Shown here: piece after piece, positions 1-64,000 of the stretch
Layout of the letters: each line of letters starts with the position of its first letter
How positions within the stretch are numbered: position 1 is the stretch's first letter
Sequence record: NC_047885.1
DNA: 64,000 bases
Reading direction: 5' to 3' (one strand)
DNA from: Escherichia phage chee24
Position numbers and translations under genes: made by a program
The notes under the pieces: model-generated
Told to the model about the DNA's origin: nothing
Seen by the model: only the letters and a program-made list of their open reading frames with translations
Database searches by the model: none

Positions 1-16
1 ATTTCAACTTTAATTA

Positions 17-751
17 TTACGCAACTTTTAATTTCTCAATATATTGTTGCGGGCTGCAACTATATTCTGCGCGTTCTTCTTCGGTCATACCTTCCCAACA
101 TAATTGCAGGCGGTCGGCTAGGAACTGATAATCATTATCATCCTCAAGAGATTCATCAATAAAGGTTTCACCTATCAATGTCACGCCGATTGATAGAATA
201 TCGTTAACGGCTTGTGCGTCCAGCGTTTTAAATCCGTATGACGCTGCCGCTGATAGCACGCCTTTATGATCATCAATCATTGTAAAATCAGCGTTCGGAT
301 ATAATTGTTTGAATAGCCCAAAATAGTAACTTTTATAAACTGCGTCTTTGCTGTGGTATATCTCGCTAACTTTATCAGCCTCAAAATATTTGTGTAGTGT
401 ATCGCGGGAAAATACACGGATATTACTATCACCACGACCGCGCAAGCCTTGTTTGCGCAAATAATAATAGTCCGACTTGCTCATCAGTCGAGCGGTGCAA
501 ATAATGTTTAATGTATTTGCGTCATTCATGCACTGGCGCATATATGTAACAAGGGGCAATAAAGTATCTTGCATTATTAAATCATGTTTGCAGGCTTCAT
601 TTTTATACTTATTTAAATCTAAATTGCCCTCGCTATCAAAGCAAGGCGCTACACGATGGAAAGAATTAATGATAGTGCCGTCCAGATCCCAAATCATGAC
701 GCGGGAAATATGCGGGAAATTACGGGTAATATTCATTTTAACTTGATTCAT
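17..751 (-). CDS. dmp: 5'-deoxyribonucleotidase (Dmp-like HAD-family phosphatase)
   Basis: 244 aa ORF; N-terminal HAD motif IWDLDGTI; first gene of a T5-type pre-early block; RBS-like GGAGAA upstream. Confidence 0.7.
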   Translation of the reverse strand: MNQVKMNITRNFPHISRVMIWDLDGTIINSFHRVAPCFDSEGNLDLNKYKNEACKHDLIMQDTLLPLVTYMRQCMNDANTLNIICTARLMSKSDYYYLRKQGLRGRGDSNIRVFSRDTLHKYFEADKVSEIYHSKDAVYKSYYFGLFKQLYPNADFTMIDDHKGVLSAAASYGFKTLDAQAVNDILSIGVTLIGETFIDESLEDDNDYQFLADRLQLCWEGMTEEERAEYSCSPQQYIEKLKVA

Positions 752-831
752 TTTGTTACGTTCTCCATTAAAGGGATTAGATTAATTCAGCATTACCCGC
801 TATTTATAAGCGGGTAATAATAAATTAACTA

Positions 832-1224
832 TTAAAGACCATACGCCAACGCATCAGCAATAAAACTAATATCTTCACCAGATACACCGGAACGAATCCC
901 CGCACAAGTATATACCTTTGCGCTGGTCAATTGATCATCGAGGCAAGCGGGGCAAGGTGCGACTACTGCGAAAGCTAAACCAGATTTTACCGCGTCAATA
1001 ATGATGGTTTCTTGTTTCACCGTATCAACATAAACGCCTGCGGCCTTAATGTAACTACTTGCGCGGCCTTGCGTATAGGCAAAGGTAGTAACCTGCAAAG
1101 CGTCATTGAAATCTAATAGGTCATCAATAACGTGCCCCGCCTCGACGTGGTAACGTTCGCCATTAGAATAAACCAGAACAATTGAGGATTGAGCGCGATC
1201 GAATGGAATATTTTGCTTTTTCAT
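832..1224 (-). CDS. hypothetical protein (130 aa; HxE and PCxxC motifs)
   Basis: ORF co-directional with pre-early block; HVEAGH and PCPAC motifs, spacing atypical for a deaminase. Confidence 0.5.
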   Translation of the reverse strand: MKKQNIPFDRAQSSIVLVYSNGERYHVEAGHVIDDLLDFNDALQVTTFAYTQGRASSYIKAAGVYVDTVKQETIIIDAVKSGLAFAVVAPCPACLDDQLTSAKVYTCAGIRSGVSGEDISFIADALAYGL

Positions 1225-1262
1225 ATTTATAAAACTCCAATTAGTTTAATAAGGGGTTTAAT

Positions 1263-1553
1263 TTACTTGATAATAATTTGCATTTGATACGGCGTTAATT
1301 CACCGTTTACGGGTAAATTATTATCGCTTAGCCACTCATAAAAAGCACCATCATCATCAAAAGGGACAATATCGTTATCACGGGAATCGACGGAAATAAT
1401 ACCATCCGTATTAGTTTTGGCGGCTAGGATAGGCCCGAAGCTGTAAACTTTATCAGATTCCATTTCATCCGGTGAAATGAATACTTTTTCGTCCAATGTT
1501 TTGGGTAATGTAACTTTCATTTTTTGACTCCTATAATAGCGGCTATATTTCAA
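1263..1553 (-). CDS. hypothetical protein (96 aa)
   Basis: ORF in pre-early block, tight spacing with neighbours. Confidence 0.45.
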   Translation of the reverse strand: MKYSRYYRSQKMKVTLPKTLDEKVFISPDEMESDKVYSFGPILAAKTNTDGIISVDSRDNDIVPFDDDGAFYEWLSDNNLPVNGELTPYQMQIIIK

Positions 1554-1573
1554 GCCGCTAGGGTATTAATTAT

Positions 1574-3238
1574 TTACGCGAAAAATTTACCGTTTTTAAA
1601 GTCGATCAAAGTGCGCTGACCGTTTGCATAGGTAATAACATGCGTTTGCGTCCAGCTTGACGCGCCAACGTTGTAACCCATGTCCAGACTACCAGACACG
1701 CCAGCGGTGTATACGCCGCCGTAAATGCTGGCGGTATGAGTGTGCCCCGTGTTTAATTTGCCCAATTTCTTAAACTGTTTCGGATTGCCACGGCTCCCGT
1801 TTATGCCATTGTGACCGTGTACGCCGCATTCAATACCTGCAATCTTGAAAGATTGATCAGTGGTCAGAAAAATGGCGTTAAATTCACAACCTGCAACCTT
1901 GCGCAGCGCATAATCTAGCACGTTGAAAGTATCGTCATGATCACCGATTGCCGCGTAAATTGCAGCATTTAGGCGGTGATATAGTTCCGCGTTTGCTGGA
2001 TCGTCTTTAATGTTAGCATTACGATCATCTAACCAGCGGGATAGCGCCAGATCATGATTAGACTCAACAATGATTGTTTGCGAAAAATCGCGCTCCATTG
2101 ACTCCAGCACGCGACCGGTATCGATAAGATCATCCAGAACTTTATCACGTCCGGCGGCATACTGTTTTGCTAGGAATACACCCGAAGCGCGGTTGTGATG
2201 GTTGCGTGATGTAAAGTCGTGAACGTCATGGATAAACTGATATTTTGGTTTAAGAATATCAAGCAAGCTATTTTCGCCAGCCCATGACGCAACGGCGCAA
2301 GCGTCATCCAATTTTTCGGCGTGTACGTCGCCATATTGTAAACCTAAAACGTGCCCCGTTGTTTCATAACATCCGGCGGGAGTGGCGCAAACATTCAGAT
2401 CATAAAACACCCCGCTTTCGTCCATTGTTTCAAGCTGGCGCACAAAAAACTCACCGTCTTCGTCGAACTCAACAATCAGCGCCCCGAAATTATGCAGTGC
2501 TTCCGCTTTCTGTCCTGCTTTCTGCTGAATGTAGTTTTTAAGCGTTGCCGTTCCGGTTGAATACATACGGCGCACAATTTCACCTTTTAAAGCTGGAACG
2601 CTTTCGGCGGTAATTTTTGCCGCTCCAATTGCCAGACCTTCGATATTTAAAGCCGTTGCAGTTTCTGCAAATCCAGAAAGCGGATAATCTGCGGTTGGCA
2701 AAACATTAATTTCAGCCATGAAAGCAAAGCGGCGGTTATTTAAAAACACGTTTTTGCTGCAAATATATTTATCGAACGCGGAATCATATTTGATTCCGTC
2801 GGCGCCCTCGCCATTTTGAAAACCGTTTTTATTATAAATATACTTGCTAACTAGCAAATCAGCACCAATAAATTGGGCGTATTGTTCAAGCGAGGCTAAA
2901 AAGTTTTTATGAGGGAACGTATTATTCTGAATCGATGTAATAATAAAGCGTTTACCCTGCTTTACTTCCCATTGTTCAACCGTGCTAGAAACAATCCCCG
3001 CCGCTTCTGGGCGCTCATCGTTTTTAATGGCTTTTGCTACTTTCGCCGCTTTCGGTTTCGCTGGTTTATTTGCTTCCAGCCAATCGCAAATTGCGGTGGA
3101 GTGTTTTGTTGTATCATAAACCGCTTTAGAAATATCGTCGCACACTTCCAGCTTAGTAGCGCGCAGGCGTTTACCGTAGAAATTGAAATCAGCGGCCATT
3201 TTCAGGATAACGGTTTGTTTTTCTGCGGAAATAACCAT
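1574..3238 (-). CDS. A1: A1-like pre-early protein with calcineurin-like metallophosphoesterase domain
   Basis: 554 aa; phosphoesterase motifs GDVHAE and GHTHT; size and position match T5 A1. Confidence 0.75.
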   Translation of the reverse strand: MVISAEKQTVILKMAADFNFYGKRLRATKLEVCDDISKAVYDTTKHSTAICDWLEANKPAKPKAAKVAKAIKNDERPEAAGIVSSTVEQWEVKQGKRFIITSIQNNTFPHKNFLASLEQYAQFIGADLLVSKYIYNKNGFQNGEGADGIKYDSAFDKYICSKNVFLNNRRFAFMAEINVLPTADYPLSGFAETATALNIEGLAIGAAKITAESVPALKGEIVRRMYSTGTATLKNYIQQKAGQKAEALHNFGALIVEFDEDGEFFVRQLETMDESGVFYDLNVCATPAGCYETTGHVLGLQYGDVHAEKLDDACAVASWAGENSLLDILKPKYQFIHDVHDFTSRNHHNRASGVFLAKQYAAGRDKVLDDLIDTGRVLESMERDFSQTIIVESNHDLALSRWLDDRNANIKDDPANAELYHRLNAAIYAAIGDHDDTFNVLDYALRKVAGCEFNAIFLTTDQSFKIAGIECGVHGHNGINGSRGNPKQFKKLGKLNTGHTHTASIYGGVYTAGVSGSLDMGYNVGASSWTQTHVITYANGQRTLIDFKNGKFFA

Positions 3239-3336
3239 AATAATAAAACTCCATTAAAGGGATTAAAAAACGTTTGTTATTGGCAAATATTGCCAAATAT
3301 AACGCCGCTCATTTACAGCGTTATAATTTGCAACAT

Positions 3337-3582
3337 TTAACTAATTGGCACTAGGCTAGAACTAACACCACAAACAACGGCAGCAATAAAACAAAGTAAG
3401 CCCAAACGCTTTGCTAATTTAGATTTACGTTTAAAATAATACGAATCTAAATCATTTTGAAAATAAGCGAACAATAGGGAGGCCGCTACAATAAATAAGC
3501 CTAAAATTAGCGATTCAGTGGGAAAGAAAACCATTTTAATAACTCCAGTCAAAGGGAAATTATAGTGGGGAATATTCCCCAC
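3337..3582 (-). CDS. small hydrophobic membrane protein (81 aa)
   Basis: ORF with two hydrophobic segments; in pre-early operon. Confidence 0.45.
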   Translation of the reverse strand: MGNIPHYNFPLTGVIKMVFFPTESLILGLFIVAASLLFAYFQNDLDSYYFKRKSKLAKRLGLLCFIAAVVCGVSSSLVPIS

Positions 3583-3591
3583 TAATTAAAT

Positions 3592-3999
3592 TTATTCGCC
3601 TGCGGCTTGTTTTACTTCATCGGCAACGCCTAACAGTTGCGCCACGGCGTCCAGCGTTTCTAATTTTGCGCTTTCCAGCGATGCCAGATCGTCGGCGTCT
3701 TTGATAATGCCGGAATCAATAGCATGTTTAGCGATAACGCGCACATAGTGAGCCTTACGAATTGAACTGCCGCCGCCAACTTTGCGCGGCTTATCGCTTT
3801 TCTGGTACGCTTTTGCGCTGGTCAATTTTGAGCGAACAGACACGGGAGAAGCCGCACCAACTGTTTTTGCGATCTCTTTCAGGCCGTCGCTGTTGGCGAA
3901 CTCCAAGCCGTTTTCATTGATCAACTGTTGATACATGGTAACAGCCTGCTGGGTGTTTTCTTCATTCCAAGAGAATTTTGCGGTTTTAGCGTTAGTCAT
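3592..3999 (-). CDS. A2: A2-like pre-early protein (135 aa)
   Basis: 135 aa ORF immediately downstream of A1 on same strand; size and position match T5 A2; no catalytic motif seen. Confidence 0.55.
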   Translation of the reverse strand: MTNAKTAKFSWNEENTQQAVTMYQQLINENGLEFANSDGLKEIAKTVGAASPVSVRSKLTSAKAYQKSDKPRKVGGGSSIRKAHYVRVIAKHAIDSGIIKDADDLASLESAKLETLDAVAQLLGVADEVKQAAGE

Positions 4000-4097
4000 G
4001 ATTATAACTCCTATTGATTTAATTTAAGGGATAAGATTAACATAATGTTAATCGTTATATACCCCGAACTACTGGGGTATATAAAGTTAACACTAAA

Positions 4098-4349
4098 TTA
4101 TAAAACAGCTTCCCATTTTTCGTTGCGCTGGGCAACCTTTACAACGTCGCCGGATTTAACCCGAACGCTATAAATAGTTTTCCCGTTGTTACTCCGTTCC
4201 GTTTCAGCGTATACCGCATCAATTACATCAAACGGCATAAGCGCCGCGCCTTTAATGCGTTCGGCCTTTCCGGTTAATTCGTCCGTTTTAGTAACGAAAG
4301 GAATAAAAACGGATTGACCAATTTTTGGCGCATTAGTAACGTTTTTCAT
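4098..4349 (-). CDS. hypothetical protein (83 aa)
   Basis: ORF in pre-early block. Confidence 0.45.
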   Translation of the reverse strand: MKNVTNAPKIGQSVFIPFVTKTDELTGKAERIKGAALMPFDVIDAVYAETERSNNGKTIYSVRVKSGDVVKVAQRNEKWEAVL

Positions 4350-4577
4350 GGTATAAACTCCAGTTTATTCAGTGGATTGTTCCGCATTACCTGCTAGAAA
4401 GTAGCAGGTAATAAGCAACAATCCGCTCGCCATTATAATCAATTTAAAGAACTCCACTCAGGCCGCTATATCCCAGTTAGGGGGCGGGACACATTATGGT
4501 AAGTGCCGACCGTCAAATTTTATCAAGTTATCGCTCTCATCGAACTGGGTACATCTTAAAGCCTATCGGCTAGGGTG

Positions 4578-4781
4578 TCAAACAGTTTTTTGCAGTTTTT
4601 TATGATTTTCTTTCAGGTCAATCATAATATTGCGCCAGATCATTTCCAAACCTTGCTGGCGGCCTTTCTTGTACTGCATGAATCTGAATTTTACGGATTG
4701 TTGAGCTATTGTCAACAGCTTTCTAGTATTGCCATCCAATTTTTTGGCGGGTTTACCAGTGATTAATAAAGTTTGTTTCAT
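4578..4781 (-). CDS. hypothetical basic protein (67 aa)
   Basis: ORF with GGAGGG RBS; start ATG overlaps stop of upstream small ORF (ATGA). Confidence 0.45.
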   Translation of the reverse strand: MKQTLLITGKPAKKLDGNTRKLLTIAQQSVKFRFMQYKKGRQQGLEMIWRNIMIDLKENHKKLQKTV

Positions 4782-4936
4782 TCCACGCCCTCCAGTGCAT
4801 ACAGACCTTTACCATCATTACAGAATACAACCGCTTCTGAATGGTTGGCGTGATATTCGTTTGCCGCTTTTACCCATTGCTCGATCTTTTCGATCGTGTC
4901 ATGGGTTGCTGGATGATCGTTATATATTGTTTGCAT
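4778..4936 (-). CDS. hypothetical small protein (52 aa)
   Basis: Hand-translated ORF (below track cutoff) with AAGGAA RBS; translationally coupled to 4578-4781. Confidence 0.35.
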   Translation of the reverse strand: MQTIYNDHPATHDTIEKIEQWVKAANEYHANHSEAVVFCNDGKGLYALEGVE

Positions 4937-5372
4937 ATCTGCGATTCCTTATAATGAATAAGTTTACCGCCGATAGACTTTAAGATATACCCAATTTTTA
5001 AAGAGCGCGGCGGTAAACTTCCCGCCGTGTAGTTCGTCATTGCCGCCCTACGTGATAAATAATAGGGTATTCCCGAAAATGGCGCAACCTTATTTTTGTA
5101 AAGAAACGTAAAGAAAGCAACACGTTCGGCGCTCACCTAAGTTTAAAGGAAACGGGCGCGCGAATACCATAAAACCAAGCAGATAGGCAAGTAATTTTTT
5201 CATTTATATTTGCCTTGCCCTACTTGACAAAATCTAAAAAGCTCGTGGTAGCGATAAACGGCTTATCCCCTTATGATGGGATGGCTAAAAACTTCATCGC
5301 GTTCTAGGACGTTTTAGGCGCATTCTAGCCTTGTTGATAACTTATCCCCAAAAGCAAAAATGAAATTTTCCT

Positions 5373-5410
5373 AGTTATCCACTTGACTTTTATTTTCCAG
5401 TGGATAACTA
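5373..5410. repeat. inverted repeat containing two facing DnaA-box-like sequences
   Basis: AGTTATCCAC ... GTGGATAACT, perfect 10-bp arms. Confidence 0.6.
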
Positions 5411-5720
5411 CTTATTTTATAAAATTAATTAATTGACTTTTATTTGTTAGTGTGTATCGGAAAGATAGCAGACTAATAATTGTTAGGATTATAATCATGC
5501 TGGTGGATTGTAACAGCCTGAACTATTAGCAGACTATTAATCTCGGAAAATCTCATTAGCCAACTAACTATTTCATATTATATAATATACATATAAATTA
5601 ATGAGAAATAATAATTATAAGAAATCGTAACCGATAGAAATAATAACTACAAAAATAATCACCGTTATAATAATAACGATAAGAAACTATCGGCCTAAGT
5701 GAGAACCACTATCATTTAAG

Positions 5721-5813
5721 TTATTCACAAAGTTATCCACAGCACAAAATGATTTGACACGATAGGCGGCGATATAAGGACTTATCCACAGACTTATCCA
5801 CATGTTATCCTAC
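5721..5813. promoter_or_regulatory. cluster of five DnaA-box-like 9-mers
   Basis: TTATTCACA, TTATCCACA (x3), TTATCCTAC within about 90 bp. Confidence 0.6.
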
Positions 5814-5828
5814 TGTATATTTATACAG
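5813..5828. repeat. 16-bp perfect palindrome CTGTATATTTATACAG (copy 1)
   Basis: Exact palindrome adjacent to DnaA-box cluster; identical copy at 9368-9383. Confidence 0.7.
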
Positions 5829-6094
5829 GGTAAAAAGGTAGTGTTAACAACTGCAATCAATTTTAAGCGGCCTAAAACGCTTTCTAACGAGCAAAACGCT
5901 ATAGGGTAATATTAAAGTAAAGCCTCAACGCGTCGCCCTGGTGACTTCGCCGTGTTTTGCTCTTTACTATACCGCTGCGCGTTTAACATAAAAATAAGCG
6001 TTAGGCAAGGAAAATAAAAAGGTAAAATAATATTTGCCCCTAGAAAGAAAATACCTTTATCATTCACTCACCGATTAACGAGGGAGGCCAACAA

Positions 6095-7087
6095 ATGCGG
6101 CTATATAAACCAGATAACGCAACCGTCTTAAAAGGTGCGTTGCGTAACCTGCTGGATGGTAGCAGAACAACCAGCATTAAACATTTTGTTTTCAATATTG
6201 AAACACTTCATCGTAATTTTCTTGATGATTACGATGCTTATAATATGAATAGTTTTCTACCGTTATATAATCAAGGGGCAACGCTTGTTTTATATAATCA
6301 GGAATCTCACTTGCTTACTAGTCGAGGGCCAGATACTGATTTTATTATAGTGAAAGGCAGTACAGTAAAAGCCTATGATGCGGGGGCGGGCTTAGAAGTT
6401 TTCACGATAGAAAATTATGAGCCTTATGATAAGGATCTTTATGACGTAGAAAATTTTCTCGATTCATTTTGGCGTTATTTATCAATTGGGTGGAATCGAT
6501 CAGATTATCACGGGTATCGTTTTGCGGCTATAATGGCTTTTGATGATAACGGTAATTTTTTGCTACCGTCGGAATTATACCCGTATGTATATAATGATTT
6601 AATAGAGGAGGCTGGTTTTACTTTCTGGAAAGATGAAGATCAGCCTATTGACAACACGGAAAAACATGCTGTAAATTCTAACACTCAAAGCGTTAACACT
6701 CAAATTACTGAAAACAAAGGAAAAAATACCATGACCAAGATCGCTAATATCGTTGCCGCCAATAAGTCTGCTGTTGTAAATGCTGCAAAACTGGAAGCGG
6801 GTAAAATTGCATTAACTCAAATCACGAAAGTAGCGGCTAAAAAAGCGCCGTTTATGATTAAAGGTTATATTGATACGCCGATTGGTCGGGTAGTTATTGC
6901 CAACCTGCTGAGCGTAGCGGTTGACCAGTACGCCCCAGCTAACCAGAAAGCGAAAGCGGTAGCAGGTGCAGCTATGGAAGCGGCTATGTTAGAAATGGTG
7001 CAAAGTTTTAACATCGCTGAAATGATCGATGAAATGGTGAAAGGTATTGATATTTCTACTTTTACCACTAGCACCGAAAGCGAGTAA
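6095..7087 (+). CDS. hypothetical protein (330 aa, Ala/Lys-rich C-terminal region)
   Basis: ORF with GAGGGAGG RBS; first gene of rightward cassette bounded by inverted DnaA-box/palindrome repeats. Confidence 0.6.
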   Translation: MRLYKPDNATVLKGALRNLLDGSRTTSIKHFVFNIETLHRNFLDDYDAYNMNSFLPLYNQGATLVLYNQESHLLTSRGPDTDFIIVKGSTVKAYDAGAGLEVFTIENYEPYDKDLYDVENFLDSFWRYLSIGWNRSDYHGYRFAAIMAFDDNGNFLLPSELYPYVYNDLIEEAGFTFWKDEDQPIDNTEKHAVNSNTQSVNTQITENKGKNTMTKIANIVAANKSAVVNAAKLEAGKIALTQITKVAAKKAPFMIKGYIDTPIGRVVIANLLSVAVDQYAPANQKAKAVAGAAMEAAMLEMVQSFNIAEMIDEMVKGIDISTFTTSTESE

Positions 7088-7151
7088 TAATATTAAGCGG
7101 GGATTGTTACCCCGCTTTACTATTCCCTTGTTAATTAATAGGAGGCTAATT

Positions 7152-7646
7152 ATGCCAGAAGAAAAATATGGCTTCTCACTGGGAGAAGTGAGTACGGCTA
7201 AACATGATATGATTGTTTTAGTCGATTGCCATACCGGTTATTGCGGGGAAGGGAATACTGAGGAATATTTTGTTCCTGCTGGTACGGATCTCGACGCTTT
7301 CGCCCATGAAATGGCTGTTGATAATGCTTCTCGTTTTGGTAGCGATGGTTACGAAGACGAAGAAACGGGCGATTGGTATGAGAATGATAATGTATATGCA
7401 AGCCTTTATCATTATCAATTAAGTAAATCCGGCACATATGTAAACGGCGGTGATCCTATTAATTCCGTCATGAAATTAATTATTAAATATGGCGGCGTCG
7501 AGATAGTCGATAACAAAGCGGTAATATATGCAAACCGATTAAAACAGCTTGTTTATATCCCTGATAGTACCCGATGGGAGGAATATGCTGTTTTGCATGA
7601 TGAATTAAAACGATGTTTCAATATTGAAACCTTACAAGTAGTTTAA
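7152..7646 (+). CDS. hypothetical protein (164 aa)
   Basis: In-frame ATG with GGAGG RBS inside track ORF 7047-7646; followed by hairpin plus T-run terminator. Confidence 0.6.
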   Translation: MPEEKYGFSLGEVSTAKHDMIVLVDCHTGYCGEGNTEEYFVPAGTDLDAFAHEMAVDNASRFGSDGYEDEETGDWYENDNVYASLYHYQLSKSGTYVNGGDPINSVMKLIIKYGGVEIVDNKAVIYANRLKQLVYIPDSTRWEEYAVLHDELKRCFNIETLQVV

Positions 7647-7661
7647 TGTAAAGTTTTGTAA

Positions 7662-7690
7662 AGGCCGCCTCTTATGGTGGCCTTTTTTGT
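7662..7690 (+). terminator. rho-independent terminator
   Basis: Hairpin AGGCCGCC..GGTGGCCT followed by TTTTTT. Confidence 0.65.
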
Positions 7691-7754
7691 TATAATGCCT
7701 TTACACCGTTTAAGGACGGTTGAAAATTTTCCCAAAAAATTTTGGAGGCTTATA

Positions 7755-7985
7755 ATGGTTGCTTATTCTTCTTCTGACGCTCTTTTCACTGGAAAAGGCT
7801 GGGTATCAAATCGCTGGATCATTCAAGAAATGGTGCAAGAATATGGCATTGCTAAAACTTACACTACCATTCAGGCGCTTTATGATAATGATCAAATTGA
7901 TCAGCAAACGGCGGGCTTTTTGCTGGATACCCTAAAAGCGGAACACTGCACCAAAAAACAAGCTGCAAAAATTGTTTTAATGTAA
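7755..7985 (+). CDS. hypothetical protein (76 aa)
   Basis: In-frame ATG with GGAGG RBS inside track ORF 7674-7985. Confidence 0.5.
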   Translation: MVAYSSSDALFTGKGWVSNRWIIQEMVQEYGIAKTYTTIQALYDNDQIDQQTAGFLLDTLKAEHCTKKQAAKIVLM

Positions 7986-8181
7986 TTAATAAAGGGGGAT
8001 ACTATATCCCCCACTAACTAGAGAGAATAAAAATGGTTATTTTTCGAGCTATTCTAGCAGGTATCTTGGGCGCTATTTTATCACTTTTTGCAATAGCTTT
8101 CGGCGTTCACGCGGTTATTATTGGCGCGGGGATTGCCGTTTTTTCTTATCTGCTGGGCTGCATGAATAAAGGAGAATAAAA

Positions 8182-8394
8182 ATGATCCGCAACGTTTCCC
8201 TTGCCCGCTCCAAAGGCTTTAAGCTGGTGGACGTTAACACGTTTGAGCGGGAGGATTGTAAAATCGAATATGTAGCACGCAACAAAAATGCCTTTCGTGT
8301 TACAGAAAAGAAATTTGACAAGCGCGGCAACGTGATCGCTGAAACGGTTAAACACTTTGCCACCTTTTACGCTGCGTTTCGTGGGGTGTTATAA
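8182..8394 (+). CDS. hypothetical protein (70 aa)
   Basis: ORF with AAGGAG RBS. Confidence 0.5.
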   Translation: MIRNVSLARSKGFKLVDVNTFEREDCKIEYVARNKNAFRVTEKKFDKRGNVIAETVKHFATFYAAFRGVL

Positions 8395-8395
8395 A

Positions 8396-8740
8396 ATGGT
8401 TATTTATGAGGGCAATCGTTTTGTTGCTAATTGCCGTCCGGCATTACTAGCAAACTATTTAAATCAGGTTTCACCTGAATATAAAGGCGTCATTAATATT
8501 TACGAGGGTAAGGCGCACTATAAAATTAATGCGGTCGTTGCCCGTGAATTAGCATTTCAATTTTTGACCTTTGCATCTTGTGACGTTCAGGTTATGGGTG
8601 AAGCATTAATTGCAGAAAATGAAGATGATTTTATTAATATTTTCCGCAAGATATGCACCGAGCGCCTGATCATGAAAGGCGCATATATTCAATCCACTGC
8701 GGATAGCATTGAAACAGCGTTTCGAAAGGTGGCGCAATGA
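8396..8740 (+). CDS. hypothetical protein (114 aa)
   Basis: In-frame ATG overlapping upstream stop (coupled); inside track ORF 8357-8740. Confidence 0.5.
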   Translation: MVIYEGNRFVANCRPALLANYLNQVSPEYKGVINIYEGKAHYKINAVVARELAFQFLTFASCDVQVMGEALIAENEDDFINIFRKICTERLIMKGAYIQSTADSIETAFRKVAQ

Positions 8741-8913
8741 AAAAGTTTTTAATAGCTGGTATGTTTCCTTTGTTGCCTTATGTAATTTGCTGGGCTTTAT
8801 ACGCTCATGGTGCTAGTGTTCCCGGTGTGGCCTCGTTTGGTGTATCGGCTGGTTTTCTAACCGGACTATTGGCAAGCGTATATCTGCGCAAATAATTAAT
8901 AACGGGAGTTATT

Positions 8914-9108
8914 ATGAGCAATAAAATTGTTGTAACCAAAATCAGTACAATGGTTGACGTTTTTTATGTGCCCGATACGCCGGAAAACCGGCAAGCGGTC
9001 GAGCGTGGCGAGTATGATAAAGTGATTTATGATCACGATGGTTACTATCAACATTTGGTGGATTCCTACGGGGAGGGGGAAAAAATCACGCATCGACTAC
9101 CAGACTAG
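8914..9108 (+). CDS. hypothetical protein (64 aa)
   Basis: ORF with GGGAG RBS; last gene of rightward cassette. Confidence 0.45.
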   Translation: MSNKIVVTKISTMVDVFYVPDTPENRQAVERGEYDKVIYDHDGYYQHLVDSYGEGEKITHRLPD

Positions 9109-9367
9109 TAATCACGGGGGCGCAACTACCAGGGAGTGCCCCCAATTCTCAAATGAGAATGATTCTCATTTGACCGCGCCCGCGATGGTTAGCCTGCTAA
9201 TGATTAGGGTGTTACGTGTCGCCTTGTGTGATCGTTAGCAGGCTAACTAATTTTTAAGCCTCCTCCAATTTTGCCCTTGTTTTAGTATCCCCATCAAAAT
9301 TAAACGCGTTAGAATGCGATTCAGGACGTTTTAGGCCTATATTAGAATTATTCACTACATAGGAGTA

Positions 9368-9383
9368 CTGTATATTTATACAG
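9368..9383. repeat. 16-bp perfect palindrome CTGTATATTTATACAG (copy 2)
   Basis: Identical to 5813-5828; followed by reverse-orientation DnaA boxes. Confidence 0.7.
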
Positions 9384-9405
9384 TAGAATAACCTGGGGAT
9401 AAGTC

Positions 9406-9475
9406 TGTGGATAACGCCTCAAAATGGCTAGGATTCTGTCAAGTCAAATCGTGCTGTTGATAAGTCTGTGGATAA
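9406..9475. promoter_or_regulatory. two DnaA-box-like sequences in reverse orientation (TGTGGATAA)
   Basis: Each within the motif GATAAGTCTGTGGATAAC, mirroring 5781-5803. Confidence 0.6.
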
Positions 9476-9500
9476 CTTAAATAACAGTGTTTCTCACTTC

Positions 9501-9680
9501 CATTTTTAAATGCGAATCATTATCATTTGCATTTCACTGTCTAACTGATAATCATTTCACTTTTTAAATGAGAATCATTTCACTTTTTGAATAGTTCTCA
9601 TTCCGCTTTTTAAATGAGAATAATTATCATTCGCATTTCACTTTTTAAATGAGATTGATTCTCATTATCATTCGCATTTA
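9501..9680. repeat. AT-rich repeat array (five copies of CACTTTTTAAATGAGAAT-like unit with palindromic AATGAGAATCATT cores)
   Basis: Visible repeated units at roughly 20-40 bp intervals. Confidence 0.6.
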
Positions 9681-9709
9681 GGCGAGCAGGGCAATTGCCC
9701 TGCGCTTTT

Positions 9710-9932
9710 GTGCAAATCCGACATTGCTCCACGGGTGTTACGTGCGGGCGTGTATGTGCGAATCCGACAATTTTTGGTAGTGTGCGAATCCGACCCGAAA
9801 AATTTTTATAGTGTGCAAATCCGACAATGAATTTTCCCAAAAACTCCAGCAATCTCGAACTGCGTTCGAATCCTGTGGAATTAGCTAGAATATGTGCAAA
9901 TCCGACATGTGTTGAGATGTGCGAATCCGACA
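9710..9932. repeat. iteron array: six direct copies of GTGC(A/G)AATCCGAC(A/C)
   Basis: Copies at 9710, 9756, 9782, 9813, 9894, 9919; irregular spacing. Confidence 0.75.
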
Positions 9933-10261
9933 AGATTTTTGTGACTTCGATTGGAGGGTGTGTGATTGTATGGGTTTGAGGAGAAGGTGAGAGAGCGAGA
10001 GAAATTTTGGTACTAGAAGGGTGTGGGCGCAGGATTGGTGCGGAGCACCTGATTTGCGGGGATTTTGGGGAAGATGTAAGATAATTTGGGAAGATTTGAG
10101 ATAGGTGCAGAAAAAGTGAAATTTTATTAGCAAAATGGGGCAAAATAGCTTGACAAGTGAAAATTCCTGTGGCTCTAAAAACTCAGGCAATCATGGGCCT
10201 TCGGCCCGAAATAATGCTGCTATTTTCAGGGGAGTAAAAGTTCCTAAAAACTTAGGCGTTT

Positions 10262-10310
10262 GTGCAAATCCGACCATAAATTTCTAGAAATGCAGTGTGC
10301 AAATCCGACA
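10262..10310. repeat. two further copies of the GTGCAAATCCGAC iteron
   Basis: Copies at 10262 and 10297, each followed by a TTCTAGAAA or TTCTGGAAA palindrome-like motif. Confidence 0.7.
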
Positions 10311-10339
10311 GTAATTTCTGGAAATGTGTTTTCAAAAAA

Positions 10340-10440
10340 TGTCTTCTAGAAATAACCGCCCTCCCTATAACCGCCCTGTATTAACCGCCTAGTATATGTT
10401 CCTAGAAACTTAGGAGAACCGCCCACTAGAAGTGTGATAT
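10340..10440. repeat. AACCGCC short direct repeats (four copies) interleaved with TTCTAGAA-type palindromes
   Basis: ATAACCGCC, ATAACCGCC, TTAACCGCC, GAACCGCC seen within 100 bp. Confidence 0.55.
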
Positions 10441-10787
10441 TTCGTGAGAACTCTGGAGTTTCTAGGAAAGTGTTATGCCATCCTAGCAGATGAGCGACAA
10501 CAGGTGTATCATCTTGAATGTAAATTATGTGGACAAAAGTTTTACCTTTTATTTAAATAAAAGATCCCCCAATCTCGTAAGTCTGCTGCTCTAGGCGTTC
10601 AAGATCTGTATGCTAATCCCGTGAAAACTGCTGCAGAATACATCCTAACGCCAGGGGCGCTGGTGTACTCTTCGAGTTGGGATAGCAATAATCTTGTTGC
10701 CTAGAGCTAAAAACAGAAGTTGTTTTTAATCTATGAGATTATTATAACATGTGCCTTAATGAGTTGTCAAGAAGATTTTGTTAACGT

Positions 10788-11519
10788 TTATTCCTTCCGC
10801 TTGTATTTGAGAACGATACCCTTCGAGACCATGAAGAGGAAAGTTGCAAGATAGGAATGTGGGGATTTTAGCGCATCATAATCTACAGTTCCGAAAGAAC
10901 CTTCGCCAAATACCTCAGAGTTCTCAAATGTAGGAAGTAAACGTGCCAATCCTACAGCTCCTATAATCTTAAAGAATTGATCCCAGTCATTTAACATTGC
11001 TTTATGTGCAGACTGTAAGATTAATGGCATCTCTAGGTTCTTTTCGAGACATAGATGAACCTGCGCAATCGTAGAAGCAATCCCTAGCAACACTTCATCT
11101 TTTGTATAAGGGAATCCAGTATCTTTTCTTTGGAGTCTAGGAAGATGATCATATTCACAACGTTTAGGTGGGATGAACTTTTCCTCGGGATATAATTCTA
11201 ATGCAACTCTAACGTTTCCTTCTTTAAATACTGGAAGTTCCTGATCTGCAAAGACATGATATGAATCTGCCTTGAACCCTACAATCTTATCACCAACAGA
11301 ATTGATGATCTTTCTCATTGCAATATAAGAAGGGGATAGAGTTACGAATTTTTCTTCTTTATTATATTTAACAATTCCAGCTTCTGTATAAGCTGCGGGA
11401 TGAAACTCAGAACAGAATGCTACTGCATGAGCTTCATCAGGAGTTAGTTCAGAAACACATTTGCCGTCAGCATTCTTAGCCAGCTTAATAATAGTCTTTA
11501 AATTCTCACTAATACTCAT
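10788..11519 (-). CDS. hypothetical early protein (243 aa)
   Basis: ORF; first in a run of tightly packed leftward ORFs. Confidence 0.6.
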   Translation of the reverse strand: MSISENLKTIIKLAKNADGKCVSELTPDEAHAVAFCSEFHPAAYTEAGIVKYNKEEKFVTLSPSYIAMRKIINSVGDKIVGFKADSYHVFADQELPVFKEGNVRVALELYPEEKFIPPKRCEYDHLPRLQRKDTGFPYTKDEVLLGIASTIAQVHLCLEKNLEMPLILQSAHKAMLNDWDQFFKIIGAVGLARLLPTFENSEVFGEGSFGTVDYDALKSPHSYLATFLFMVSKGIVLKYKRKE

Positions 11520-11875
11520 ATATCGCTCGCTTGTTCTTCTAATGGGTTGGTAGGGGAGGTTTTCTTCTGTTGACTAGGTTTCTTAATTGTACTTGGCTGT
11601 TTACCTCTAGAAGTTTCAGCGTTATAAACATCTGCACCTCTGTTTCTAAGAACACTAGCAATCCCTGCTAGTGTTGGCCAAGCATATTCTGGCATTTCAA
11701 CAATCTGAGAAACAATATCTTCCATAACTAGATCTTCTGTAAATACAATATATTGAGGCCAATCTATATCTATCTCATCCTCTTTCCAATATTTATTAAG
11801 CGTCCAGCCATTTTCAGAGAATCTCTCTATTTTGAACTTTCCTTCTTTAATATAGCTTGTTAACTTTTTATTCAT
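11516..11875 (-). CDS. hypothetical protein (119 aa)
   Basis: ORF overlapping neighbours by 1-4 nt (operon-like). Confidence 0.55.
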   Translation of the reverse strand: MNKKLTSYIKEGKFKIERFSENGWTLNKYWKEDEIDIDWPQYIVFTEDLVMEDIVSQIVEMPEYAWPTLAGIASVLRNRGADVYNAETSRGKQPSTIKKPSQQKKTSPTNPLEEQASDI

Positions 11876-12489
11876 TAACTACCTCTCTTATTCTCGTCAA
11901 TAACAGCTCCCAATGCCTCCATAATAGTATCTTCTAAGCTTCCATGTTTACTAGGATTATTAAAATGAATAGTATAAACAGAGTTCCTAGAAACTCCAGC
12001 ATCCGCAGGTGCTACGCTTCGCATATCAGATTCAAAAGCTTCTTGGGTATGTTGCAGCTGTACAGAAGGGCCGTAATCTTCACCAAACTTATATGACTTC
12101 GTACTACTTACCACACCCCCACAAGGAACATTGTGCATATCCGACATTAATCTTTTATCGGAGTTATTCAGCATTGAGATTGTCCCTGACTGCCACGGAT
12201 CTCTAATAGTCACTGGAGTACTAGGGCGGTTCACCTCAGTCTTCACAAGTTTGTATCCTGCATCGATCAGTGCATTAATCAGGTTATCCGCCGGGATGCG
12301 AGCCGTACCAAAAATCTTACGAGCGTCCTCGAGCTTACCTTCAAGATCTTTACATGCTCTAAGGTCAGTGTGTGCAAATGTTAGCTTCATAGATTTGAAT
12401 TGTACAGTAGCAGTCAAATCTTTAAAGCTATAATCCCATGTGTTCAGTTCATGGTCTGGTACTACTTGAATAGGTTGTTGTGTAAACAT
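11875..12489 (-). CDS. hypothetical protein (204 aa)
   Basis: ORF in leftward operon. Confidence 0.6.
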   Translation of the reverse strand: MFTQQPIQVVPDHELNTWDYSFKDLTATVQFKSMKLTFAHTDLRACKDLEGKLEDARKIFGTARIPADNLINALIDAGYKLVKTEVNRPSTPVTIRDPWQSGTISMLNNSDKRLMSDMHNVPCGGVVSSTKSYKFGEDYGPSVQLQHTQEAFESDMRSVAPADAGVSRNSVYTIHFNNPSKHGSLEDTIMEALGAVIDENKRGS

Positions 12490-12674
12490 TATTTATTCTC
12501 CAGTTTGTCTAATAGTTTATGGGCTGCTAGGTTATATTGCTCAAGTTCACGATTAAGGATTTGGTTTTCACACTTTAGCTCTAGATTCTTATTATTAAGA
12601 ATATTGCAGATCAGTAGAAGTGCTAATATAACTAGCAAGGAACCTACGAGCATTAAAATAAAAAGAGTTTCCAT
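12489..12674 (-). CDS. small membrane protein (61 aa)
   Basis: ORF with N-terminal hydrophobic helix. Confidence 0.45.
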   Translation of the reverse strand: METLFILMLVGSLLVILALLLICNILNNKNLELKCENQILNRELEQYNLAAHKLLDKLENK

Positions 12675-12907
12675 TATTTAATTCCCATATAACGTTTGAG
12701 ATATATGATGAAGTCTTCTGCTGTATGCTCTACGCTACCTTGAGCTACAAATAGCTTGAGGGCTTCACGTTGTAGTTTAAGAGCAGCCAACTCACCACGT
12801 AATTTTATTAGATCTTCTGCTAGTTCTCTAGCTCTACGCATAATAGCAAAAGATACAAGTACTACGATGAATAACATAACTACTAAAATAATTGCTATGA
12901 TTTCCAT
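12674..12907 (-). CDS. small membrane protein (77 aa)
   Basis: ORF with N-terminal hydrophobic helix. Confidence 0.45.
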   Translation of the reverse strand: MEIIAIILVVMLFIVVLVSFAIMRRARELAEDLIKLRGELAALKLQREALKLFVAQGSVEHTAEDFIIYLKRYMGIK

Positions 12908-13185
12908 ATTAACATCCAGCTTTTATCACACATTTGGGCATGATCTATCAGTTCATTCATTGATGTATTGTTATCATAAATGCACTCTAGTATATACCTT
13001 CTGTCAAATTCGTCAACCAAATATTCTACATTATTTATTACTACTTTATACAGATCTGGGACTAGAGAGCATGTATTTGGTATTGGTCGACTGCTTAAGT
13101 CTATTTCATTATAGCCCCATGTTGTTTTAAATAGTTTGTTACTAAGTGCTGCTAATGGATTTGACCATATAATATAGCTACTCAC
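12895..13185 (-). CDS. hypothetical protein (96 aa)
   Basis: ORF in leftward operon. Confidence 0.45.
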   Translation of the reverse strand: MSSYIIWSNPLAALSNKLFKTTWGYNEIDLSSRPIPNTCSLVPDLYKVVINNVEYLVDEFDRRYILECIYDNNTSMNELIDHAQMCDKSWMLIWKS

Positions 13186-13726
13186 TACTTATCTCCATTC
13201 TTAGCTTTGAAAACTTATTATACCAAACTATGTGATTATCGTCAATTACAAATTTATGGTAACATGCTGGTACGGTATAAGTTCCATAATCCGTGACACG
13301 CTGCACAACCTTGTGTGCACACAGTCGACAACCATGACCTTCTAAATGAGATCTAGCAGTTTGCCAGTAATAACCATTATGGTCTGGACAATAGATCTCG
13401 ACTTGCTGTTGCATTGTCTTATAATTTACACGCTCATACCCGAAGAAAGCTCCATGAGCTGCAACAGCTTTCTTGATAAATATAAGGTTTAGCGCTTCTT
13501 GCTGGAAGTCGGGATGTAGTTGCTTAATCTTAGTTCTATTAATAGACCCATCCGATTTTACGAATCTATTTATAGGGAAGTTGTTAGCTTCCTCGATTAA
13601 TAATTCATTTACTTTTTCTCTCATACTAAATAGTCTCACAGCTAAGGTGGAAACATTCGTAAGCATCTCCAGTAAACTCTTTATCTTGTAGTATACACTT
13701 AGCCTGGTCTTCCGGTACTCCAACAT
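13178..13726 (-). CDS. hypothetical protein with Cys/His cluster (possible HNH-type nuclease fold)
   Basis: 182 aa; CPDHNGYYW ... GHGCRLCAHK Cys/His motifs. Confidence 0.45.
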   Translation of the reverse strand: MLEYRKTRLSVYYKIKSLLEMLTNVSTLAVRLFSMREKVNELLIEEANNFPINRFVKSDGSINRTKIKQLHPDFQQEALNLIFIKKAVAAHGAFFGYERVNYKTMQQQVEIYCPDHNGYYWQTARSHLEGHGCRLCAHKVVQRVTDYGTYTVPACYHKFVIDDNHIVWYNKFSKLRMEISSE

Positions 13727-13850
13727 CTAATAATTGTTGTTTACTTGGCTTTTCAGCGAATACTTTTACAAAATACTCACCATCCTGATTATACTCATTT
13801 ATATCTCTAGTAAGAACATACACTTGCATTTGAAGTTCCTTGAAACACAA
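13626..13850 (-). CDS. hypothetical protein (74 aa)
   Basis: ORF; overlaps upstream gene end. Confidence 0.4.
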   Translation of the reverse strand: MCFKELQMQVYVLTRDINEYNQDGEYFVKVFAEKPSKQQLLDVGVPEDQAKCILQDKEFTGDAYECFHLSCETI

Positions 13851-13883
13851 AAGGCCAGAACAATTAAGTCCTGGCCTCTAGAA

Positions 13884-14255
13884 TTAATGAAGTTGTTTAC
13901 CACTTCTTAACATAGTGGCCGTTTCCATAAGACCTAGCGTAGCATCACGCTTATTGATCTGTTTACCAAGTTCATCAGTACGTTTACTGATGTAAGCATT
14001 AATAGCCATATTCATAGCTGTAGCGAGATCTTCTTTGGTTATCTCTTCATCGTCTAAAGCTAATTTAGCCAAAGAATCAAATGTGTTAGAGAGTCCTATA
14101 AGATCTGAGGTTTCTCCAGCCAAAATAGGATTAATATTATCTACTGTTACTTCTAGCATGGAGTTGACAATATCTTCACCGTCTATTAGACCAGTTTCAA
14201 TATTACTCTCCCACTCCTTCATCTGCTCCAATAATGGATTTTTCTTTTCTGTCAT
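13884..14255 (-). CDS. hypothetical acidic protein (about 123 aa)
   Basis: Track ORF 13884-14321; internal ATG (MTEKK) preferred because it avoids overlap with 14203-14664; printed text and track differ by one base near 14220. Confidence 0.5.
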   Translation of the reverse strand: MTEKKNPLLEQMKEWESNIETGLIDGEDIVNSMLEVTVDNINPILAGETSDLIGLSNTFDSLAKLALDDEEITKEDLATAMNMAINAYISKRTDELGKQINKRDATLGLMETATMLRSGKQLH

Positions 14256-14664
14256 GGTAGAGGTTTCCTGTGTCAGTCGGTAAGAAGGATGATTGCGTTT
14301 TAGGTGGATGTTGCTTAGCAATCCAGTTAAGAATCAGCACGCGACTAGGAACAATATCGGTGTTATACCAAAAATCGTGAACCCATTGACGAGCGTCTTC
14401 AAACTTACCAAATTTATATGCTTTCTTAAACAATTCAAATCCAAAACAATCTGGTGTAAAGTCTACTTCGCGATATTGAATTACTTTAGAACCAGTTAGG
14501 TCTTGGATCGCTGCATTAATTTCTGTATGTGAGAATTTTGTTTCATGAAACTTATTAAAGAATCGGTAGTTGAAGCGTCCGTTCGTTTCGACAAACAACT
14601 GGATGAAAAGATCGTTAAATTGGTTATCAAACCAGTAATTCTGTAGTTGTTGTAGTGCTGTCAT
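14203..14664 (-). CDS. hypothetical protein (153 aa)
   Basis: ORF in leftward operon. Confidence 0.55.
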   Translation of the reverse strand: MTALQQLQNYWFDNQFNDLFIQLFVETNGRFNYRFFNKFHETKFSHTEINAAIQDLTGSKVIQYREVDFTPDCFGFELFKKAYKFGKFEDARQWVHDFWYNTDIVPSRVLILNWIAKQHPPKTQSSFLPTDTGNLYHDRKEKSIIGADEGVGE

Positions 14665-14861
14665 TTACGAACCCCGTTAATTGCCATAATGATGCCTTCG
14701 TACATAAAAGGAAGTAACCCAGAAGTATAGAATATATTTTCCGTTATTCCTAGATGTCGAAAAAGTATATTAAATAATGCTGTTAGAAATACAATCTGAG
14801 GCAGTAATACAAAATACTCAGTTACAATCTTTGGTGCCTGATAAACAAGACGTTTTACCAT
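14661..14861 (-). CDS. small membrane protein (66 aa)
   Basis: ORF, hydrophobic. Confidence 0.4.
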   Translation of the reverse strand: MVKRLVYQAPKIVTEYFVLLPQIVFLTALFNILFRHLGITENIFYTSGLLPFMYEGIIMAINGVRK

Positions 14862-14960
14862 TGTTTTTAAGTCTCCTTATTACTTTGGCCTGCTCCACAA
14901 TAATGAAAACTGCGAGCACTAATAGTGCTATTAGTCCCGCAGTAACTGGTACTAGATCAA

Positions 14961-15338
14961 TCATGGTAGACGCCATACATAATTAGCTGTCTGTAGAACT
15001 TCGGAAACACCATCATGTTGCATCACTACAGACGTTGGAGAGTAACTATTCGCCAGTTCTGTACGAACCATCTCACGTTCTTCTCCAGTTTCAATATTTT
15101 TAACAACCACCTTCATTTTGAGAGGTGTCAGTTCAGAGAGCGGTTTCCAAGAGTCCTCAATTTCAATTCCTACCTTTTTCTCGATTACCATGAGAACTTC
15201 TAGTGTGTCATCTGGAATACTAATATTATTATTTACAAACTGTAACAGCTCATGCAAAGTATTTAATTCGTTAAAATTAAGTTTCATCTTTAAGAATATC
15301 CTCAACCATATCACAGGACTGTTGCAATTCGTCAGCAA
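14961..15338 (-). CDS. hypothetical protein (125 aa)
   Basis: ORF. Confidence 0.5.
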   Translation of the reverse strand: MLTNCNSPVIWLRIFLKMKLNFNELNTLHELLQFVNNNISIPDDTLEVLMVIEKKVGIEIEDSWKPLSELTPLKMKVVVKNIETGEEREMVRTELANSYSPTSVVMQHDGVSEVLQTANYVWRLP

Positions 15339-15522
15339 TGCGCTTAATATCGGTCTTCGTCACTTTACCGATTAACATCACCAGTAACATAGAAAGTATA
15401 ATAAGTGGGACTGGAATAACAAATAATGCTACCTTAGCTATATTCTTTGGTGTCCATGTGTGATACTTAGTAACTATAACTCCTACCACGATTAGGTAAA
15501 ATGCTAGAATAAACATCATCAT
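15277..15522 (-). CDS. small membrane protein (81 aa)
   Basis: ORF with two hydrophobic helices. Confidence 0.45.
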   Translation of the reverse strand: MMMFILAFYLIVVGVIVTKYHTWTPKNIAKVALFVIPVPLIILSMLLVMLIGKVTKTDIKRIADELQQSCDMVEDILKDET

Positions 15523-15800
15523 TTTTTAATCTCCGTGATTACCTGTGCACGCATTACTTTAGCAGGTAATTTATTATTCCCGACTATTGCTTCTATACTA
15601 TTTAGTTTTTTCTTAAGAATATCCGAGCGTCTTTGTGCTAATTCAATATCTTGCTCTTGCTCTAGTAAGCGGTGGTGTAGTCCATCATTAGTAATAAGCA
15701 TGCTTTCCATGTTTTTTCGTGCGTTTACAATCCCAATAACTCCACCAATCGCTACTAGCGTAGTAAGAATTAGTAACCCAATAAGAATTTCAATCAACAT
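15519..15800 (-). CDS. small membrane protein (93 aa)
   Basis: ORF with N-terminal TM helix then charged region. Confidence 0.45.
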   Translation of the reverse strand: MLIEILIGLLILTTLVAIGGVIGIVNARKNMESMLITNDGLHHRLLEQEQDIELAQRRSDILKKKLNSIEAIVGNNKLPAKVMRAQVITEIKK

Positions 15801-15963
15801 TAAATATCCTTACATTTTTCATTGTTTGGAACTAGGTTACATAACTCCACATTTAACTCGTGGATAGAATTGTCTAGTTCTGCTAAACGTGTGTGAAGAG
15901 AAACTATACTATATATTAACACTCCTAAAAGGAGTGACAACATAAAAATGGATAGTCTTTCCA

Positions 15964-16233
15964 TTATTTCTTACCTTTCAGTTGTTTAACTTCACGCTCA
16001 AAAGATGCCGCACGACGTTCGGCAGTTGCCTGATGCTCTTTAGCAAAACGTGCTTCTTGTTTTGCAAGGTTGAATGCCATAGCATTCTTGTTAAGAGAAT
16101 CGTACATCTTTTTCATTGCCGGAATAGACATCTTCATGAGCTGTCCTTCAAAACCCTGCATATCGAGGAGAATTGCCAGAACGTTAGCCATTTCATTTTT
16201 AGTCATGTTTTCCATTAGAATTTCCTCTCTCAT
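15964..16233 (-). CDS. hypothetical protein (89 aa)
   Basis: ORF preceded by T5-type promoter at 16248-16276. Confidence 0.5.
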   Translation of the reverse strand: MREEILMENMTKNEMANVLAILLDMQGFEGQLMKMSIPAMKKMYDSLNKNAMAFNLAKQEARFAKEHQATAERRAASFEREVKQLKGKK

Positions 16234-16247
16234 TAATTTATGAACTT

Positions 16248-16276
16248 ATTATACAGAATTTTAAGGCTTAAAGCAA
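16248..16276 (-). promoter_or_regulatory. sigma70-type early promoter (-35 TTGCTT, 17-nt spacer, -10 TATAAT)
   Basis: Reverse complement of ATTATA-N17-AAGCAA; A/T-rich upstream tract. Confidence 0.6.
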
Positions 16277-16293
16277 CTGAATTTTTTAATTAT

Positions 16294-16725
16294 TTACCAA
16301 TCGTTAACAACACCAGAGAACTCAGAAGCAAAAACTTTTTCAAATTTTTCTGCAATTTCAGGATGATCTTTACAGATCAACTCAATACATGCTTCTGGAG
16401 TCATTCCTTCGTCTTCAGGATCACCGTAATATTTGTCCCAAAGATCATCAGGGATGATGTGCTCTGCCAAATCTTGGAAAGAGATTAACTGATAACGTTC
16501 TGCTTCCTCGGCGATAAGGATTTCACAAAGATCTTTACCTATATCGCTACGGTAATCAGCAATTAGCAGGGCATTGCAAGCATGACATTCCCAGACCATC
16601 AAACGTTCAGAGATAGGATTAGACTTATCCTGAACGTAAGACTGGAACAAGGTTCGGAAAGTTGCCTTAACTTGTTCAAACTTATCTGCTGCTGCGAAAA
16701 CTAGAGCTTTATCAACTTTGTTCAT
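16294..16725 (-). CDS. hypothetical acidic protein (143 aa)
   Basis: ORF preceded by promoter at 16756-16784. Confidence 0.55.
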   Translation of the reverse strand: MNKVDKALVFAAADKFEQVKATFRTLFQSYVQDKSNPISERLMVWECHACNALLIADYRSDIGKDLCEILIAEEAERYQLISFQDLAEHIIPDDLWDKYYGDPEDEGMTPEACIELICKDHPEIAEKFEKVFASEFSGVVNDW

Positions 16726-16755
16726 TTTGATTCCTTCTCATCAATTTATAAAGTA

Positions 16756-16784
16756 ATTATACAGAAACTTAAGCATTTTAGCAA
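16756..16784 (-). promoter_or_regulatory. sigma70-type early promoter (-35 TTGCTA, -10 TATAAT)
   Basis: ATTATA-N17-TAGCAA on plus strand. Confidence 0.6.
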
Positions 16785-16892
16785 ATAAAACTTTCAATTA
16801 AAATGCCTAACCCTGTACCAACAGCAATACAAATAATTATAAGTATTGCAACTAATTGTACTACTCGTTTAATAATAGCCTCAGCTATATAC

Positions 16893-17414
16893 TTAGACAT
16901 TTAACATCCAGCTAGTTTTACCATGTGAAGTATACTTACCACTCATGATGTCTTCCAGTCGTACTGGTGATTTTGCATACTCAACACAAATGTTAATATA
17001 ACGAGGGTCTCCCATTAACTCAAAGTGAGTATGCCCATGTAAGTTCTTTTTACCCCTCAGCTCCTCTGGATGTACTGGAGCATGGGAAAGCCAAAAGTTT
17101 TTATATTTAACTAGTGATTGTATGTTATCTACAACTCCTACTAAGTCTTTGAAAGATAATCCTTCTCGCTCTAAGTCGTGGTTCCCCAAAACTAATGTAG
17201 TTCTAACATTGCTAAAGAGTTTTTCGAACTTCTCCAAGCCATTTCTAGATACAAATGCATCTCCTAAAATATAAAATACTGTACGCTTATCTTTCATGGA
17301 TGTAATAGTATCCATAATAAATTCATCATGCTCTTCCATAGTAGAGAAGATTGGTCTGAATTTAGTAATATTTGCATGTCCTAAGTGGAGATCACTCCAA
17401 AAGCAAACTTTCAT
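16893..17414 (-). CDS. metallophosphoesterase (calcineurin-like)
   Basis: 173 aa; motifs DLHLGH, GDAF, LGNHD, GHTH. Confidence 0.65.
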   Translation of the reverse strand: MKVCFWSDLHLGHANITKFRPIFSTMEEHDEFIMDTITSMKDKRTVFYILGDAFVSRNGLEKFEKLFSNVRTTLVLGNHDLEREGLSFKDLVGVVDNIQSLVKYKNFWLSHAPVHPEELRGKKNLHGHTHFELMGDPRYINICVEYAKSPVRLEDIMSGKYTSHGKTSWMLNV

Positions 17415-18289
17415 TAAAGAATCCTCTGTATGCCACAGCTATCTTCTCGAAGCGTGGTAAATGTTGTGATTTTCCCAGTTTCATCATTAACTTGCGCAAC
17501 CGTCAACTGCCCGTTGAAAACACCGCCAGTATCTAAGTAAACACGATTTTGGTGTAAAATAGGGTAAGGTACTCCAGTATGTCCATGAAACACAAAGTCT
17601 ACCCCACTAACTGGAGGTACTTCTACCATGTATTTTTCTTTAAACCCAGAATAACGCTGGAAATAGGGGTGTTCCTCACCATTTTTGGACAAATGGAAGC
17701 CTATTTCTTGTACTACATCTCGATCCCATAAATATGGCTCAACATGGTATCCAGGATGGTCATGTGGGTCTTCCTTAGCTGCTTCTACTTGTGCAATAAG
17801 GTTATCCCATACTGGAGTTTCTACTTCGTTACCACATTCTTTGTATGTAAAAGGTACACCACCATGAACAACACCATACTTCTTGCCACGATGCAGCACA
17901 GTCAGAAATACTGGAAGTTTTTCAGCCATGTCTTCGGCAATATTTTTAATGGTATCTGCGTCCAGCTCATTCATAGCCCACATACCACCATTATACATCC
18001 AGTTAGCCCAATCTCCTACAATCATAAACTGGTCATGATTTCCACGAACGCTACAAAAACGTGGATTATATAAGAATTTAGCTAAAACTTGTAGGTTCTG
18101 CGTGCCTCGATCAATTAAGTCACCAACACATACTACGCAATCTTTCTTGCCGTTATAGCCAGCTAATTGTAGGGCATCTTCTAGCAAATCATTGCATCCA
18201 TGAATATCGCCAACAAAGAATAAGTTAACATCATCAGGTACTACTAGTGTTTTATGCACATTAAATTCTTTTTTCATAATTATTCCCAA
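17414..18289 (-). CDS. serine/threonine protein phosphatase-like metallophosphatase
   Basis: 291 aa; motifs GDIHG, GDLIDRG, GNHD typical of PPP-family phosphatases. Confidence 0.7.
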   Translation of the reverse strand: MGIIMKKEFNVHKTLVVPDDVNLFFVGDIHGCNDLLEDALQLAGYNGKKDCVVCVGDLIDRGTQNLQVLAKFLYNPRFCSVRGNHDQFMIVGDWANWMYNGGMWAMNELDADTIKNIAEDMAEKLPVFLTVLHRGKKYGVVHGGVPFTYKECGNEVETPVWDNLIAQVEAAKEDPHDHPGYHVEPYLWDRDVVQEIGFHLSKNGEEHPYFQRYSGFKEKYMVEVPPVSGVDFVFHGHTGVPYPILHQNRVYLDTGGVFNGQLTVAQVNDETGKITTFTTLREDSCGIQRIL

Positions 18290-18525
18290 ATAACATTTAA
18301 AATAGTTGTGCCATATTCATTAGATAGTTGGAGAGTATAACCCTCTTTATAGAGGGTTTTTATAGCTTCATAACTAATTTCGTCACGATTAAGCTGTACA
18401 AAAGAACCTCCAATCTCTACAGAAGATACTATCCTCCGCTTAACCCATCTATACGTTTTCTTTCGGCTCTTAAGGGACGCGGCTCTATTTATCCTAGCTA
18501 AACGTTTTGCTTGTTCCGCTAACAT
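18280..18525 (-). CDS. hypothetical protein (81 aa)
   Basis: ORF. Confidence 0.45.
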   Translation of the reverse strand: MLAEQAKRLARINRAASLKSRKKTYRWVKRRIVSSVEIGGSFVQLNRDEISYEAIKTLYKEGYTLQLSNEYGTTILNVIWE

Positions 18526-18529
18526 TTAA

Positions 18530-18964
18530 TTATCTCCAATGGTTAGTATGTTTTTCAGCCTCTTCATCATTAGGCTCAAATACTACGTGGCAATCTACAG
18601 CTTCCCAAAAGGCTTCACGGATTAAGGAGTTTTTAGCTGAGATATCTAACTCTTCCCACTCCTCCAAAGTCTCTAAGTCTGTATCAACTTCGGTATCACA
18701 GCCAACCAAACCCAGAGACACAACAAGAGTAAGACGATCTTCACGTTCTTCGGGATAAACCTCAGCATACTCCCAAGCAGCTTCTTCAACATAATATTGT
18801 TGTTCCTTTTCTGGAAGTGACTTATACTTTTCCTCTGTAATACCCATCTCAACAGCGCGAGTACCACAAACTACGTTATTATTAATAATTAGATATGCAT
18901 AGTTCATTGGAATACTCCTATTTCTTGTAGTGCGTAGATAGCCCTTAGTATGACTAGAACCCAT
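18530..18964 (-). CDS. hypothetical acidic protein (144 aa)
   Basis: ORF preceded by promoter at 18998-19026. Confidence 0.5.
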   Translation of the reverse strand: MGSSHTKGYLRTTRNRSIPMNYAYLIINNNVVCGTRAVEMGITEEKYKSLPEKEQQYYVEEAAWEYAEVYPEEREDRLTLVVSLGLVGCDTEVDTDLETLEEWEELDISAKNSLIREAFWEAVDCHVVFEPNDEEAEKHTNHWR

Positions 18965-18997
18965 ACGAAGATAGCCTTCTCATCAATTTATACAAAT

Positions 18998-19026
18998 ATT
19001 ATACCAAAATTTTTAGCAAAAAGCAA
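18998..19026 (-). promoter_or_regulatory. sigma70-type early promoter (-35 TTGCTT, -10 TATAAT)
   Basis: ATTATA-N17-AAGCAA on plus strand. Confidence 0.55.
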
Positions 19027-19067
19027 GTAAAATAAAAGCCTGATCCGCTAAGATCAGGCTTGGTTTA

Positions 19068-19358
19068 TTAATCCTCTGGATTATCATCCAGGAAATTTTT
19101 AATAGCTTCGTGCATAGTTTCTTTACGAAGCTGACGTCCAATCAAAATATGATTAGCTTCTACTCGACCATTAGGTAAGCGATCCGCTAGAACTACTACA
19201 GGAACTTGGCGTACGCCAAATTTCTGCATTAATTCTGTATTATCAGTCTCTTTATGGACTTCCAAATTATACTCATTGACTACTTTATCAAATACTGGCT
19301 CAAACATTTTGCAAGGATTGCAAGTAGAACCTTTCAATAGATATACTAATTTACTCAT
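19068..19358 (-). CDS. thioredoxin/glutaredoxin-like protein
   Basis: 96 aa; CxxC redox motif (CNPC); thioredoxin-fold size. Confidence 0.6.
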   Translation of the reverse strand: MSKLVYLLKGSTCNPCKMFEPVFDKVVNEYNLEVHKETDNTELMQKFGVRQVPVVVLADRLPNGRVEANHILIGRQLRKETMHEAIKNFLDDNPED

Positions 19359-19782
19359 AATTATTAATGGCCTCTAAGAAGTTTTTCATAGTTTTTACGG
19401 TTGCGGTGCTCAGATCAAGATTTACACCCAAACACTCGGTTAATGCTTTCTGATAAGGAGCCTTTAATCTGCCTTCTGGGACTTCTACCTTCTTATATTC
19501 TTTATTTTTGACCTTTTTAATCATAGTCTCTAGTACAAGAAGTGGTAATTTAGCACCTTCAATATCAGTACCCAAAAGTTCAGTTAAAATTTTATTAAGA
19601 TCAAGACGAGTTAACTTTTTGCCCTTAGACATAGATGCACCTACCTTTGTATCAATAGATTTTTCCGCTTTCTTTTCGAGCTTTTTGTACTCAGGAGAGT
19701 CATGATCACGGAGTGCAATGTTTAGCTCGTAATGTGGTATACGAAAATGTTCCGCCATTTGAGTGTAGAAACGATCAGACAT
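19351..19782 (-). CDS. hypothetical protein (143 aa)
   Basis: ORF. Confidence 0.5.
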   Translation of the reverse strand: MSDRFYTQMAEHFRIPHYELNIALRDHDSPEYKKLEKKAEKSIDTKVGASMSKGKKLTRLDLNKILTELLGTDIEGAKLPLLVLETMIKKVKNKEYKKVEVPEGRLKAPYQKALTECLGVNLDLSTATVKTMKNFLEAINNYE

Positions 19783-19857
19783 AATATATACCTCTCTTAA
19801 CTAATTTATGTATATATTATATAATAACTAGGGCTAAAAGTCAACTACTTTTTTATC

Positions 19858-20274
19858 TTAATCTACTGCATGTATAAATCTTTTCCTAACTAGATACATA
19901 GTTATTGGGTAAATTGAGTACATAAGTATCGGGGAGAAAAGGGTGAAATACGCTGTAACTCCCCCAGCTAACATCAAAGGTATTAATGCTAGAGTAAGGG
20001 CCATAAGAATCATACCGAATGAAACAGCCAAAGCTATGGATATAGGATTCTCTAGTTCCATCCATAACCAACAATATTTCGTATCTCTATGGCAATTGCA
20101 TTTACAAACGCCGAATGAACCCATAATTATATACTCTAGTCCGTGAATAACCTTTATTAATAAGCTATTTCGGGTAGTTAATGCAACGATAGTAAAGACT
20201 ATCATTAAAACGAATACTACTAGACTTATTTTCCAGATACCTAGTAGCATCATAGTGAATAGTTCTGCAAACAT
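19858..20274 (-). CDS. multi-pass membrane protein (138 aa)
   Basis: ORF with 3-4 hydrophobic helices; directly downstream of endolysin. Confidence 0.5.
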   Translation of the reverse strand: MFAELFTMMLLGIWKISLVVFVLMIVFTIVALTTRNSLLIKVIHGLEYIIMGSFGVCKCNCHRDTKYCWLWMELENPISIALAVSFGMILMALTLALIPLMLAGGVTAYFTLFSPILMYSIYPITMYLVRKRFIHAVD

Positions 20275-20351
20275 GGCTTTCTCCTATCTTCAAAAGTTAT
20301 TAAAGCCCCCTTTGCCTAAAAAGGCGGGAATATTCCCGCCTAAGTTATTAA

Positions 20352-20765
20352 TTAAACTAGTTCGACATGACCGCCATCATAGGTACCACGTTTTATTTCA
20401 TCGTGATAATCTCCCGAAGCATTCCAATCAGCACCAAAACGAAGTTTAATGCCTAGTTCTTTACCTGCTTGTTCAAAAGCCTTTTTAACTGCCCAAAATG
20501 CTTCTAAATCATTCCAATCAATCTTACCATTAATGTATGGAGCAAAATCAAGAGCATCCCCAGTAATATGCTTGCTTTTACTAGGATCTTTTAAGAATGA
20601 AGTACCATTAGCAATATTCTGGGCACTTTGTGCTACTGTACGAATACCCTGTACGATCGTGAAATCATAAGGAGATAATTCTAAAGCTCTACGAGCTACT
20701 TTTTGTAGCTCTGGCTTAACGGTAGCTAATTGTTTTTCGCTATTTTTACCAAATTTAAAACTCAT
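20352..20765 (-). CDS. lys: endolysin, L-alanyl-D-glutamate peptidase
   Basis: 137 aa; peptidase M15-like residues (H..D..H); size matches T5 endolysin; adjacent holin-like gene. Confidence 0.75.
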   Translation of the reverse strand: MSFKFGKNSEKQLATVKPELQKVARRALELSPYDFTIVQGIRTVAQSAQNIANGTSFLKDPSKSKHITGDALDFAPYINGKIDWNDLEAFWAVKKAFEQAGKELGIKLRFGADWNASGDYHDEIKRGTYDGGHVELV

Positions 20766-21418
20766 ATTGATCTACCTAAAGATCTCTGTTGTGGGGAACA
20801 GAGCTTTGTTAAATACTCGTTAAATTTCTCAGAATCGGCTGCATCTACAGGATTATCTTTCCAAGCAATACCAATATATCCAGCATAGATATTGTTTAGA
20901 TTGAAGTACGGACAAGTGTATATGTAATTAAAAGTAACGTTCTTAAACGCAGGTATATTTAACCCCATGTATTTATTTACTTTTACACTTAAATCCGATG
21001 CGTAGTTAAAGCCGTCTAAGTGACGTCTATATAGCTCAGACGTCTTATTTACCGCTTTATCGGCCAAGTCAGCCCTATCTAATTGCGCATTGCTTTCCCA
21101 TGCAATAATGTTAGAATAATCATTAATGGCATCGGGTTTATACTTGACTACAAAAACAGCATCCGCACCCGTTTGGGAAAAAAGCACCATGCTCTTTTCT
21201 CTAGCTACGTTAGGAAAATTACTTATCCTTTGAGTTTGAACATCCTGTAGAACCGCAGACGTGGAGAAAGTCTTTAAGAACGACATCACCTCACTAGTAT
21301 TACTAACAAATAAGAAAATAATGACAGCAACTAAGATAGTTAGCAGACGTTTAAGAAGCGATGCTGGATCTTTCGCTTCTTGGAGCAGTACCGTTAATAA
21401 TTGTAAGAACTTTTCCAA
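20762..21418 (-). CDS. putative holin (single-TM membrane protein)
   Basis: 218 aa; N-terminal TM helix; overlaps endolysin start by 4 nt. Confidence 0.5.
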   Translation of the reverse strand: MEKFLQLLTVLLQEAKDPASLLKRLLTILVAVIIFLFVSNTSEVMSFLKTFSTSAVLQDVQTQRISNFPNVAREKSMVLFSQTGADAVFVVKYKPDAINDYSNIIAWESNAQLDRADLADKAVNKTSELYRRHLDGFNYASDLSVKVNKYMGLNIPAFKNVTFNYIYTCPYFNLNNIYAGYIGIAWKDNPVDAADSEKFNEYLTKLCSPQQRSLGRSI

Positions 21419-21574
21419 TTGTAACCTCCTCTAACCAGTACCATTATACTAATTTTGGAGGAAAATTACAATGTGTTTTTAAAGATCACTTCTGGAGCAT
21501 AAAATTTTGTCGTTGTCAAGAAGAATTTTAGATAAAAGAAAAGCCAGGGTCGTTAAACCCTGGCTTAAAATTAC

Positions 21575-22174
21575 TTACTCTTCGTTATGCTCCTCGGATT
21601 GAGGTAACTGGGCTTTATTATATTGCTCAGATCGATATTTTGCCAAGATTTCAATACGCTTATGGATTTCTTTGCTATCTAGATAGATATTTTTGTTGTC
21701 TTTTACCATCTCGTCGATTTCGTCTATAGAGAAGAACGGATAGTAGACATCTAGCATCATATCTTCTACGAACTTGTTGTAAGATTCATAAGCTTTCTTG
21801 ATTTCTTGACCCTTCTCACAGAATCCGCCAGAGAACGTGTGTCCCATTAGCGTAGCATGTGGATGTACTACCCATCCATGACAGGATAGGAAAATTGTGC
21901 AGTAAGCAGAAGCACTAGGACCAATCAGGTGTCCTATAACTGTTCCACGGCAATTAGCAATTAAGTTAGATAACTGTGCAGCAGTATCAACATAACCACC
22001 AGGGCCATTAATCATCAGATTAATTTCGTCGTCCTCATTTGCTTGCATAAGTACCATTGATAAATCACGGTATTCATCCGGCGGGCCTAATTCTTCATCA
22101 AAGAAAAAGGTATACTCATTAGATTGGCGAATGGAGTGAAACAGGTTAGTCTTTTCTTCTTTTTTATTAGTCAT
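21575..22174 (-). CDS. ClpP-like serine peptidase
   Basis: 199 aa; ClpP-family motif INGPGG plus Ser/His region. Confidence 0.6.
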   Translation of the reverse strand: MTNKKEEKTNLFHSIRQSNEYTFFFDEELGPPDEYRDLSMVLMQANEDDEINLMINGPGGYVDTAAQLSNLIANCRGTVIGHLIGPSASAYCTIFLSCHGWVVHPHATLMGHTFSGGFCEKGQEIKKAYESYNKFVEDMMLDVYYPFFSIDEIDEMVKDNKNIYLDSKEIHKRIEILAKYRSEQYNKAQLPQSEEHNEE

Positions 22175-22186
22175 AGCGATCCTTGA

Positions 22187-22939
22187 TTATCCAACTAGTG
22201 GTTCTAGCTCTAAGTCACAGAAGTTATAAACTTCTAGTTTAAGGTTATTGATACCATCGAATTTATTAACTAATTCGTGAGTAATATATTTTGCAGGAAT
22301 ACCACTTTCAGATGGATGATCTGATTTAATAGTGAACTTCTGCTCAGCGGGTACTACATTTACTATCAAAGAATCCATATCTAAATGATTTGTTTCTCTG
22401 AGTAACTCTCCTTCATTGGGGAATCTAACATCTGTTATTACGGCGACATCTGGGTCGTCTTTAGCGATGGATTGCTCCAGAATTATGAGCCAAATGCGTT
22501 CATGCACCAGCTGCCTTCCTAGCTCTGTTCCTACGAGCTGTAACATTTTTCTCGGAGAAATAAATAAACTATAAAGTCCGTCTTTTTTATTCTCTGAGAT
22601 AAGTTGTTGAGGATTAAGATATTTTTCCTCAAAAATAGGCCAAACGTACGAGAAGTCTTCAAACTTATCGATACCGTACTTAAACCACACATCTCTGGCT
22701 CGCTCCAGTTGAGATTGTGTGACCGTAAACCATTGGTCAATCTCTTTTCCCCTGCGCTCTCCTAGAAACTCTGGAGTTACACCGAGGATTACGGATGCAA
22801 GTTCATAAACGGGCTTAGCAAAACTATAACGACGGGATAAACACGTTGGATACGTGTCATTACACCAATCGATAATTAATTTTGCAACGGTATCTTTTCC
22901 CGAACCAGCTTCACCATGTAAACCGACTAATACTGACAT
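22187..22939 (-). CDS. deoxynucleoside monophosphate kinase
   Basis: 250 aa; P-loop GEAGSGKDT at N-terminus. Confidence 0.65.
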   Translation of the reverse strand: MSVLVGLHGEAGSGKDTVAKLIIDWCNDTYPTCLSRRYSFAKPVYELASVILGVTPEFLGERRGKEIDQWFTVTQSQLERARDVWFKYGIDKFEDFSYVWPIFEEKYLNPQQLISENKKDGLYSLFISPRKMLQLVGTELGRQLVHERIWLIILEQSIAKDDPDVAVITDVRFPNEGELLRETNHLDMDSLIVNVVPAEQKFTIKSDHPSESGIPAKYITHELVNKFDGINNLKLEVYNFCDLELEPLVG

Positions 22940-23292
22940 TAATCTTTCCTATTGTTAATTGGTGGATAATATACTAAACAACGTTTTTCATGCAAATCTT
23001 GGCGGTAGAAGCAAACCATACTTGTCAGTCGTGAGATATATGAATATTCTGCCTCACGGCATTTTGCCAACATATTCCAATCTTTATATGGTACGACTAC
23101 TACTACGCCATCTTCCCCATCTGTAGCTAATTTCTTTTCAAACTTAAAGTCAAAGCTACAAGGTTGAAGTCCTTTAGGCCAATCTACGTGAGCTGTTGGT
23201 AGCTCATGTGTAGGTTCTGGCTTTATTTCTTGTGCACAGCCTGTGATTGTGATTGCGGCTGCGAGCAGTATTCCAAGTTTCCAGTTAAACAT
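22939..23292 (-). CDS. lipoprotein, candidate o-spanin
   Basis: 117 aa; signal peptide with lipobox ITGC; start embedded in end of upstream TM/coiled-coil gene. Confidence 0.4.
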   Translation of the reverse strand: MFNWKLGILLAAAITITGCAQEIKPEPTHELPTAHVDWPKGLQPCSFDFKFEKKLATDGEDGVVVVVPYKDWNMLAKCREAEYSYISRLTSMVCFYRQDLHEKRCLVYYPPINNRKD

Positions 23293-23672
23293 GCTAATCT
23301 TTCCTCGAACTCCTTACTCTGCTTTTTAGCAATTAATGTAACCAATCCAGGCTTTGCAGCTATAATATCTTGACGACTAAGTGCTTTATCAAGCTGATTA
23401 ATTTTCTTGTCTAGATCTGCTTGCGAAACATTATTCATTGTGAAATACTGATTCATTCTAGTCTCACGAAGTTCGCTTTCAGCTTTCACCTTATTGAGGG
23501 AAGTCTCTAGAGAAGAAATCTTTTTAGTAGCTACCGCAAGATCTCCTGCTAAAGTCTCCACTTTATCTACTAAGTGATAAGCACCGAACCCGATGCCTAT
23601 CGCTAGACCTGCTCCCAGGATATACCACTTACCGTGCCATATTCCTGAAAGAAGTTTTTGTATCAAATCCAT
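23223..23672 (-). CDS. TM plus coiled-coil protein, candidate i-spanin
   Basis: 149 aa; N-terminal TM helix then predicted coiled coil; 70-nt overlap with lipoprotein gene. Confidence 0.4.
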   Translation of the reverse strand: MDLIQKLLSGIWHGKWYILGAGLAIGIGFGAYHLVDKVETLAGDLAVATKKISSLETSLNKVKAESELRETRMNQYFTMNNVSQADLDKKINQLDKALSRQDIIAAKPGLVTLIAKKQSKEFEERLACLTGNLEYCSQPQSQSQAVHKK

Positions 23673-24327
23673 GCGCTGCTAACCTGTCTTTATCTGATAC
23701 TTTAATCATATCAGGCTCACCAGTTCCTAGTACACCGAAGATATACTGTTCGAGAACTTGGTGTAAACGGTATAAGTTACTTTCAATTTCCTGCCACGGA
23801 ATACCGGACTGATGGAAACGAATGTTAGTCTGAATTACGAAGTTACGAACATCATCGTTATCGTTCTTCTTAATACCTTTCACATATGCAATTGGTACAC
23901 GCAGTTCGGATAAGATACGTTCTGCTTTAGGTTTTGCTTCAGCGAGCAAATCACGCATTGTTTCACGAACATCTCCGCGACTCTTATCCATTAAGTAAGA
24001 GCGAGCATGTAATCCCATCTCTTCCATTTTATCGAACATAGTGTCGAGGTTGAACGTTTTGAAGCTAAATGCTGGATGCCAGCAGTATAGCTCGTGTAAC
24101 CAGTAAACTTCACCTGCAACAAATAGTGGGTTTACAAAATATTCGAAATCACCACGGAAAGATAGCGAACCATCACGAAATACCTGGCGACTATGCACGA
24201 TGTTCTTTTCTGCATCATCAGTTACTTTAACTAGTAGCTCTTCAGTTTTACGCTCCCAAACACGATCTGGGTCGAACAAACTGTTCTGCAAATCATACAC
24301 ATCGGCGAACTTAGAAATAATCCTCAT
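23629..24327 (-). CDS. hypothetical protein (232 aa)
   Basis: ORF. Confidence 0.55.
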   Translation of the reverse strand: MRIISKFADVYDLQNSLFDPDRVWERKTEELLVKVTDDAEKNIVHSRQVFRDGSLSFRGDFEYFVNPLFVAGEVYWLHELYCWHPAFSFKTFNLDTMFDKMEEMGLHARSYLMDKSRGDVRETMRDLLAEAKPKAERILSELRVPIAYVKGIKKNDNDDVRNFVIQTNIRFHQSGIPWQEIESNLYRLHQVLEQYIFGVLGTGEPDMIKVSDKDRLAAHGFDTKTSFRNMAR

Positions 24328-24481
24328 ATTTAATCCTCTTGCCTCAATCTATAAACATATTATACAAAAGTTTGGGCATCTAAGCAACTAAAATTTTATT
24401 ATAAAAATAGCCCAGTCGCAAAAGTGCAGGCTGGGCTTTGTCATTATTTGCTTTTGCTAGTAAGCTGACTTAGTGTCAATC

Positions 24482-24862
24482 TTATGTAATATTAGTTTTT
24501 CTAGCTTTGTGCAGTACCCCTGCATTTCTCCATAACTTAATATCGTCTACTGTTTCTTTATAAGGAGCTATGGTAAAACCTAGTGGGCCAGCACTAAATA
24601 ATCCTAAGAATCCTATTGCACGCATATAGAATACGCATTCTTCGCCTGTCATTTCTTCAACTGCTTTTCTTTGTTTTTCGTTTTCAAACTCGTGCTCCTT
24701 GTTGTCTATACGAAGGTGTTTAATGAACCATTCAGCAGAATATTCATCTAAATGTCTAAGTATAGCTACTGCATACCCAGCGCCGATTAAAAACCAAGTG
24801 GTAACAAGAATTAGTACTATAGTCATATAATCTCCAGTTAAGGTCAGCGACCAACTCACCAC
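24482..24862 (-). CDS. membrane protein (126 aa)
   Basis: ORF with hydrophobic helices. Confidence 0.5.
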   Translation of the reverse strand: MVSWSLTLTGDYMTIVLILVTTWFLIGAGYAVAILRHLDEYSAEWFIKHLRIDNKEHEFENEKQRKAVEEMTGEECVFYMRAIGFLGLFSAGPLGFTIAPYKETVDDIKLWRNAGVLHKARKTNIT

Positions 24863-24936
24863 TTACCGCACTAAGGGGCACGACTCCCTTATCCGTAACA
24901 GTTGCAGGTGACGCAACTCGGTCCTACGCGAGTTCT

Positions 24937-25221
24937 TTAATTATTCTGCATTTCTGCTTTAAATTTTTTCATATTACGAGTTTTTCGGTAATAGAAAAAT
25001 ACAGATGCTGGTCCTAGCAGAATATCCATAATAAATATCACAGACATACCACATCTTAATAGTGTTTTATCATCAAGAGGTGCTAGATCTAGTGGACGTG
25101 TTTTATGTATAACATATAAAAGTACATCTTTGTTCTTAGAGATATACAGATCATCAATCAAGCTGTAAATAGCAACTATAGACCCAATGACGAACCAAAG
25201 AGCAAATGGAGAGATAATCAT
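24937..25221 (-). CDS. membrane protein (94 aa)
   Basis: ORF with hydrophobic helices. Confidence 0.45.
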   Translation of the reverse strand: MIISPFALWFVIGSIVAIYSLIDDLYISKNKDVLLYVIHKTRPLDLAPLDDKTLLRCGMSVIFIMDILLGPASVFFYYRKTRNMKKFKAEMQNN

Positions 25222-25514
25222 TTCAGATCCTTTTCATTAACTAGAATATTTGTAAATAATGGAGTATTTCCTAAGCACATGGTAGGCCCAAAGGTTTGCA
25301 TAGCTATCCACAACTGCATAGTAATCATACCATCCTTAATCTCTGGATCTTTATACTCCTCAATACGTTTTTTGGCAAAGGCAACTACATCTGGATTATT
25401 TTTATTTTCCTGAATATAGTCATGCCAAAATTGTGTATTCTCACTACGCAGGAATGTTAAGACATCCTTAGTTGCTGGAATCTGCACTGTGCTATTGATG
25501 TTTAGCTTTTTCAC
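25218..25514 (-). CDS. hypothetical protein (98 aa)
   Basis: ORF. Confidence 0.45.
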   Translation of the reverse strand: MKKLNINSTVQIPATKDVLTFLRSENTQFWHDYIQENKNNPDVVAFAKKRIEEYKDPEIKDGMITMQLWIAMQTFGPTMCLGNTPLFTNILVNEKDLK

Positions 25515-25911
25515 GTTCTTCTCTCCGACGTTTGCATTCTTTCATCATATGAGCTGCTACAACTTCATGGTAGTAGTCATTAATGTTATCTTCTGGCAAG
25601 AAATGCTTAATAGTCTCTAGCTGACAAATAACTCGATGAAGATGGTTATTTGGTAGACACAATTTTATACCTGCAACAAATCCAGAGAAGCCTGGAACAC
25701 TGAACATGGGTTGGGCTTCTACTCTACCTTCAGAGTTGATATTAAGCTCAATTGAGATACCCATTTTCATGCTATAAAGCTGGCAATATTCTCCATTACC
25801 AGACCTTGACCAAACGGTGAAGTCCTCATCAATTTGATCTTGGATTTCTGTAATTGCAAATTTAATTCTAGGATCTAAATTATTCATCTTCACCTTCAAA
25901 GTCGCAATCAT
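25492..25911 (-). CDS. hypothetical protein (139 aa)
   Basis: ORF. Confidence 0.5.
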   Translation of the reverse strand: MIATLKVKMNNLDPRIKFAITEIQDQIDEDFTVWSRSGNGEYCQLYSMKMGISIELNINSEGRVEAQPMFSVPGFSGFVAGIKLCLPNNHLHRVICQLETIKHFLPEDNINDYYHEVVAAHMMKECKRRREEREKAKHQ

Positions 25912-26290
25912 AACGACAAGTAAAAGAACTAGAGCTATTAGTACGTTGAGTAGTTATCTCACCACGTTTGCTAACAGTAACAGCCGGAGTAGAGAAGTTT
26001 TTATTAGTATATATTTCTACTTTGCCGTTACGTTCCTTAACATCACGCACTTTACCATACTCAGTAATGATGCCGTTTTGTTGGACTTTAACATTGCCGT
26101 TTTTCATAAAAACTTTGGTAGATGCTAGAGAACCGAAACTAACTGCCGAAACCATCAGTGCAATAATAAACTTATTCATCATGATCTTCCTCATTACAGT
26201 CACGGCATACATCATAATCGTTGAAGGAATGTTCGTGAGCTTCACACCACCAAGAACAAGAATCACAGAGGAATATTTCGGTTTTCTCAA
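25880..26290 (-). CDS. secreted/periplasmic protein (136 aa)
   Basis: ORF with signal-peptide-like hydrophobic N-terminus. Confidence 0.45.
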   Translation of the reverse strand: MRKPKYSSVILVLGGVKLTNIPSTIMMYAVTVMRKIMMNKFIIALMVSAVSFGSLASTKVFMKNGNVKVQQNGIITEYGKVRDVKERNGKVEIYTNKNFSTPAVTVSKRGEITTQRTNSSSSFTCRYDCDFEGEDE

Positions 26291-26453
26291 GTGCTTGGCC
26301 TAAAAGATCATCAGCTTCCTCAGCAGTAATCTTCAATCCACACACATCTGCCACACGTTCTTTAATTAAGCGACCTGCTTCATGGTAAGACATACAGGTT
26401 CCAACAACACTATGCTCGACAACGTGAATAGCACAGTCTAGACGAGTTTTCAT
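26172..26453 (-). CDS. Cys-rich zinc-finger-like protein (93 aa)
   Basis: ORF with CxxC..CxxC arrangement; promoter at 26484-26512. Confidence 0.45.
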   Translation of the reverse strand: MKTRLDCAIHVVEHSVVGTCMSYHEAGRLIKERVADVCGLKITAEEADDLLGQALEKTEIFLCDSCSWWCEAHEHSFNDYDVCRDCNEEDHDE

Positions 26454-26483
26454 TTCAAACCTCTCTCATCAATTTATATAAAT

Positions 26484-26512
26484 ATTATAACAAGAAAAGA
26501 GAGGTTTAGCAA
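26484..26512 (-). promoter_or_regulatory. sigma70-type early promoter (-35 TTGCTA, -10 TATAAT)
   Basis: ATTATA-N17-TAGCAA; shares 27-nt core AATTTATATAAATATTATAACAAGAAA with two other sites. Confidence 0.6.
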
Positions 26513-26529
26513 ATGAATTATTTCAGAAA

Positions 26530-26877
26530 TTAGTCATAGCACCACCATAATCCACGCTTACGCATGTCATGATCGCGATTATAGTCGTAATTTTCTGGAT
26601 CTTTCATCACGCGGTGGAGTTCTTGACGATTTCCTTGACGAACCATTTTATTAGAATGCCACTTAACATTCTTACTAATGGAATTCCAGTTATAACCATC
26701 CTTTTTCTCATTACGAATGGTTGCTTCCTTCATTTCTTTTTTGATGTCGTCCCAGGATTTAGCATAAGTAACACGAATCCAGTAGCCATTTTCTTTGAGG
26801 AAAGAATATTCTTGAGAGAATTGTTCTTTAGACTTCCACCACTGATCACCAGATTGTTTACGATAAGTACGGCTCAT
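26530..26877 (-). CDS. hypothetical protein (115 aa)
   Basis: ORF. Confidence 0.5.
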   Translation of the reverse strand: MSRTYRKQSGDQWWKSKEQFSQEYSFLKENGYWIRVTYAKSWDDIKKEMKEATIRNEKKDGYNWNSISKNVKWHSNKMVRQGNRQELHRVMKDPENYDYNRDHDMRKRGLWWCYD

Positions 26878-26998
26878 ATTACCTCCATTAAGTCTTTTAA
26901 ATTAACCTAATGTGGATGAATTTTATTATACATAAATTATTTACCTGTATATAGAAAAACCCCAGACTACTTATTCAATAGCTGGGGTTTGTTGTTAA

Positions 26999-27313
26999 TT
27001 ACAGATCGGGGTGGTCATCTTCGAAACAGCCTGAGCTAATTCCTTCTCCGAATCCTACGAAGCCATCAAATTCATCATTTGAAATATCCGTAATCATTGC
27101 TTCCATTTTCCTAATCTCCGAGGTTTTCATCCCTGCTTTACTATTCTTAAAGTGTTTGCGAGGATTCCCGCACATCCAACAAGAACAGATACAAGGAGTA
27201 GTAGTGATAATACCTAACCGTTTAGGGCTTTCTTCATGTGGGAAGACTGTCCAATACTTCTTGCGGTTGTTCTTTACACGTTGCCGGTGATGACGTCTTA
27301 ATGCTCGATCCAC
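26999..27313 (-). CDS. Cys-rich protein (104 aa)
   Basis: ORF with CICSCWMC Cys cluster. Confidence 0.45.
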   Translation of the reverse strand: MDRALRRHHRQRVKNNRKKYWTVFPHEESPKRLGIITTTPCICSCWMCGNPRKHFKNSKAGMKTSEIRKMEAMITDISNDEFDGFVGFGEGISSGCFEDDHPDL

Positions 27314-27394
27314 ACATTTCTCCTAAAACTTGGGAGATAAATGGAGTTTGCTCGACTACCTTACGTAGTTCGTAGAAACCGTATCCAAGCCCCA

Positions 27395-27763
27395 TTACAT
27401 CGCCTGAGTAAATGTACGACTAATAACGTCGTTCTGCTGTTCACGCGTCAGTGAGTTAAAACGTACAGCATACCCTGAAACACGGATAGTTAATTGAGGG
27501 TATTTTTCAGGATGTTTCTGTGCATCCAAAAGCTGATCACGACTTAACACATTGACATTTAGGTGCTGACCTCCCTCGATTTGAGGAACTACTTCCACCT
27601 TGACTTCACGGAAGGATTCGGGGTCAAAATGTGGTGTGATACCTTCTAGATCCTCAACTAGAACTTTTTGTTTAAGTTCACCATCTTTAGAGTACAGTTG
27701 AATAATCTGATTATCATGAACAAGATTAATTACGCCAGACTTAAGATTTTGATATGCTTTCAT
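27395..27763 (-). CDS. grcA: autonomous glycyl radical cofactor (GrcA/YfiD-like)
   Basis: 122 aa; C-terminus [11 protein letters not shown]...[32 protein letters not shown] closely matches GrcA as recalled, including the RVSGYA glycyl-radical motif. Confidence 0.8.
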
Positions 27764-27805
27764 TAGCTCTCCCCGATGTTAGAAATTGGCTCAGCTCTTT
27801 ATTCT

Positions 27806-28000
27806 TTATAGTTTACCACGATATACAGAAACTGTCTTACCAGTTTGGTTCATAACGTATGCTACTTCATCTTCTTTTAAGAAGATTGCTTGATCTATTC
27901 CAGAAATAGCTATGCTTTTATTTCTGGGATTAAACCCTACGCTTTTACCAACATGAATCTGCTCACCACCATCAGTGGACATTATTTTAACTGTTAACAT
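27806..28000 (-). CDS. hypothetical protein (64 aa)
   Basis: ORF. Confidence 0.4.
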   Translation of the reverse strand: MLTVKIMSTDGGEQIHVGKSVGFNPRNKSIAISGIDQAIFLKEDEVAYVMNQTGKTVSVYRGKL

Positions 28001-28027
28001 AATTGCTCCTATATTTAGCTATCTCTA

Positions 28028-28104
28028 GCTCTTTTAATGGTAGTTAGTAGTGGATTTGAACCACTATAGTCGCTCCGTATGAAGGAGGTGCATAACCACT
28101 CTGC
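28028..28104 (-). tRNA. tRNA-Met (anticodon CAT; could be fMet, Met or Ile2-type)
   Basis: Hand-folded cloverleaf: 7-bp acceptor, T-loop GGTTCAAATCC, anticodon loop TTCATAC, encoded CCA. Confidence 0.7.
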
Positions 28105-28209
28105 CAACTAACTATTATGTTTTACTAGACTAAGTAAGTATTCTTTGTACTCTTTAGGCCAATTAGCTTTTTTAAACTTTCCTGGACGCATAGTCTTAAT
28201 TCCTAAATT

Positions 28210-28286
28210 TGGTACTCCGGGAGGGATTTAAACCCCCGATCTCTCGGTTATCAGCCGAGTGCTTTAGATCGCTAAGCTACCGAAGC
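28210..28286 (-). tRNA. tRNA-Ile (GAT)
   Basis: Hand-folded; anticodon loop CTGATAA; acceptor with G-U pairs; CCA encoded. Confidence 0.65.
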
Positions 28287-28287
28287 A

Positions 28288-28494
28288 TTAATATTTGGTT
28301 GCAGAACGTTTACCATTTCTAGGCGCACCGGGAAGTCGGGCACATTCCGCCATTTTTCTTTTTATTTTGCGGATGTTTTCAGGTGTTTGATCTTCTGGTT
28401 TTAGGCCAGATACATTACACCATAGTTTACCCTCCCATGCTGTAATGATCATTACGCCGTTACACATAATCTTTTCTGTAAAAGAAATTCTCAT
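28288..28494 (-). CDS. hypothetical protein (68 aa)
   Basis: ORF between tRNA genes. Confidence 0.4.
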   Translation of the reverse strand: MRISFTEKIMCNGVMIITAWEGKLWCNVSGLKPEDQTPENIRKIKRKMAECARLPGAPRNGKRSATKY

Positions 28495-28787
28495 TATCGT
28501 ATCTCGTTTAGGTAAGAAGTATAATGGAATTTAGCTTCTCCAGTCTTATCTATTTCTACCTCAGTTCGTGGTACTTGACGAACTACATCATGAATCATCT
28601 TATAGCGAATGCCTTTAGCTGGTTCATGATCTTTTGGAAATACCTGTTTAACCGTTACTACTTTATACTCTTCACGCGGTGTTAACACAACTACTTGATC
28701 ACCTTCTTTGATTTTCCAAGAAGATGGAAATTCATAGGTATATCTTTGGCCACCAGTTTGGAATACTACAGAAAGATAACGCTTCAT
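28494..28787 (-). CDS. hypothetical protein (97 aa)
   Basis: ORF preceded by promoter at 28818-28846. Confidence 0.5.
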   Translation of the reverse strand: MKRYLSVVFQTGGQRYTYEFPSSWKIKEGDQVVVLTPREEYKVVTVKQVFPKDHEPAKGIRYKMIHDVVRQVPRTEVEIDKTGEAKFHYTSYLNEIR

Positions 28788-28817
28788 TTGGTTTCCCTCC
28801 CATTAATTTATATAAAT

Positions 28818-28846
28818 ATTATAACAAGAAATAAGAGAGAAGGCAA
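28818..28846 (-). promoter_or_regulatory. sigma70-type early promoter (-35 TTGCCT, -10 TATAAT)
   Basis: ATTATA-N17-AGGCAA; same 27-nt conserved core. Confidence 0.55.
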
Positions 28847-28861
28847 ATGAATTTTTAAATT

Positions 28862-28936
28862 TGGTGCTCCCACCAGGAATCGAACCCGGTTCAGATGCTT
28901 ACAAGGCAACTGCATCGCCAGCAATGCTTTAGGAGC
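28862..28936 (-). tRNA. tRNA-Thr (TGT)
   Basis: Hand-folded; T-loop GGTTCGATTCC; anticodon loop CTTGTAA. Confidence 0.65.
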
Positions 28937-29103
28937 GATAATCCCATTATTTCAATGGGATTTCTTTTTCAAATACAGGGGATTTATCTGACATTACTGT
29001 CATTGCCAACTGCTGAAGAAACTCGAAAGTTAGCTTTAAACGTTCTTCGCCTAATTCAATCTCAACGTATTTCTTTTGTTTGTCAACCTTTAATTTTAGG
29101 TTA

Positions 29104-29325
29104 TCAGCCATCTTCGGATTCTCGTTGCTTGGCTACTGCTAGCCAGTCTGGTAAAAGAAACTTAGTACGAAACTCTTCATACGTTTCTTCTGGGTAAAAG
29201 CTAAAACCTCCTTTCTCATCATTCAAGATAACAGAGCCGTCAGTTTGTTCATAAGCTCGGTATGTTTCCCCAATAATGATAACTCGTTTATCGGTACTTT
29301 TATTACGAAACTCAAAAACGTGCAT
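29104..29325 (-). CDS. hypothetical protein (73 aa)
   Basis: ORF between tRNA genes. Confidence 0.4.
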   Translation of the reverse strand: MHVFEFRNKSTDKRVIIIGETYRAYEQTDGSVILNDEKGGFSFYPEETYEEFRTKFLLPDWLAVAKQRESEDG

Positions 29326-29339
29326 AGAGATTCCTTATT

Positions 29340-29414
29340 TGGTGCGGGATACGAGAGTCGAACTCGTGTCTACTGGTTGGAAGCCAGTTATTCTAACCAC
29401 TGAACTAATCACGC
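29340..29414 (-). tRNA. tRNA-Gly (TCC)
   Basis: Hand-folded; anticodon arm ACTGG-CTTCCAA-CCAGT; T-loop TTCGACT. Confidence 0.65.
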
Positions 29415-29421
29415 ATTAATT

Positions 29422-29497
29422 TGGCTGGAGAAGGAGGAATCGAACCTACCATTAACGGAGTCAAAGGCCGTTGTGCTAACCGTTACACTACTCTCCA
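29422..29497 (-). tRNA. tRNA-Gln (TTG)
   Basis: Hand-folded; anticodon loop CTTTGAC; T-loop TTCGATT. Confidence 0.6.
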
Positions 29498-29503
29498 ATA
29501 ATT

Positions 29504-29579
29504 TGGCTGGGATGCCACGGATCGAACGTGGAACCTTCGGAGTCAGAGGCCGACGATCTGCCAATTGATCTACATCCCA
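29504..29579 (-). tRNA. tRNA-Gln (CTG)
   Basis: Hand-folded; anticodon loop CTCTGAC; perfect T-stem CCACG/CGTGG. Confidence 0.65.
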
Positions 29580-29592
29580 ATAATTCTTTACT

Positions 29593-29787
29593 CTACGGAA
29601 GTGGAGTAGTTGGCTCAGGTTCTTCAAGGCGCTTACCTTCATGATCTACTCGAATGACTCCGCATCCTTCGCAAACCACAACTGCACCATAACCTTCTTT
29701 GACTTCGGCTTCTGTAATCAGACCAGATAAGTCACCAGTATCTCTGCCCCACATATCAAGGGAGCATTGCTTGCAGAAATCAGCCAT
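29593..29787 (-). CDS. Cys-rich small protein (64 aa)
   Basis: ORF with CxxC..CxxC; between tRNA genes. Confidence 0.4.
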   Translation of the reverse strand: MADFCKQCSLDMWGRDTGDLSGLITEAEVKEGYGAVVVCEGCGVIRVDHEGKRLEEPEPTTPLP

Positions 29788-29811
29788 ATTTTATTTCCTA
29801 TTTAAGTTAAT

Positions 29812-29889
29812 TTGGGGTGGCTAGTGGAATTCGAATCCACATAGGCCTGATTCACAATCAGGATCATTAACCAATTATGATATAGCCAC
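29812..29889 (-). tRNA. tRNA-His (GTG)
   Basis: Hand-folded; anticodon arm CCTGA-TTGTGAA-TCAGG; extra 5' G typical of tRNA-His. Confidence 0.7.
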
Positions 29890-30117
29890 AATTGAAAACT
29901 CGCAGGGTTAGCGAAACCATCCTCAATTAGCATGTTCTAGAATACTAATCAAGTTATCTCCTATTGCACGCAGCTCAAGACGAGTACGAATTTTCAATTG
30001 TGGCGGCTCTCAGAAACTCTTCTATTCTAGCCCCAGAAGCTTACCCCCGAACGCATGTCGGGAAAGTCTTTCCAAGCGCATCAAATAGCACCGTTACACT
30101 TTGAGCCATTGATATAT

Positions 30118-30203
30118 CAAGGAACAGAAGGAGTTGAACCTTCACGAGATAGACCATTTATCTCAACCGCTTTTAAGGTATATTTCTAGGAGTGGATGTT
30201 CCT
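30118..30203 (-). other. tRNA-like element (perfect acceptor and T-arm, non-canonical D/anticodon region)
   Basis: Acceptor AGGAACA/TGTTCCT, T-arm GAAGG-TTCAACT-CCTTC, internal hairpin GAGATA..TATCTC; no standard anticodon loop found. Confidence 0.35.
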
Positions 30204-30257
30204 AGTAAACCTATTCGGCAGTCCCGTCTACCAATTCCGGCATATTCCAAGAATTTT

Positions 30258-30431
30258 TTATAAACCAGCAGAAGCCTCATTTAAAGCATCAACAATAGCT
30301 TCACGCTGGGTCATTCCGTACCCGGTGGAATCTAGGTGCGGCAAATAAGCCATCCACCCCTTATCTGTTTCATGAAGACATGCTTTAAATTTTTTACCAT
30401 CCTTCATTGTTACAGTAACTGTTTTGCTCAT
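30258..30431 (-). CDS. hypothetical small protein (57 aa)
   Basis: Hand-translated ORF with AAGGAAG RBS. Confidence 0.35.
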   Translation of the reverse strand: MSKTVTVTMKDGKKFKACLHETDKGWMAYLPHLDSTGYGMTQREAIVDALNEASAGL

Positions 30432-30451
30432 AAGACTTCCTTATAGTTAAT

Positions 30452-30541
30452 TGGCAGAAGATAATGGAGTCGAACCATCACCGTATCACTACAGCGGGCT
30501 GGTTTTCAAGACCAGTTACGTACCACTACGTCCTATCTTCT
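30452..30541 (-). tRNA. tRNA-Ser (TGA), class II
   Basis: 90 nt; anticodon arm CTGGT-CTTGAAA-ACCAG; long variable arm. Confidence 0.65.
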
Positions 30542-30554
30542 AGTATTTATTATA

Positions 30555-30902
30555 CTAATAGTCACTCGTACTAGTGAAATCTTCTACTTTTCCACAAATT
30601 TTACAAGTCCTACGATGATAGTAGGTAATTTTTACTTTAGACCAGCCATCGTGATCATTACCTAGGTTTTCTGTTACTCCCCAAGTATGGGAACACTCAT
30701 TTTCAATTTGCTTAGTAAGAGCGTTATAGCGAGTATAAAACTCCTCCTGGGCAATAGCAAACTCTTTCTGTAGTTTATCACGAGCAATAATAGCACGTTC
30801 CAGATATGTTAAATCGGGCATTCCAGCTTTTTCAGCAGCATCTATAACCTTATCTTCATCTAAAGATGCTAAAAACTCTAGAGCTTTATCTTTTGCTAAC
30901 AT
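30555..30902 (-). CDS. hypothetical protein (115 aa)
   Basis: ORF. Confidence 0.5.
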   Translation of the reverse strand: MLAKDKALEFLASLDEDKVIDAAEKAGMPDLTYLERAIIARDKLQKEFAIAQEEFYTRYNALTKQIENECSHTWGVTENLGNDHDGWSKVKITYYHRRTCKICGKVEDFTSTSDY

Positions 30903-30924
30903 TATTATTATTACCTCAAGTGTT

Positions 30925-31015
30925 TGGCGGAAGAGGAGAGATTTGAACTCTCAAGCCGTTTTACCAGTCAGCCACTTTCCAAGCGGTTTTCGTCGCCAAT
31001 TCGATTTGCTCTTCC
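30925..31015 (-). tRNA. tRNA-Ser (GGA), class II
   Basis: 91 nt; perfect T-arm GAGAG-TTCAAAT-CTCTC; anticodon loop TTGGAAA; long variable arm; resembles E. coli tRNA-Ser architecture. Confidence 0.55.
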
Positions 31016-31127
31016 AATAATAAGATGATGCCTCTATCACGCCAGACAGTTACGCCTCGCTGGGATTCGAACCCATTAAAACAGCTCAACCGAGATAGTA
31101 GGTTTAATTTACTCTGACCATCAAATT

Positions 31128-31204
31128 TGGTGCGTGACAAGGGATTCGAACCCTCAAAACCCGACTTCTAAGGACGGTATGTATGCCAATTCCATCAATC
31201 ACGC
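31128..31204 (-). tRNA. tRNA with anticodon TAG (Leu-type anticodon, class I shape)
   Basis: 77 nt; 7-bp acceptor, T-loop TTCGAAT, anticodon loop CTTAGAA, discriminator A; short variable arm. Confidence 0.5.
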
Positions 31205-31209
31205 GTATT

Positions 31210-31288
31210 TGGTGGAGGATAACGAATTCGAATCGTTCTGATGTCCTCGGTGCAAGCGAGGTGTCCACTCCCAGCAGACCCATCCCCC
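31210..31288 (-). tRNA. tRNA-Ala (TGC)
   Basis: Hand-folded; anticodon arm CCTCG-CTTGCAC-CGAGG; G3-U70 pair in acceptor stem. Confidence 0.65.
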
Positions 31289-31546
31289 AAAATCTTTAGT
31301 TTACTAAGGCTATTAGCTCGGCGTAACTACAGCACCTTCGCTTCGAGCGGAAGGAACTGCGTCATCTCGCAAACCCGATACACTATTCAGTTGCCATGAA
31401 TCTAGTGGACTAATCTAGAACTTCTCCCAAATCGTAGGGATCGTGCTTTTTGGCAGCCAGTCCTAGGTCGAGCTAATACCTTAGTGAACTATGATGAGGA
31501 TTTCTCCCCATCAATTTATATAAATATTATAACAAGAAATTAAGCA

Positions 31547-31906
31547 TTAAGCAAGTACATTTTTGCAGATTTCTTGTAATTCCTTTACATCACGAACGTA
31601 AAGGTAGTCTGAACTTCCAGAGTGCATACTTTGCATAAACACACCCTCATCTGGCGCAGTATCCTTCAGAGTAATTCCTAACCAAAAAGCGGCAAAACGA
31701 GGTGTTACCTCACCTTGACTTGCCTTGAATACATCGGCTTCTGTGATCTCCTGACCAGTAGAAAGTCCCATATACGGTACGTTCAGATCAATATCTTTGT
31801 AGAATTCAGCTAGGTCTTGTTCGAAGTCCCAACCTTTAGAGATAGCGAACTCTATTGTTACATGACCGAAATAGCCTTGAACCTTGCTTGATAATTGCAT
31901 TTGCAA
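31547..31906 (-). CDS. hypothetical protein (119 aa)
   Basis: ORF. Confidence 0.5.
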   Translation of the reverse strand: MQMQLSSKVQGYFGHVTIEFAISKGWDFEQDLAEFYKDIDLNVPYMGLSTGQEITEADVFKASQGEVTPRFAAFWLGITLKDTAPDEGVFMQSMHSGSSDYLYVRDVKELQEICKNVLA

Positions 31907-31925
31907 TTCCTTATTTTGAGTTAAT

Positions 31926-31999
31926 TGGTACTCGGTGATAGAATCGAACTATCGCAACCGCCGTGTAAAGACGGGGTTCTCCCATTAAACTAACCGAGC
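31926..31999 (-). tRNA. tRNA-Val (TAC)
   Basis: Hand-folded; perfect T-arm GATAG-TTCGATT-CTATC; anticodon loop TTTACAC. Confidence 0.6.
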
Positions 32000-32132
32000 A
32001 AAAGATTTGCTACTAAAAATGCTTCGAACAGAAATTCACAAAATCCCGCTAAAAACATACCTATTGTAAAATCGGCAGAAAATACATAGGAATCTTTTAT
32101 TTTCTGCTTCATTAAGTAAAACCAGATAGTCA

Positions 32133-32450
32133 TTAAAATCTCTCCATTCTAAAGCCAATGAAGTAAGGTGCATTACACGGAACATGCTTAAGATCTTTAA
32201 GAGTAATTTTACGTCCTAAGCGTCGTTCCATACAAGTGAAACATAGAACAATATCTTTGGGCTGCTCTTTTCTTATCTGATCCCAGACCCAATCTTCAAC
32301 CATACACATTTCATGGTATTGTTCACAGTCTCGACAATAATGACACTGATGTTCTGGTACTTTTTGATTTTTAATACACAGTTCAGTAAAGCGTTTTCCG
32401 GCTCTGCCAGACATTTCTGATATTGTTTCTAGAACTTTGTTAATATTCAT
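32133..32450 (-). CDS. Cys/His-rich protein (105 aa)
   Basis: ORF with several Cys/His clusters. Confidence 0.45.
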   Translation of the reverse strand: MNINKVLETISEMSGRAGKRFTELCIKNQKVPEHQCHYCRDCEQYHEMCMVEDWVWDQIRKEQPKDIVLCFTCMERRLGRKITLKDLKHVPCNAPYFIGFRMERF

Positions 32451-32467
32451 AACAAATTCCTTTAAAT

Positions 32468-32546
32468 TGGTAGATCGCCTGGGACTCGAACCCAGAACCT
32501 TCCGATTAAAAGTCGGATGCTACTAAACCTATTGAGCTAGCGACCT
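32468..32546 (-). tRNA. tRNA-Lys (TTT)
   Basis: Hand-folded; anticodon arm TCCGA-CTTTTAA-TCGGA; T-arm CTGGG-TTCGAGT-CCCAG. Confidence 0.7.
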
Positions 32547-32739
32547 ATTAGTAGCCATTATATACTTCTTTAATAGAATAGACTTTTAGGTAAGAATGAT
32601 TAATCCCAAACTCCGCCATTACTTCTTTTTCATTTTTTCCATAATGTGCAAGTAAGAATCTTGAGGTATTATTACCTAAACGTTTGTCACTTACTACTAA
32701 TCGAAATACTTTCATTTCGAAATCCTCTATTAAAAGGGA

Positions 32740-32813
32740 AGCGGGTGCAGGAATCGAACCTACCTCTTTCTAGCTTATGAGACTAGCGATCTCTACCAGA
32801 GATCTAACCCGCA
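32740..32813 (-). tRNA. tRNA-Met/Ile2 (CAT)
   Basis: Hand-folded; anticodon arm CTAGT-CTCATAA-GCTAG; CCA not encoded; acceptor register uncertain. Confidence 0.55.
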
Positions 32814-32819
32814 ATTGTT

Positions 32820-32895
32820 TGGTCAGTGCGGCAGGACTCGAACCTGCGACCCGAAGCATCCAAGGCTCCCACGCTACCAACTGCGCTACGCACTG
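32820..32895 (-). tRNA. tRNA-Pro (TGG)
   Basis: Hand-folded; perfect acceptor; D-arm GCGC-AGTTGGTA-GCGT; anticodon loop CTTGGAT. Confidence 0.7.
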
Positions 32896-33347
32896 TTAAT
32901 TTTGTTAACTCACTTTATAAGATATATTATACAGAGAATTAAGTAAAATAGCAAATGAATTTTTAATAAATTTACTTATTATGTAGGCCGCCTGGAGGCT
33001 ACCAACCCCACGGCTGACAAAGAAGTTTGCGAGACTTCTCTTAAAAGCCAGAATAGACCCGCCGGTCTATCGGAACCTACATAATAAGTAAACTTTATAG
33101 TGTCATTCTAGGCAGGACTCGAACCTGCTATCACTTGTGCGGACTTACGAGAACCATTCTTTCACTCGAATCGAACGAGCTTCTGCCCTCGCCAAGCTGG
33201 TTTCCCCCATCAACCACGCTAGAATGTTAGATTGTTTTCAGTGCAAGAGTCCGAGTCTTGGACACGACCGCTTCGCAAGTACATAGGCAGCTTATCATGA
33301 GTCAGCACTTCCGAATTGCTAGCTCCGTGTTCTGCACTGAAATTTTA

Positions 33348-33695
33348 TTAGTTTAATCGTAAAGTATTATCTACTTCACCATTAATTGTTCGGCATTCCT
33401 CTGGAATTGCCGGGGTGGCCTTGTATTCCCACCATTCAGCACCGTCATATTCCCCACGTTCTAGCCAAGTTCCATCGGCAAACCATACATTACCATAAAG
33501 TAATTGTCCGCCGTATCCAGAATCATATTCAAAGTCTAGGTTATTAAGAAAATCCTCAATATCTTCTTCTGTATAGCCTAAAGGTAATACCCAGACTTTT
33601 TTGTCCCCATAATACCCAAATTCTATTTTAATACACTTAACTTCAGAATTAGTATTTTTTAAGGCAAGTAACAGCTCTTCTTTAGCATTACGCAT
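33348..33695 (-). CDS. hypothetical protein (115 aa)
   Basis: ORF. Confidence 0.5.
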   Translation of the reverse strand: MRNAKEELLLALKNTNSEVKCIKIEFGYYGDKKVWVLPLGYTEEDIEDFLNNLDFEYDSGYGGQLLYGNVWFADGTWLERGEYDGAEWWEYKATPAIPEECRTINGEVDNTLRLN

Positions 33696-33720
33696 AATAT
33701 ATTCTCATACTGAATTAATT

Positions 33721-33797
33721 TGGCGCGACCGATGGGATTTGAACCCACATTCTCTCCCGTGACAGGGGAGTACCATTACCAAGCCAGCCCCGGTCGC
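33721..33797 (-). tRNA. tRNA-Asp (GTC)
   Basis: Hand-folded; anticodon arm CTCCC-CTGTCAC-GGGAG; T-loop TTCAAAT. Confidence 0.7.
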
Positions 33798-33806
33798 ATA
33801 ATTTAT

Positions 33807-33992
33807 TTACTCAGCTTTGAGTTTTTCAATAGCTGCATTAAGTTCTTTAAGAAACTCTTTTCGTACATTAAGACGATTGAGACTTACTAGTATATCATGT
33901 TTAAGTTCTTCGATGTATTTCTTCTCAACTTCAATATTGTTGATAGTACTATCACGATGAACTTCTAGCTGCGCAATCACATTCTTGGACAT
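33807..33992 (-). CDS. hypothetical protein (61 aa)
   Basis: ORF. Confidence 0.4.
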   Translation of the reverse strand: MSKNVIAQLEVHRDSTINNIEVEKKYIEELKHDILVSLNRLNVRKEFLKELNAAIEKLKAE

Positions 33993-34094
33993 GCTTGTTT
34001 CCTCAGTTATTAATGAAAATGGTATCTGTGGCTGAATTCGATGTCAGCAATGATAGCTGGTTGGCTACCGGTTTACTTAACTCTACACAGAATT

Positions 34095-34172
34095 TGGCGG
34101 TTCCTGCTGGATTCGAACCAGCAACCCTCAACTTAACAAGATGCCGCTCTAACCAATTAGAGCTAAGGAACC
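34095..34172 (-). tRNA. tRNA-Asn (GTT)
   Basis: Hand-folded; perfect T-arm GCTGG-TTCGAAT-CCAGC; anticodon loop TTGTTAA; anticodon stem imperfect. Confidence 0.55.
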
Positions 34173-34667
34173 ATATAAGTCAGAACTAGAGTTAATACGT
34201 CCTAGATATTTACTAAGATCCCTAGAATTTATACTAAACCACTCATGTTCTTTTAAATCTTTGAAATACTGGTGAATTAGTTTTTCACCTTTTCGTTTGT
34301 CAAACCAAAAAGACCAATGCTCTAACTTATAATCCCTATAGGGGGAATAAGTCTGATATTGAGCTAATCTCTCTTTTGGATTTTGACTCATACCTATTTT
34401 ATACTGATTTTTCCATGCAGGATTACTAATACAGTATACAAAACCTTCGGAAATAGGAAGTTTATTTTCCTGCTTAAACTTTATAAAGGAAAGTGCAGCA
34501 AGTTTTCTTGAATACATAGTATTCGTATTCTTTTTGGTATTACCATTGGTTCCTGAAAGATTTATATATTCTTCTATAAATCTCTGGATTAGTTCTGCGG
34601 TTATATAGAAGGGCTCATTAGTAACAACGCCTTTCTTTACCAAACTATCAAAAACTTTTGTATGCAC
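34149..34667 (-). CDS. T5orf172-domain (GIY-YIG-like) protein
   Basis: 172 aa; the Pfam T5orf172 family is named after a 172-aa ORF of phage T5; 3' end overlaps tRNA-Asn call by about 24 nt. Confidence 0.6.
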   Translation of the reverse strand: MHTKVFDSLVKKGVVTNEPFYITAELIQRFIEEYINLSGTNGNTKKNTNTMYSRKLAALSFIKFKQENKLPISEGFVYCISNPAWKNQYKIGMSQNPKERLAQYQTYSPYRDYKLEHWSFWFDKRKGEKLIHQYFKDLKEHEWFSINSRDLSKYLGRINSSSDLYGSLALIG

Positions 34668-34688
34668 TACTTCTTTCCTTTAGTAATT

Positions 34689-34764
34689 TGGACGACCGCA
34701 TGAGATTTGAACTCACATAAAAAGGATTTGCAATCCTTCGCCTAAGCCATTCAGCCAACGGTCG
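34689..34764 (-). tRNA. tRNA-Cys (GCA)
   Basis: Hand-folded; anticodon arm AAGGA-TTGCAAA-TCCTT; T-loop TTCAAAT. Confidence 0.7.
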
Positions 34765-34942
34765 ATTTATCTTGTTTTTCGAGATCTTCAAATTCTAAAT
34801 CATTGAAGTTCCCTAGAGTACGGGAGTAGAACCCGTCTCCTACGTCATAGCCTGATTTACCACAATCACACATTTTAAACTCTCTATAACGAGTGAAAAT
34901 ATGTTCAGAACCACAACACTTAAATTTAACTAACATTTTCAT
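34751..34942 (-). CDS. Cys-containing small protein (63 aa)
   Basis: ORF. Confidence 0.4.
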   Translation of the reverse strand: MKMLVKFKCCGSEHIFTRYREFKMCDCGKSGYDVGDGFYSRTLGNFNDLEFEDLEKQDKSTVG

Positions 34943-35181
34943 TTAACACGCTCCGGTAAATCTTCGAGTTTATATTGGGTAGCCACATTAGCAGCATCTA
35001 GTAACAAACCCATATGTTTAAGAATCCTGGTGATAGCCTCGCCTTCTGCTTCTTCTACAAAGCAACGTAGATTAACGAAGTCAATACCACCATCCATACC
35101 AGAGAAAATGTTTAGTAAGCGAAACATTACCAGCTTACGTTCTTTCAATTCTTGTTCTGTCATGTTGCTTCTCCAGTTCAA
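34939..35181 (-). CDS. hypothetical protein (80 aa)
   Basis: ORF. Confidence 0.45.
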   Translation of the reverse strand: MNWRSNMTEQELKERKLVMFRLLNIFSGMDGGIDFVNLRCFVEEAEGEAITRILKHMGLLLDAANVATQYKLEDLPERVK

Positions 35182-35213
35182 TTTATGTAATTATTATATA
35201 GAACTTTTGGAAA

Positions 35214-35501
35214 CTAAGCAACTACATTTTTTAGGAATTTGATCCCTTTCTTTTTCTTCTTATATTTCCACGTTAATGGATTCTGTCGATTATGAACGCT
35301 TGAGATCTTTGTCTCGTCAAAGTTCTTCAATATCATGTAATCACAGGATAATTGTTCTAGTGGAATGTGATCACCGTCAAAAGCGTATACATAAGGCTGT
35401 TGACTAGCACGATAATGATAGACTTTGTTAATTCTACGTTTCAGCGACTTATCCGCGCAGTAAATAAAGAAGTTTTCAGGATGCATCAGCATCTCCTTCA
35501 A
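35214..35501 (-). CDS. hypothetical protein (95 aa)
   Basis: ORF. Confidence 0.45.
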   Translation of the reverse strand: MKEMLMHPENFFIYCADKSLKRRINKVYHYRASQQPYVYAFDGDHIPLEQLSCDYMILKNFDETKISSVHNRQNPLTWKYKKKKKGIKFLKNVVA

Positions 35502-35503
35502 TT

Positions 35504-35578
35504 TGGTGCACCCTGTTCGTATCGAACGAACCTCTCAAGCTCTTCAGGCAAGCGCTAATCCATCTCAGCTAAAGGTGC
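35504..35578 (-). tRNA. tRNA-Phe (GAA)
   Basis: Hand-folded; anticodon loop CTGAAGA; T-arm GTTCG-TTCGATA-CGAAC; anticodon stem has mismatches. Confidence 0.5.
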
Positions 35579-35584
35579 AAATTT

Positions 35585-35660
35585 TGGCAAACCCACTAGG
35601 ACTCGAACCTAGACCGTACGGTTTTGGAGACCGACATGCTGTCCAGTAACACTCTAGGAA
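35585..35660 (-). other. tRNA-Trp-like 3' portion (anticodon CCA) lacking a pairing 5' acceptor strand
   Basis: T-arm CTAGG-TTCGAGT-CCTAG, CCA end and CGGTCTCCAAAACCG anticodon region resembling tRNA-Trp; no complementary 5' acceptor found. Confidence 0.35.
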
Positions 35661-35669
35661 TGCAGAAAT

Positions 35670-35763
35670 TGGTACACCCACGGAGAATTGAACTCCGATT
35701 CTCAGATTGAACTCCGATTCTCAGATTGAAATCCTGATGTCCTAGCCATTAGACGATAGGTGT
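35670..35763 (-). tRNA. tRNA-Glu (TTC) carrying a 19-nt tandem duplication
   Basis: 94 nt; acceptor, D-arm and anticodon arm TCAGG-ATTTCAA-TCTGA intact; unit ATTGAACTCCGATTCTCAG repeated at 35687-35705 and 35706-35724. Confidence 0.5.
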
Positions 35764-35771
35764 ATTAAATT

Positions 35772-35859
35772 TGGTGGGCGTTAATGGAGTCGAACCACTC
35801 GAGTCGCAATGACCAGGGATTTACAATCCCCTCCGCTACCACTTACGGAATAAACGCCC
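35772..35859 (-). tRNA. tRNA-Tyr (GTA), class II
   Basis: 88 nt; anticodon arm GGGGA-TTGTAAA-TCCCT; long variable arm; perfect acceptor. Confidence 0.65.
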
Positions 35860-35987
35860 ATATTTAGAAGCATTCAAATACTTGTTTAAACACTTTTAAA
35901 TATGTTTCCGAATTAGATAACTATTATACCAAGTTTTAAGGCACTGAGCAAGTCAAATTTTAAAGAACTTGCTCAGTGCTGTATTAG

Positions 35988-36263
35988 TTAGTCGAACTTA
36001 GGAGTGATAGTTAAGGAGAACGGAAGTTCGAAAACTTCTTCGCCCTCATTACTAACGGTAACTACACGACCTTTAAGTTCAGACATTAAAATATCAATAT
36101 CAGCTTTTGCATCTGGAGCCATGCCAGCTTCAATACATTTAGCTTTAACTTCCGGTAAAAGCTCTACGTTATAGAGATAGAGCCACTCAATCTCACCTTC
36201 CCAGTCTTCCCAGGATTTGCAGATTGCACTTTCAATACCAGTTGCTACAACACGATTTTGCAT
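35988..36263 (-). CDS. hypothetical protein (91 aa)
   Basis: ORF. Confidence 0.5.
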   Translation of the reverse strand: MQNRVVATGIESAICKSWEDWEGEIEWLYLYNVELLPEVKAKCIEAGMAPDAKADIDILMSELKGRVVTVSNEGEEVFELPFSLTITPKFD

Positions 36264-36353
36264 TAATTAACTCCTTCATCAATTTATATAACTATTATAC
36301 CAGAAATTTAAAGTAAAAGGCAAGTACATTTTTAAAAATTCTGTTTGGAGGAG

Positions 36354-36560
36354 CTAAACTCCAGATTTTTCGGCCAAGTCTAGACTAATAAGAGTTATAG
36401 CCATAATTGCTGCACCGTGTTCTTTTTCTCCGGTGTTTTTAGCAGAGTCTATAATATCCTTAATCTGTTCGTAATAACTTTTTACTTCTTGTTCAATGCC
36501 TGCCTCGGCTATCATGCCTTTAGCCATGAATCGTTGCATGGTAATTTCAGGATTAGCCAT
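36354..36560 (-). CDS. hypothetical protein (68 aa)
   Basis: ORF. Confidence 0.4.
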   Translation of the reverse strand: MANPEITMQRFMAKGMIAEAGIEQEVKSYYEQIKDIIDSAKNTGEKEHGAAIMAITLISLDLAEKSGV

Positions 36561-36735
36561 GTTGTTTCTCCAGTTTCATTTTTAATAGTTTACAGATGAA
36601 ATCAACGTCTTCATCTGTGCCTAAGTCTCTATCCTCAAGGGTCGCCTTGAAGTTTTTCGTCAATTCCATGAGGATGACTTCCCTAGAACGACGTGTTGGC
36701 GGAGGTGGATGTCTATACATCTTATTTCCTTAATT

Positions 36736-36812
36736 TGGTAGGGGTGGTGGGATTCGAACCCACAAAACCTGAATTTTAAGTCCAGTACCTATGCCAATTC
36801 GATTACACCCCC
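36736..36812 (-). tRNA. tRNA with anticodon TAA (Leu-type anticodon, class I shape)
   Basis: Hand-folded; acceptor GGGGGTG/CACCCCT, T-arm GTGGG-TTCGAAT-CCCAC, anticodon arm CTGGA-CTTAAAA-TTCAG, discriminator A. Confidence 0.5.
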
Positions 36813-37107
36813 ATGTAATCAGTTTATTAGTTGATACATATTATAGCCTAAAGAAAACCCTACTACTAATCCTACGAACCAACCAATATAATAATCTTTT
36901 AATTTCACGGGTGTCAACCTCGTTCAATATCTAGAGAAATACCACAGGTAGGATTAATGCCTGTGCCTTTGCACGTCGGACAAACCCAGATATTACAGAA
37001 TGTATCCCCTGCTTCTGCATCAGAACTTTTCCAACTCCTAGACAGTTAGGACAGGCACATTCTTCTAGCTCTTGCTTGAGTTCTTGAAACTTAGACATAT
37101 AGTTTCC

Positions 37108-37296
37108 TTATTCAATTACTTTTGAGGCTTCAAGGGAGTCGATATAGTGTACGTTTTCTACCATGATCATATAATCTGCCACTTTATCCATAGCCTGAGC
37201 TTCAGAGGTAGCCCTGGCTAACCTATATCCTTTTTTATATTCATCCGGGTATTCCCTATCTGGAATAAACACAACACAAACTAGGTATAGTTCCAC
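37108..37296 (-). CDS. hypothetical protein (62 aa)
   Basis: ORF. Confidence 0.4.
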   Translation of the reverse strand: MELYLVCVVFIPDREYPDEYKKGYRLARATSEAQAMDKVADYMIMVENVHYIDSLEASKVIE

Positions 37297-37317
37297 TTGT
37301 AACCTCTCTAATCAAGA

Positions 37318-37395
37318 TGGTGGCTCCCCGAGGATTCGAACCTACGTACCTTCCGGTTATGAGCCGGATGCTCATACCATATGAGCTTGAGAACC
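37318..37395 (-). tRNA. tRNA-Met/Ile2 (CAT)
   Basis: Hand-folded; perfect anticodon arm TCCGG-CTCATAA-CCGGA; D-arm GCTC..GAGC; T-stem weak. Confidence 0.6.
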
Positions 37396-37401
37396 AGAAT
37401 T

Positions 37402-37490
37402 TGGCGGAAGAAGTGGGAATCGAACCCACAAGGCTATATTTCAAACCGACAGATTAGCAATCTGCTGCAATACCGTTATGCTATTCTTCC
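37402..37490 (-). tRNA. tRNA-Ser (GCT), class II
   Basis: 89 nt; perfect acceptor GGAAGAA/TTCTTCC; anticodon arm GCAGA-TTGCTAA-TCTGT; long variable arm. Confidence 0.65.
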
Positions 37491-37511
37491 GAATTTATAA
37501 GATATATTATA

Positions 37512-38030
37512 TTAGAAATTTAGCTTCATAGCAAGAAAATTTTTCAAGTTTTCGGTAGACATCTCATCCACATCTACAGGAGAAACAAATCCATTTAATT
37601 GTCTAGCAAATTTTTCACCAGCAGGATCATTATCCCCAACAGCTACCAATTTAAAAGGTAGTAATTTCAATTGCTTTAACAACGCTTTTCCTGGAGAAGA
37701 ACCCAACATTGCCAGGGCTGGATAACCAGCGTTATGTAATGCTACGGCCTTAAATACAGATTCCGCAACCAATACTACTTTTTCATCCCCATTGAGAGTT
37801 TCCAGCCCCCATACACACTGTGTAGTAGAATAAGTAAAATACTTAGCTTCAAAAGGAGATTTACCATGACCTTTTGGAGCAGAAGGATTATAAGTCTGAT
37901 AGCCTCTCAACATCCCAGAGAAGTCATACAATGGGACTGTTAGCCATCCTTCCGGACTTAACCAGCAATGATATTTATCTGTATCAAACCCTCTAGATAA
38001 GAGATGTTCTGTTAGTTCATCAACAGTCAT
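37512..38030 (-). CDS. Toprim-like domain protein
   Basis: 172 aa; VVLVAES ... VAVGDNDPAGEKFARQL resembles Toprim acidic motifs; promoter at 38059-38087. Confidence 0.5.
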   Translation of the reverse strand: MTVDELTEHLLSRGFDTDKYHCWLSPEGWLTVPLYDFSGMLRGYQTYNPSAPKGHGKSPFEAKYFTYSTTQCVWGLETLNGDEKVVLVAESVFKAVALHNAGYPALAMLGSSPGKALLKQLKLLPFKLVAVGDNDPAGEKFARQLNGFVSPVDVDEMSTENLKNFLAMKLNF

Positions 38031-38058
38031 ATTAGATTCCTCTCAAATTTATAAATAT

Positions 38059-38087
38059 ATTATACAGAGGATTTAGCATTCAAGCAA
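38059..38087 (-). promoter_or_regulatory. sigma70-type early promoter (-35 TTGCTT, -10 TATAAT)
   Basis: ATTATA-N17-AAGCAA; drives 37512-38030. Confidence 0.6.
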
Positions 38088-38203
38088 TTGAATTTTTTAA
38101 CTTTTTAGAGGAAAATCACAGGATGCTTACGGGTAGCAGGTAAGTGGTCAGGACCGAAATTTGTGACCCCACTAAAAATCTGGGGTCAATTTTTAAAGAC
38201 CCC

Positions 38204-38232
38204 TTGACATTTTTGCCGGGGTAGTGTAAAGT
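38204..38232 (+). promoter_or_regulatory. sigma70 promoter (-35 TTGACA, 17-nt spacer, -10 TAAAGT)
   Basis: Consensus -35; preceded by overlapping GACCCC/GGGGTC hairpins. Confidence 0.55.
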
Positions 38233-38294
38233 ATATGTTATGGATGAGTGATCAAAGAGACACACATTTTCTATATACTAGGAGGTGTCAAAAA

Positions 38295-39275
38295 ATGACA
38301 GAAGAAGTAGCTAAGAGTCCTGAAACCGTCGCTAGCGTAGCAGCAGAACTGCATCGTCACGAGGAATCAGATAAGAAAAAGTGGGAGAAAGTCAAAGCCT
38401 ACGAAGAAGAACATCGTGAACACGATGATAAAGATGAAGAAGATGACGATGATGAACATTGTCATAAATATGGAAAACATAAAATGCAAGAACCAGTAAA
38501 CGTATTTACTAATGGCTTCCCTGGCATGGGTGCATTCCCAGCTAACGCAAGTGCTTTCGGTGGAGAAGGTATGGGTCTATTCGGAGCTATCCTAATCGGT
38601 GCTCTATTAACAGGCGGATTTGGTGGTTTTGGTGGTTTTGGCCGTGGTGCTGGCGTTGCCGCTGAAGGGACTGCTGTGGACGCGATCCTTTCTAACCAAG
38701 ATACTGCAAGTATTCTAGCTGCAATCAATACTACTCGTACAGAAGCTAACCAGGGCACTGGGGCTGTTCTAAGCGCAGTAAACGGTGTGGGAGCTGCTCA
38801 AGCTGCTAGCACTCAGCAAGTTCTGACTACTATCTACGGTACAGGTGCTAATCTGTCAAACCAGATCTGTGCTGAAACTCGTAACGTTATTCAGGGTCAG
38901 TTCGATCTTTCTCGTCAGATGGATCAATCTTTCGCTGCTAACCAGATCGCACGTGCTCAAGATAAGTTTGACTCTGCTCAGATTGCTTTCCAGCAGTCTA
39001 TTCAGACCAATAACCAGTTTGCCGCTGTTCAGGCTCAGATGTGTGCTAACCAGAATGCTATAGAGCGTCAGCTTGCTGAATGTTGCTGTGAACTTCAGAC
39101 TGCGATCGCTGGTGTAACTACTGCGCGTATCCAGGACGAACTGAATGAATGCCGTCTGCGTGAAGCAATCGCTCAAGGTAGTGGTGCTAACGGTCAGGTA
39201 ATTAACCAAATCGCTGTAAGTCTTGGTGCTATCACTCAGACTCTGGCTGGTCTGCAGGCTAAACTGCCGGCTTAA
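38295..39275 (+). CDS. low-complexity protein: acidic N-terminus, Gly-rich hydrophobic segment, Gln/Ala-rich C-terminus
   Basis: 326 aa from ATG with AGGAGG RBS inside track ORF 38235-39275; consensus promoter at 38204-38232. Confidence 0.6.
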   Translation: MTEEVAKSPETVASVAAELHRHEESDKKKWEKVKAYEEEHREHDDKDEEDDDDEHCHKYGKHKMQEPVNVFTNGFPGMGAFPANASAFGGEGMGLFGAILIGALLTGGFGGFGGFGRGAGVAAEGTAVDAILSNQDTASILAAINTTRTEANQGTGAVLSAVNGVGAAQAASTQQVLTTIYGTGANLSNQICAETRNVIQGQFDLSRQMDQSFAANQIARAQDKFDSAQIAFQQSIQTNNQFAAVQAQMCANQNAIERQLAECCCELQTAIAGVTTARIQDELNECRLREAIAQGSGANGQVINQIAVSLGAITQTLAGLQAKLPA

Positions 39276-39296
39276 AATTAAGGGGAGGAGCCCATT

Positions 39297-39713
39297 ATGA
39301 GTAAATATGGTTTTGTAAACAACGGATTTAATCAACAAATGGGCTCCCAGCAGCCCGTTCCGGGTCTGGATAATCCTTACCTACAACAGTTGCAACAGCG
39401 TTTAGCAGAAGCGCAACAGATGCAGCAACAACTCCAGCAAAACCCTGGAAGTGTGAGTCCTATGCAAATGATGCAGCAAATGAGCGGGCAGTCGCAAATG
39501 CCTCAACAAATGCAGCAACAGGTGCCTCAGCAGCAAGTTCAGCAACAAACCCAACAACCGCAGGTTTCTGCGGAAGGACAGGCAGTACTAGCTCTTTTCG
39601 AAGATTTCGCAAAGACAGAGGATGGGAAACAGCTTGTATCACTTATGGGTAAGTTTAATAGCTTCTGCCAAAGCCAGGTTGCAAAAGCTCAAAATGGTGA
39701 TAATAACTCCTAA
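39297..39713 (+). CDS. glutamine-rich protein (138 aa)
   Basis: ORF with GGGGAGGAG RBS; second gene of rightward operon. Confidence 0.55.
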   Translation: MSKYGFVNNGFNQQMGSQQPVPGLDNPYLQQLQQRLAEAQQMQQQLQQNPGSVSPMQMMQQMSGQSQMPQQMQQQVPQQQVQQQTQQPQVSAEGQAVLALFEDFAKTEDGKQLVSLMGKFNSFCQSQVAKAQNGDNNS

Positions 39714-39722
39714 GGAGGAATT

Positions 39723-39917
39723 ATGTGTTGCAGAAAATCTGTTTCGTGCTGCCCAATGCCTGTAGCACGTTGTTGCTCTCCAGCAATGTTTACACAAATA
39801 CCGGCGTTCAATCCCTTTGCCTTTAAGCCTACTCTTATCCTGCCCCCTAGAGTAGATTTTCAGTCAAGATTGGCCTCCCGTATGGGTGGTTGCTGTAACA
39901 AGAGTATATGGTTCTAA
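39723..39917 (+). CDS. Cys-rich small protein (64 aa)
   Basis: ORF with AAGGAGG RBS; contains 8 Cys including CC pairs; followed by hairpin terminators. Confidence 0.5.
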   Translation: MCCRKSVSCCPMPVARCCSPAMFTQIPAFNPFAFKPTLILPPRVDFQSRLASRMGGCCNKSIWF

Positions 39918-39933
39918 AGAACCAATAATAAAA

Positions 39934-39968
39934 AGCCCCTAGTCGAAAGACTTAGGGGCTTTTCTCTT
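39934..39968 (+). terminator. rho-independent terminator (possibly bidirectional)
   Basis: Hairpin AGCCCCTAGTC..GACTTAGGGGCT flanked by AAAA upstream and TTTT downstream. Confidence 0.65.
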
Positions 39969-39984
39969 ATCTTAAATACAGAAA

Positions 39985-40016
39985 AGCCCTGCGCTCTCCA
40001 GGGAACGCAGGGCTTA
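39985..40016 (-). terminator. rho-independent terminator for leftward SPFH gene
   Basis: Hairpin AGCCCTGCG..CGCAGGGCT with T-run on minus strand. Confidence 0.6.
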
Positions 40017-40038
40017 CTTCGAATATTACGTGTGGGTA

Positions 40039-40986
40039 TTACTTGTTACGCATATCCATAATCATCTGGCCATCATAACCAGTGCCAACCACAGTCTGCG
40101 GTACACCACCTTGATACTTCTGAGCACGAATCATTTCAACTTCTAGTTGCTTCCAGCGAATCATCTCAGGAGTAATGGTACGTTGCAGAGCAGCGTTAGC
40201 TTCAGCTTCTTTCTTAGCTGCATACAGTTTAGCATCTGCATCACGTTCGTTTGCAATAGCTTGGTTGTTACGAGCTTCACGATCTGCTTCTGCTTGTTTA
40301 ACCTTCTGCTGTGCTTCTTGTTCAACGCGAGCTAATTCAGCTTTCGCAGCATTAACTTGTTCTTCGCGAACTTTGGTATTCTGTACCTGTTCCATAATTA
40401 CCGGTGGCAATGTAATATCCTGAAGGAACACTTGCTTAACTGTGTAACCATAGGGGCGTGCATACTCTTCAACTTCCTGTTGAATTGCAGTTTGCAATTG
40501 TGCTTGAATTTTAGCATCAAACAAATCTTGTGCTTTAGGTACAGACTTACCAAACTCACGAATAGTAGACAGTAATTTTTCAGTTACATACTTATCTAGA
40601 GCCTGATCTTGAGTACCCGCATTAATACGGTTGATCGGTGCCTTAGAACCATCAAACTGCAACATAACAGTCAGGTCAACAGTGGATTTAAACTTATCCT
40701 GGCTAGGAACCTGAAGTTTATCTAATTTTACAGCAATATCTTTTGTACTAAAAGTATCGAAAGATGCAAATGGGTTTACAAGATGGAAACCAGGTAATAC
40801 TGGGTTAGGATCTACTTTACCTAGAAATGTTTGGGTTTTAACCGTACCATCAGAAACAATAGTATATGAATTAAAAGCTAGGATTAAACCTGCTAAACCA
40901 ACTACAGCACCAATACTCCAACGTTTAATAGTGCGAATTACTTTTTGCTCAGAAGTCAGTTCTTTCATATTTTTAGTATTAGACAT
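40039..40986 (-). CDS. SPFH/band-7 (prohibitin/HflC-like) membrane protein
   Basis: 315 aa; N-terminal TM helix, SPFH-like core, charged coiled-coil C-terminus. Confidence 0.6.
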   Translation of the reverse strand: MSNTKNMKELTSEQKVIRTIKRWSIGAVVGLAGLILAFNSYTIVSDGTVKTQTFLGKVDPNPVLPGFHLVNPFASFDTFSTKDIAVKLDKLQVPSQDKFKSTVDLTVMLQFDGSKAPINRINAGTQDQALDKYVTEKLLSTIREFGKSVPKAQDLFDAKIQAQLQTAIQQEVEEYARPYGYTVKQVFLQDITLPPVIMEQVQNTKVREEQVNAAKAELARVEQEAQQKVKQAEADREARNNQAIANERDADAKLYAAKKEAEANAALQRTITPEMIRWKQLEVEMIRAQKYQGGVPQTVVGTGYDGQMIMDMRNK

Positions 40987-41020
40987 ATATTTCCTTTGTT
41001 TTAGTTACAGTTAATAAAAT

Positions 41021-41095
41021 TGGCCGAGGTGACAGGATTCGAACCTGCATAAAGGAATTTAGAAGACTCCTGCCTCTCCCTTAGACTACACCCCG
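41021..41095 (-). tRNA. tRNA-Arg (TCT)
   Basis: Hand-folded; anticodon arm GGAGT-CTTCTAA-ATTCC; T-arm GCAGG-TTCGAAT-CCTGT. Confidence 0.65.
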
Positions 41096-41597
41096 TTTAA
41101 GTATTTTTAAGAACTCTCGTAAAAACTCTTAAAAATACAGACGATACCGGGAGAGTCATAAGTCTCACTCATTAAGTATTTCAAGACAAAATACAGTAAC
41201 GTCTATTATTTTCCAGTTTAAGTCAAGGTGACTTAGTGGTTATGTCCTGCGGTATACTGAGGACTAGGTTAGGTTAGGGTCATGACTCCCCACCTTTTTG
41301 CTGCTACTCAACAGGAGTTATCGCGAATTACCTGTGCTATTGTGCACCATTAGTGGCATCTCTCATGCCAGCATTTCCCACTTTGTGGATAGTTTGAAAA
41401 ACTACTCCGATATGGAGAAAGAACTTCACTATCCTAGAATACCTTCTAAAGTTCTTCTTTAGCCTGGACATAGTTAAATCGTAATAAAACTATTCAGCAG
41501 ACTGGTTGGTTAGTCTGGAACCAACTACCGCGTGGTTTAGGCAGTGCGCAACTAACCTCGGAAGCTTTTACATTAAAAGCACCAGTTATCCAGTTCT

Positions 41598-41670
41598 TAC
41601 CGACCGTAGGATTCGAACCTACATCTTCCACCAGTTACGGCTTGATAATACCGTTTTATACTAGATCGGC
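41598..41670 (-). other. tRNA-like element (acceptor and perfect T-arm; anticodon arm unresolved)
   Basis: T-arm GTAGG-TTCGAAT-CCTAC and acceptor GCCGATC/GGTCGGT; CCA not encoded. Confidence 0.35.
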
Positions 41671-41893
41671 AGTGTTACTACATAAGTGATTTCCACACCC
41701 CACTATCAGTAAATTAGAGAAGAGTTTAGGGGAGAGGTTTCAGACGCCCCATTTTACACGTTCTAGCCACTAACCGGGATTGCCGCCCCCTGTGTACTAG
41801 TTTTCCAACTAACCCACCGACTCTATTCAATGCGCTCCGGTTGGGATTCTGCACTCAGCGTAATCGGCTCGCTGTTCTCTAATTTATGAATAT

Positions 41894-41922
41894 ATTATAC
41901 AGAATTTATAAGCATTTAGCAA
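41894..41922 (-). promoter_or_regulatory. sigma70-type early promoter (-35 TTGCTA, -10 TATAAT) facing an ORF-free region
   Basis: ATTATA-N17-TAGCAA; downstream leftward region 41100-41880 has no ORF of 60 aa or more. Confidence 0.6.
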
Positions 41923-41930
41923 ATAAATTT

Positions 41931-42374
41931 TTAATTAAATTCGCCAGCAATCTGAGCAGCAGTACCACCATCATAACGCCCAGGAAATTCTTCCTTAATC
42001 GCTTTCATCAGCATACCTTTTGTAATTCCAGGGTTTAGCTTAACTAATTCTGCAAAGTATTTACGAATCTCAGTATCAGATAACTGAGGAGGCAGATACT
42101 CCTGCAACCACTTATTTAGAATGTATTCATACTGAGTGGACTGCAAGCTATAACTATCAAGATCTTGACCATGAAGTTTAGCTTTCATCTGGTTAATGCT
42201 TTTTAGTTGAGCTTTGAGATAAGACACAAATTGTTCAGAAGTGATGAAATCTTTATCAATACGCTGAAGATCCCCGATTATGGTCTGATAGCTTTTAGCG
42301 ACTTCTTTATCAGAACCATTAAACTTAGAATCCTGCAAAGCTCTACGCAAAACATCTAAAATATTCTCTTCCAT
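41931..42374 (-). CDS. hypothetical protein (147 aa)
   Basis: ORF; T5-type promoter motif upstream near 42560-42600. Confidence 0.5.
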   Translation of the reverse strand: MEENILDVLRRALQDSKFNGSDKEVAKSYQTIIGDLQRIDKDFITSEQFVSYLKAQLKSINQMKAKLHGQDLDSYSLQSTQYEYILNKWLQEYLPPQLSDTEIRKYFAELVKLNPGITKGMLMKAIKEEFPGRYDGGTAAQIAGEFN

Positions 42375-42612
42375 TATTTCATTCCTAACGCTTGGTTAAA
42401 AGATTGTTCTGTCATAACTGCTGAGACTTTGGCGAAATCAAACTTTTTAGGGTTCGTAGTGATCTCAGCAACGTTGGAAGTTTTAACAGTTTTCGTAGTA
42501 CGAATACCGCGAGTATTAACACCAATAATTACAACTGATTTCATATTTCGCTTCCTCTCATTAATTTATGAAAGTATTATACAGAAGTTTAAGTATTTAA
42601 GCAAATAAATTT

Positions 42613-43080
42613 TTAAGTTTTAGTGACAACAGGCTTATAAAATGTATGTCCCTTAATCTTAGTTGTTTTCTTAAACTTCTTTGTCCAGTATGGTTTATCT
42701 TTACCACTATGGAAGTATAAAGCTCCATGTGTAGGATCTTGTGGTAAATCAACGTAGTATATCACTCTAGCTAAATTCTTGGCGGTTTGCCAAGCCTCAT
42801 CAGTTTTATCAACTTTTGGTCTCTTAGATACCCAAGAGAACTGGTTAGACTGATATACTACTTTACAGTAGGAATCTGGGAATTTACCGGAGTTTACACG
42901 GTTTTTAGTAACATGTGCAATCGCCGTCATTCCCTTTATGCCCTCACCACGACTTTCGAAATAGATATTTTTAGCAATGCAATCTATTTCTTTTGCATCG
43001 TGCGATGCCTGACTACTAAAGCTGAAGGTAAGGGCAGCTACTAAAAGCAAAGCTGCCTTCATTCTTTTTACTCCTGCCAA
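42613..43080 (-). CDS. secreted cell-wall hydrolase (SleB-like)
   Basis: 155 aa; signal peptide; SleB-like hydrolase signature. Confidence 0.6.
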   Translation of the reverse strand: MAGVKRMKAALLLVAALTFSFSSQASHDAKEIDCIAKNIYFESRGEGIKGMTAIAHVTKNRVNSGKFPDSYCKVVYQSNQFSWVSKRPKVDKTDEAWQTAKNLARVIYYVDLPQDPTHGALYFHSGKDKPYWTKKFKKTTKIKGHTFYKPVVTKT

Positions 43081-43385
43081 TCATATTCAACACGATTGGG
43101 ATTTTCTTTATACCCTAAGTCAAGCAAATCATTACGCATAGTTTGCTTAGCTACGGGATTCGAGGTTACTAGTACCACTTTCTTTGGTCTCTGCCCAAAT
43201 TCTAAGAGTAAACGAAGAATTTGATAACCTTCCATACCATCTACAGCCAAGTCATTATCCATATAAACAAAGTGGCCTGTGGTATCAGTTTTATTCAGAA
43301 ACTCGACAGCGGCTTCTGGGGTTCGAATGATAATGTCCATTCCATGAAGATTACGCACATCATCAATCAAAATATGAAAAGTCAT
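43068..43385 (-). CDS. receiver-like domain protein (105 aa)
   Basis: ORF; ILIDDV ... DGMEGYQIL resembles CheY-like receiver fold. Confidence 0.45.
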   Translation of the reverse strand: MTFHILIDDVRNLHGMDIIIRTPEAAVEFLNKTDTTGHFVYMDNDLAVDGMEGYQILRLLLEFGQRPKKVVLVTSNPVAKQTMRNDLLDLGYKENPNRVEYDWQE

Positions 43386-43827
43386 AATAGCCTCGTTTCA
43401 TCAATTTAAAAATATATTATACAGAAAACTTAATAAATTAGCAAATACATTTTTAAATTGTGAAACTAGTAAACCGATAAACAGCCTAGAGGCGCCACAG
43501 GCCATATCTTACGAGCCATGTACCTTTGATCTAGGGTTTGAATCATCAACGAATACTTTGCATCTTTTAGCTTTAGAAGTTTAGAAGTTTGAGTTCTTTA
43601 AACTTTTCAGCTTTCATACTTAAATGTTGATCTTTGAAGTTGTGTCGGTAATATCAACGACGCTTTGTTTTTACGTGTCAGATTAAATGTCTGATGTAAT
43701 AAACATAATCTCCAATAGATTATACTTTATAGTATGGTCAGCGGTCTTATTTAACCTCGTATTTCAACCGCTGCTGCGAGGTAAGATGCTTGGGCTTTCG
43801 TCTACCGATTTACTAGCTTTTAAATTA

Positions 43828-44466
43828 TTACTCTACTTCAATGAAGGTAGAGGCGTTAGACTCGGACAGAACAAAGTCAACATTTGTTGCAAAGTCCTGA
43901 TATTCCTCGTCATGCTGCTTAATCAGCTTCTCCAGTTCCAGCGGATCAATCAAGAATGGAGTATTCTTGAGTTCCAGCAGGTTGAGCTGCATTTTAACTT
44001 CATCTTCGGAAGTTTTCTTATCGCGGGTAGCCATGCTATCCTGCAAACGCTCATATTTAGCATCAAACTGTGCTTTCTGCGTATTAAACTTAACCGTAGC
44101 GGCATGGAACTGCTTACGCATGTTAGCCAGCAGCTGAGCTTTAAGCTCCATAGAACGCTTAGCTTCAATTGCTTCCGCAACAGTCATCTTACGAGAACCA
44201 ATCTCAACTACTGTTTCCGCATTGCTCTTAATCAGAGCAGCTTTGATACGATCACGCTTGGACATCATATCCATGAGAGATTGGAAATCTGCCTTAATAC
44301 GTGCAGACAGATCGTCTACTTCGATTGCAGCGCCAACTACAACCTTATTTTTATCCTTACCTTCACCAACAGCGATCAGAAGCTGTTGTTCAGTAGCTTT
44401 ACGGATTTTAGCTTCCAGAGATTTGATAGTTGCCAGAGCGCGAGTTTTAGAGATACGAGTAGTCAT
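43828..44466 (-). CDS. hypothetical coiled-coil protein (212 aa)
   Basis: ORF with protein-like composition; antisense ORF 43687-44499 rejected. Confidence 0.55.
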   Translation of the reverse strand: MTTRISKTRALATIKSLEAKIRKATEQQLLIAVGEGKDKNKVVVGAAIEVDDLSARIKADFQSLMDMMSKRDRIKAALIKSNAETVVEIGSRKMTVAEAIEAKRSMELKAQLLANMRKQFHAATVKFNTQKAQFDAKYERLQDSMATRDKKTSEDEVKMQLNLLELKNTPFLIDPLELEKLIKQHDEEYQDFATNVDFVLSESNASTFIEVE

Positions 44467-44519
44467 TATTTGCTTCCTTATATGAAGTTTGAGATTTGAA
44501 TTTGTTTAAATTTGGTATA

Positions 44520-44702
44520 TTACAGACCAATTGCCAGCAGAGTGCGCAGAACAGTATCATTACTGTTATCAATTTTAGGATTAGCACGATTTAACAGATC
44601 AAAGATTTTCTGGATACCTGATTGACGTTCAGCCATACGACGTATACCAAGATTACGAGTAGCTTTCTTACCATTTTTACGAACATTTTTAGATACTGGC
44701 AT
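44520..44702 (-). CDS. hypothetical basic protein (60 aa)
   Basis: ORF; promoter at 44743-44771. Confidence 0.4.
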   Translation of the reverse strand: MPVSKNVRKNGKKATRNLGIRRMAERQSGIQKIFDLLNRANPKIDNSNDTVLRTLLAIGL

Positions 44703-44742
44703 ATTTGTTTTCCTTTTATTGTTTTCTCAAATTTATGAATAT

Positions 44743-44771
44743 ATTATACAGAATTTTGGAGCCGGAAGCAA
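44743..44771 (-). promoter_or_regulatory. sigma70-type early promoter (-35 TTGCTT, -10 TATAAT)
   Basis: ATTATA-N17-AAGCAA. Confidence 0.6.
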
Positions 44772-44772
44772 A

Positions 44773-45474
44773 TCAAATTTTCATTTTTTCGATCATAGCT
44801 GCAACACAATAGCTTTCAACTAAGGCATCAAATGCAGGATCATGCTTAACCGGATATATCCCATAACGAATGGTGTCCATCTTCTCCATTTTAGCTATTG
44901 CCCAGCTAACACCTTCGGTCTCTAGAGCCTTATAACTGTATCCAGCTTGCATCCAGAGATTACGAAGAGATCGAACATTACCCAAATTCCAGAATTTCCA
45001 CGGAACTACCTCTTCATTGGTTCCAGCATGGAACGTGTTTGCAGAGTAGATAGTCATATCAAACTCTGGGCCATTGCCATAATACAAAGCATTTTCGCCT
45101 AGAGCCAACTCCATAATATTTTGGGCCATAGAGAAGGCAGCATAGTTTGAGCCTAATTTATTAGTGCAATGATGTTTACCATTTTGGAAGGCAATCAGTT
45201 TTGGATTACGTTCCTTCATAGCTTCCATAATATGTAGAGCTGATGGGCTATTCTTAGCTTGATCCATCCAGAATGCTAGAGTAGATGCCGTAACTTTAGC
45301 TCCAGAATTAAGCTGATCCTGCACATCCAAAGTAACAAATACTAAGTCAGGGTCTTTATCAATCCCATGCATAGCCACAAAAGCGAAAGAAGGCATTGCG
45401 ATATGAGTAGTACCACAATCTCCTGGAGTTCCTAGAGATTCAATATCTAGCATACCAAATGGTTTTACTTTCAT
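44773..45474 (-). CDS. DEDD-type 3'-5' exonuclease-like protein
   Basis: 233 aa; N-terminal MLDIESLG resembles DnaQ-like Exo I motif. Confidence 0.5.
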   Translation of the reverse strand: MKVKPFGMLDIESLGTPGDCGTTHIAMPSFAFVAMHGIDKDPDLVFVTLDVQDQLNSGAKVTASTLAFWMDQAKNSPSALHIMEAMKERNPKLIAFQNGKHHCTNKLGSNYAAFSMAQNIMELALGENALYYGNGPEFDMTIYSANTFHAGTNEEVVPWKFWNLGNVRSLRNLWMQAGYSYKALETEGVSWAIAKMEKMDTIRYGIYPVKHDPAFDALVESYCVAAMIEKMKI

Positions 45475-45502
45475 AACTTATCCTTTATTGTGTAGAAAAC
45501 TA

Positions 45503-45739
45503 TTAAAGAGCTGTCTCTTTAATAGACTCCCACTTCTTGGGGTCTTTAAAACCAGGAAGCATATCCTCACTGACATCCCAGTTCTCTTCCATAGAGAAGT
45601 CGGGCCATTCATTCCAGCTACCTTCCAGCTCTTCATAACAGGTATCCATTACCTCATGACTAGAAAGTCGTGTATAATCCCTAGCTGACTTATGGGTGCT
45701 AGCACGGTTAAAATCATTCTTTGCTACAAAATTACGCAT
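45503..45739 (-). CDS. hypothetical protein (78 aa)
   Basis: ORF. Confidence 0.45.
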   Translation of the reverse strand: MRNFVAKNDFNRASTHKSARDYTRLSSHEVMDTCYEELEGSWNEWPDFSMEENWDVSEDMLPGFKDPKKWESIKETAL

Positions 45740-45780
45740 AGTTTCTCCAAATAAGAGGGGCTTTCGCCCCCTGATTTAAA

Positions 45781-45996
45781 TTACTTGCCCAGCAGTTTAA
45801 GGATATTTTCCATAATAGTTTGGGCAGATTTTTCACTCTTGTTGGTTTCAGCCAACTTTAAAGCGAGTTCTTCCTGCTGTTTCTGAATATCCGCAGCAAT
45901 TTTTTGATCAGCCTCAATACGAGCTTGAAGCTCATCAGTGATAGTGGTAAAGGAAGCAACGATTTCAGTAACGGAACGTGGTTTCTTAGAGAACAT
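45781..45996 (-). CDS. hypothetical protein (71 aa)
   Basis: ORF. Confidence 0.45.
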   Translation of the reverse strand: MFSKKPRSVTEIVASFTTITDELQARIEADQKIAADIQKQQEELALKLAETNKSEKSAQTIMENILKLLGK

Positions 45997-46060
45997 AAAA
46001 AATATCCTTGATTAGTTAGAGAATCAGTAGATTCTAGGGGCTCTCGCCCCTATTTATCTA

Positions 46061-46576
46061 TTACTTCGCTTTACGCTTGCGAGCTGGTTTAGCAGATTTA
46101 CGAGCAGAATCACCCGTGAACTTAATGCCTACACCGTAACACAGAGCACGAACATTATCTTTACTATACTCTACGCCAAAGATATTTGGCTTAACAGAAC
46201 CAAACTGTCCACGAGTATCACGCAATACATCTGCTGTTGGTTTACGCTTCTGGTTAACTGCCTTCTCATAGTCTTTCATAGACATACCATTACGAGAGAA
46301 CAATTCAGCCCCAGCGTTGAAGCTCAGGGAAACTGGGACAGATTTGTGGCCGTAATTTTCTACATACATAACCATTTTGTAGGATTTACGGGTAGCATTT
46401 TTAGCTTTAGGCTTCTGACGAATCGGAGCCGGATTATTCAGTGCTTGCGCAGCCTGAGCATCGGTAGGATGCTTACGCAGGTGACGTTCCAGGCGAGCTT
46501 TGCGATTAGCCTCAGTCTTCGGGAAAGTTTTAACTGCCGGAGCTGCTTGAGTTTTTGCGTTTTTCTGCTTAGCCAT
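46061..46576 (-). CDS. hypothetical basic protein (171 aa), possible nucleic-acid binding
   Basis: ORF with Lys/Arg-rich termini. Confidence 0.5.
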   Translation of the reverse strand: MAKQKNAKTQAAPAVKTFPKTEANRKARLERHLRKHPTDAQAAQALNNPAPIRQKPKAKNATRKSYKMVMYVENYGHKSVPVSLSFNAGAELFSRNGMSMKDYEKAVNQKRKPTADVLRDTRGQFGSVKPNIFGVEYSKDNVRALCYGVGIKFTGDSARKSAKPARKRKAK

Positions 46577-46659
46577 TATTTATTTTCCTTTTTGTTTATC
46601 AATTTATGAAGTATATTATACGAGAATTTGAAGCGTTTAGCAACTGAATTTTTTAAAAA

Positions 46660-46938
46660 TTATCTACCAACCATCTTGGCTTGTTCTGCATCGGAAACAT
46701 ATTGATACGCTCCTTTATTATACGCTGGAGCAGTACACATTTTCTTACGCTCAATCTCTTCTTGAGCTTTTCTTTCGCGTTCAGCTAATTCTTCATCCAG
46801 ATAAACTAAACGTTGTTCTGGAGGAGGTGGAAGACGTGTTTCTGGCTCACCAATATTAGCCTTTCTTATTTGACGAGGTGATTGTGCACGTTTTCTCAAC
46901 GGTTTAAATCCTAATGAATTTGAGTTATAAATTCGCAT
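46660..46938 (-). CDS. hypothetical protein (92 aa)
   Basis: ORF. Confidence 0.45.
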   Translation of the reverse strand: MRIYNSNSLGFKPLRKRAQSPRQIRKANIGEPETRLPPPPEQRLVYLDEELAERERKAQEEIERKKMCTAPAYNKGAYQYVSDAEQAKMVGR

Positions 46939-47014
46939 AAAGCCCTCCTCACTTTCAATACGAATATTATACTAAATTAGAGGGCTTTAAGCAAGAAGAT
47001 TTTTAATTTATTTA

Positions 47015-47503
47015 TCACATCTCGGCCATTTCAGCTTCAGTAATAACTGTGTTACACAGTGCATCTACAGCTTCATTACCACTAATACCAGAATGTCCTT
47101 TAACCTTAATAAAGGTAGGATTAGTATTATGAAAGTTGATATACTTCTGTGTTAATTTAAATGCTTCCTGCCAAAGTTCTAGATTAAGAGGAACTTCACC
47201 ATCTGCTTTCTTCCAGCCTTTCCTTTGCCAAGAAAACATCCAACTTTCCATACCATTTTTGCAATAAGCAGAGTCAGTATAGATAATAATTGGTCTATTA
47301 TCTTTTTTAACGGACCAACGTAGAGCTTCTACAATAGCTGTGAGTTCCATCTCATTATTTGTAGTTTTAGGACTATAACCAGATTTAGAGCCTAAACGAT
47401 CATCGTTATCATCATAGACAATAAAGCCCCAAGCACCCGGGCCAGGGTTGGACTTACAAGCACCATCTGTGTAAATGTGGAAAACCGACATTATACCTCC
47501 CAA
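47015..47503 (-). CDS. rnhA: ribonuclease H
   Basis: 162 aa; RNase HI motifs YTDGAC, ELTAI, YTDS, GHSG. Confidence 0.8.
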   Translation of the reverse strand: MGGIMSVFHIYTDGACKSNPGPGAWGFIVYDDNDDRLGSKSGYSPKTTNNEMELTAIVEALRWSVKKDNRPIIIYTDSAYCKNGMESWMFSWQRKGWKKADGEVPLNLELWQEAFKLTQKYINFHNTNPTFIKVKGHSGISGNEAVDALCNTVITEAEMAEM

Positions 47504-47772
47504 CTAATTTTAAGACCCATGTCTACAAAGGCGGCTTCTCGGTAGTATTGTGAGAGATGATACCCCTTATCCGATAAGGTTTTTAGTACCGATTTAGCGG
47601 CTCCTGGCATTTCTCTAGGATTATATAGCCACCTAGCGTAAGGATTATCTCGAATAATTACTTCTGTATTTCCAGACTTAGCAGCTTCTACAATCTTTTC
47701 TTCTATAAACTTTAGAAATGCGGGTACTTCTGTTAATCCTGCAAGTTCTTGGGCTTCTTTGGCTGAAATCAT
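47491..47772 (-). CDS. hypothetical protein (93 aa)
   Basis: ORF. Confidence 0.45.
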   Translation of the reverse strand: MISAKEAQELAGLTEVPAFLKFIEEKIVEAAKSGNTEVIIRDNPYARWLYNPREMPGAAKSVLKTLSDKGYHLSQYYREAAFVDMGLKISWEV

Positions 47773-47865
47773 TGTATACCTCCAATTTATAAAATATATT
47801 ATATTTAAATTTCACTAAATAAGCAAATGAAATTTAAATATAATAGCCCCGAAGGGCTATTTAAG

Positions 47866-48705
47866 TTAAGAGGACATTTTAGCTTTAAGAGCTGGATGAG
47901 GATCGTACCCCTCTAAATGGAATGACCATGCTGCCGTATTATTTTCTAGTAAGTCGTAAAGATCTACAAACTCTGGCATTACTAGAGTTGGCAGAGGGCG
48001 TGGCTTGCGTTTTACCTGTTCTTCTACCTGTTCCATGTGGTCATTATAGATATGAGTATCACCGCCACTAAAGATAAGATAACGAGGTTTTAATCCTGTC
48101 AGTTTTGCTAATATATGCGTTAATAAAGCATAACTAGCAATATTGAAAGGTAAACCGAGGAAACAATCCACAGAGCGTTGTGTCCATTTAAGATCTAGGT
48201 ATCCATCGTTACTTACATAGCACTGGAAGCCATAGTGACACGGTGGTAGTGCCATTTTATCAAGTTCAGCTACGTTCCACGCAGAAACTAGGTGTCTACG
48301 ACCATGTGGATTATTCTTGAGTCCCTCAATGAGTTCTAAAATCTGATCTCGTCCGCCAAAGTTGCGCCATTGTTTACCATATACTGGTCCTAGATTACCA
48401 TTGTCATAACCCATGCTTATAGCTTGGTCTTCATAATTTGGGGTCCAGATAGTCCACTGTCCTTCGTCACGCCCAAATGTGAATATACGCAGATCATGGA
48501 GATTTGTAGACCCAGATAGGAACCATAAGAGTTCTCCAACTACCGATTTCCAAGCTAGACGTTTAGTGGTTACGGCAGGGAATCCCTCACGTAGATCGAA
48601 CTTAGCATAGGAATCAAAAATTGAAACTGTGCCTGTTCCTGTACGGTCATTACGGGGTTCACCTAGTAAAATTACATCTGTCAAAATTTTTAAGTATTGT
48701 TGCAT
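47866..48705 (-). CDS. thyA: thymidylate synthase
   Basis: 279 aa; ThyA N-terminal signature NDRTGTGT and conserved core. Confidence 0.9.
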   Translation of the reverse strand: MQQYLKILTDVILLGEPRNDRTGTGTVSIFDSYAKFDLREGFPAVTTKRLAWKSVVGELLWFLSGSTNLHDLRIFTFGRDEGQWTIWTPNYEDQAISMGYDNGNLGPVYGKQWRNFGGRDQILELIEGLKNNPHGRRHLVSAWNVAELDKMALPPCHYGFQCYVSNDGYLDLKWTQRSVDCFLGLPFNIASYALLTHILAKLTGLKPRYLIFSGGDTHIYNDHMEQVEEQVKRKPRPLPTLVMPEFVDLYDLLENNTAAWSFHLEGYDPHPALKAKMSS

Positions 48706-49238
48706 TAATAAGTAACCAATTCCTGTACAAATCGCAGGCTGTTATCACTGTTTGCGCCAACTGCATAGACTAATCGAGTGGATTCATAGTTATAATCCAG
48801 TATCATACTATCTAGGTATGTATCTGCCTCTAGCTTCTGTTCGCTAAAGATTGTAGATACAAAAGCACTTTCAATATGCCCATGTTGGTACATTTCTAGA
48901 AGAAGATTAGCTCCACCTAGAACTACTGTTTGCTGATCTTTTAGAAAAGTAGGTAATGTATCACCTATCATTGATATGGGAGTGTAAATATCGTGTGTAA
49001 TATCATCTGGCAGTGGACGATCAGCACGAATAAATAGGTCAGAAGCTCCAATCATACGTTCCCTAACGGCGTATGGAAGAGCTAAATAAGTACCTGCCCC
49101 AATAATAATATTATCAGGATTTAGTACATCTAATTGTGAATAAAAAGCATCTAGTTCTTCTTTAAAAGAACCCCAGGGAAGCTTACCTCGGAGGCCGAAC
49201 TCCCCATTCGGCCCAACTGCATACATTGCTGTAATCAT
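48705..49238 (-). CDS. dihydrofolate reductase
   Basis: 177 aa; DHFR-like GKLPW and VLGGANLL motifs; between thyA and nrdB. Confidence 0.7.
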   Translation of the reverse strand: MITAMYAVGPNGEFGLRGKLPWGSFKEELDAFYSQLDVLNPDNIIIGAGTYLALPYAVRERMIGASDLFIRADRPLPDDITHDIYTPISMIGDTLPTFLKDQQTVVLGGANLLLEMYQHGHIESAFVSTIFSEQKLEADTYLDSMILDYNYESTRLVYAVGANSDNSLRFVQELVTY

Positions 49239-50380
49239 AGGAAATCTCCAAATTCATTGCCCAGATCTTTCAGAGTATCAGTAGAGGTCTCAGTTACCTG
49301 ACCTACACGGTAAGCTGCACCAATCTGGATTTCTTGTGGAGCAGGCTGTAGAGAAGTAGTATCCAACCAGTTCATGATCCACGGAATAGGGTTTTTGGTG
49401 ATTACTGGTAAGTGACTAGGCCATTCTACACCAATGTGCATAAATGCGTTACGTCCCACAAAGTACAAGTATTCTTCTAGAAGTTCTGCATTCAAACCAA
49501 TCAGACTACGACCTTTGAAGATGAAATGACCCCATTCAATTTCAGTTTTCAGAGTTTTCAGGAGCTGTGCTGGTGCTTTAGCCACTGCTTCATCTACCAG
49601 ATCTTTGTCAAACTGCTGGAACATAATCTGGATGATTGTTTTAGACATCTGAGTATGTAGGGCTTCATCTTTAGCAATCAATTGCAGATTTTTAGCAATA
49701 CCTTGCAGAATATCGTTCTCTGCTAACGCAAAGGTACATGCAAAGGATGCGTAGAACTGCATTGCTTCCAGACCGTAGATTGCAAAATAAGCATCTAACA
49801 GTTTAGCCTGAGTTTCACGCTTAACTTCAGGGAACTCAGTTTCTGGATATGTATTGTCACCACGATGATCACGTACTGCAATGAAATACTGACCTAACTG
49901 GTACAGTTCATCAAACAGTTCAACAGAATCTGCGATACGTGCAAATGCTTCTTGGTTTTTAGTTACAGAATCAATAAATTCTGCCGGATCAGTCAGCACA
50001 TTACGGATAATGTTGCTATACGCACGGCTATGCAGGTCTTCGAAGTAGCTCCACTGTTTTAGCATTCCTTCCAGTTCAGGGCGGCTTACAAGCGGCATAA
50101 TAGCTGCTTCAGGCGCTCGACTGATAAAGGAATCAGTTTGAGTCTGCCATGCTAAGTTCAGGAGTGTAATTTCCTGAATTTCACGTGGGAGGTTAGGCCA
50201 TTGTTTCTTATCTGCTTCCAGACTGATTTCAGTTTCAGTCCAAAATTGAGAGCGTTGCAGAAGTGCCAGACGCTCTAATTCTGGATGTGCTACACGTACA
50301 TAATCTGCGATACCTAGAGAATCGCCCAGGAAAAGATCAGCGTTAGTATGATCCCAATTCAGGTTTAGTAAAGTAGTCAT
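49235..50380 (-). CDS. nrdB: ribonucleotide reductase class Ia small subunit
   Basis: 381 aa; ferritin-like R2 fold; adjacent to nrdA. Confidence 0.85.
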   Translation of the reverse strand: MTTLLNLNWDHTNADLFLGDSLGIADYVRVAHPELERLALLQRSQFWTETEISLEADKKQWPNLPREIQEITLLNLAWQTQTDSFISRAPEAAIMPLVSRPELEGMLKQWSYFEDLHSRAYSNIIRNVLTDPAEFIDSVTKNQEAFARIADSVELFDELYQLGQYFIAVRDHRGDNTYPETEFPEVKRETQAKLLDAYFAIYGLEAMQFYASFACTFALAENDILQGIAKNLQLIAKDEALHTQMSKTIIQIMFQQFDKDLVDEAVAKAPAQLLKTLKTEIEWGHFIFKGRSLIGLNAELLEEYLYFVGRNAFMHIGVEWPSHLPVITKNPIPWIMNWLDTTSLQPAPQEIQIGAAYRVGQVTETSTDTLKDLGNEFGDFL

Positions 50381-50487
50381 TGATTTTCCTCTTTCTCACT
50401 ATTTCAGGAATATTATAGCAAATCAGGTAGCGATTAGCAAGTAAAATTTCAAAGAAAAAGGAGACCCGAAGATCTCCTTGTTTTTTA

Positions 50488-52818
50488 TTATAACTGGCAA
50501 CCACCAGAAGCACAACCCGCTGCTTCTTCACCAGCTCCTCCACCATTCGCAGTGTTAAAGTTAGCATAATACCAAGTTTTTATACCGTACTTAACAGCAG
50601 TCATGAAATCACGAACTACTACTGGGCCAGGGATGATTTCATTCTCGAATTTAGAGTAATCATAATACATCTGGAAACTTGATGACTGATTCAAGAATTT
50701 TTGGTAAACGGCGTTCCACTTGATCCACTCAGTGCGATCAATATCATAGGCCAGTTTATAGCTCATGAGAGTATCCCAATCGGTTGCACCTGGAGCAATT
50801 GCAATTACTTTATTCACTGCACTACCCTTGATAGATACAATCTTACGAGGTGGCTCAATTGAGTTGGTAACACCCAATAGTACAGAAGAGCTTTCTCCCG
50901 GCATCTGCGCAGTCAGAACAGAGTTACGCATACCGTATTTCAGAATATCTGCACGCAGAGATTCCCAGTCCATTTCTAGACCTACGGATACCAGTTCATC
51001 AACAGTTTTCTTGTACGTGTCGATTACCAGAGTTCCTTTAGATGGTTTAGTACGATCGAACCATTCACATGCACCTTGCTCTTTGGCTAGACGTACAGAG
51101 GCTTTATGCAGGAAGTAAGACAGTTTTTCAGCCTCACGATGAATCCAGTTACGTGCTTCAACACCTTCGTAGGCCAAACCTTCCGCCGCCATTGCACCTG
51201 CTGCGTTCATCAGACCAATACCAACATTACGACGTTTCTTAGCCGTATATTCCATAGTTGGGAACGGATAATCCTGAATTTCAATGATGGTATCAACGAA
51301 TTTCAGAAGAATATAGCAAGTCTTTTCCCACTCAGCCAGAGATTCCATGCGTCCTAGTACAACACCACCTAAGTTACACAGAGATACTTCCCCAATATCC
51401 TCCGGCTTCATTTGATCAAGTTGTTCTTTTGTTTTATACAGCTCTGTAATGTGGTGGAATGGGCGTGTAGGCTGAGTAATTTCAACACAAAGGTTTGTCA
51501 TACGGATTGGATCAAGGAAGTTACCGTGACGATTAGATTCCCCGATGTGGTGCGCATACATACGTCCTGTTTCCATTCGGATACGTAGCCAGGTATCTAG
51601 GATTTCTTTTGCAGAGACTTTAGGAGCTGCTGGAACTGTTTTTCCTTCGTGGTCGATCTTTGTAAGAGATGCCACACGTTTCTCCGCTGCCACATAAATT
51701 TCTTCAAATTTAGCCTCGTCATCACTATAAAACGCTTCATGAACTTCTGGAGCATAGAAGTATGACATTAGCGTAATATCTTCATTTTTCAGATAACGTT
51801 TTAACAAAAGATTGTTGAAGCTCAGAGAATAATCCATCTTATCGATTTTATTCTCGTCTGTAGCACGTTGTTGCTTAACCTGCATCAACTGGATGATTTC
51901 AGGGTCAAAGTAAGGATAGGATACAGTAGCAGAACCACCACGAGTTTGCTGAGTATTAGCCTTTACTGATCGGTCAATGTGTCGATAATATGGCAGTTTT
52001 CCGGAATGCGGGAATGCCCCATTTCGCACCGGATCAGCAATTGATCGGCTTTCAAGATGATACCCGATTCCCGCTCTGGCTGCGACCATTTTAAAAACGA
52101 TGTGCTCGGCTGTGTCGATTGAATCCAATGTGTCAGTGGAATCAACGAGGCAACAACTAGCAAATCCACGATCACTAGAGCGCAAGCCAACCAATGGCGG
52201 CGTAGGAACGTTGATCTTGTGGAGCGACATTGCATTGTAGAGATCGATTGCATCTAGAATTGTCCAGTTAGGTTGAGATAACATCGCCATTGCCATACCC
52301 ATATAGGCGAATTGCGGAGTTTCGTAAATTTCTCCAGTTGCTATATTACGGCGAGAATACTTATCAAAGAATTGTTTCAGTCCTCCACTAGTGAAAAGAC
52401 GGTCACGATCATGGTCAATAACCTGATTCAAAGCCTCAAACTGCTCATCGGTAATCCATGCACTCATGTCTTCCCATGCACCTACACTAACCATATGATC
52501 ATGGAAGAAGCGTAGAGAAGGTGGTTCAAAGGAATCATAAAGGCGTTTACGCATCTGCGCAAGACGTAATTCCTTTGCTGGCACGTCGTATGCTGGATTA
52601 TCTTTGATAAGACTTTCAGCAGCCTTAATTAAAGCATCCATCAGAGTGTCGGAATCTACAACCCCTTTGGGCAGAGTTTTTTGAGCAGCCATAGTAATGG
52701 CTGACCAACTTACATCAACTGTTTTGCAACCATACTCCGCCCAACCATTGAGTTTTTCAGGAGCAAAGTCTTCTACAGTACCGTCACGTTTAATTACTTT
52801 TTCAATGCGATGGCTCAT
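50488..52818 (-). CDS. nrdA: ribonucleotide reductase class Ia large subunit
   Basis: Start at internal ATG (MSHRIEKVIKRDG, ATP-cone) with AAGGAAA RBS; track ORF extends to 52923; C-terminal Cys pair. Confidence 0.9.
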   Translation of the reverse strand: MSHRIEKVIKRDGTVEDFAPEKLNGWAEYGCKTVDVSWSAITMAAQKTLPKGVVDSDTLMDALIKAAESLIKDNPAYDVPAKELRLAQMRKRLYDSFEPPSLRFFHDHMVSVGAWEDMSAWITDEQFEALNQVIDHDRDRLFTSGGLKQFFDKYSRRNIATGEIYETPQFAYMGMAMAMLSQPNWTILDAIDLYNAMSLHKINVPTPPLVGLRSSDRGFASCCLVDSTDTLDSIDTAEHIVFKMVAARAGIGYHLESRSIADPVRNGAFPHSGKLPYYRHIDRSVKANTQQTRGGSATVSYPYFDPEIIQLMQVKQQRATDENKIDKMDYSLSFNNLLLKRYLKNEDITLMSYFYAPEVHEAFYSDDEAKFEEIYVAAEKRVASLTKIDHEGKTVPAAPKVSAKEILDTWLRIRMETGRMYAHHIGESNRHGNFLDPIRMTNLCVEITQPTRPFHHITELYKTKEQLDQMKPEDIGEVSLCNLGGVVLGRMESLAEWEKTCYILLKFVDTIIEIQDYPFPTMEYTAKKRRNVGIGLMNAAGAMAAEGLAYEGVEARNWIHREAEKLSYFLHKASVRLAKEQGACEWFDRTKPSKGTLVIDTYKKTVDELVSVGLEMDWESLRADILKYGMRNSVLTAQMPGESSSVLLGVTNSIEPPRKIVSIKGSAVNKVIAIAPGATDWDTLMSYKLAYDIDRTEWIKWNAVYQKFLNQSSSFQMYYDYSKFENEIIPGPVVVRDFMTAVKYGIKTWYYANFNTANGGGAGEEAAGCASGGCQL

Positions 52819-53161
52819 TTGGCTTTCCTTTTTATGGTTATCAGGATTTAAGGAATATTCTACTTTATTATTGGTCATTAGGCAAATAAAATTTTCTGAT
52901 AGAAAAGGCCCGAGTATTTTCATACCCAGGCCTTCTGTGTTGTCAGTCTAGTTTTTGGCCACTTAAGTTCTCAGCAGAATATCTATTGAGGTACTTAGTT
53001 CATTATAATTGAAGGGCCGATTTGGATTTGAGGTTACAATTTTCCACGCTAGGGTAGTCTTAGGACTTTCTTCCCCTTCCTTACGTGTAATCATATTAGC
53101 AGCACTCAGTGAAGTACGATGTATTTTAGTTTTACGGTGTAGATGTACAACGTCTCCCATA

Positions 53162-53923
53162 TTACACCTTCCCCATGTCTTTAAAAATATCGTAGAATGC
53201 TTTAGACTCAACAGAACGAACGTTATCAATCAATTCGATCATTGAGAATGGAGCATTTTCATATTTCTCATAAACTTCCATAAGAAGTGCTAGACCTGAG
53301 TCACCTTTAATGTCTTTCTGAGCTATATCCCCGCAGATAATTAAACGGCAGTCTTGTCCTACACGAGTTAGGAGACAAATCATTGCCTCAACGGAAATAT
53401 TCTGAGCTTCATCGACAATTACATAGGAGTTGTTGAAAGTTCTGCCACGAGCATGTTCTATAGCCAAAAATTTAATTTTCTGACGTTCGACATACCCCTT
53501 ATAGGCATGATCACCGATGGCCCATTTCATACCATCAGCTATTGGCTCTAACCAAGGCTCTAGCTTTTCTGCTAGATCACCAGGAAGCATACCAAGAGAC
53601 TTACCTAGAGGTTCATTAGGACGTACGAGGATCACTTGCTCAATATCTGAGTGAATGTCTACGAGTTCCTGAGCTGCAAGAACAGACGGGATAAAGGTTT
53701 TACCAGTACCTGGCTCACCAATACCCACAGTCACTGTGTTGTTCTTGATCATATTGATATATGATTTTTGCTCTCGGTTTTTACCTACTAGGGATTTAGC
53801 AACTGGGTTAGCGTAATCATTAGAAAAATCAGCCTGAATTACGTTATTCTCATATTTGTTGCCACGCTTTCTTGAACCATTGCGGTTCTCTCTTTTTTGA
53901 CGTGCTTTTCCCATAAATAACAC
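53162..53923 (-). CDS. phoH: PhoH-like ATPase
   Basis: 253 aa; Walker A GEPGTGKT and PhoH-like core. Confidence 0.8.
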   Translation of the reverse strand: MLFMGKARQKRENRNGSRKRGNKYENNVIQADFSNDYANPVAKSLVGKNREQKSYINMIKNNTVTVGIGEPGTGKTFIPSVLAAQELVDIHSDIEQVILVRPNEPLGKSLGMLPGDLAEKLEPWLEPIADGMKWAIGDHAYKGYVERQKIKFLAIEHARGRTFNNSYVIVDEAQNISVEAMICLLTRVGQDCRLIICGDIAQKDIKGDSGLALLMEVYEKYENAPFSMIELIDNVRSVESKAFYDIFKDMGKV

Positions 53924-54226
53924 TCCTATAGTGTACTTCGCTAACAGAGGATCAACAAAAAGATCTTGTTTATCAACTTACAAATATATTATACCAGTAT
54001 ATGCAGTAAAAAGCAACTACAATTTTAAATAAGCCTATGATATTGCATTTAAATAAAAAATTTGCTTGCTTTTAACGGGAAATGTATGGTATTAGATAAT
54101 CATTTTATACCGCGTACATAGGCGCGTGATTATACTATTTTAAGTACAAAATAGCAAATAAATTTTTTAACAATTTGCTAACCTTTTAGCACAGATCAAA
54201 ATACAATATCTAAGAGAAAAATTATA

Positions 54227-54255
54227 TTGACATTTGCCCTTGAATAAGCTATAAT
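54227..54255 (+). promoter_or_regulatory. consensus sigma70 promoter (TTGACA-N17-TATAAT) for nrdD
   Basis: Perfect -35 and -10 hexamers with 17-nt spacer, about 30 nt upstream of nrdD ATG. Confidence 0.75.
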
Positions 54256-54284
54256 AGTAGTCTTAGTTAGAGAAGGAGAGTATA

Positions 54285-56159
54285 ATGAATCGTAATGAAG
54301 AACTAAAGTATAAAGAAATGCAGGCGTTAATTAGAAACTGCAAAGAGATTATCGAAGGATCAGCAGATGAAGAGCTGCTGTTTAATAATGCCAATAAACC
54401 CTCAGAACGTTTCCCTACACAAAGGGATATGCTTGCAGGTGAATTGAGTAAGTATCTGATTCTAGAAGAAATGCCAATTCAGATTCGAAATGCTCATATG
54501 ATTGGGGATATTCATTTCCATGATGCTGATTATGCCGCGTTAGGCATGACTAACTGTTGTCTGGTAGCTCTGGAAGATATGTTGAAGAATGGTATGAAGG
54601 TTGGTAATGCTGAAATTAGCACTCCAAACTCTATCACTACTGCTGCTGCTATTACAGCTCAGATTATCACACAGGTTAGCTCCCATCAGTATGGTGGTAC
54701 TTCTGTAGACCGATTAGATGAAGTATTAGCCCCTTATGTTCGTAAGTCCTATGATAAAAATCATGCGTTTGCAAAACGTTGGACTAAGGATGAAGCCAAA
54801 GCATCCGTAATGGCTACGGAGATGACTGAAAAAGAAGTCTATGACGCTTGTCAGGGTTTAGAATATGAAATCAATACCATGTTCAACTCTAATGGTCAGA
54901 GTCCATTTATTACCTTTGGTTTTGGTCTAGGAACTTCTTGGGAAGCACGTCTAGTACAGAGGGCAATACTGAAAGTACGCATGGATGGTTTAGGTATCAA
55001 TAAACGTACAGCTATCTTTCCTAAACTGGTATTTGTACTTCGTGATGGCGTAAATATGAAACCAGGAGATGTTAATTATGACATCAAGAAGTTAGCTATG
55101 AAATGTACTGCTGAACGTATGTATCCAGATTATATCAGCTATGACAAAGTTGTAGAAGTTACTGGAGACTACAAAGTTTCTATGGGCTGCCGTTCATTCC
55201 TAGCTGCTGCAGAAGATGGTGAAACTGCTGGCCGTAATAACTTAGGTGTTGTTTCTGTAAACTTGCCTAGAATTGCTATCGAAGCTGAAGGAAATATTGA
55301 TCTATTCTTTGATTTGCTTGAGCTACGTGTGGATACAGCGTTAAAAGCATTGGAGTGGAGAGTTGATCGCTTAAAATACATCCAAGCTAAAGCTGCACCC
55401 ATCCTCTATATGTCAGGAGCCTTTGGGTTACGCTTGGAGCCTGATGAATATGTATTTGATCATTTTTATAACCGTGCTTCTGTATCTCTGGGGTATATTG
55501 GTTGCCATGAAATGCTACAGTTCATGTTTGGCAAAGATGTAGACACAATGTCCGAGACCTGCATCAAGTTTGTTCAGCGTGTATTGCAGTACATGCGGGA
55601 TAGAGTCGATCAGAAGAAGGAAGAAACTAAGTTAGGTTATAGCCTGTATGCTACACCATCAGAATCCCTATGTGACCGTTTTTGTCGTCTAGACCGTGAA
55701 TATTTCCCGGAGCATGAAGATATTCTGTCCAAAGGATACTACACTAACTCTCACCACCTTGATGTGGAACGTAAAGTTGCTCCTAACGTGAAATTTGATT
55801 ATGAATCTAATTTTACTCCAATTGCATCTGGTGGGTGTATTTCCTACGTGGAATTACCAGACATGAAACGATTCCCGGATGCACTGGAATGGGTTATTAA
55901 CTATGCTGCTAGTAAGGTTCATTACTTTGGTATTAATACTCCAGTGGATTCTTGTGGTAAATGTGGATTCTTGGGTGAGACAGTAGCATCCGAAGATGGA
56001 TTTAAGTGCCCTATCTGTGGTAATCATGACCCTGAAACTCTTGAAGTAACTCGTCGAGTTTGTGGGTATCTTGGAAATCCAGGCGCTCGTCCGTTTAACC
56101 CAGGCAAACAACATGAGGTTATGGGCAGGGTGAAACATCAGGATATTCGAGCTAAATAA
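54285..56159 (+). CDS. nrdD: anaerobic ribonucleoside-triphosphate reductase (class III)
   Basis: 624 aa; C-terminal Cys cluster and glycyl-radical motif RRVCGY; consensus promoter and RBS upstream. Confidence 0.85.
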   Translation: MNRNEELKYKEMQALIRNCKEIIEGSADEELLFNNANKPSERFPTQRDMLAGELSKYLILEEMPIQIRNAHMIGDIHFHDADYAALGMTNCCLVALEDMLKNGMKVGNAEISTPNSITTAAAITAQIITQVSSHQYGGTSVDRLDEVLAPYVRKSYDKNHAFAKRWTKDEAKASVMATEMTEKEVYDACQGLEYEINTMFNSNGQSPFITFGFGLGTSWEARLVQRAILKVRMDGLGINKRTAIFPKLVFVLRDGVNMKPGDVNYDIKKLAMKCTAERMYPDYISYDKVVEVTGDYKVSMGCRSFLAAAEDGETAGRNNLGVVSVNLPRIAIEAEGNIDLFFDLLELRVDTALKALEWRVDRLKYIQAKAAPILYMSGAFGLRLEPDEYVFDHFYNRASVSLGYIGCHEMLQFMFGKDVDTMSETCIKFVQRVLQYMRDRVDQKKEETKLGYSLYATPSESLCDRFCRLDREYFPEHEDILSKGYYTNSHHLDVERKVAPNVKFDYESNFTPIASGGCISYVELPDMKRFPDALEWVINYAASKVHYFGINTPVDSCGKCGFLGETVASEDGFKCPICGNHDPETLEVTRRVCGYLGNPGARPFNPGKQHEVMGRVKHQDIRAK

Positions 56160-56166
56160 GCTAATC

Positions 56167-56200
56167 AGCCGGGTTGCTAGTCGACCTGGCTTTTATTTTA
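56167..56200 (+). terminator. rho-independent terminator after nrdD
   Basis: Hairpin AGCCGGG..CCTGGCT followed by TTTTATTTTA. Confidence 0.55.
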
Positions 56201-56201
56201 T

Positions 56202-56230
56202 TTGCTTTCAGCTAAAAATATATGTATAAT
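56202..56230 (+). promoter_or_regulatory. sigma70 promoter (TTGCTT-N17-TATAAT)
   Basis: Upstream of 56258 ORF; preceded by A/T tract. Confidence 0.6.
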
Positions 56231-56257
56231 AGATTTATAAATTTGAGAGGAGGGTAT

Positions 56258-56617
56258 ATGGAACTAAAACCATTTATTGTTGTATCTAAGTTAGGACATT
56301 ATCACTTAGGAGTAGATACTATTCAGGAAGCTATTTTTGCTGCTACAGGTGATTACTCATTACTAGAAGGTATTGGATATCCTACATTACTAGGTGACTT
56401 TGTAGAGCAAGAATTAGATATTACTGTCTATAATCCTATATATGAAGAACCTGAAGACTTAAAAGAGACTCTAGAATTTGTATATTGGAACCACTTACAA
56501 GTATTTAATGTTACCACCAATGGCACAGAGGATTTCTCTTCTGCTATTAAATATCATATTAAGCAAGTTTACTACGATTACTTCTATGAGGATATTGGAG
56601 CGGAGCTAAAAGTATGA
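56258..56617 (+). CDS. hypothetical acidic protein (119 aa)
   Basis: ATG (MELKPF) with GAGAGGAGGG RBS inside track ORF 56222-56617; promoter at 56202-56230. Confidence 0.55.
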   Translation: MELKPFIVVSKLGHYHLGVDTIQEAIFAATGDYSLLEGIGYPTLLGDFVEQELDITVYNPIYEEPEDLKETLEFVYWNHLQVFNVTTNGTEDFSSAIKYHIKQVYYDYFYEDIGAELKV

Positions 56618-56844
56618 AAAACGTAAAACATCTTAAATATCGCTTAATCTATAACGGACGTATGGAAACTGAAGAGCTAGCTCAATTAGCTATTAACTCT
56701 AATGAGGTTATGGTGCGTGCGCTGGCAATTGAAAAGTTGCGGGCTTCTTATGAAAGCCGTATTATGCGGCTGGAGGAAACCCTTTATGGACTTCTTGAAT
56801 CAGAAGCTAAAAGCAACCCAGAGGACAGGCCTACTAAGCAATAG
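56614..56844 (+). CDS. hypothetical protein (76 aa)
   Basis: ORF overlapping upstream stop by 4 nt. Confidence 0.45.
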   Translation: MKNVKHLKYRLIYNGRMETEELAQLAINSNEVMVRALAIEKLRASYESRIMRLEETLYGLLESEAKSNPEDRPTKQ

Positions 56845-56898
56845 AAGGTATGCATATAGGGAATAATTTTACTCCCAAAACATTATCGAAGGATTTAA

Positions 56899-57738
56899 GT
56901 GAGGAATTGTACAGTGCGTAGATTAATTATTATCAGTGGTGCAGGTTTGAGTGTTGAAAGTGGTGTACGAGCCTTCCGTACTGATACTGCTAGTGGTAAA
57001 GCATTGTGGGATGATTATGACTTAGAAGAGGTATGTAATATTCATGCCTTTCGTGGTAACTTTTATCATAAAACCCATATGTTTTACAACAAGCGACGTG
57101 AAGAGCTAGAAACTGTTGAACCTAACCTTGCGCATCTTCGTATTGGTGAGTGGTATAAGAAATATCCGGGTCAAGTAGTAAATTTGACTACTAACGTTGA
57201 TGACCTTATTGAGCGTGCTGGTGTTCCCCATAATGATATTCTCCACATTCATGGATACTTAAAGGAGGTTGTTGTAGCTGATAGCTATAATAGTAGCAAT
57301 AAACGAGTTATTGATGTTGGGTATAGCTCTATTGACCCAGATGATTATAAATGGGTTAAACCTAATGTAATCTTCTTTGGTGAGCATGCTCCAGCGTACG
57401 CAGAAATGTACAATATTTTTGATGGTATTACTAGTCAAGATATGATCGTTGTAGTTGGTTGCTCTAACCAAGTAATTAATTTCTACTGGGAATTATTTCC
57501 TATTCTTAACCGTACTGCTGCGAAACTTATGGTGGTTAACTACTACGATAGTGCCCTAGCGGCAGAACCAGGCTATCAAGGTATGACTCGTAGTGATATG
57601 TACCAGTTGGAAGATCGTGGTATTCCTTACTGGAGTAAAGGTGCGGTAGATGCTTTCAGTGATCCTGGTTTTATTGCTCGTGTAGAAGCTCATCTAGAGG
57701 GTAGACCTTATATGCCGGGAAAACAAATATGTCCATAG
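56899..57738 (+). CDS. Sir2-family NAD-dependent deacetylase/ADP-ribosyltransferase-like protein
   Basis: 279 aa; N-terminal Rossmann motif GAGLSVESGVRAFR matches sirtuin GAGIS.ESG..FR; true start may be GTG at 56914 (RBS GAGGAA). Confidence 0.7.
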   Translation: MRNCTVRRLIIISGAGLSVESGVRAFRTDTASGKALWDDYDLEEVCNIHAFRGNFYHKTHMFYNKRREELETVEPNLAHLRIGEWYKKYPGQVVNLTTNVDDLIERAGVPHNDILHIHGYLKEVVVADSYNSSNKRVIDVGYSSIDPDDYKWVKPNVIFFGEHAPAYAEMYNIFDGITSQDMIVVVGCSNQVINFYWELFPILNRTAAKLMVVNYYDSALAAEPGYQGMTRSDMYQLEDRGIPYWSKGAVDAFSDPGFIARVEAHLEGRPYMPGKQICP

Positions 57739-57897
57739 TTAAATCTGTATATACACATCCCGATGATATATTTGTATGGGCGGATGGTAGTTGGTGCTAT
57801 CGATGTGAGCTATGGGAAATGGACTATAAATCCGATGACTATGGTGTCATATATGTTGATACGGTTGAGTATGATACGTTCTTAGAAAGGGACAAAA

Positions 57898-58404
57898 ATG
57901 GAAATAAGTAATACTCCAATTATTTTTCTAGATATTGATGGGGTGCTCAACTCTAGCATCTCCCATCACCATGCACCTGATGATGAGAAGATTTTCTTCG
58001 GAAGTGACTGGGTTTTTAAGCCGCTTCTCAAGGCTTTTCAGGACTTTATTCGTCCTTCTCCAATAATGATTGTTGGGGTATCTTCATGGTTCTCTGTCAG
58101 GAATGAGATGGAGAACGTTCAGATTATGACCGGATTAGATCTTATCGATCGTTTTCTTGGTACAACGGATTTTACTGGTGGTGGGCTATCTAGGGGTAAT
58201 TCTGTTCTTCGCTTCGTTGAAAAGCATAAGCTCAAACATTGGTGTGTGCTGGATGACGCTGGTGCTATGATGTATCAGTATCCAACGGTTATAGTCAACG
58301 GTAGAACTGGAATAAATCTTCAAGATTTAAGAGCTGTTAGCTATATGTTAGAATTTAGTCCAGATCTTGAAATGTGTAAAGCCCTACAACAATTTAAGGT
58401 GTAA
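57898..58404 (+). CDS. HAD-superfamily phosphatase-like protein
   Basis: 168 aa; N-terminal motif IIFLDIDGVLN (DxDG) and C-terminal WCVLDD. Confidence 0.6.
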   Translation: MEISNTPIIFLDIDGVLNSSISHHHAPDDEKIFFGSDWVFKPLLKAFQDFIRPSPIMIVGVSSWFSVRNEMENVQIMTGLDLIDRFLGTTDFTGGGLSRGNSVLRFVEKHKLKHWCVLDDAGAMMYQYPTVIVNGRTGINLQDLRAVSYMLEFSPDLEMCKALQQFKV

Positions 58405-58406
58405 AT

Positions 58407-58835
58407 ATGTTCAATAATGTATTTTCTAAAGAAGCTAACCCAATATTGGTTAATTTTTGGCGTACTCTTCCAGCCAATCTGTACAATGAGGCTATTAACT
58501 CCTTGAAAATATGGTGTGAGAATAACGAAATCTCCTTTGCTTTTAAAGATGATATTGATGAGGCTCCCTGTATTGGTTTAATTGTTCAGGTAGAGGAGGG
58601 TCTTGAAGAAATTGTCGGTTGGAAAGAGTTAGATGAAATGGGCTTAGTTTTTGCGTTAAACTATAAGCTGTTTATGCCTGCTAAGCATCGCCTCGTTGTT
58701 AACTATAAAACTAGTGAATCTCCTGGTTTTCAGGTTAATGAACGTTATGGTTGGTCTTACTCACCGGAAGAAGTAAATGAGGGGATTCAGAAACTTCGAC
58801 ATTTCGGGTATATGATCCCAGGTTTAACTGCTTAA
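58407..58835 (+). CDS. hypothetical protein, paralog A (142 aa)
   Basis: ORF; shares DDxPCIG, ELxxMGLxxALN, YxPGL motifs with the next ORF. Confidence 0.55.
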   Translation: MFNNVFSKEANPILVNFWRTLPANLYNEAINSLKIWCENNEISFAFKDDIDEAPCIGLIVQVEEGLEEIVGWKELDEMGLVFALNYKLFMPAKHRLVVNYKTSESPGFQVNERYGWSYSPEEVNEGIQKLRHFGYMIPGLTA

Positions 58836-58844
58836 GGAGGCAGA

Positions 58845-59237
58845 ATGGAACAAGTATATTGGCGTCAGATTGACCCTAGTTTGGTGAAACGTGCGGAGAA
58901 GCTGCTACAACGTTGGTTGGGGGTAAGACAAGTCTCCTTCACTTTTCCGGAGCAGCAAACGGATGATCCATGCATTGGCGTTTTCCTGTCTGGATATGCC
59001 GGGGAATGGGAATTGGATTGGAATGAATTGTCTGCTATGGGCTTGATTGTTGCCCTAAACTTCTCTTTGTTCCATCCACGTGGTTTGGCCATATGTCGTG
59101 TGCCTGATGATGGTTGTTCGCCCCATCTTTTACAGGTGGAAGATGATATTTGGGAGTACACTCCAGATATTCTCACAGAAGCTAAAGAACAATTAAATCG
59201 TGTTGGGATTTATGTTCCGGGCTTAAATGATGAATGA
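58845..59237 (+). CDS. hypothetical protein, paralog B (130 aa)
   Basis: ORF with AAGGAGG RBS; paralog of 58407-58835. Confidence 0.55.
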   Translation: MEQVYWRQIDPSLVKRAEKLLQRWLGVRQVSFTFPEQQTDDPCIGVFLSGYAGEWELDWNELSAMGLIVALNFSLFHPRGLAICRVPDDGCSPHLLQVEDDIWEYTPDILTEAKEQLNRVGIYVPGLNDE

Positions 59238-59328
59238 TTTTTATTAGCTGAACTCTGATTACCGAGTCATTTTGGCTCGGTTTTATCCGTACTCAAGACC
59301 AATGATAGCACCATCCGGAAAATTTTAC

Positions 59329-59357
59329 TTGCATGATGCCCAAAATCTTGATATAAT
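59329..59357 (+). promoter_or_regulatory. sigma70 promoter (TTGCAT-N17-TATAAT)
   Basis: Starts a 500-nt ORF-poor leader upstream of the helicase-like gene. Confidence 0.55.
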
Positions 59358-59856
59358 ATTTATATTGAATTGAGAGACATTAGTAAAAATTGATTTTGCT
59401 AATTTTTCTTGTTTACAATCCGCGATACGGAACAGTTAGGCTGCCCCATTAAGGGTTGTTTTAACTGTTACGTGTTAGTTTTTAAACAAATAGTTAATAG
59501 AATACTTAGCGATCTGCGTCCCGTAGGAACCCTGGTAAGGCCTCGAAGCAACCTAGATAGAGGTGGTTGTGAAGTGAGACGGGAGGAGTGAAAAACTCCG
59601 AGACGTGATTCTGTAAGTTATATTGCATCTAGTATGAGCTAGTATATGAAGCATTAGGTGAGCAAATCTGGCTTAGCGGCCATCCTCAAGGATTTGTGCG
59701 GTATAGCAAAGCAGCAGCGCAGCGTGAAAGTGGAAGTTGCCACCCCACTTCAGTATTTGCGATTAATTTGTTGAGAAATTGACAGTAACAGTTGTTCTAT
59801 TCTTTCTGAATAGTCCTAAAGAAAACTTATTTCATTTCCAACACAGGAGTATTGTT

Positions 59857-62646
59857 GTGTTTTCAATCCTACAAGGTCATGCAGGATTTCATCGCGATTT
59901 AGCCACAGGCAATTGGCGAGAAGTTAAAGCAGAAGATTATCTTTTTGCTAAAAGATTTTCCTCAAAGCATCCTGAAGGTAAACCAGCTTCAATGCCCTTC
60001 AAGTTTGATGTAATTGACGAAGTTGATCCTCAAACCCTAGTAGAAATGCTTCCTCTTATGAGACGTTTAACGTCTGACCCTCATATCGTTGCGGTACGAG
60101 GTCGATGTCTTGCACCTAAAAATAATGTGCGACGTAAGAAGGGCAACTTTAATGTATCTAATCCAAGTCATATAATCGCAATGGATGTGGATGGTATTGT
60201 AGATACAGGAGGTTGTAACAAGTTTGATCTTGTTGGCATGGCGCGTCATATTATTAGGATGTTGAATAGTATTAGTGAGGATATGTTTCCTCTTGATGCA
60301 GGGTTTATTGCTCATGCATCATCTTCGGCTGGACTAAAACCAGGTATCCGAATGCACTTAATACTAGAATCTAATGTTAAAGTTACACAGGGCCAGATCA
60401 AGTTCTTATTTACATCTATCAACGAAAGTAGTAGACAAAAGTATGGTTTTGATATTGCCGACTTAGCTTATTACTCTTCCGTACAGCTCCACTATTTTGC
60501 AGATCCTTTATTTACTGATGGTATAGTTGATCCGTTTAAAGCGGAGAGTGCTTCACGTCTGGTATTTGTTAAAGGCTCAAAAGTAAATTTACCTAATAAT
60601 CTAGTTGACTATGAAACAACTAGAGGAGAGTTTAAAGAGGAATTCTACTCTTTACTCGATCAAATTAAAGGTAAAAAAGCTGCCTCTGATAAAGTAGAGG
60701 AAACTATCAGTGAGCTAGAAGAGGCTGATGATGGGGTATACTTACGTATTATTCCAAAGCTATATCACCGAGCGTTAGAGGATGGGGTAGATTTTGGTTG
60801 GCTAGAGAAAGAAATCCGCCCAGCTTTATCAGAATATATTGCAACTAAAGATAATAGCCGTAATATTCAGGATTATTTCAATAACGGACGGAAGCAGGCA
60901 TTAAAAGCCTTTGTGAATAACTCTAAGCGTGAGATCCCTGAAGTATTAAAAGGTATCCCCCTTAAAAAGCTAGAAACTAACTCACTAGAGACCGACAACT
61001 TCTTGAAATTAAATACTGTACCACCAGAAGGCTATATGACTTTTGTAAAAGCAAGTCTAGGTACAGGTAAAACCACGGCTGTTGTTCGTTGGCTGGATTC
61101 AGGGGTTATTAAAGGTAATTTCTTAGCAATTACCAATACTAGGGCACTAGTGTCTTCAAATGCTAAGAAATTTAGCGCAGGTCAATATGATAAATCTGTA
61201 GATATGCTCAACTTTAAACGTGGGGCTATTGATCGTATGTCCACAACCATTCACTCTTTGCATAAGTTTAAGAGTTTTATTGGTCAAATTGATGCAATCT
61301 TTATAGATGAATGTGATGCAGTAATGAATGACCTATTATTCGCCCCGGTTGTTAAGCAACGTCGCGAGTGTATTCAGGTTCTTCGAGATATTCTTGCAAC
61401 TGCAAAAATAATTATATTATCTGATGGAGATATTAGTGCAGAAACAATTGAAGCATATGGTTCTTTGATTGAGTTTGATAAACCAGTTGCATTTTACAAT
61501 CACCACCGTAAAATGTTATCAAAGGCTCATGCTTATGAGTTTCCTGATGAATCCAGTATTTGGGTTGCACTTCAAACATCACTAGAGATGGGTGAGAAAT
61601 CTATTCTAGTATCTGATTGTGGCCCTGATGAGCTGAATGAGAAGGGTATGGCACTACGTCGTAATACTGGTGCGTTAGTTAAGGAAATCCATTCAAACTC
61701 TACCTCAGATGTGGATATTCGACGTATTCTGGATTATACAACTAATGAGCTAATTGATCAACAAATTGATTGCTTATTATGTAGTCCATCCGTAACGAGT
61801 GGTGTTGACTTCAACTATTTTGATAACGTATTCGTTATTACTAGAACCAGTAATCAAGCGCCAAACATGCGTTTTCAAGCAATCAGGCGCGACCGTGGTG
61901 CTCAGAACATCTATTATTTTATTGATAAATCCACTAGTGGATTCTCCGCAGGTTCTGAACAATATAATATTGATGAAGGTTGGCTGGAGTTAGCACAGCA
62001 ATTATACGCACGTCGCAGGGAGCTGGAATCTAGAAACTATACTAGTACCTTACGTTATTACTTGCTTGATCAGGGTGCAACTATTGATATTTTCAGCGAA
62101 AGCTGGGGAACTATTGAAGGTGCTGGTAAAGAGTACACAGAAGAGCGAATCAAAGCTATTCTACATTCAACCCCGGATTATTGTGCTCCACGTCATGCGG
62201 ATGCGTATGAAGCTAAACTACTTCTTGTTCGCTATTATCATCTTGAGTCTATTAAAGATGTAACAGTTGAGCATGTTGAACAATATATCAAAGATAAACC
62301 GAATGATCGAGCTGCATTCTTCCATAAGATGCACGAGATGTTCTGGGAAGATATTAAGAAGTGTTCAAATATAACCATTAAACCATTCATAGAAGCTCTA
62401 AAAGGTAAGAAAAAGGACTTCTTCCTTAAAACAGGTCAGAGTGCTAACCCAAAATATGCTAGAATGTATCTTGGTATGATGGGTATCGGTAAGGATATGA
62501 ACACTGAAAATATCGTAGACTGGTATAGAACCTACTGCAAAATCGAGTGTATGCCAATTCCTTATAAGTTCATGACTGATGAGGAAAAACATATGCACGA
62601 TGAAGCAATGTCAGAACTAGGTGCTAGAAATGACAGTGAAGAATAA
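59857..62646 (+). CDS. P-loop NTPase/helicase-like protein (candidate replication origin-binding helicase)
   Basis: GTG start with AGGAG RBS inside track ORF 59779-62646; Walker A GTGKTT and Walker B FIDECD in central region. Confidence 0.65.
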   Translation: MFSILQGHAGFHRDLATGNWREVKAEDYLFAKRFSSKHPEGKPASMPFKFDVIDEVDPQTLVEMLPLMRRLTSDPHIVAVRGRCLAPKNNVRRKKGNFNVSNPSHIIAMDVDGIVDTGGCNKFDLVGMARHIIRMLNSISEDMFPLDAGFIAHASSSAGLKPGIRMHLILESNVKVTQGQIKFLFTSINESSRQKYGFDIADLAYYSSVQLHYFADPLFTDGIVDPFKAESASRLVFVKGSKVNLPNNLVDYETTRGEFKEEFYSLLDQIKGKKAASDKVEETISELEEADDGVYLRIIPKLYHRALEDGVDFGWLEKEIRPALSEYIATKDNSRNIQDYFNNGRKQALKAFVNNSKREIPEVLKGIPLKKLETNSLETDNFLKLNTVPPEGYMTFVKASLGTGKTTAVVRWLDSGVIKGNFLAITNTRALVSSNAKKFSAGQYDKSVDMLNFKRGAIDRMSTTIHSLHKFKSFIGQIDAIFIDECDAVMNDLLFAPVVKQRRECIQVLRDILATAKIIILSDGDISAETIEAYGSLIEFDKPVAFYNHHRKMLSKAHAYEFPDESSIWVALQTSLEMGEKSILVSDCGPDELNEKGMALRRNTGALVKEIHSNSTSDVDIRRILDYTTNELIDQQIDCLLCSPSVTSGVDFNYFDNVFVITRTSNQAPNMRFQAIRRDRGAQNIYYFIDKSTSGFSAGSEQYNIDEGWLELAQQLYARRRELESRNYTSTLRYYLLDQGATIDIFSESWGTIEGAGKEYTEERIKAILHSTPDYCAPRHADAYEAKLLLVRYYHLESIKDVTVEHVEQYIKDKPNDRAAFFHKMHEMFWEDIKKCSNITIKPFIEALKGKKKDFFLKTGQSANPKYARMYLGMMGIGKDMNTENIVDWYRTYCKIECMPIPYKFMTDEEKHMHDEAMSELGARNDSEE

Positions 62647-62863
62647 AAAATGGGAAACAAGGAAGTTTCCAGTGAAAGAGCGTAAAGTTCCTGTTTATGA
62701 TACTTCGGAAAAGCTATGTAGGGTGGTACCACATAGATTAGCTGGTATCCCTAACATATCCGAGTGGTTACTTAAACAACGGAGGACTAACGTATCTCTT
62801 CGCATAGGGTTTGAGTTAGATAAAGTATATGCTGAACTTTCTTCTTTGCTCAAGGAATCGTAA
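62621..62863 (+). CDS. hypothetical protein (80 aa)
   Basis: ORF overlapping end of helicase-like gene. Confidence 0.4.
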   Translation: MLEMTVKNKKWETRKFPVKERKVPVYDTSEKLCRVVPHRLAGIPNISEWLLKQRRTNVSLRIGFELDKVYAELSSLLKES

Positions 62864-62871
62864 AAATTTAT

Positions 62872-62900
62872 TTGCTTTCAGGAAAATTTTTCTGTATAAT
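62872..62900 (+). promoter_or_regulatory. sigma70 promoter (TTGCTT-N17-TATAAT)
   Basis: Near-identical to promoter at 56202-56230 including flanking AAAATTTATTTGCTTTCAG. Confidence 0.6.
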
Positions 62901-62931
62901 AGATTCATAAATTTGAGAGAGGAGTTTAAAT

Positions 62932-63636
62932 ATGGCTGGTTCTCGCAGAAAGAAACATATCCATGAAATCCCTGATGAAGTCTTTAAAAAAGTTATAGAG
63001 CATCTGGAGAACGGTGGTACCAAGAAAGCAGCTTGTGAAATGCTCGGCGTATCATCCAATCCAACTATGGAAAGGATGATTGAAGAATGGCAAGATCGCC
63101 AAATTCAAGTTGCCGAGATGAAGAAAAAGAAACGTGGTACACTCATTGAAGGTATTGAGTTGGCCAACGTTATTGAACAGTATCTATCTGGCGATTCTTT
63201 TGAAGAGATTGCCGATCGTAATTACCGCTCTGTAGCAATGGTTAAATCTGTTCTGGAACGATATGGTGCTCTACTTCGTTTGAACGATATTGTAGACCCA
63301 TTGAATCCTCCAATTATCCCTGACGATGCTGTAGCAGAAGAATTTGAAGTTGGAGAACTAGTTTGGGTTCCTGGATACCAGTGTATCGGTGAAATCAAAA
63401 AAGCAATGGATAATCCTGTTGGTTGTTATCGAGTCTGGTTACTATCGGAAGGAAAACAACAGAACGTTCATTATATGAATTACGAGCTGGCTTCTGTTAA
63501 ACATCTGGAAAAGTTAGGGGTTGACGTAAAATCTCTGGGGTACAAGTGGACTCGTGAAGAAGTTATTACGTTGATTAATGAAGCTGTTAAGGCTGCCTTG
63601 AAACTTGATAAAGAAAAAGGAAAACGCCGTGAGTAG
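62932..63636 (+). CDS. putative DNA-binding protein with helix-turn-helix (234 aa)
   Basis: ORF with GAGAGGAG RBS; HTH-like segment KKAACEMLGVSSNPTMERMI; promoter at 62872-62900. Confidence 0.55.
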   Translation: MAGSRRKKHIHEIPDEVFKKVIEHLENGGTKKAACEMLGVSSNPTMERMIEEWQDRQIQVAEMKKKKRGTLIEGIELANVIEQYLSGDSFEEIADRNYRSVAMVKSVLERYGALLRLNDIVDPLNPPIIPDDAVAEEFEVGELVWVPGYQCIGEIKKAMDNPVGCYRVWLLSEGKQQNVHYMNYELASVKHLEKLGVDVKSLGYKWTREEVITLINEAVKAALKLDKEKGKRRE

Positions 63637-63880
63637 ACTAACTGATTTACTTAAAGATGGAGAAGTAAAAACTCTGTATCGTAGAAGCTGGGATAATGAT
63701 AATAATGGCTTAGTGTTACTAACTTTAGATGCTGACTCGGATGTAGCTACTCAGCATACCTGGGTAGCCGGTAACTATCCATATAGCGAGGTTGTTTCAT
63801 TAACAGTATGCGAAGCTATTGCAGACGATTGGGAGGTTGCCAGCATCGAGGATATGCTCGCTGTTGGCCTGGTGGAGTAA
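63605..63880 (+). CDS. hypothetical protein (91 aa)
   Basis: ORF overlapping upstream gene end. Confidence 0.45.
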   Translation: MIKKKENAVSRLTDLLKDGEVKTLYRRSWDNDNNGLVLLTLDADSDVATQHTWVAGNYPYSEVVSLTVCEAIADDWEVASIEDMLAVGLVE

Positions 63881-63897
63881 CTACTTAAAAATTTCAG

Positions 63898-63926
63898 TTG
63901 CTTAATCCTATAATTCTTGATATAAT
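63898..63926 (+). promoter_or_regulatory. sigma70 promoter (TTGCTT-N17-TATAAT)
   Basis: Upstream of ATG at about 63984, start of a gene running off the window. Confidence 0.55.
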
Positions 63927-64000
63927 ATTCTCATAGTTTGAAAGAACTATTCTGTTTAATTCTTAATTAAGGAAATATAAAATATGACTACTCCAACTCA

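What the first reader, a model, noticed from the sequence alone, without database searches (positions are those of the whole stretch)
9710..10310. Eight 14-bp iterons GTGC(A/G)AATCCGAC at the pre-early/early boundary
Eight direct copies of a GC-containing 14-mer lie in an otherwise AT-rich non-coding stretch with irregular spacing, as in iteron-type origins or protein-binding arrays. They sit where a T5-type genome would have its DNA-injection pause region and terminal-repeat boundary. The sequence-specific binder is not evident from the window.
Basis: partly seen in the sequence, partly recalled or inferred. Interest (0 to 1): 0.6.

Follow-up and report, generated by a model that had tools for sequence, protein, structure and literature searches.

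The report
Phage T5 "direct repeat D" array
The eight repeats are real, but they are the long-known "direct repeat D" elements of phage T5 at the boundary between first- and second-injected DNA; they look like docking sites for a still-unidentified DNA-binding protein, most plausibly the phage's own A2 protein.

Summary
There are eight exact, same-strand copies of TGTGCRAATCCGAC at 9709-10310.

The window is the left 64 kb of a T5-like phage (chee24 group). The repeats are the "direct repeat D" (DRD) copies 1-8 annotated in T5 GenBank record AY587007, with the same spacings to within one base. As a feature this is already known. Its function and binder are not.

What I add:
- The stretch is non-coding. 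The one annotated ORF across it is broken in 26 of 26 relatives.
- The array starts 3-4 nt right of the 7.9% nick (CCCTGCGC). The nick signal itself does not include DRD.
- The true right end of the terminal repeat lies inside the array, at window 10175|10176. That is 244 nt after copy 6 and 87 nt before copy 7, in a block that is also conserved in Klebsiella phages.
- The core GTGCAAATCCGA survives in Klebsiella and Vibrio (Thalassavirus) relatives whose spacers cannot be aligned. A variant occurs in metagenomic relatives. Proteus and Vibrio D36 relatives lack it.
- No plasmid or host-genome arrays were found.

The iteron-origin reading is not supported. The main rival is terminase recognition of the terminal-repeat end.

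The parts
9709..9723 (+). DRD copy 1 (TGTGCAAATCCGACA)
   Evidence: Homologous to T5 AY587007 'direct repeat D copy 1' at 9672-9686.
9755..9769 (+). DRD copy 2 (TGTGCGAATCCGACA)
9781..9795 (+). DRD copy 3 (TGTGCGAATCCGACC)
9812..9826 (+). DRD copy 4 (TGTGCAAATCCGACA)
9893..9907 (+). DRD copy 5. This is the most variable copy among relatives; in some it is shifted by about 10 nt.
9918..9932 (+). DRD copy 6, the last copy inside the terminal repeat
10261..10275 (+). DRD copy 7, the first copy outside the terminal repeat; its core starts 87 nt beyond the repeat end
10296..10310 (+). DRD copy 8
   Evidence: T5 has a ninth, 1-mismatch copy 137 nt further on, which this window lacks.
12132..12146 (+). 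Lone DRD-like copy (1 mismatch here, exact in T5 and several relatives), antisense inside ORF 11875..12489(-)
9698..9705 (+). Major 7.9% nick site CCCTGCGC, 3-4 nt left of DRD1. It lies in the 3' half of hairpin 9686-9703 (T5 palindrome J).
   Evidence: AY587007 annotation. The same 8-mer is found at T5 nicks 2 and 3 with no DRD nearby. The PhageTerm 'repeat ends' of Seabear and Sugarland fall here. Hairpin.
10120..10230 (+). Best-conserved block of the region. It holds the exact right end of the terminal repeat (...ATTCCTGTGGCTC | TAAAAAC, window 10175|10176) and the hairpin GGGCCTTCGGCCC (10196-10208).
   Evidence: Klebsiella phages share only window 10104-10181 with this region.
9406..9475 (-). 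Two consensus DnaA boxes (TTATCCACA on the minus strand, at 9406-9414 and 9467-9475), part of the T5 iss region
   Evidence: Davison 2020.
9495..9680 (+). AT-rich block (30-33% GC) of 23-nt repeats and GAGAATNATTCTC-type palindromes (T5 DRC/DRE, palindromes E-I), between the DnaA boxes and the nick
3592..3999 (-). Pre-early gene A2 (135 aa), the proposed reader of the DRD sites. This link is inferred, not shown.

Best explanation
The eight repeats are the 'direct repeat D' (DRD) elements of the T5 injection-stop / terminal-repeat boundary region. I read them as an array of asymmetric, same-orientation binding sites for one sequence-specific DNA-binding protein of the phage lineage.

Shown:
- The array is non-coding.
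- It begins 3-4 nt to the right of the 7.9% nick. That is about where first-step-transfer DNA ends.
- It brackets the exact right end of the terminal repeat.
- Its 12-nt core GTGCAAATCCGA is kept across genera and subfamilies whose spacers have diverged beyond alignment.

Inferred:
- A2 is made from the first-injected 8% of the genome.
- It would dock on DRD sites, which are the first DNA that has to emerge from the channel when transfer restarts.
- It would hold that DNA against back-sliding as successive sites enter, working as a ratchet.
- It would bring its membrane-associated partner A1 to the entry point.
- Two Myb-like domains per dimer could bridge the site pairs spaced 25-35 nt apart.

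On this reading, the copies in the right terminal repeat and the position of the repeat end inside the array are by-products of terminal redundancy.
For: Identity with T5 DRD: the spacings match T5 copies 1-8 to within one base, and the region is about 97% identical.

Non-coding.

Deep conservation of the motif alone:
- Klebsiella Roth37 and Sugarland have 9-11 copies, although only 78 nt of the region can be aligned.
- Vibrio phage Pontus and another Thalassavirus have 8-10 copies of aGGTGCAAAtyCGA in the same place and orientation. The DnaA boxes are in the same order.
- Metagenome contig L166 has 6 exact copies.

Location: directly right of the nick and the first-step-transfer boundary (Davison 2020).

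A2:
- It is essential for second-step transfer, it binds DNA, and its mechanism is unknown (10.64898/2026.04.02.716235).
- The segment RK[A/E/I]HYVR is present in all 5 DRD-bearing lineages.
- It is changed in all 4 lineages that lack or vary the motif: RKAHVVF, PKISYIR, RKIEVVN and RKSHLVS.
- Proteus phage 2 is otherwise closer to T5 than Pontus is (DNA polymerase 69% vs 58% identity). It nevertheless lacks both DRD and HYVR.
Against: - No binding data exist.
- The covariation rests on only about two independent DRD-bearing clades and about four non-DRD clades. It concerns a helix outside the predicted three-helix domain.
- The candidate recognition helix (SVRSKL) is also kept in phages without DRD.
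- One initially correlated residue (YQK) failed when a new lineage was added.
- The model does not explain why the terminal-repeat end sits in the gap of the array in both T5-like and Klebsiella phages.
- It does not explain the lone copy at 12133 or the pair inside T5 gene D13.
Confidence: 0.38

Rival explanations
1. Packaging signal. The DRD clusters are recognition sites for the terminase small subunit (like cosB or pacL/pacR). They flank the site where the right genome end is cut from concatemers. T5 injects its left end first, so the right end is packaged first, and copies 1-6 would lie within 244-467 nt of the first-packaged end.
For: - The terminal-repeat right end maps to the same sequence...ATTCCTGTGGCTC|TAAAAAC, in two T5 records, BF23 and Sepoy (PhageTerm), Spc35 and several IMG/VR contig ends. 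It lies between copies 6 and 7.
- In a Klebsiella phage, the left-repeat/unique junction and the right-repeat end diverge exactly after CTGTGGCTC, with 5 copies inside and 6 outside.
- The block around the cut is the best-conserved part of the region, and the only part shared with Klebsiella phages.
- No DRD lies at the left genome end, as expected if only the initiation end is marked.
Against: - The helix-turn-helix region of the small terminase subunit (T5.156, phrog_3802) differs strongly between T5-like and Thalassavirus phages, which share the motif.
- It is closer between T5 and Proteus phage 2, which lacks the motif.
- The nearest copy is 244 nt from the cut.
- Repeat ends in the Vibrio phage records are inconsistent: 8+0 copies in Pontus, 7+3 in another, where the end falls inside a copy.
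- The packaging direction is inferred from general phage biology. It was not shown here.
Confidence: 0.25
2. Iteron-type replication origin. DnaA boxes, an AT-rich unwinding block and iterons form an origin that is fired by a phage initiator, for example the UL9-like helicase at 59779..62646.
For: - The order DnaA boxes (9406-9475), AT-rich repeats (9495-9680), direct repeats (9709-10310) resembles P1 oriR or pSC101 origins (the resemblance is from memory). The same order is seen in Vibrio phage Pontus.
- The phage encodes a protein that matches Pfam Herpes_ori_bp above the family cut-off (29.1 bits vs 20).
- From memory only: the HSV UL9 box CGTTCGCACTT shares TTCGCAC with the reverse complement of DRD.
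Against: - There is no initiator gene next to the array.
- Spacing is irregular and unphased (25-343 nt).
- All copies are direct, whereas UL9 boxes are inverted.
- The Pfam match covers only helicase motifs (profile positions 51-197 of 820), not a DNA-binding domain.
- The helicase is 66% identical in DRD-less Proteus phage 2 but only 44% identical in DRD-bearing Pontus.
- There is no similarity to any of 72,556 plasmids.
- The literature cited in 10.1101/866236 places T5 origins near the genome centre.
Confidence: 0.1
3. Host-factor sites that form part of the stop signal. A conserved host protein of Enterobacterales and Vibrio binds the DRD copies at the channel exit and helps to stall DNA entry until A1/A2 relieve the block.
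For: - The identical core occurs in phages of E. coli, Salmonella, Klebsiella and Vibrio.
- The stop needs the host cell (established knowledge of T5).
- Neighbouring elements (DnaA boxes, Fur-box-like palindromes) look like host-protein sites.
Against: - The motif is absent from Proteus phage and Vibrio phage D36 relatives, which keep A1 and A2. Whether those phages also pause injection is not known.
- No two-copy arrays occur in any Enterobacterales or Vibrio genome among 185,579 species representatives. Of 18 hits, 2 are mis-binned T5-like fragments and the rest are unrelated repeats.
- I know of no host regulator with this consensus.
- The array lies to the right of the shear point, so it is outside the cell at the pause.
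Confidence: 0.1

Closest known systems
Direct repeat D (DRD) of bacteriophage T5 Repeat Region 3 / injection stop signal (Heusterspreute 1987; Wang 2005, GenBank AY587007; Davison 2015, 2020)
   Same: Same sequence, same order and the same spacings to within one base for copies 1-8. Same neighbours: DnaA boxes, DRC/DRE repeats, palindrome J, the 7.9% nick and DRA repeats. The region is about 97% identical.
   Different: The window lacks T5's ninth, 1-mismatch copy because the sequence diverges after about 10390. Otherwise it is the same element.
pac site of Bacillus phage SPP1 (pacL-pacC-pacR) and cosB of phage lambda (R sites)
   Same: Clusters of short asymmetric repeats on one or both sides of a fixed terminase cut site. 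Here the terminal-repeat right end lies between two DRD clusters.
   Different: Binding by the small terminase subunit is not shown, and its helix-turn-helix region does not co-vary with the motif. The nearest site is 244 nt from the cut on the inner side and 87 nt on the outer side. The comparison with SPP1 and lambda is from memory.
Iteron origins of theta plasmids (P1 oriR, pSC101, RK2 oriV)
   Same: Direct repeats next to an AT-rich block and DnaA boxes.
   Different: No adjacent Rep gene, irregular spacing, units of 14-15 nt rather than 17-22 nt, no plasmid homology, and origin activity not expected here.
Short repeat arrays SRL/SRR flanking the terminal repeat of phage T7
   Same: Arrays of short direct repeats at the inner boundary of a direct terminal repeat in a phage that injects its DNA in stages (from memory).
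   Different: Different sequence, 7-nt units in tight tandem, a 160-bp repeat, and no homology.
GcrA / Myb-type DNA-binding domains (for the proposed reader A2)
   Different: Sequence identity is 12-19% only. No Pfam match was found in the local library. This is fold resemblance, not family membership.

Membership tests
T5 direct repeat D (DRD) array | Unit sequence TGTGCRAATCCGAC, all copies on the same strand | tested here: met
   8 exact copies, all on the + strand. Identical to the T5 units.
T5 direct repeat D (DRD) array | Position: right of the 7.9% nick and palindrome J, spanning the end of the left terminal repeat, between the pre-early and early genes | tested here: met
   AY587007 feature table and alignment. 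Convergent gene arrangement.
T5 direct repeat D (DRD) array | Copy spacing pattern 46-26-31-81-25-344-35 | tested here: met
   Window 46-26-31-81-25-343-35 against T5 46-26-31-81-25-344-35.
Iteron-type replication origin | Regularly phased direct repeats of about 17-22 bp | tested here: not met
   Units of 14-15 nt with spacings of 25-343 nt and no helical phasing.
Iteron-type replication origin | Adjacent AT-rich unwinding element and DnaA boxes | tested here: met
   30-33% GC at 9400-9700. Two TTATCCACA boxes at 9406-9475.
Iteron-type replication origin | Cognate initiator gene adjacent to, or co-varying with, the repeats | tested here: not met
   The flanking genes have unknown function and no match to any Pfam family. 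The UL9-like helicase lies 50 kb away and does not track motif presence.
Iteron-type replication origin | Replication initiates there | not testable with these tools
   The literature quoted in 10.1101/866236 places T5 origins near the genome centre.
Terminase recognition site (cosB / pac type) | Lies next to the sequence-specific cut that creates a genome end | tested here: met
   The terminal-repeat right end at 10175|10176 lies between copies 6 and 7. The same is seen in a Klebsiella phage.
Terminase recognition site (cosB / pac type) | Bound by the small terminase subunit | tested here: inconclusive
   Binding is not testable with these tools. Indirectly, the helix-turn-helix region of the subunit is poorly conserved between T5-like and Thalassavirus phages, which share the motif.
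Herpesvirus-type origin (UL9 boxes) | Inverted initiator boxes flanking an AT-rich spacer, and an initiator with the UL9 C-terminal DNA-binding domain | tested here: not met
   All copies are direct. The Pfam Herpes_ori_bp match covers only profile positions 51-197 of 820.

The most novel reading that the evidence does not exclude
The DRD array is the cis-acting restart signal of T5 two-step DNA injection. Pre-early protein A2 would read the sites through a Myb/GcrA-like domain as they emerge from the tail channel. [quoted passage not shown] This would be a DNA-import mechanism with no described parallel in other phages. The same A2-DRD pair would be ancestral to Demerecviridae, from E. coli phages to Vibrio phages.
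Probability: 0.3. Interest if true: 0.75.

Novelty: already known. Interest (0 to 1): 0.35.

Why it matters
How T5 stops after injecting 8% of its DNA and then restarts has been open since the 1960s. Papers from 2026 still call the mechanism unknown. The DRD array is the most sharply defined sequence-specific element at that boundary, and nobody has named its binder.

This analysis shows that the 12-nt core is conserved far beyond T5-like coliphages. It also shows that the array brackets the exact terminal-repeat end. It narrows the candidate binders to A2 first and the small terminase subunit second. That turns the question into a simple gel-shift experiment.

The work also corrects several annotations: a spurious CDS, a terminal repeat about 208 nt too short in the chee24-group records, and PhageTerm 'ends' that are really the nick.

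Tried and rejected
- **Nick signal.** The three T5 major nicks examined share CCCTGCGC, and only nick 1 has DRD next to it. Rejected.
- **Coding repeat.** The spacings are not multiples of three, and the overlapping ORF is broken in all relatives. Rejected.
- **Known RNA.** Rfam gives nothing meaningful for 8800-11000: one hit at 16 bits against a gathering score of 627.
- **Plasmid origin homology.** None among 72,556 plasmids.
- **Host-genome arrays.** A two-copy pattern scan of 185,579 species genomes gave 18 hits. Two are mis-binned T5-like fragments. The rest are unrelated coding or tandem repeats in non-host phyla. One Bacteroidales pair lies near ffh and is judged chance.
- **Gene presence/absence screen.** I compared T5-like ORFs with Pontus (has DRD), D36 and Proteus phage 2 (both lack it). 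Only three genes were specific to the DRD-bearing genomes: a phrog_1491 'tail fiber' protein, a T5orf172-type nuclease and a 92-aa unknown. None is an obvious DNA reader.
- **Strict covariation columns.** A2 has 2 and the small terminase subunit has 1. One of the A2 columns (YQK) failed on a new lineage.
- **Footprint within Tequinta- and Epseptimaviruses.** The cores are only modestly better conserved than the spacers (0.94 vs 0.87), because the whole region is constrained. The informative comparison is with distant genera.
- **DRD pair inside T5 gene D13.** Its synonymous sites are as variable as elsewhere in the gene. It is probably not a constrained site.
- **Searches that failed.** The Davison 2015 paper could not be retrieved. 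The 8-sequence A2 alignment was too diverse for a metagenome scan.

Full report
**1. The observation**

GTGCRAATCCGAC occurs with no mismatch at 9710, 9756, 9782, 9813, 9894, 9919, 10262 and 10297, always on the + strand. With up to two mismatches the window gives 13 hits, against a mean of 1.27 in shuffles; 0 of 100 shuffles reach 13.

- The conserved unit is 14-15 nt: TGTGCRAATCCGAC[A/C].
- The start-to-start spacings are 46, 26, 31, 81, 25, 343 and 35 nt.
- The array itself is not AT-rich. It is 40-46% GC. The AT-rich block (30-33% GC) lies just to its left, at 9400-9700.

**2. Where the window comes from**

- Pre-early genes run rightward up to about 9240.
- Early genes run leftward from 11519 down to 10788.
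- The repeats therefore lie in a 1.5-kb gap between convergent transcription units.
- The only CDS annotated across the array (pork29 P29_0014, 9610..10143 minus strand) is open in this lineage alone. It carries stop codons in all 26 aligned relatives.
- The copy spacings are not multiples of three.

The repeats are non-coding.

**3. The array is already named**

GenBank AY587007 (T5, Wang et al. 2005) annotates 'direct repeat D copy 1-9' at 9672, 9718, 9744, 9775, 9856, 9881, 10225, 10260 and 10397. The spacings are 46-26-31-81-25-344-35-137. The window and T5 align at about 97% identity here, and the units are the same. Only the ninth, imperfect T5 copy is missing from the window.

A second T5 record, AY543070, labels 9140-10149 'injection stop signal (iss)'. 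Davison's 2020 preprint (10.1101/866236) lists 'nine DRD repeats' as one of three major repeat classes of 'Repeat Region 3'. He notes that the region is conserved among 25 T5-like phages and assigns DRD no function. His model rests on the DnaA boxes. Papers from 2023 and 2026 still describe the stop signal and the role of A2 as unknown.

As a sequence feature this is already known. Its binder and function are open.

**4. Fine anatomy**

*(a) The nick.* The T5 major 7.9% nick is annotated at CCCTGCGC. In the window this 8-mer is at 9698-9705, 3-4 nt left of DRD1, in the 3' half of the hairpin 9686-9703. T5 nicks 2 and 3 have the same 8-mer with no DRD nearby. DRD is therefore not part of the nick signal. 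The 'repeat ends' predicted by PhageTerm for Seabear and Sugarland fall exactly at this nick, which suggests they are artefacts.

*(b) The end of the terminal repeat.* pork29 annotates the repeat as 1-9968. Every other source places the end at the same sequence...TTGACAAGTGAAAATTYCTGTGGCTC | TAAAAACTCAGGC. These sources are two T5 records, BF23 and Sepoy (both by PhageTerm), Spc35, and the physical ends of IMG/VR contigs that hold both repeats. This corresponds to window 10175|10176.

- The end lies 244-246 nt after the core of copy 6 and 87 nt before the core of copy 7.
- Six copies are therefore duplicated near the right genome end and two are not.

*(c) The best-conserved block.* The block around that end (10120-10230, including the hairpin GGGCCTTCGGCCC) is the best-conserved part of the region in 27 Tequinta- and Epseptimavirus sequences. 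It is also the only part that BLAST still finds in Klebsiella T5-like phages (query positions 415-492, which is window 10104-10181).

**5. Conservation beyond T5-like coliphages**

The region is present in more than 420 phage records at 78-100% identity. The protein-coding gene beside it (10788..11519) is only 32-50% identical in amino acids in most of them. Within this group the DRD cores are only a little better conserved than the spacers (0.94 vs 0.87). The distant comparisons are the informative ones.

| Lineage | DRD status |
|---|---|
| Klebsiella phages Roth37, Sugarland and a 123-kb contig | 9-11 copies of ATGTGCAAATCCGA[C/T] in two clusters around the conserved block; spacers cannot be aligned |
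| Vibrio phage Pontus (Thalassavirus, another subfamily; A2 42% identical) | 8 copies of aGGTGCAAAtyCGA within about 470 nt of the equivalent genome end, followed inward by short tandem repeats and two GTTATCCACA DnaA boxes; same order as T5 |
| A second Thalassavirus contig | 10 copies |
| Metagenome contig L166 (A2 53% identical) | 6 exact copies |
| Distant relatives L117 and L118 (A2 32-34% identical) | variant motif TGAGTACAAATCTGA in the same place |
| Proteus phages (Novosibvirus) and Vibrio phage D36 | no DRD anywhere in the genome; other repeats there instead |

- In the Klebsiella contig that holds both repeats, the left-repeat/unique junction and the right-repeat end diverge exactly after CTGTGGCTC, as in T5. 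There are 5 copies inside and 6 outside.
- A two-copy pattern scan of IMG/VR returned only contigs of 95-123 kb, the size of T5-like genomes.
- The same kind of scan over one genome from each of 185,579 bacterial and archaeal species gave 18 hits. Two are mis-binned T5-like fragments. The rest are unrelated repeats in non-host phyla. None is from Enterobacterales or Vibrio.
- No plasmid has any similarity to the region.
- Rfam finds nothing.

A 12-nt asymmetric core kept in one orientation while everything around it changes is the signature of a protein-binding site.

**6. Who reads it?**

I compared the candidate proteins across genomes that have the motif and genomes that lack it.

*UL9-like helicase.*
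- The 'replication origin binding' protein (59779..62646) matches Pfam Herpes_ori_bp only over helicase motifs (profile positions 51-197 of 820).
- It is 66% identical in DRD-less Proteus phage 2 but only 44% identical in DRD-bearing Pontus.
- It does not track the motif.
- From memory, the HSV UL9 box CGTTCGCACTT shares TTCGCAC with the reverse complement of DRD. I record this as a lead only. UL9 boxes are inverted, whereas these copies are all direct.

*Small terminase subunit.*
- T5.156 belongs to phrog_3802 and lies just upstream of the large subunit.
- Its helix-turn-helix region differs strongly between T5-like and Thalassavirus phages, which share the motif.
- Overall it is closer between T5 and Proteus phage 2, which lacks the motif (50% vs 39% identity).

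*A2.*
- A2 (3592..3999 minus strand) is a pre-early DNA-binding dimer essential for second-step transfer.
- An AlphaFold2 model built on 23 homologues has mean pLDDT 84.
- These domains read short asymmetric sites as monomers. That suits direct repeats better than a palindrome-reading repressor would.
- The segment RK[A/E/I]HYVR, at the start of the long helix 76-95 after a basic flexible arm, is present in all five DRD-bearing lineages: T5, Epseptimavirus, Sugarlandvirus, Thalassavirus and L166.
- It is altered in all four lineages without the canonical motif: Novosibvirus RKAHVVF, D36 PKISYIR, L117/L118 RKIEVVN and L169 RKSHLVS.
- Proteus phage A2 is nearly identical to T5 A2 in the preceding PRKVGxGSSIRKAH. 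It departs exactly at these residues.
- This is suggestive, not strong. It rests on about two independent DRD-bearing clades and four non-DRD clades. Another initially correlated residue (YQK) failed when L166 was added. The putative recognition helix SVRSKL is also kept in DRD-less phages.

*Presence/absence screen.* A screen of all T5-like ORFs found no obvious DNA-binding protein restricted to the DRD-bearing genomes.

**7. Most likely mechanism**

The following points are shown:
- an ancient, non-coding array of oriented sites;
- it begins at the nick and the first-step-transfer boundary;
- it spans the end of the terminal repeat.

What follows is inferred, at about 0.38 confidence.

- At the pause, the DNA left of about 7.9% is in the cell, and the DRD array is the next DNA in the channel.
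- A2 is made from the injected segment. It binds the DRD sites as they become accessible.
- The dimer may bridge the site pairs spaced 25-35 nt apart.
- A2 prevents back-sliding and recruits membrane-bound A1, which restarts transfer.

Rivals:
- **Small-terminase recognition clusters** flanking the right-end cut, like SPP1 pac or lambda cosB (0.25). This explains the position of the repeat end inside the array in two genera and the conserved cut-site block. The diverged helix-turn-helix of the small terminase subunit counts against it.
- **An iteron origin** (0.1). It has the right neighbours (DnaA boxes and an AT-rich block). It lacks an initiator gene, phasing, plasmid homology and literature support.
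- **A host factor contributing to the stop** (0.1).

**8. Verdict**

Its 'iteron origin' reading is not supported. The feature itself has been in the literature since 1987 and in GenBank since 2005, so it is already known.

The remaining value is practical. The core motif is much older and more widespread than has been described. The array brackets the exact terminal-repeat end. A2 is a concrete, cheaply testable candidate reader.

Noticed in passing
window 10741-10770 (minus strand): A perfect sigma-70-type promoter (TTGACA, 18 nt, TATAAT, with an upstream TG) fires leftward into the non-coding DRD region. No gene or Rfam family lies downstream. It may drive an unannotated transcript across the array.
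   Followed up: partly
window 9610-10143 (minus strand): The CDS annotated in pork29 (P29_0014, 177 aa) is open only in this lineage. It has 1-10 stop codons in all 26 aligned relatives, so it is a spurious gene call.
   Followed up: yes
window 9968 vs 10175: The chee24-group records annotate the terminal repeat as 9,968 bp. T5, BF23, Sepoy, Spc35 and IMG/VR contig ends all map the end to window 10175|10176 (...CTGTGGCTC|TAAAAAC). The annotated repeat, and probably the deposited right end, are about 208 nt short.
   Followed up: yes
L006 (Seabear) 1427; L071 (Sugarland) 2139; window 9705|9706: The PhageTerm-predicted 'repeat ends' of two phages fall exactly at the conserved nick CCCTGCGC|, not at the real repeat end. 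The nick seems to mislead read-start-based terminus callers.
   Followed up: partly
window 9155-9663, and 127-139: Palindromes of the type GAGAATNATTCTC cluster in the stop-signal region: 5 of the 12 window hits at up to 2 mismatches, and 0 of 100 shuffles reach 12. They resemble the Fur box GATAATGATAATCATTATC (consensus from memory). An exact GATAATCATTATC lies at 127-139, near the left genome end.
   Followed up: no
T5 AY543070 78936-78962 (L068 12937-12963), outside the window: A pair of DRD sites (GTGCAAATCCTA and GTGCAAATCCGACAA, 15 nt apart, same orientation) lies inside gene D13, about 365 nt right of the 64.8% nick. It codes for VQILQVQIRQ. Its synonymous sites vary as much as elsewhere in the gene: 5 of 10 against 92 of 167.
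   Followed up: partly
window 12133-12145: A lone DRD-like copy (GTGCATATCCGAC; exact in T5 and several relatives) recurs about 1.8 kb right of copy 8, antisense inside ORF 11875..12489 (phrog_5271, function unknown).
   Followed up: no
window 59779-62646 (+): A 955-aa helicase matches Pfam Herpes_ori_bp over helicase motifs only. It is annotated as 'replication origin binding' in relatives. Its DNA target is unknown.
   Followed up: partly
window 9900-10100: There is strong strand asymmetry (GC skew up to +0.61; G-rich and C-poor on the + strand) between DRD copy 6 and the terminal-repeat end. The stretch includes the two DRA repeats at 10065-10104.
   Followed up: no
window 10788-11519 (minus strand): The first early gene next to the array is only 32-50% identical in amino acids in most of the 318 relatives, while the adjacent non-coding region is 78-95% identical. 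Non-coding DNA here is more conserved than the coding DNA beside it.
   Followed up: partly
L050 (SABI01000336.1) and L065 (RZZU01000077.1): Two short contigs binned into 'Spirochaetia' and 'Clostridia' MAGs (INTA.CYC) are fragments of a T5-like phage stop-signal region, so they are mis-binned.
   Followed up: yes
L052 4034-4063; L053 4271-4300: Two Bacteroidales contigs (one from Barnesiella intestinihominis) carry TGTGCAAATCCGA twice, 18 nt apart. The pair sits at the 5' end of a 411-aa ORF that is divergent from, and about 115 nt upstream of, an SRP (ffh-like) gene. I judged this a chance resemblance, but the 13-14-nt identity is striking.
   Followed up: partly

What the first reader, a model, noticed from the sequence alone, without database searches (positions are those of the whole stretch)
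10195..10700. Second repeat family (AACCGCC and TTCTAGAA motifs) plus GC tetraloop hairpin
Four AACCGCC direct repeats are interleaved with TTCTAGAA-like palindromes, next to a GGGCC-TTCG-GGCCC hairpin at 10195-10208. Multiple independent repeat families stacked in 1 kb suggest a multifunctional cis element (packaging, replication or transfer pause). Track ORFs here (9610-10190) are probably not coding.
Basis: seen in the sequence. Interest (0 to 1): 0.45.

Follow-up and report, generated by a model that had tools for sequence, protein, structure and literature searches.

The report
Repeat cluster beside T5 terminal-repeat end
The repeats and the hairpin are real and conserved, and they form the non-coding DNA just outside the point where T5-like phages cut the right end of their 10-kb terminal repeat; this is a known but functionally unexplained region, and it most likely helps to form or handle the genome end.

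Summary
The window is the left 64 kb of a T5-like phage, 100% identical to pork27, pork29 and saus47N.

**Observation.** It largely holds.
- AACCGCC occurs four times in 70 nt.
- TTCTAGAA-type palindromes cluster here.
- The hairpin is GGGCC-TTC-GGCCC (13 nt, 10195-10207), not a TTCG tetraloop.

**Position.** By homology to six phages with annotated ends, the right end of the terminal repeat maps to 10175|10176. That is 19 nt left of the hairpin, and the pork27 record under-calls it. The finding is therefore the unique-side flank of the repeat boundary. It is the outer part of Davison's "Repeat Region 3", whose DRD copies 7-9 are annotated in T5; AACCGCC, the palindromes and the hairpin are not.

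**Evidence.**
- The block 10140-10234 is nearly invariant in 32 relatives.
- The motif arrays are conserved and occur at no other locus in the roughly 110-kb non-redundant genome (one repeat copy plus the unique region).
- A Klebsiella Sugarlandvirus keeps the architecture but has a different hairpin at the same offset.
- The local ORFs are not coding.

**Best reading (about 0.4).** This is a genome-end or concatemer-junction processing site: repeated protein-binding motifs flank the cut, and a leftward terminator abuts it.

**Rivals.** Control of the injection stop and second-step transfer, a transcription insulator, or a replication origin.

**Seen in passing.** A conserved consensus promoter (10741-10770, minus strand) drives a hypervariable but always strongly folded RNA of about 170 nt.

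The parts
9709..9932 (+). Six DRD copies (TGTGCRAATCCGAC) inside the terminal repeat. They form the left-hand array flanking the end cut and are given here as context.
   Evidence: Annotated as direct repeat D copies 1-6 in T5 AY587007.
10140..10175 (+). Last 36 bp of the terminal repeat, AGCTTGACAAGTGAAAATTCCTGTGGCTC, nearly invariant.
   Evidence: Conservation profile of 32 sequences and alignment of 12 phages.
10175..10176 (.). Right end of the long direct terminal repeat, which is the position of the mature right genome end: ...CCTGTGGCTC | TAAAAACTCAGG...
   Evidence: Assigned by homology. The ends of T5 (10219 and 10139 in its two records), BF23 (PhageTerm), phiR2-01 (read coverage), Sw2 and Sepoy (PhageTerm) and EscoHU1 all map to this same nucleotide. 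The pork27 record places the end 208 nt further left.
10175..10187 (+). CTARAAACTYAGG motif, copy 1. It starts at the last base of the repeat. Its A-run is the U-tract of the leftward terminator-like element.
   Evidence: There are only three exact matches in the roughly 110-kb non-redundant genome, all in this locus.
10184..10219 (.). Two-tier stem-loop: an outer stem CAG-CA/TG-CTG and an inner stem GGGCC-TTC-GGCCC (10195-10207). On the minus strand it is followed by AGUUUUUA.
   Evidence: Folds. The inner hairpin is invariant in 32 sequences. Sugarlandvirus AmPh_EK80 has CAAGC/GCTTG plus CACGGTG-ACA-CACCGTG at the same offset, followed by U7. The Sw2 record annotates a terminator on the minus strand here.
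10208..10234 (+). Nearly invariant tail GAAATAATGCTGCTATTTTCAG.
10244..10256 (+). CTARAAACTYAGG motif, copy 2 (palindromic CCTAA...TTAGG).
   Evidence: (repeat family D11).
10261..10310 (+). Two composite units of about 35 bp: DRD copy 7 (10261-10275) with palindrome ATTTCTAGAAAT (10280-10291), and DRD copy 8 (10296-10310).
   Evidence: DRD copies 7 and 8 are annotated in T5 and are nearly invariant.
10314..10353 (.). Palindromes ATTTCTGGAAAT (10314-10325) and TCTTCTAGAAAT (10342-10353), separated by TGTGTTTTCAAAAAATG.
   Evidence: At least 90% conserved.
10354..10423 (+). Four AACCGCC repeats at 10354, 10369, 10383 and 10417, spaced 15, 14 and 34 nt. The first two are AACCGCCCT.
   Evidence: Three to five copies are kept in all 28 distinct relatives. 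Two AACCGCCCT copies are kept in Sugarlandvirus. Copies 3 and 4 lie in a less conserved stretch with indels.
10402..10414 (+). CTARAAACTYAGG motif, copy 3. A degenerate inverted copy lies at 10453-10465.
10468..10518 (.). Conserved unique block AAGTGTTATGCCATCCTAGCAGATGAGCGACAACAGGTGTATCATCTTGAA, function unknown.
   Evidence: GTATCATCTTG is 100% conserved. I did not find it on reading the AmPh_EK80 sequence.
10519..10571 (.). AT-rich stretch ending in the conserved GATCCCCCA (C5 at 10566-10570). On the minus strand this reads GGGGGAUCUUUUAUUU, terminator-like.
10572..10735 (-). Hypervariable but strongly structured transcript region: a small hairpin (10707-10729) and a long hairpin (10591-10704).
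   Evidence: Minimum free energy -54.7 against -29.0 +/- 3.8 kcal/mol for shuffles, z = -6.8. Other sequence types give z = -3.0 to -6.5. The minus strand is the more stable one in 25 of 25 sequences. Compensatory changes are present. There is no Rfam match.
10741..10770 (-). Consensus sigma-70 promoter: TTGACA, 18 nt, TATAAT, with an upstream TG, firing leftward.
   Evidence: 12 of 12 matches. Both hexamers are conserved in all 12 aligned phages and in Sugarlandvirus, although the flanks have diverged.

Best explanation
The interval is non-coding, cis-acting DNA. It forms the unique-sequence flank of the right boundary of the T5-type 10-kb terminal repeat and is the outer part of the conserved 'Repeat Region 3' of T5-like phages. 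Shown here: the mature right genome end maps to 10175|10176, inside a block of about 95 bp that is nearly invariant. To the right lie arrays of short motifs found at no other locus in the genome: DRD, ATTTCYRGAAAT palindromes, CTARAAACTYAGG and AACCGCCCT. Six further DRD copies lie to the left of the cut. Inferred: these arrays are binding sites for one or more sequence-specific proteins. In the replicative concatemer these proteins would build a complex around the cut site, so that terminase makes the right-end cut at one defined nucleotide. Because T5 injects its left end first, the right end is probably packaged first, so this cut would start packaging. The stem-loop with its A/T tract reads on the minus strand as an intrinsic terminator. 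It would stop or pause leftward transcription from the early genes and from the conserved promoter at 10770 exactly at the repeat boundary. In this it resembles phage T7, where RNA polymerase pausing at the concatemer junction is coupled to end processing.
For: (1) Six annotated terminal-repeat ends fall on the same homologous nucleotide, 19 nt left of the hairpin. PhageTerm or read coverage is documented for four of them. (2) The strongest conservation in the whole non-coding region, 10140-10234, is centred on that nucleotide. (3) The three exact CTARAAACTYAGG sites of the genome all lie in this locus, and one starts at the cut. The perfect or one-mismatch ATTTCYRGAAAT palindromes occur only here. 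DRD has 8 copies here and 1 elsewhere. AACCGCC has 4 of its 11 copies here. (4) DRD arrays lie on both sides of the cut, both here (6 copies and 2) and in Sugarlandvirus AmPh_EK80 (5 and 6). (5) AmPh_EK80 keeps CCTGTGGCTC|CAAAAA and, at the same offset, a hairpin of different sequence with an outer and an inner stem. On the minus strand U7 follows it directly, which argues for a structure rather than a sequence requirement. (6) The distance from the first DRD to the cut is 592 +/- 1 bp in nearly all relatives, which suggests a spatial constraint. (7) The ORFs are not coding. (8) A consensus promoter aimed at the boundary is conserved.
Against: No protein binding, cleavage or packaging was tested. 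The end position in this phage rests on homology, and its own database record puts the end at 9967. The direction of T5 packaging is inferred from the 'last in, first out' rule and was not taken from a paper. The left-end junction shares none of these motifs, so a single recognition code for both cuts is not evident. The AACCGCC array lies 180-250 nt from the cut here but about 510-540 nt from it in AmPh_EK80, so its link to the cut is loose. The stem-loop is not more stable than shuffled sequence (z = -0.7), and the terminator scan did not call it. Most transcripts from the 10770 promoter probably end earlier, near 10560. The literature attributes the whole repeat region to the injection stop signal, also without experiment.
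Confidence: 0.4

Rival explanations
1. It is part of the control of T5's two-step DNA transfer. The arrays right of the repeat end would belong to the injection stop signal or to the restart of second-step transfer. For example, they could be bound by A2/A1 or a host protein as the first second-step DNA enters. Alternatively, they could act as a brake at the virion neck during the pause.
For: DRD copies 7-9 belong to the same family as DRD 1-6, which lie in the region annotated as the injection stop signal. Davison defines Repeat Region 3 as overrunning the repeat by 270 bp and stresses that it is conserved. Geometry also fits. The shear point at about 7.9% plus a tail of 175-250 nm (515-735 bp; tail lengths) puts the segment from the repeat end to AACCGCC at the portal or upper tail during the pause (my calculation).
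Against: The most conserved block is centred on the repeat end, which transfer control does not predict. DNA right of the stop point is outside the cytoplasm during the pause, so cytoplasmic proteins cannot reach it then. The 7.9% figure is too imprecise (several hundred bp) to place the neck. No experiment assigns the stop signal to any particular motif.
Confidence: 0.25
2. It is purely transcriptional. A leftward terminator or insulator would protect the terminal repeat from early-gene transcription, and the motifs would be operator sites for a regulator of the neighbouring promoter and small RNA.
For: On the minus strand the stem-loop is followed by a U-tract, and the arrangement is canonical in AmPh_EK80. 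The Sw2 record annotates a terminator there. Left of the boundary, the minus-strand RNA would be C-rich and G-poor for about 250 nt, like a Rho loading site: the + strand GC skew is +0.57 to +0.72. A palindrome that covaries between phage types overlaps the promoter's start site.
Against: A terminator needs about 40 nt, not 400 nt of conserved multi-family repeats. The arrays lie 270-560 nt from the promoter, which is far for operators. This reading does not explain why DRD copies flank the cut or why the cut sits inside the motif.
Confidence: 0.15
3. It is a replication origin, either iteron-type or R-loop-type. A strong promoter would transcribe through a structured RNA, a G5 run and an AT-rich stretch into arrays of direct repeats, as in ColE1, T7 or T4 origins. 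The repeats would bind an initiator such as the UL9-like helicase D2.
For: The anatomy fits: promoter, GGGGG followed by a stretch of about 35% GC, direct repeats, and DnaA boxes about 800 bp to the left. T5 D2 resembles origin-binding helicases.
Against: Electron microscopy placed T5 origins near the centre of the genome, as cited by Davison. The AACCGCC spacing of 15, 14 and 34 nt is not in phase with the DNA helix. No initiator gene is adjacent; the neighbouring gene is a PHROG family of unknown function. Several sequence types have a canonical terminator before the repeats.
Confidence: 0.1
4. The region encodes small proteins, namely the ORFs annotated in some database records.
For: Some records annotate genes here: P27_0015 in pork27, g010.3 in phiR2-01, and gp017 in Sw2.
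Against: No PHROG family matches. The frames are interrupted in T5, BF23, K15 and K16. The start codon is missing in T5. One ORF crosses the repeat end, so the right-hand copy would truncate it. The DNA is invariant at all three codon positions.
Confidence: 0.02

Closest known systems
Repeat Region 3 / injection stop signal region of phage T5 (Heusterspreute 1987; Wang 2005; Davison 2015 and bioRxiv 10.1101/866236)
   Same: It is the same locus by direct homology. The window aligns base for base with T5 9300-10660. The DnaA-box pairs, the DRC/DRE repeats and the DRD repeats are all present. T5 annotates DRD copies 7-9 beyond the repeat end. Davison notes a 270-bp overrun into unique DNA.
   Different: The T5 records and the Davison preprint do not name the AACCGCC repeats, the ATTTCYRGAAAT palindromes, the CTARAAACTYAGG motif or the stem-loop (one search found no occurrence). 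They do not relate the region to the cut that forms the genome end. They do not cover the promoter or the structured RNA further right.
Phage P1 pac site and SPP1 pacL-pacC-pacR (recalled from memory, not tested here)
   Same: Arrays of short repeated motifs lie on both sides of a defined terminase cut and serve as protein-binding sites that position the cut.
   Different: P1 and SPP1 package by the headful mechanism from one pac cut. T5-like phages have exact ends with a 10-kb direct repeat. The motifs are unrelated in sequence. No binding data exist for T5.
Phage T7/T3 concatemer junction (recalled from memory)
   Same: These are exact-ended genomes with a direct terminal repeat. Short repeat arrays lie near the ends. 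A promoter reads towards the junction, and polymerase pausing or termination at the junction is coupled to end processing.
   Different: The T7 repeat is 160 bp and depends on T7 RNA polymerase. Here the repeat is about 10 kb, the promoter is of the host sigma-70 type, and any coupling is only inferred from position.
Lambda cos (cosQ-cosN-cosB)
   Same: It is a single-locus cis site in which a cut site is flanked by repeated terminase-binding elements and a host-factor site.
   Different: Lambda makes staggered nicks that give cohesive ends and has no terminal repeat. There is no sequence similarity.
Rho-independent terminator
   Same: A G/C-rich stem-loop is followed by a U-tract on the minus strand. 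The arrangement is canonical in the Sugarlandvirus relative.
   Different: In the window the U-tract starts 2 nt after a bulged outer stem. The simple scan did not call it, and the fold is not better than shuffled sequence.

Membership tests
T5 Repeat Region 3 / injection-stop-signal region | A large non-coding region at the right end of the left terminal repeat, lying between the rightward pre-early ORFs and the first leftward early gene. | tested here: met
   No credible gene lies between about 9110 and 10787. The region is collinear with T5 9140-10935.
T5 Repeat Region 3 / injection-stop-signal region | Paired DnaA boxes (IRD'/IRC') and DRC/DRE repeats to the left. | tested here: met
   GGGGATAAGTCTGTGGATAAC and TTGATAAGTCTGTGGATAAC lie at 9396-9476, and there are six 23/35-nt repeats at 9495-9660.
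T5 Repeat Region 3 / injection-stop-signal region | About nine DRD repeats (TGTGCAAATCCGAC), the last two or three lying beyond the repeat end. | tested here: met
   There are eight copies, six inside the repeat and two outside at 10261 and 10296.
T5 Repeat Region 3 / injection-stop-signal region | It halts DNA transfer after about 8% of the genome. | not testable with these tools
   This needs blender or ejection experiments.
Terminase recognition/cleavage site (pac/cos type) | It contains the nucleotide at which mature genome ends are made. | tested here: met
   By homology, six annotated ends map to 10175|10176. This was not measured for this phage.
Terminase recognition/cleavage site (pac/cos type) | Sequence conservation is focused on the cut. 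| tested here: met
   10140-10234 is 90-100% conserved in 32 sequences and is the most conserved stretch.
Terminase recognition/cleavage site (pac/cos type) | It is a single-locus element with repeated motifs flanking the cut. | tested here: met
   The Sugarlandvirus relative has the same layout.
Terminase recognition/cleavage site (pac/cos type) | It is bound by small terminase and is needed for cutting or packaging. | not testable with these tools
   No binding or genetic data were found in the searched literature.
Rho-independent terminator (minus strand) | A stable G/C-rich stem-loop is followed directly by a U-tract. | tested here: inconclusive
   The scan did not call it. The extended stem followed by AGUUUUUA is present, with z = -0.7. 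The form in AmPh_EK80 is canonical.
C(UUCG)G tetraloop hairpin | A UUCG loop closed by a C-G pair. | tested here: not met
   The sequence GGGCCTTCGGCCC gives a 3-nt loop UUC on a 5-bp stem.
Iteron-type or R-loop replication origin | Regularly phased iterons lie next to an AT-rich unwinding element and an initiator gene. | tested here: not met
   The spacing is 15, 14 and 34 nt. An AT-rich stretch is present. No initiator gene is adjacent. The literature places the origins near the genome centre.
Any Rfam RNA family | A covariance-model match. | tested here: not met
   There was no relevant match in the window at 8800-11000 or in six relatives.

The most novel reading that the evidence does not exclude
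The locus is a transcription-coupled module for handling the genome end, and it is the first piece of second-step DNA to enter the cell. A conserved consensus promoter (10770) makes a hypervariable long-hairpin RNA, which may be an arms-race decoy that protects the incoming DNA. Polymerase, or the motif-bound proteins, stop at a terminator placed exactly at the repeat boundary and so define where terminase cuts. A related possibility is that the AACCGCC and palindrome array sits at the portal during the first-step pause and acts as the physical brake of two-step injection.
Probability: 0.12. Interest if true: 0.75.

Novelty: new member of a known kind. Interest (0 to 1): 0.4.

Why it matters
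Two questions about T5 have been open for more than 50 years: how it stops and restarts DNA injection, and how it makes exact ends with a 10-kb repeat. Both are attributed to this untranslated region without any functional dissection. This analysis puts the end cut at one nucleotide inside a defined conserved block. It also separates the flank into four short motif families, a stem-loop, a promoter and a structured RNA. That gives a small set of targets for mutagenesis and binding assays. It also shows that several database records, including the one identical to this window, mis-place the repeat ends.

Tried and rejected
- **Rfam:** searches of the window region and of six relatives gave nothing relevant.
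- **PHROG:** scans of the three local ORFs gave nothing, so the coding reading was rejected.
- **Promoter and terminator scan:** it found no + strand promoter in the conserved block and did not call the hairpin a terminator. TTGACA at 10150 has no acceptable -10 hexamer when read by eye.
- **IMG/VR scan for paired AACCGCCCT:** it returned mostly unrelated contigs and added little.
- **IMG/VR scan with a degenerate pattern for the repeat end:** it returned only close relatives.
- **Papers not held in the library:** Bourguignon 1976 on T5 origins and Davison 2015.
- **Literature searches:** no T5 transcript map or T5 packaging site turned up.
- **Resemblance of the DRD core GTGCGAA to the herpes UL9 box:** this was recalled from memory and not pursued, because T5 D2 shares only the helicase part of UL9.
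- **Nick site:** the T5 major nick maps to about 9704, outside the interval.
Full report
**Identity and position**

The 1.7 kb around the finding is 100% identical to five T5-like phages from food: pork27, pork29, saus47N, saus111K and poul124 (species Tequintavirus chee24). It matches more than 440 other T5-like records. The window is the left 64 kb of the genome.

In pork27 the left terminal repeat is annotated as 1-9967, which would put the finding about 230 nt outside it. A base-for-base alignment with T5 corrects this. The T5 repeat end (10219 in AY543070 and 10139 in AY587007) corresponds to window 10175|10176, in the sequence ...CCTGTGGCTC|TAAAAACTCAGGCAATCATGGGCCTTCGGCCC.

Five further records place the end at the same homologous nucleotide:
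- phiR2-01, determined from read coverage
- BF23, determined with PhageTerm
- Sw2 and Sepoy, determined with PhageTerm, and EscoHU1

Kenya-K15 places the end 18 nt further left. The pork27 and chee158 records under-call the repeat by about 208-229 nt on the right. On the left, pork27 under-calls it by about 95 nt.

The whole finding is the unique-sequence flank of that boundary.

**Check of the observation**

- **AACCGCC.** It occurs at 10354, 10369, 10383 and 10417. These are 4 of only 9 matches on both strands of the window and 4 of 11 in the roughly 110-kb non-redundant genome.
- **TTCTAGAA.** With at most one mismatch it occurs five times between 10282 and 10467.
- **Two sub-families.** These sites split into the 12-bp palindromes ATTTCYRGAAAT (10280, 10314 and a degenerate copy at 10342) and the motif CTARAAACTYAGG. 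The three exact copies of CTARAAACTYAGG in the genome are at 10175, 10244 and 10402, and the first starts at the last base of the repeat.
- **DRD.** Two copies of T5's DRD repeat (TGTGCAAATCCGAC) lie at 10261 and 10296, each followed by a palindrome. Together they form two composite units of about 35 bp.
- **Hairpin.** It is GGGCC-TTC-GGCCC, 13 nt, at 10195-10207, so it is not a UUCG tetraloop.

**Not coding**

- The ORFs 9610-10143(-), 9885-10190(-) and 10135-10287(+) match no PHROG family. The neighbouring gene 10788-11519(-) matches one at 1.7e-113.
- The longest open frame across the region falls from 190 codons here to 92-125 in T5, BF23, K15 and K16.
- T5 lacks the ATG of the + strand ORF.
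- The two T5 reference records annotate no gene here.
- The 10135-10287 ORF would also be cut by the repeat end.

**Conservation**

In an alignment of 12 phages and a profile of 32 distinct sequences, four stretches stand out.
- 10140-10234 is the most conserved. It runs from TTGACA through the cut and the hairpin to GAAATAATGCTGCTATTTTCAG and is 90-100% conserved.
- DRD copies 7 and 8 are nearly invariant.
- 10314-10381 holds two palindromes and two AACCGCCCT copies.
- 10468-10518 is a conserved block of unknown function.

The stretch with AACCGCC copies 3 and 4 (10382-10467) is looser and has indels; T5 carries an extra DRD there. Even so, three to five AACYGSC copies persist in all 28 distinct relatives. 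The distance from the first DRD to the cut is 592 +/- 1 bp in almost all phages.

A member of another genus, Klebsiella Sugarlandvirus AmPh_EK80, keeps the whole plan:
- DnaA-box pairs, DRC-type repeats and five DRD copies
- TTGACA...CCTGTGGCTC|CAAAAAAAC
- a hairpin of different sequence at the same offset: outer stem CAAGC/GCTTG and inner stem CACGGTG-ACA-CACCGTG
- six more DRD copies and two AACCGCCCT copies
- ATCCCCC, a structured stretch and the promoter

This replacement of the hairpin is the best evidence that a structure, not a sequence, is required there. On the minus strand the AmPh_EK80 hairpin is followed directly by U7, a canonical intrinsic terminator. In the window the corresponding two-tier stem (10184-10219) is followed by AGUUUUUA, which is the complement of the A-run at the cut. 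The Sw2 authors annotated a minus-strand terminator at this spot. By energy alone the window's stem-loop is unremarkable (z = -0.7).

**What is already known**

T5's AY587007 record annotates palindromes C-J, repeats A-D and IRC'/IRD' in this region, including DRD copies 7-9 beyond the repeat end. Between DRD 9 and ORF018 it annotates nothing.

[quoted passage not shown] It stresses conservation in 25 phages and states that the function of the repeats cannot be guessed. A text search of that paper finds neither AACCGCC nor TCTAGA.

So the locus is known, and its function is attributed to the injection stop signal without experiment. The sub-motifs in this finding are not named there.

**Best explanation**

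The cut that makes the right genome end falls on one nucleotide in six phages, so a specific signal must direct it. The only nearly invariant block is centred on that nucleotide. Motif arrays found at no other locus flank it on both sides, with DRD both left and right.

This anatomy matches terminase sites in which repeated protein-binding elements position a cut, such as P1 pac, SPP1 pacL/pacR and lambda cosB; these comparisons are from memory. T5 injects its left end first, so by the usual "last in, first out" rule the right end would be packaged first. That makes this cut the likely start of packaging, which is an inference.

A consensus promoter aimed at the boundary, and a terminator-like stem-loop whose U-tract ends at the cut, recall the T7 concatemer junction (again from memory). 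I therefore read the finding as the outer half of a genome-end or concatemer-junction processing site. My confidence in that function is about 0.4. My confidence that it is a conserved non-coding cis element at the repeat boundary is about 0.9.

**Rivals**

1. **Transfer control.** The DRD family continues from the region called the injection stop signal. My arithmetic also puts this segment at the portal or upper tail during the first-step pause: the shear point at about 7.9% plus 515-735 bp of DNA inside a 175-250 nm tail (tail lengths). The 7.9% figure is too coarse to be decisive, and this reading does not explain conservation centred on the cut.
2. **Pure terminator or insulator plus operators.** Supported by the stem-loop and by an extreme G-rich (+) tract at 9900-10150 (GC skew up to +0.72). 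That tract would give a C-rich, Rho-loading type of RNA to leftward transcripts. However, 400 nt of multi-family repeats is more than a terminator needs.
3. **Replication origin.** The promoter, G5 run, AT-rich stretch and direct repeats fit an R-loop or iteron origin, and T5 D2 resembles origin-binding helicases. Against this, the repeat spacing (15, 14, 34 nt) is unphased, no initiator gene is adjacent, and published electron microscopy puts the origins near the genome centre.
4. **Coding.** Rejected, as set out above.

**Beyond the finding: a promoter and a structured RNA**

Directly after the stop codon of the gene 10788-11519 lies a perfect sigma-70 promoter on the minus strand: TTGACA, 18 nt, TATAAT, with an upstream TG (10770-10741). 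Both hexamers are conserved in every relative although the flanks diverge.

Downstream of it (leftward), 10572-10735 is hypervariable in sequence, with at least seven unrelated types. Despite that, it always folds into a small hairpin plus a long hairpin of about 110 nt.
- The window folds at -54.7 against -29.0 +/- 3.8 kcal/mol for shuffles, z = -6.8.
- Five other types give z = -3.0 to -6.5.
- The minus-strand fold is more stable than the plus-strand fold in 25 of 25 sequences from 7 types.
- Within types, changes are compensatory: 3 pairs in the T5 type and 16 in the KPP2018 type.
- Several types end in a canonical terminator that uses the conserved GGGGG.
- In AmPh_EK80 the upstream gene appears, on my reading of its sequence, to have its own terminator before the promoter. 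If so, this is an independent unit.
- No Rfam family matches.

This looks like an unannotated gene for a small structured RNA. It would be among the first second-step DNA to enter the cell. Its function is unknown.

**Verdict**

The finding is real, conserved and non-coding. It lies in a locus already described in T5 but never functionally dissected. The new content is the exact relation to the genome end, the motif families, the structural conservation of the stem-loop, and the neighbouring promoter and RNA. Interest is moderate.

Noticed in passing
window 10572-10770 (minus strand): A perfect sigma-70 promoter (10770-10741) is conserved in all relatives, including another genus. It drives a region of about 170 nt that is hypervariable in sequence, with at least 7 types. 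The region always folds into a small hairpin plus a long hairpin (10591-10704; z down to -6.8). The minus strand is always the more stable one, compensatory changes are present, and there is no Rfam match. It is a candidate unannotated structured RNA gene.
   Followed up: partly
window 10727-10741: The 15-bp palindrome TAATCTCATAGATTA overlaps the predicted transcription start of that promoter. It covaries between phage types (T5 has TAACTCTATGAGTTA), as an operator or a 5' hairpin would.
   Followed up: no
window 9900-10150: The last 250 bp or so of the terminal repeat are extremely G-rich on the + strand, with GC skew +0.57 to +0.72 and runs such as GGGGATTTTGGGG. The Sugarlandvirus relative has, at the same place, a run of G-tracts that by eye fits a canonical G-quadruplex motif (L021 1540-1610).
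   Followed up: partly
window 1 and 9968-10175; L003 2558-2652: The database records identical to this window appear to under-call the terminal repeat. By homology to T5 and BF23 the true left end lies about 95 nt upstream of window position 1 (GGTG|TGTCCAGTGG). The true right end is at 10175, not about 9968.
   Followed up: yes
window 10167-10175; genome left ends in L018, L019 and L153: Both genome ends carry CCA(C/G)(A/T)G starting 3 nt inside the terminus. The left ends read TGTCCACTG (T5), TGCTCACTG (BF23) and GCCCAGAGG (Sw2). The complement of the right end reads GAGCCACAG. This is a short imperfect inverted terminal repeat and may reflect what terminase recognises when it cuts.
   Followed up: partly
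window 9150-9250 and L003 2565-2650: A palindrome ATGAGAATGAnTCTCAT followed by TTAGCAGGCTAA occurs left of the DnaA boxes. It occurs again just inside the true left end of the repeat. An 8-bp inverted repeat AGTCACGG...CCGTGACT ends at the record's annotated repeat start.
   Followed up: no
window 121-145 and 9651-9669 (also 9495-9680): There are sequences resembling the Fur box: 3 matches with at most 3 mismatches to GATAATGATWATCATTATC, against 0.05 expected. They include the DRC/DRE repeats of the injection-stop region. This is notable because T5's receptor FhuA is iron-regulated.
   Followed up: partly
L050, L055, L060, L068, L076 (IMG/VR contigs unrelated to T5): Several unrelated viral contigs carry many copies of AACCGCCCT-N13-AACCGCCCT at a fixed span of 31 nt. 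These are presumably a dispersed regulatory repeat of another phage group.
   Followed up: no

What the first reader, a model, noticed from the sequence alone, without database searches (positions are those of the whole stretch)
16893..18289. Adjacent pair of metallophosphatases
Two consecutive calcineurin-like phosphoesterases are present, one with full PPP Ser/Thr phosphatase motifs (GDIHG, GDLIDRG, GNHD). They may dephosphorylate host proteins or nucleotide second messengers used in defence signalling.
Basis: partly seen in the sequence, partly recalled or inferred. Interest (0 to 1): 0.35.

Follow-up and report, generated by a model that had tools for sequence, protein, structure and literature searches.

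The report
Two known T5 early phosphoesterase genes
The two neighbouring genes are real, intact metal-dependent phosphoesterases, but they are the long-annotated T5.035 (lambda-phosphatase-like) and T5.034 (D29 Gp66-like phosphodiesterase) early genes of a T5-like phage, so the finding is ordinary and their substrates remain untested.

Summary
On the minus strand, 17414-18277 (287 aa) and 16893-17414 (173 aa) both pass the Pfam Metallophos cut-off and overlap by one base (TAATG).

The window is 100% identical over the queried 2.2 kb to T5-like phages pork27, pork29 and saus47N. The two genes are orthologues of T5.035 and T5.034, annotated as phosphatase and phosphoesterase since 2004-05.

- **Large protein:** a lambda phosphatase (NinI)/PrpA-type enzyme. 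Every catalytic residue is invariant, and it carries two helical inserts and a C-terminal extension. One paper states that the classical T5 late-transcription gene C2 maps to this ORF.
- **Small protein:** not a PPP phosphatase. It belongs to the COG4186/phrog_547 family and is clearly homologous to mycobacteriophage D29 Gp66, a published 2',3'-cyclic-nucleotide phosphodiesterase. Its nearest folds are aq_1665, Mre11 and the P. putida MPE nuclease.

The two are not duplicates, and both are under strong purifying selection (dN/dS 0.05-0.11). Adjacency is limited to Tequintavirus/Epseptimavirus-like phages; the one Klebsiella and one Vibrio T5-like phage examined had only the large gene at the syntenic locus. 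Nothing here supports a role in defence signalling. Novelty: already known. Interest is low.

The parts
17414..18277 (-). Lambda-phosphatase (NinI)/PrpA-type PPP-family metallophosphatase, 287 aa; orthologue of T5.035. It has two helical inserts (about residues 155-180 and 190-222) and a C-terminal extension relative to lambda phosphatase.
   Evidence: Family matches: PF00149 at 58.5 bits; phrog_246 at E 1e-91; PDB 1g5b by sequence at E 2e-32; NCBIfam PrpA model at E 9e-28, below its cut-off. Residues D24, H26, D53, R57, N80, H81, H138, R186 and H233 are invariant in 45 homologues and align to the lambda phosphatase active site. The AF2 model has pLDDT 94.4 and its best PDB fold is 1g5b, TM 0.81 on the target. 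It is 97.6% identical to T5.035.
16893..17414 (-). Small metallophosphoesterase, 173 aa, of the COG4186/phrog_547/D29 Gp66 family; orthologue of T5.034. Predicted phosphodiesterase.
   Evidence: Family matches: PF00149 at 30.1 bits; phrog_547 at E 3e-54. All metal-ligand motifs are invariant in 48 homologues. The AF2 model has pLDDT 95.8. Foldseek hits are 1xm7 (E 3e-10), Mre11, and P. putida MPE 6nvo. The family profile matches D29 Gp66 with hhalign probability 99.5%, E 7e-23, full length. It is 96% identical to T5.034.
18280..18525 (-). 81-aa ORF immediately upstream of the phosphatase (T5.036 orthologue), function unknown, in the same transcription unit.
   Evidence: ORF. Its stop lies 2 nt before the phosphatase ATG. 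It is 81-96% identical in T5-like loci. No Pfam hit. The RefSeq label 'major head protein' is implausible for an 81-aa early gene.
18530..18907 (-). 125-aa DUF7167 ORF, the first gene of the operon in this phage. It is present in BF23 and absent from T5.
   Evidence: Annotated as P27_0035 and BF23_00039. PF23768 at E 3e-6. T5 goes directly from the promoter to T5.036.
18998..19026 (-). Sigma-70 early promoter of the operon: TTGCTT, 17-nt spacer, TGGTATAAT (extended -10).
   Evidence: Read from the sequence. It is almost fully conserved in the window, BF23 and T5. It coincides with the promoter features annotated in T5 and BF23. It was missed by the simple scan because its -35 hexamer matches only 3 of 6.
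19036..19061 (-). Rho-independent terminator hairpin ending the upstream thioredoxin unit, directly before the promoter.
   Evidence: 11-bp stem followed by a T run. Annotated as a terminator at the same place in T5 and BF23.
16778..16900 (-). 40-aa hydrophobic ORF overlapping the stop of the small phosphoesterase by 8 nt; last ORF of the coupled chain.
   Evidence: It is 80-90% identical in 15 T5-like loci. Annotated in pork27 and BF23 but not in T5 NC_005859.
16756..16784 (-). Next early promoter (TTGCTA, 17-nt spacer, TATAAT), equivalent to T5 P-F30. It marks the downstream limit of the unit.
   Evidence: 10 of 12 consensus matches. T5 annotates promoter P-F30 at the same relative position.

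Best explanation
The two genes are early genes of a Tequintavirus (T5-like phage). They are transcribed by host sigma-70 RNA polymerase from the promoter at 19026-18998 as one translationally coupled chain: DUF7167 ORF, 81-aa ORF, large phosphatase, small phosphoesterase, 40-aa peptide.

**Large protein (T5.035 orthologue).** It is an active-looking binuclear Mn2+ phosphatase of the lambda phosphatase/PrpA branch of the PPP family. Its most likely activity (inferred) is broad phosphomonoesterase action on phosphoproteins in the infected cell. If the published mapping of T5 gene C2 to this ORF is right, its role would be to permit the early-to-late transcription switch indirectly, by dephosphorylating a host or phage factor.

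**Small protein (T5.034 orthologue).** It is a separate, unrelated-by-duplication member of the superfamily and belongs to the D29 Gp66/COG4186 family. Its most likely activity (inferred from that one characterised relative and from its fold neighbours) is as a phosphodiesterase on nucleotide or nucleic-acid-end substrates such as 2',3'-cyclic phosphates.

**Shown versus inferred.** Gene structure, family membership, intact active sites, purifying selection and synteny are shown here. Substrates and biological roles are inferred.
For: - **Identity and annotation:**
- **Operon signals:**
- **Large protein:** PDB 1g5b at E 2e-32 and all active-site residues invariant; fold match to 1g5b with TM 0.81 on the target.
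- **C2 link:** PMC7472727 states that the C2 mutation maps to the ORF for a putative 32-kDa Ser/Thr phosphatase and that the effect of C2 on RNA polymerase is probably indirect. A 287-aa protein is about that size, although T5 record AY543070 gives both T5.034 and T5.035 that product name.
- **Small protein:** hhalign to D29 Gp66 at probability 99.5%, E 7e-23. Gp66 is described as a 2',3'-cyclic nucleotide phosphodiesterase using mono- and diesters and cAMP (Dutta et al. 2014, as cited and summarised in PMC12287305).
- **Fold neighbours of the small protein:** aq_1665, Mre11, P. putida MPE.
- **Selection:** dN/dS 0.05-0.11 for both genes.
- **Synteny at distance:** the pair is kept, still overlapping, in a 77-kb metagenomic T5-like contig at only 38% and 50% identity.
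Against: - No enzymology exists for either T5-type protein.
- The C2 assignment rests on one unreferenced sentence in one paper and could not be checked. The 1970s papers are not held, and no T5 GenBank record labels the gene C2.
- In the CRISPRi-ART knock-down screen of T5, both T5.034 and T5.035 scored 'Not Fit'. That is unexpected for a gene defined by conditional-lethal amber mutants. However, several annotated virion genes and the primase also scored 'Not Fit', so the screen is insensitive.
- Lambda phosphatase itself also hydrolyses 2',3'-cyclic nucleotides (PMC2190708), so a protein substrate is not assured.
- D29 Gp66 is only about 28-31% identical, and its physiological substrate is also unknown.
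Confidence: 0.6

Rival explanations
1. Counter-defence. One or both enzymes destroy nucleotide immune signals (cyclic oligonucleotides, cCMP/cUMP, and the like) or reverse phosphorylation by host defence kinases.
For: - Both are early genes.
- The one characterised relative of the small protein hydrolyses cyclic nucleotides.
- A comparative-genomics review predicts that some phage calcineurin-like phosphodiesterases counter nucleotide signals (PMC7824862).
- A different mycobacteriophage metallophosphoesterase (Gp48) has a counter-defence phenotype (PMC12287305).
Against: - The Gp48/Bxb1 gp47/D29 gp54-type enzyme is not related to the small protein (hhalign probability 3.7%).
- The known anti-CBASS, anti-Pycsar and anti-type III enzymes (Acb1, Apyc1, ring nucleases) have other folds (established knowledge). 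None appears among the fold hits.
- The small gene sits in DNA or nucleotide-metabolism neighbourhoods in other phages rather than in anti-defence clusters.
- Both genes are strongly conserved rather than patchy within Tequintavirus.
Confidence: 0.13
2. RNA end healing. The small enzyme opens 2',3'-cyclic phosphate ends and the large one removes the resulting phosphate, repairing or neutralising tRNA/mRNA cleaved by host ribotoxins.
For: - Lambda phosphatase and the homologous phosphatase module of C. thermocellum Pnkp both have 2',3'-cyclic phosphodiesterase activity (PMC2190708).
- The large protein weakly hits the bacterial Pnkp model (TIGR04075, E 2e-8), the CthPnkp phosphatase structure 4j6o, and a PHROG annotated as RNA ligase (phrog_8238).
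- Gp66 is a 2',3'-cNMP phosphodiesterase.
- The phage carries 26 tRNA genes.
Against: - No RNA ligase or polynucleotide 5'-kinase is annotated anywhere in the 64-kb window.
- Removing the 3'-phosphate would block the host RtcB pathway (established knowledge).
- The Pnkp model score of 33 bits is far below its cut-off of 750.
- The pair is not conserved as a pair in the Klebsiella and Vibrio T5-like loci examined.
Confidence: 0.1
3. The large protein is an ApaH-like dinucleoside-polyphosphate hydrolase or Np4-RNA decapping enzyme rather than a protein phosphatase.
For: Second-tier matches to ApaH: PDB 9t9n at E 1e-9 and 2qjc at E 4e-8; NCBIfam NF001204 at E 5e-16; 2qjc is the second-best fold hit.
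Against: - The match to lambda phosphatase and PrpA is far better (E 2e-32 and 9e-28).
- ApaH models score 59 and 35 bits against cut-offs of 176 and 223.
- The ApaH alignment covers only the N-terminal half.
Confidence: 0.07
4. The small protein is a DNA nuclease (Mre11/PdeM-like) acting on host or replicating phage DNA.
For: - Fold hits to Mre11 and to the P. putida MPE ssDNA endonuclease.
- TIGR04123 PdeM at E 5e-9.
- In other phages the gene lies next to helicase, primase or exonuclease genes.
Against: - The PdeM model scores 36 bits against a cut-off of 150.
- TM-scores to Mre11 and MPE are only 0.42-0.52.
- T5 host DNA degradation is attributed to pre-early A1, reported as necessary and sufficient (bioRxiv 10.64898/2026.04.02.716235), and occurs before this gene enters the cell.
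- The characterised relative Gp66 was described as a nucleotide phosphodiesterase.
Confidence: 0.1

Closest known systems
Bacteriophage T5 genes T5.035 and T5.034 (NC_005859 / AY543070 / AY692264 / AY587007)
   Same: Orthologues: 97.6% and 96.0% amino-acid identity. They have the same order, the same one-base overlap, the same upstream promoter and terminator, and the same neighbours (thioredoxin, endolysin, holin, Clp protease, dNMP kinase).
   Different: This phage, like BF23, has an extra DUF7167 ORF between the promoter and the T5.036 orthologue.
Bacteriophage lambda Ser/Thr phosphatase NinI (PDB 1g5b) and E. coli PrpA/PrpB
   Same: Same PPP-family motifs, metal ligands and phosphate-binding arginines. 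About 31-35% identity, and the best fold match.
   Different: The T5-type protein is 66 residues longer, with two helical inserts around the R186 region and a C-terminal beta extension. It is encoded in a virulent phage's early operon rather than the lambdoid nin region. It scores below the PrpA/PrpB equivalog cut-offs.
Mycobacteriophage D29 Gp66 (2',3'-cyclic nucleotide phosphodiesterase; Dutta et al. 2014)
   Same: Full-length profile homology (probability 99.5%, E 7e-23) and the same motif set, including H13, H115 and the RYI/N region. Similar size (199 versus 173 aa).
   Different: Only about 28-31% identity. Gp66 has insertions around motifs III to V. The host clade and genomic context differ.
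Aquifex aeolicus aq_1665 (PDB 1xm7), Mre11, and Pseudomonas putida MPE/PdeM (PDB 6nvo)
   Same: Nearest solved folds to the small protein, sharing the binuclear metallophosphoesterase core.
   Different: aq_1665 has no known function. Mre11 and MPE match only over the core (TM 0.42-0.52), and the PdeM family model is far below its cut-off.

Membership tests
PPP-family lambda-phosphatase/NinI-like phosphatases (large protein) | Signature motifs GDxHG, GDxVDRG and GNH[ED]. | tested here: met
   GDIHG (23-27), GDLIDRG (52-58) and GNHD (79-82) are present. G23/D24/H26/G27, G52/D53/D56/R57/G58 and G79/N80/H81 are invariant or at least 90% conserved in 45 homologues.
PPP-family lambda-phosphatase/NinI-like phosphatases (large protein) | Distal metal ligands and phosphate-binding residues equivalent to lambda H139, R162 and H186. 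| tested here: met
   H138, R186 and H233 are invariant and align with the lambda residues.
PPP-family lambda-phosphatase/NinI-like phosphatases (large protein) | Fold of lambda phosphatase. | tested here: met
   AF2 pLDDT is 94.4. The best PDB hit is 1g5b at E 1e-19, TM 0.81 normalised on the target.
PPP-family lambda-phosphatase/NinI-like phosphatases (large protein) | Mn2+-dependent phosphoprotein phosphatase activity. | not testable with these tools
   Needs purified protein. No published assay was found.
E. coli PrpA/PrpB equivalogs (NCBIfam NF008516 / NF007425) | Score above the curated equivalog cut-off. | tested here: not met
   97.8 bits against a cut-off of 326, and 76.7 against 332. 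The protein is related but is not an equivalog.
ApaH symmetrical Ap4A hydrolase (large protein) | Score above the ApaH model cut-offs and full-length alignment. | tested here: not met
   58.9 bits against a cut-off of 176, and 34.5 against 222.85. Only the N-terminal half aligns.
D29 Gp66 / COG4186 / phrog_547 phosphoesterases (small protein) | Five metallophosphoesterase motifs (DxH, GD, GNH[DE], H, GHxH). | tested here: met
   D8, H10, G51, D52, G77, N78, H79, D80, H111, H128 and H130 are invariant in 48 sequences.
D29 Gp66 / COG4186 / phrog_547 phosphoesterases (small protein) | Full-length sequence homology to family members. | tested here: met
   phrog_547 at E 3e-54. hhalign to Gp66 at probability 99.5%, E 7e-23, over 159 columns. 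T5 record AY692264 notes COG4186.
D29 Gp66 / COG4186 / phrog_547 phosphoesterases (small protein) | [quoted passage not shown] | not testable with these tools
   Known only for Gp66, from the literature.
PdeM ligase-associated DNA-damage-response endonuclease (small protein) | TIGR04123 score above cut-off, and linkage to a ligase/Lhr helicase operon. | tested here: not met
   35.9 bits against a cut-off of 150. There is no ligase or helicase neighbour.
Mycobacteriophage Gp48 / Bxb1 gp47 / D29 gp54-type metallophosphoesterase (counter-defence nuclease) | Homology to that family. | tested here: not met
   The small-protein profile against D29 gp54 gives hhalign probability 3.7%.
Tandem paralogue pair | Significant mutual similarity of the two proteins. 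| tested here: not met
   BLASTP gives E 2.3. The profile-profile match is limited to motifs I-III (probability 87%, 64 columns).

The most novel reading that the evidence does not exclude
The two enzymes might form a sequential two-step pathway. The Gp66-like phosphodiesterase would open a cyclic or diester phosphate on a nucleotide signal or a cleaved RNA end, and the lambda-phosphatase-like enzyme would remove the resulting monoester. This would inactivate a host immune or stress signal early in T5 infection. Separately, the PPP phosphatase might be the long-sought C2 function that licenses T5 late transcription.
Probability: 0.1. Interest if true: 0.55.

Novelty: already known. Interest (0 to 1): 0.15.

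Why it matters
As a genome feature this is a routine re-discovery. Both genes are annotated in the source record and in phage T5 itself.

The residual interest is experimental. No substrate is known for either T5-type enzyme. The claimed identity of the phosphatase with classical gene C2 would tie a PPP phosphatase to the unsolved early-to-late transcription switch of T5. The small enzyme's family occurs in about 1,000 phage genomes with only one biochemically studied member.

Tried and rejected
- **Tandem duplication:** rejected.
- **Small protein in the Gp48/Bxb1 gp47 counter-defence family:** rejected.
- **RNA-repair partners:** I looked for an RNA ligase or polynucleotide kinase in the whole window annotation and found none.
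- **Structured RNAs around the genes:** none found.
- **Functional context of the small gene elsewhere:** I checked KVP40, Kayvirus, Moazamivirus, Vibrio phage VPALA and two jumbo-phage contigs. The only pattern is loose association with nucleotide or DNA-metabolism genes. No NinI-like neighbour was found.
- **Distant relatives in IMG/VR:** the alignment-based scan failed because no conserved stretch was usable. The single-protein scan gave only close T5-like loci.
- **The 1974-75 C2 papers:** not held. Searches for 'gene C2' gave nothing further.
- **Papers on phage phosphatases versus defence kinases:** nothing relevant to T5.
- **Upstream 81-aa ORF as a conserved third member of the module:** it is conserved only within Tequintavirus.
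- **T5 A1 against Pfam:** no hit at E <= 0.01. Its metallophosphatase nature therefore rests on the literature only.
Full report
**Where the window comes from.** The 2.2 kb around the finding is 100% identical to the T5-like phages pork27, pork29, saus47N, saus111K and poul124 (Tequintavirus chee24). It is 92-95% identical to many other T5-like phages. In pork27 the two ORFs are already annotated as 'serine/threonine protein phosphatase' (P27_0033) and 'phosphoesterase' (P27_0032). In T5 itself the orthologues are T5.035 and T5.034. All three independent T5 records from 2004-05 annotate them as a Ser/Thr phosphatase (COG0639, IPR006186) and a metallophosphoesterase (COG4186). The source paper for this phage even used T5.035 as a phylogenetic marker (PMC5816814).

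**The observation.** One search lists two consecutive minus-strand ORFs.
- The large one runs 17414..18289 from a TTG. The ATG at 18277 (287 aa) is the start used by all records and matches the length of the closest homologues.
- The small one runs 16893..17414 (173 aa).
- The two share one base (TAATG). The upstream 81-aa ORF ends 2 nt before the phosphatase ATG, and a 40-aa hydrophobic ORF overlaps the end of the small gene by 8 nt.
- Both proteins exceed the Pfam Metallophos gathering score.
- dN/dS against six T5-like phages is 0.05-0.08 for the large gene and 0.05-0.11 for the small gene. Both are functional coding genes, and the short plus-strand ORFs in the region are shadows.
- No Rfam family matches in 15500-20000.

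**Transcription unit.** A terminator hairpin (19061-19036) is followed immediately by TTGCTT, a 17-nt spacer and TGGTATAAT (19026-18998). This segment is almost fully conserved in the window, BF23 and T5, and coincides with the promoters annotated in those records. The next strong promoter-like site (TTGCTA, 17-nt spacer, TATAAT; 16784-16756) corresponds to T5 P-F30. The unit is therefore:

1. DUF7167 ORF (18530-18907; present in BF23, absent in T5)
2. 81-aa ORF
3. large phosphatase
4. small phosphoesterase
5. 40-aa peptide

All of this lies in the early region, between the thioredoxin/endolysin/holin genes and the RNA-polymerase-binding T5.026 orthologue.

**The large protein.**
- By sequence it matches lambda phosphatase (1g5b, E 2e-32). 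ApaH-type Ap4A hydrolases match far more weakly, and eukaryotic PP1 only marginally. It falls in PHROG 246, 'NinI-like'.
- It is nearest to E. coli PrpA/PrpB in NCBIfam but below their equivalog cut-offs.
- In alignments of 29 and 45 homologues, D24, H26, D53, R57, N80, H81, H138, R186 and H233 are invariant. These are the counterparts of the lambda metal ligands and phosphate-binding arginines.
- Relative to lambda phosphatase it has two inserts (about residues 155-180 and 190-222, helical in the model) and a C-terminal beta extension. The first insert is shared with many shorter homologues. The second is largely restricted to T5-like phages.
- The AF2 model is confident (pLDDT 94.4). Its best PDB match is 1g5b, followed by an ApaH-like protein, Shewanella-type and eukaryotic PPPs, and the CthPnkp phosphatase domain.

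**The small protein.** It is not a PPP phosphatase.
- It belongs to PHROG 547. It has only weak sequence matches to aq_1665 (1xm7) and the PdeM model.
- All generic metallophosphoesterase motifs are invariant, as are further residues H13, H115 and Y139, with R120 and R138 conserved in at least 90% of sequences.
- Its AF2 model (pLDDT 95.8) is closest to aq_1665 (function unknown), then Mre11 and the P. putida MPE nuclease. Against viral models it matches 'COG4186' and 'phosphoesterase' proteins of many large phages.
- The KVP40 homologue is annotated as similar to SP:O64258. From memory, not checked here, O64258 may be D29 gp66. I therefore tested D29 directly: the family profile aligns full-length to D29 Gp66 (probability 99.5%, E 7e-23). 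It does not align to D29 gp54, the Bxb1 gp47/A10ZJ24 Gp48 type.
[quoted passage not shown] 2014, as cited and summarised in PMC12287305).

**Relation between the two.** They are not duplicates. BLASTP shows no similarity, and profile comparison detects only the shared motif I-III region.

**Distribution.**
- The small family occurs in 1,038 phage records: T5-like phages, Kayvirus, KVP40-like and Acinetobacter T4-like phages, AR9, a crAss-like phage and jumbo phages.
- The large family occurs in 1,321 records: T5-like phages, lambdoids, P1 Ppp, phi92/rV5-like phages and Vibrio phages.
- Outside T5-like phages, the small gene has no NinI-like neighbour in the four contexts examined.
- Among the T5-like loci held (several being duplicate records of T5 itself), nearly all have the two genes abutting. 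S124 (L021) and the Epseptimavirus GreteKellenberger (L027) have one or two small ORFs between them.
- A 77-kb metagenomic T5-like contig keeps the overlapping pair at 38% and 50% identity.
- In the one Klebsiella and one Vibrio T5-like phage examined, the large gene sits at the syntenic place without the small one nearby. Consistent with this, only 15 Klebsiella phage records hold the small gene against 111 for the large one.
- Within Tequintavirus the large gene exists as two allele types (at least 92% versus 75-78% identity), while the adjacent small gene stays 94-97% identical. The two therefore recombine independently.
- The pair is thus a lineage-specific juxtaposition, not an obligate module.

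**Function.** There is no enzymology for either T5-type protein.
- **C2 lead.** The only functional lead for the large gene is a statement in PMC7472727. [quoted passage not shown] My recollection, not checked here, is that C2 mutants are also defective in late gene expression. A 287-aa protein fits that size.
- **Limits of that lead.** The statement carries no reference. No T5 record labels the gene C2. The 1970s papers could not be read.
- **Knock-down screen.** In the dCas13d knock-down screen of T5, both T5.034 and T5.035 scored 'Not Fit'. This is mild evidence against essentiality, but several annotated virion genes and the primase scored the same, so the screen is insensitive.
- **Substrate is open.** Lambda phosphatase itself has phosphodiesterase and 2',3'-cyclic phosphodiesterase activity (PMC2190708), so a non-protein substrate cannot be excluded.
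- **RNA repair.** This reading is weakened by the absence of any annotated RNA ligase or polynucleotide kinase in the 64-kb window.
- **Host DNA degradation.** A role for the small enzyme here is unlikely. Pre-early A1, itself a predicted metallophosphatase, is reported to be necessary and sufficient (bioRxiv 10.64898/2026.04.02.716235).
- **Defence signalling.** Nothing found here supports an attack on defence second messengers. The characterised enzymes of that kind have other folds (established knowledge), and none appears among the fold hits.

**Verdict.** The feature is already known and annotated. Interest is low. The only open questions are experimental: the substrates, and whether the phosphatase is the C2 late-transcription function.

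Noticed in passing
window 17414-18277 versus loci L010, L015, L019, L021, L027: Among Tequintaviruses the large phosphatase occurs as two allele types (at least 92% versus 75-78% aa identity), while the abutting small phosphoesterase stays 94-97% identical. In Epseptimavirus the reverse holds (large 79%, small 54%). This implies a recombination boundary at or near the gene junction.
   Followed up: partly
window 18280-18525 (-): The 81-aa early ORF upstream of the phosphatase (T5.036 orthologue) is labelled 'major head protein' in several RefSeq records through PHROG propagation. It has no Pfam hit, and the label is implausible for a small early gene.
   Followed up: partly
window 14203-14664 (-): A 153-aa ORF matches T5.026 in length and map position. 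T5.026 is the RNA-polymerase-binding protein implicated in the early-to-late switch (PMC7472727). Homology was not tested here. In the pork27 record only a 231-bp CDS (14202-14432) is annotated, so that annotation appears truncated.
   Followed up: no
window 16778-16900 (-): A 40-aa hydrophobic ORF overlaps the stop of the small phosphoesterase by 8 nt. It is conserved at 80-90% in 15 T5-like loci. It is annotated in pork27 and BF23 but not in T5 NC_005859.
   Followed up: partly
window 18530-18907 (-): A DUF7167 ORF lies between the operon promoter and the T5.036 orthologue. It is present in this phage and BF23 but absent from T5, so it is an indel in the early operon.
   Followed up: partly
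window 1574-3238 (-): This is the A1 orthologue (554 aa). The literature describes A1 as a predicted metallophosphatase/calcineurin-like phosphodiesterase that is necessary and sufficient for host DNA degradation. It gave no Pfam hit at E <= 0.01 here. If the literature is right, the phage encodes at least three proteins of this fold.
   Followed up: partly
database records, not the window: Short records named 'Listeria phage LM 4-11-1' and 'LM 4-14-1' (2.5-7.6 kb) are about 97% identical to these T5-like genes. So are proteins attributed to Brucella melitensis and Enterococcus faecalis. These are probably contaminated or mislabelled submissions.
   Followed up: no
window 28038-41095 (-): There is a cluster of 26 tRNA genes interspersed with small ORFs. 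The window also carries SIR2-family, PhoH, class Ia and class III ribonucleotide reductase, thymidylate synthase and DHFR genes. This is the usual T5 early-region content.
   Followed up: no
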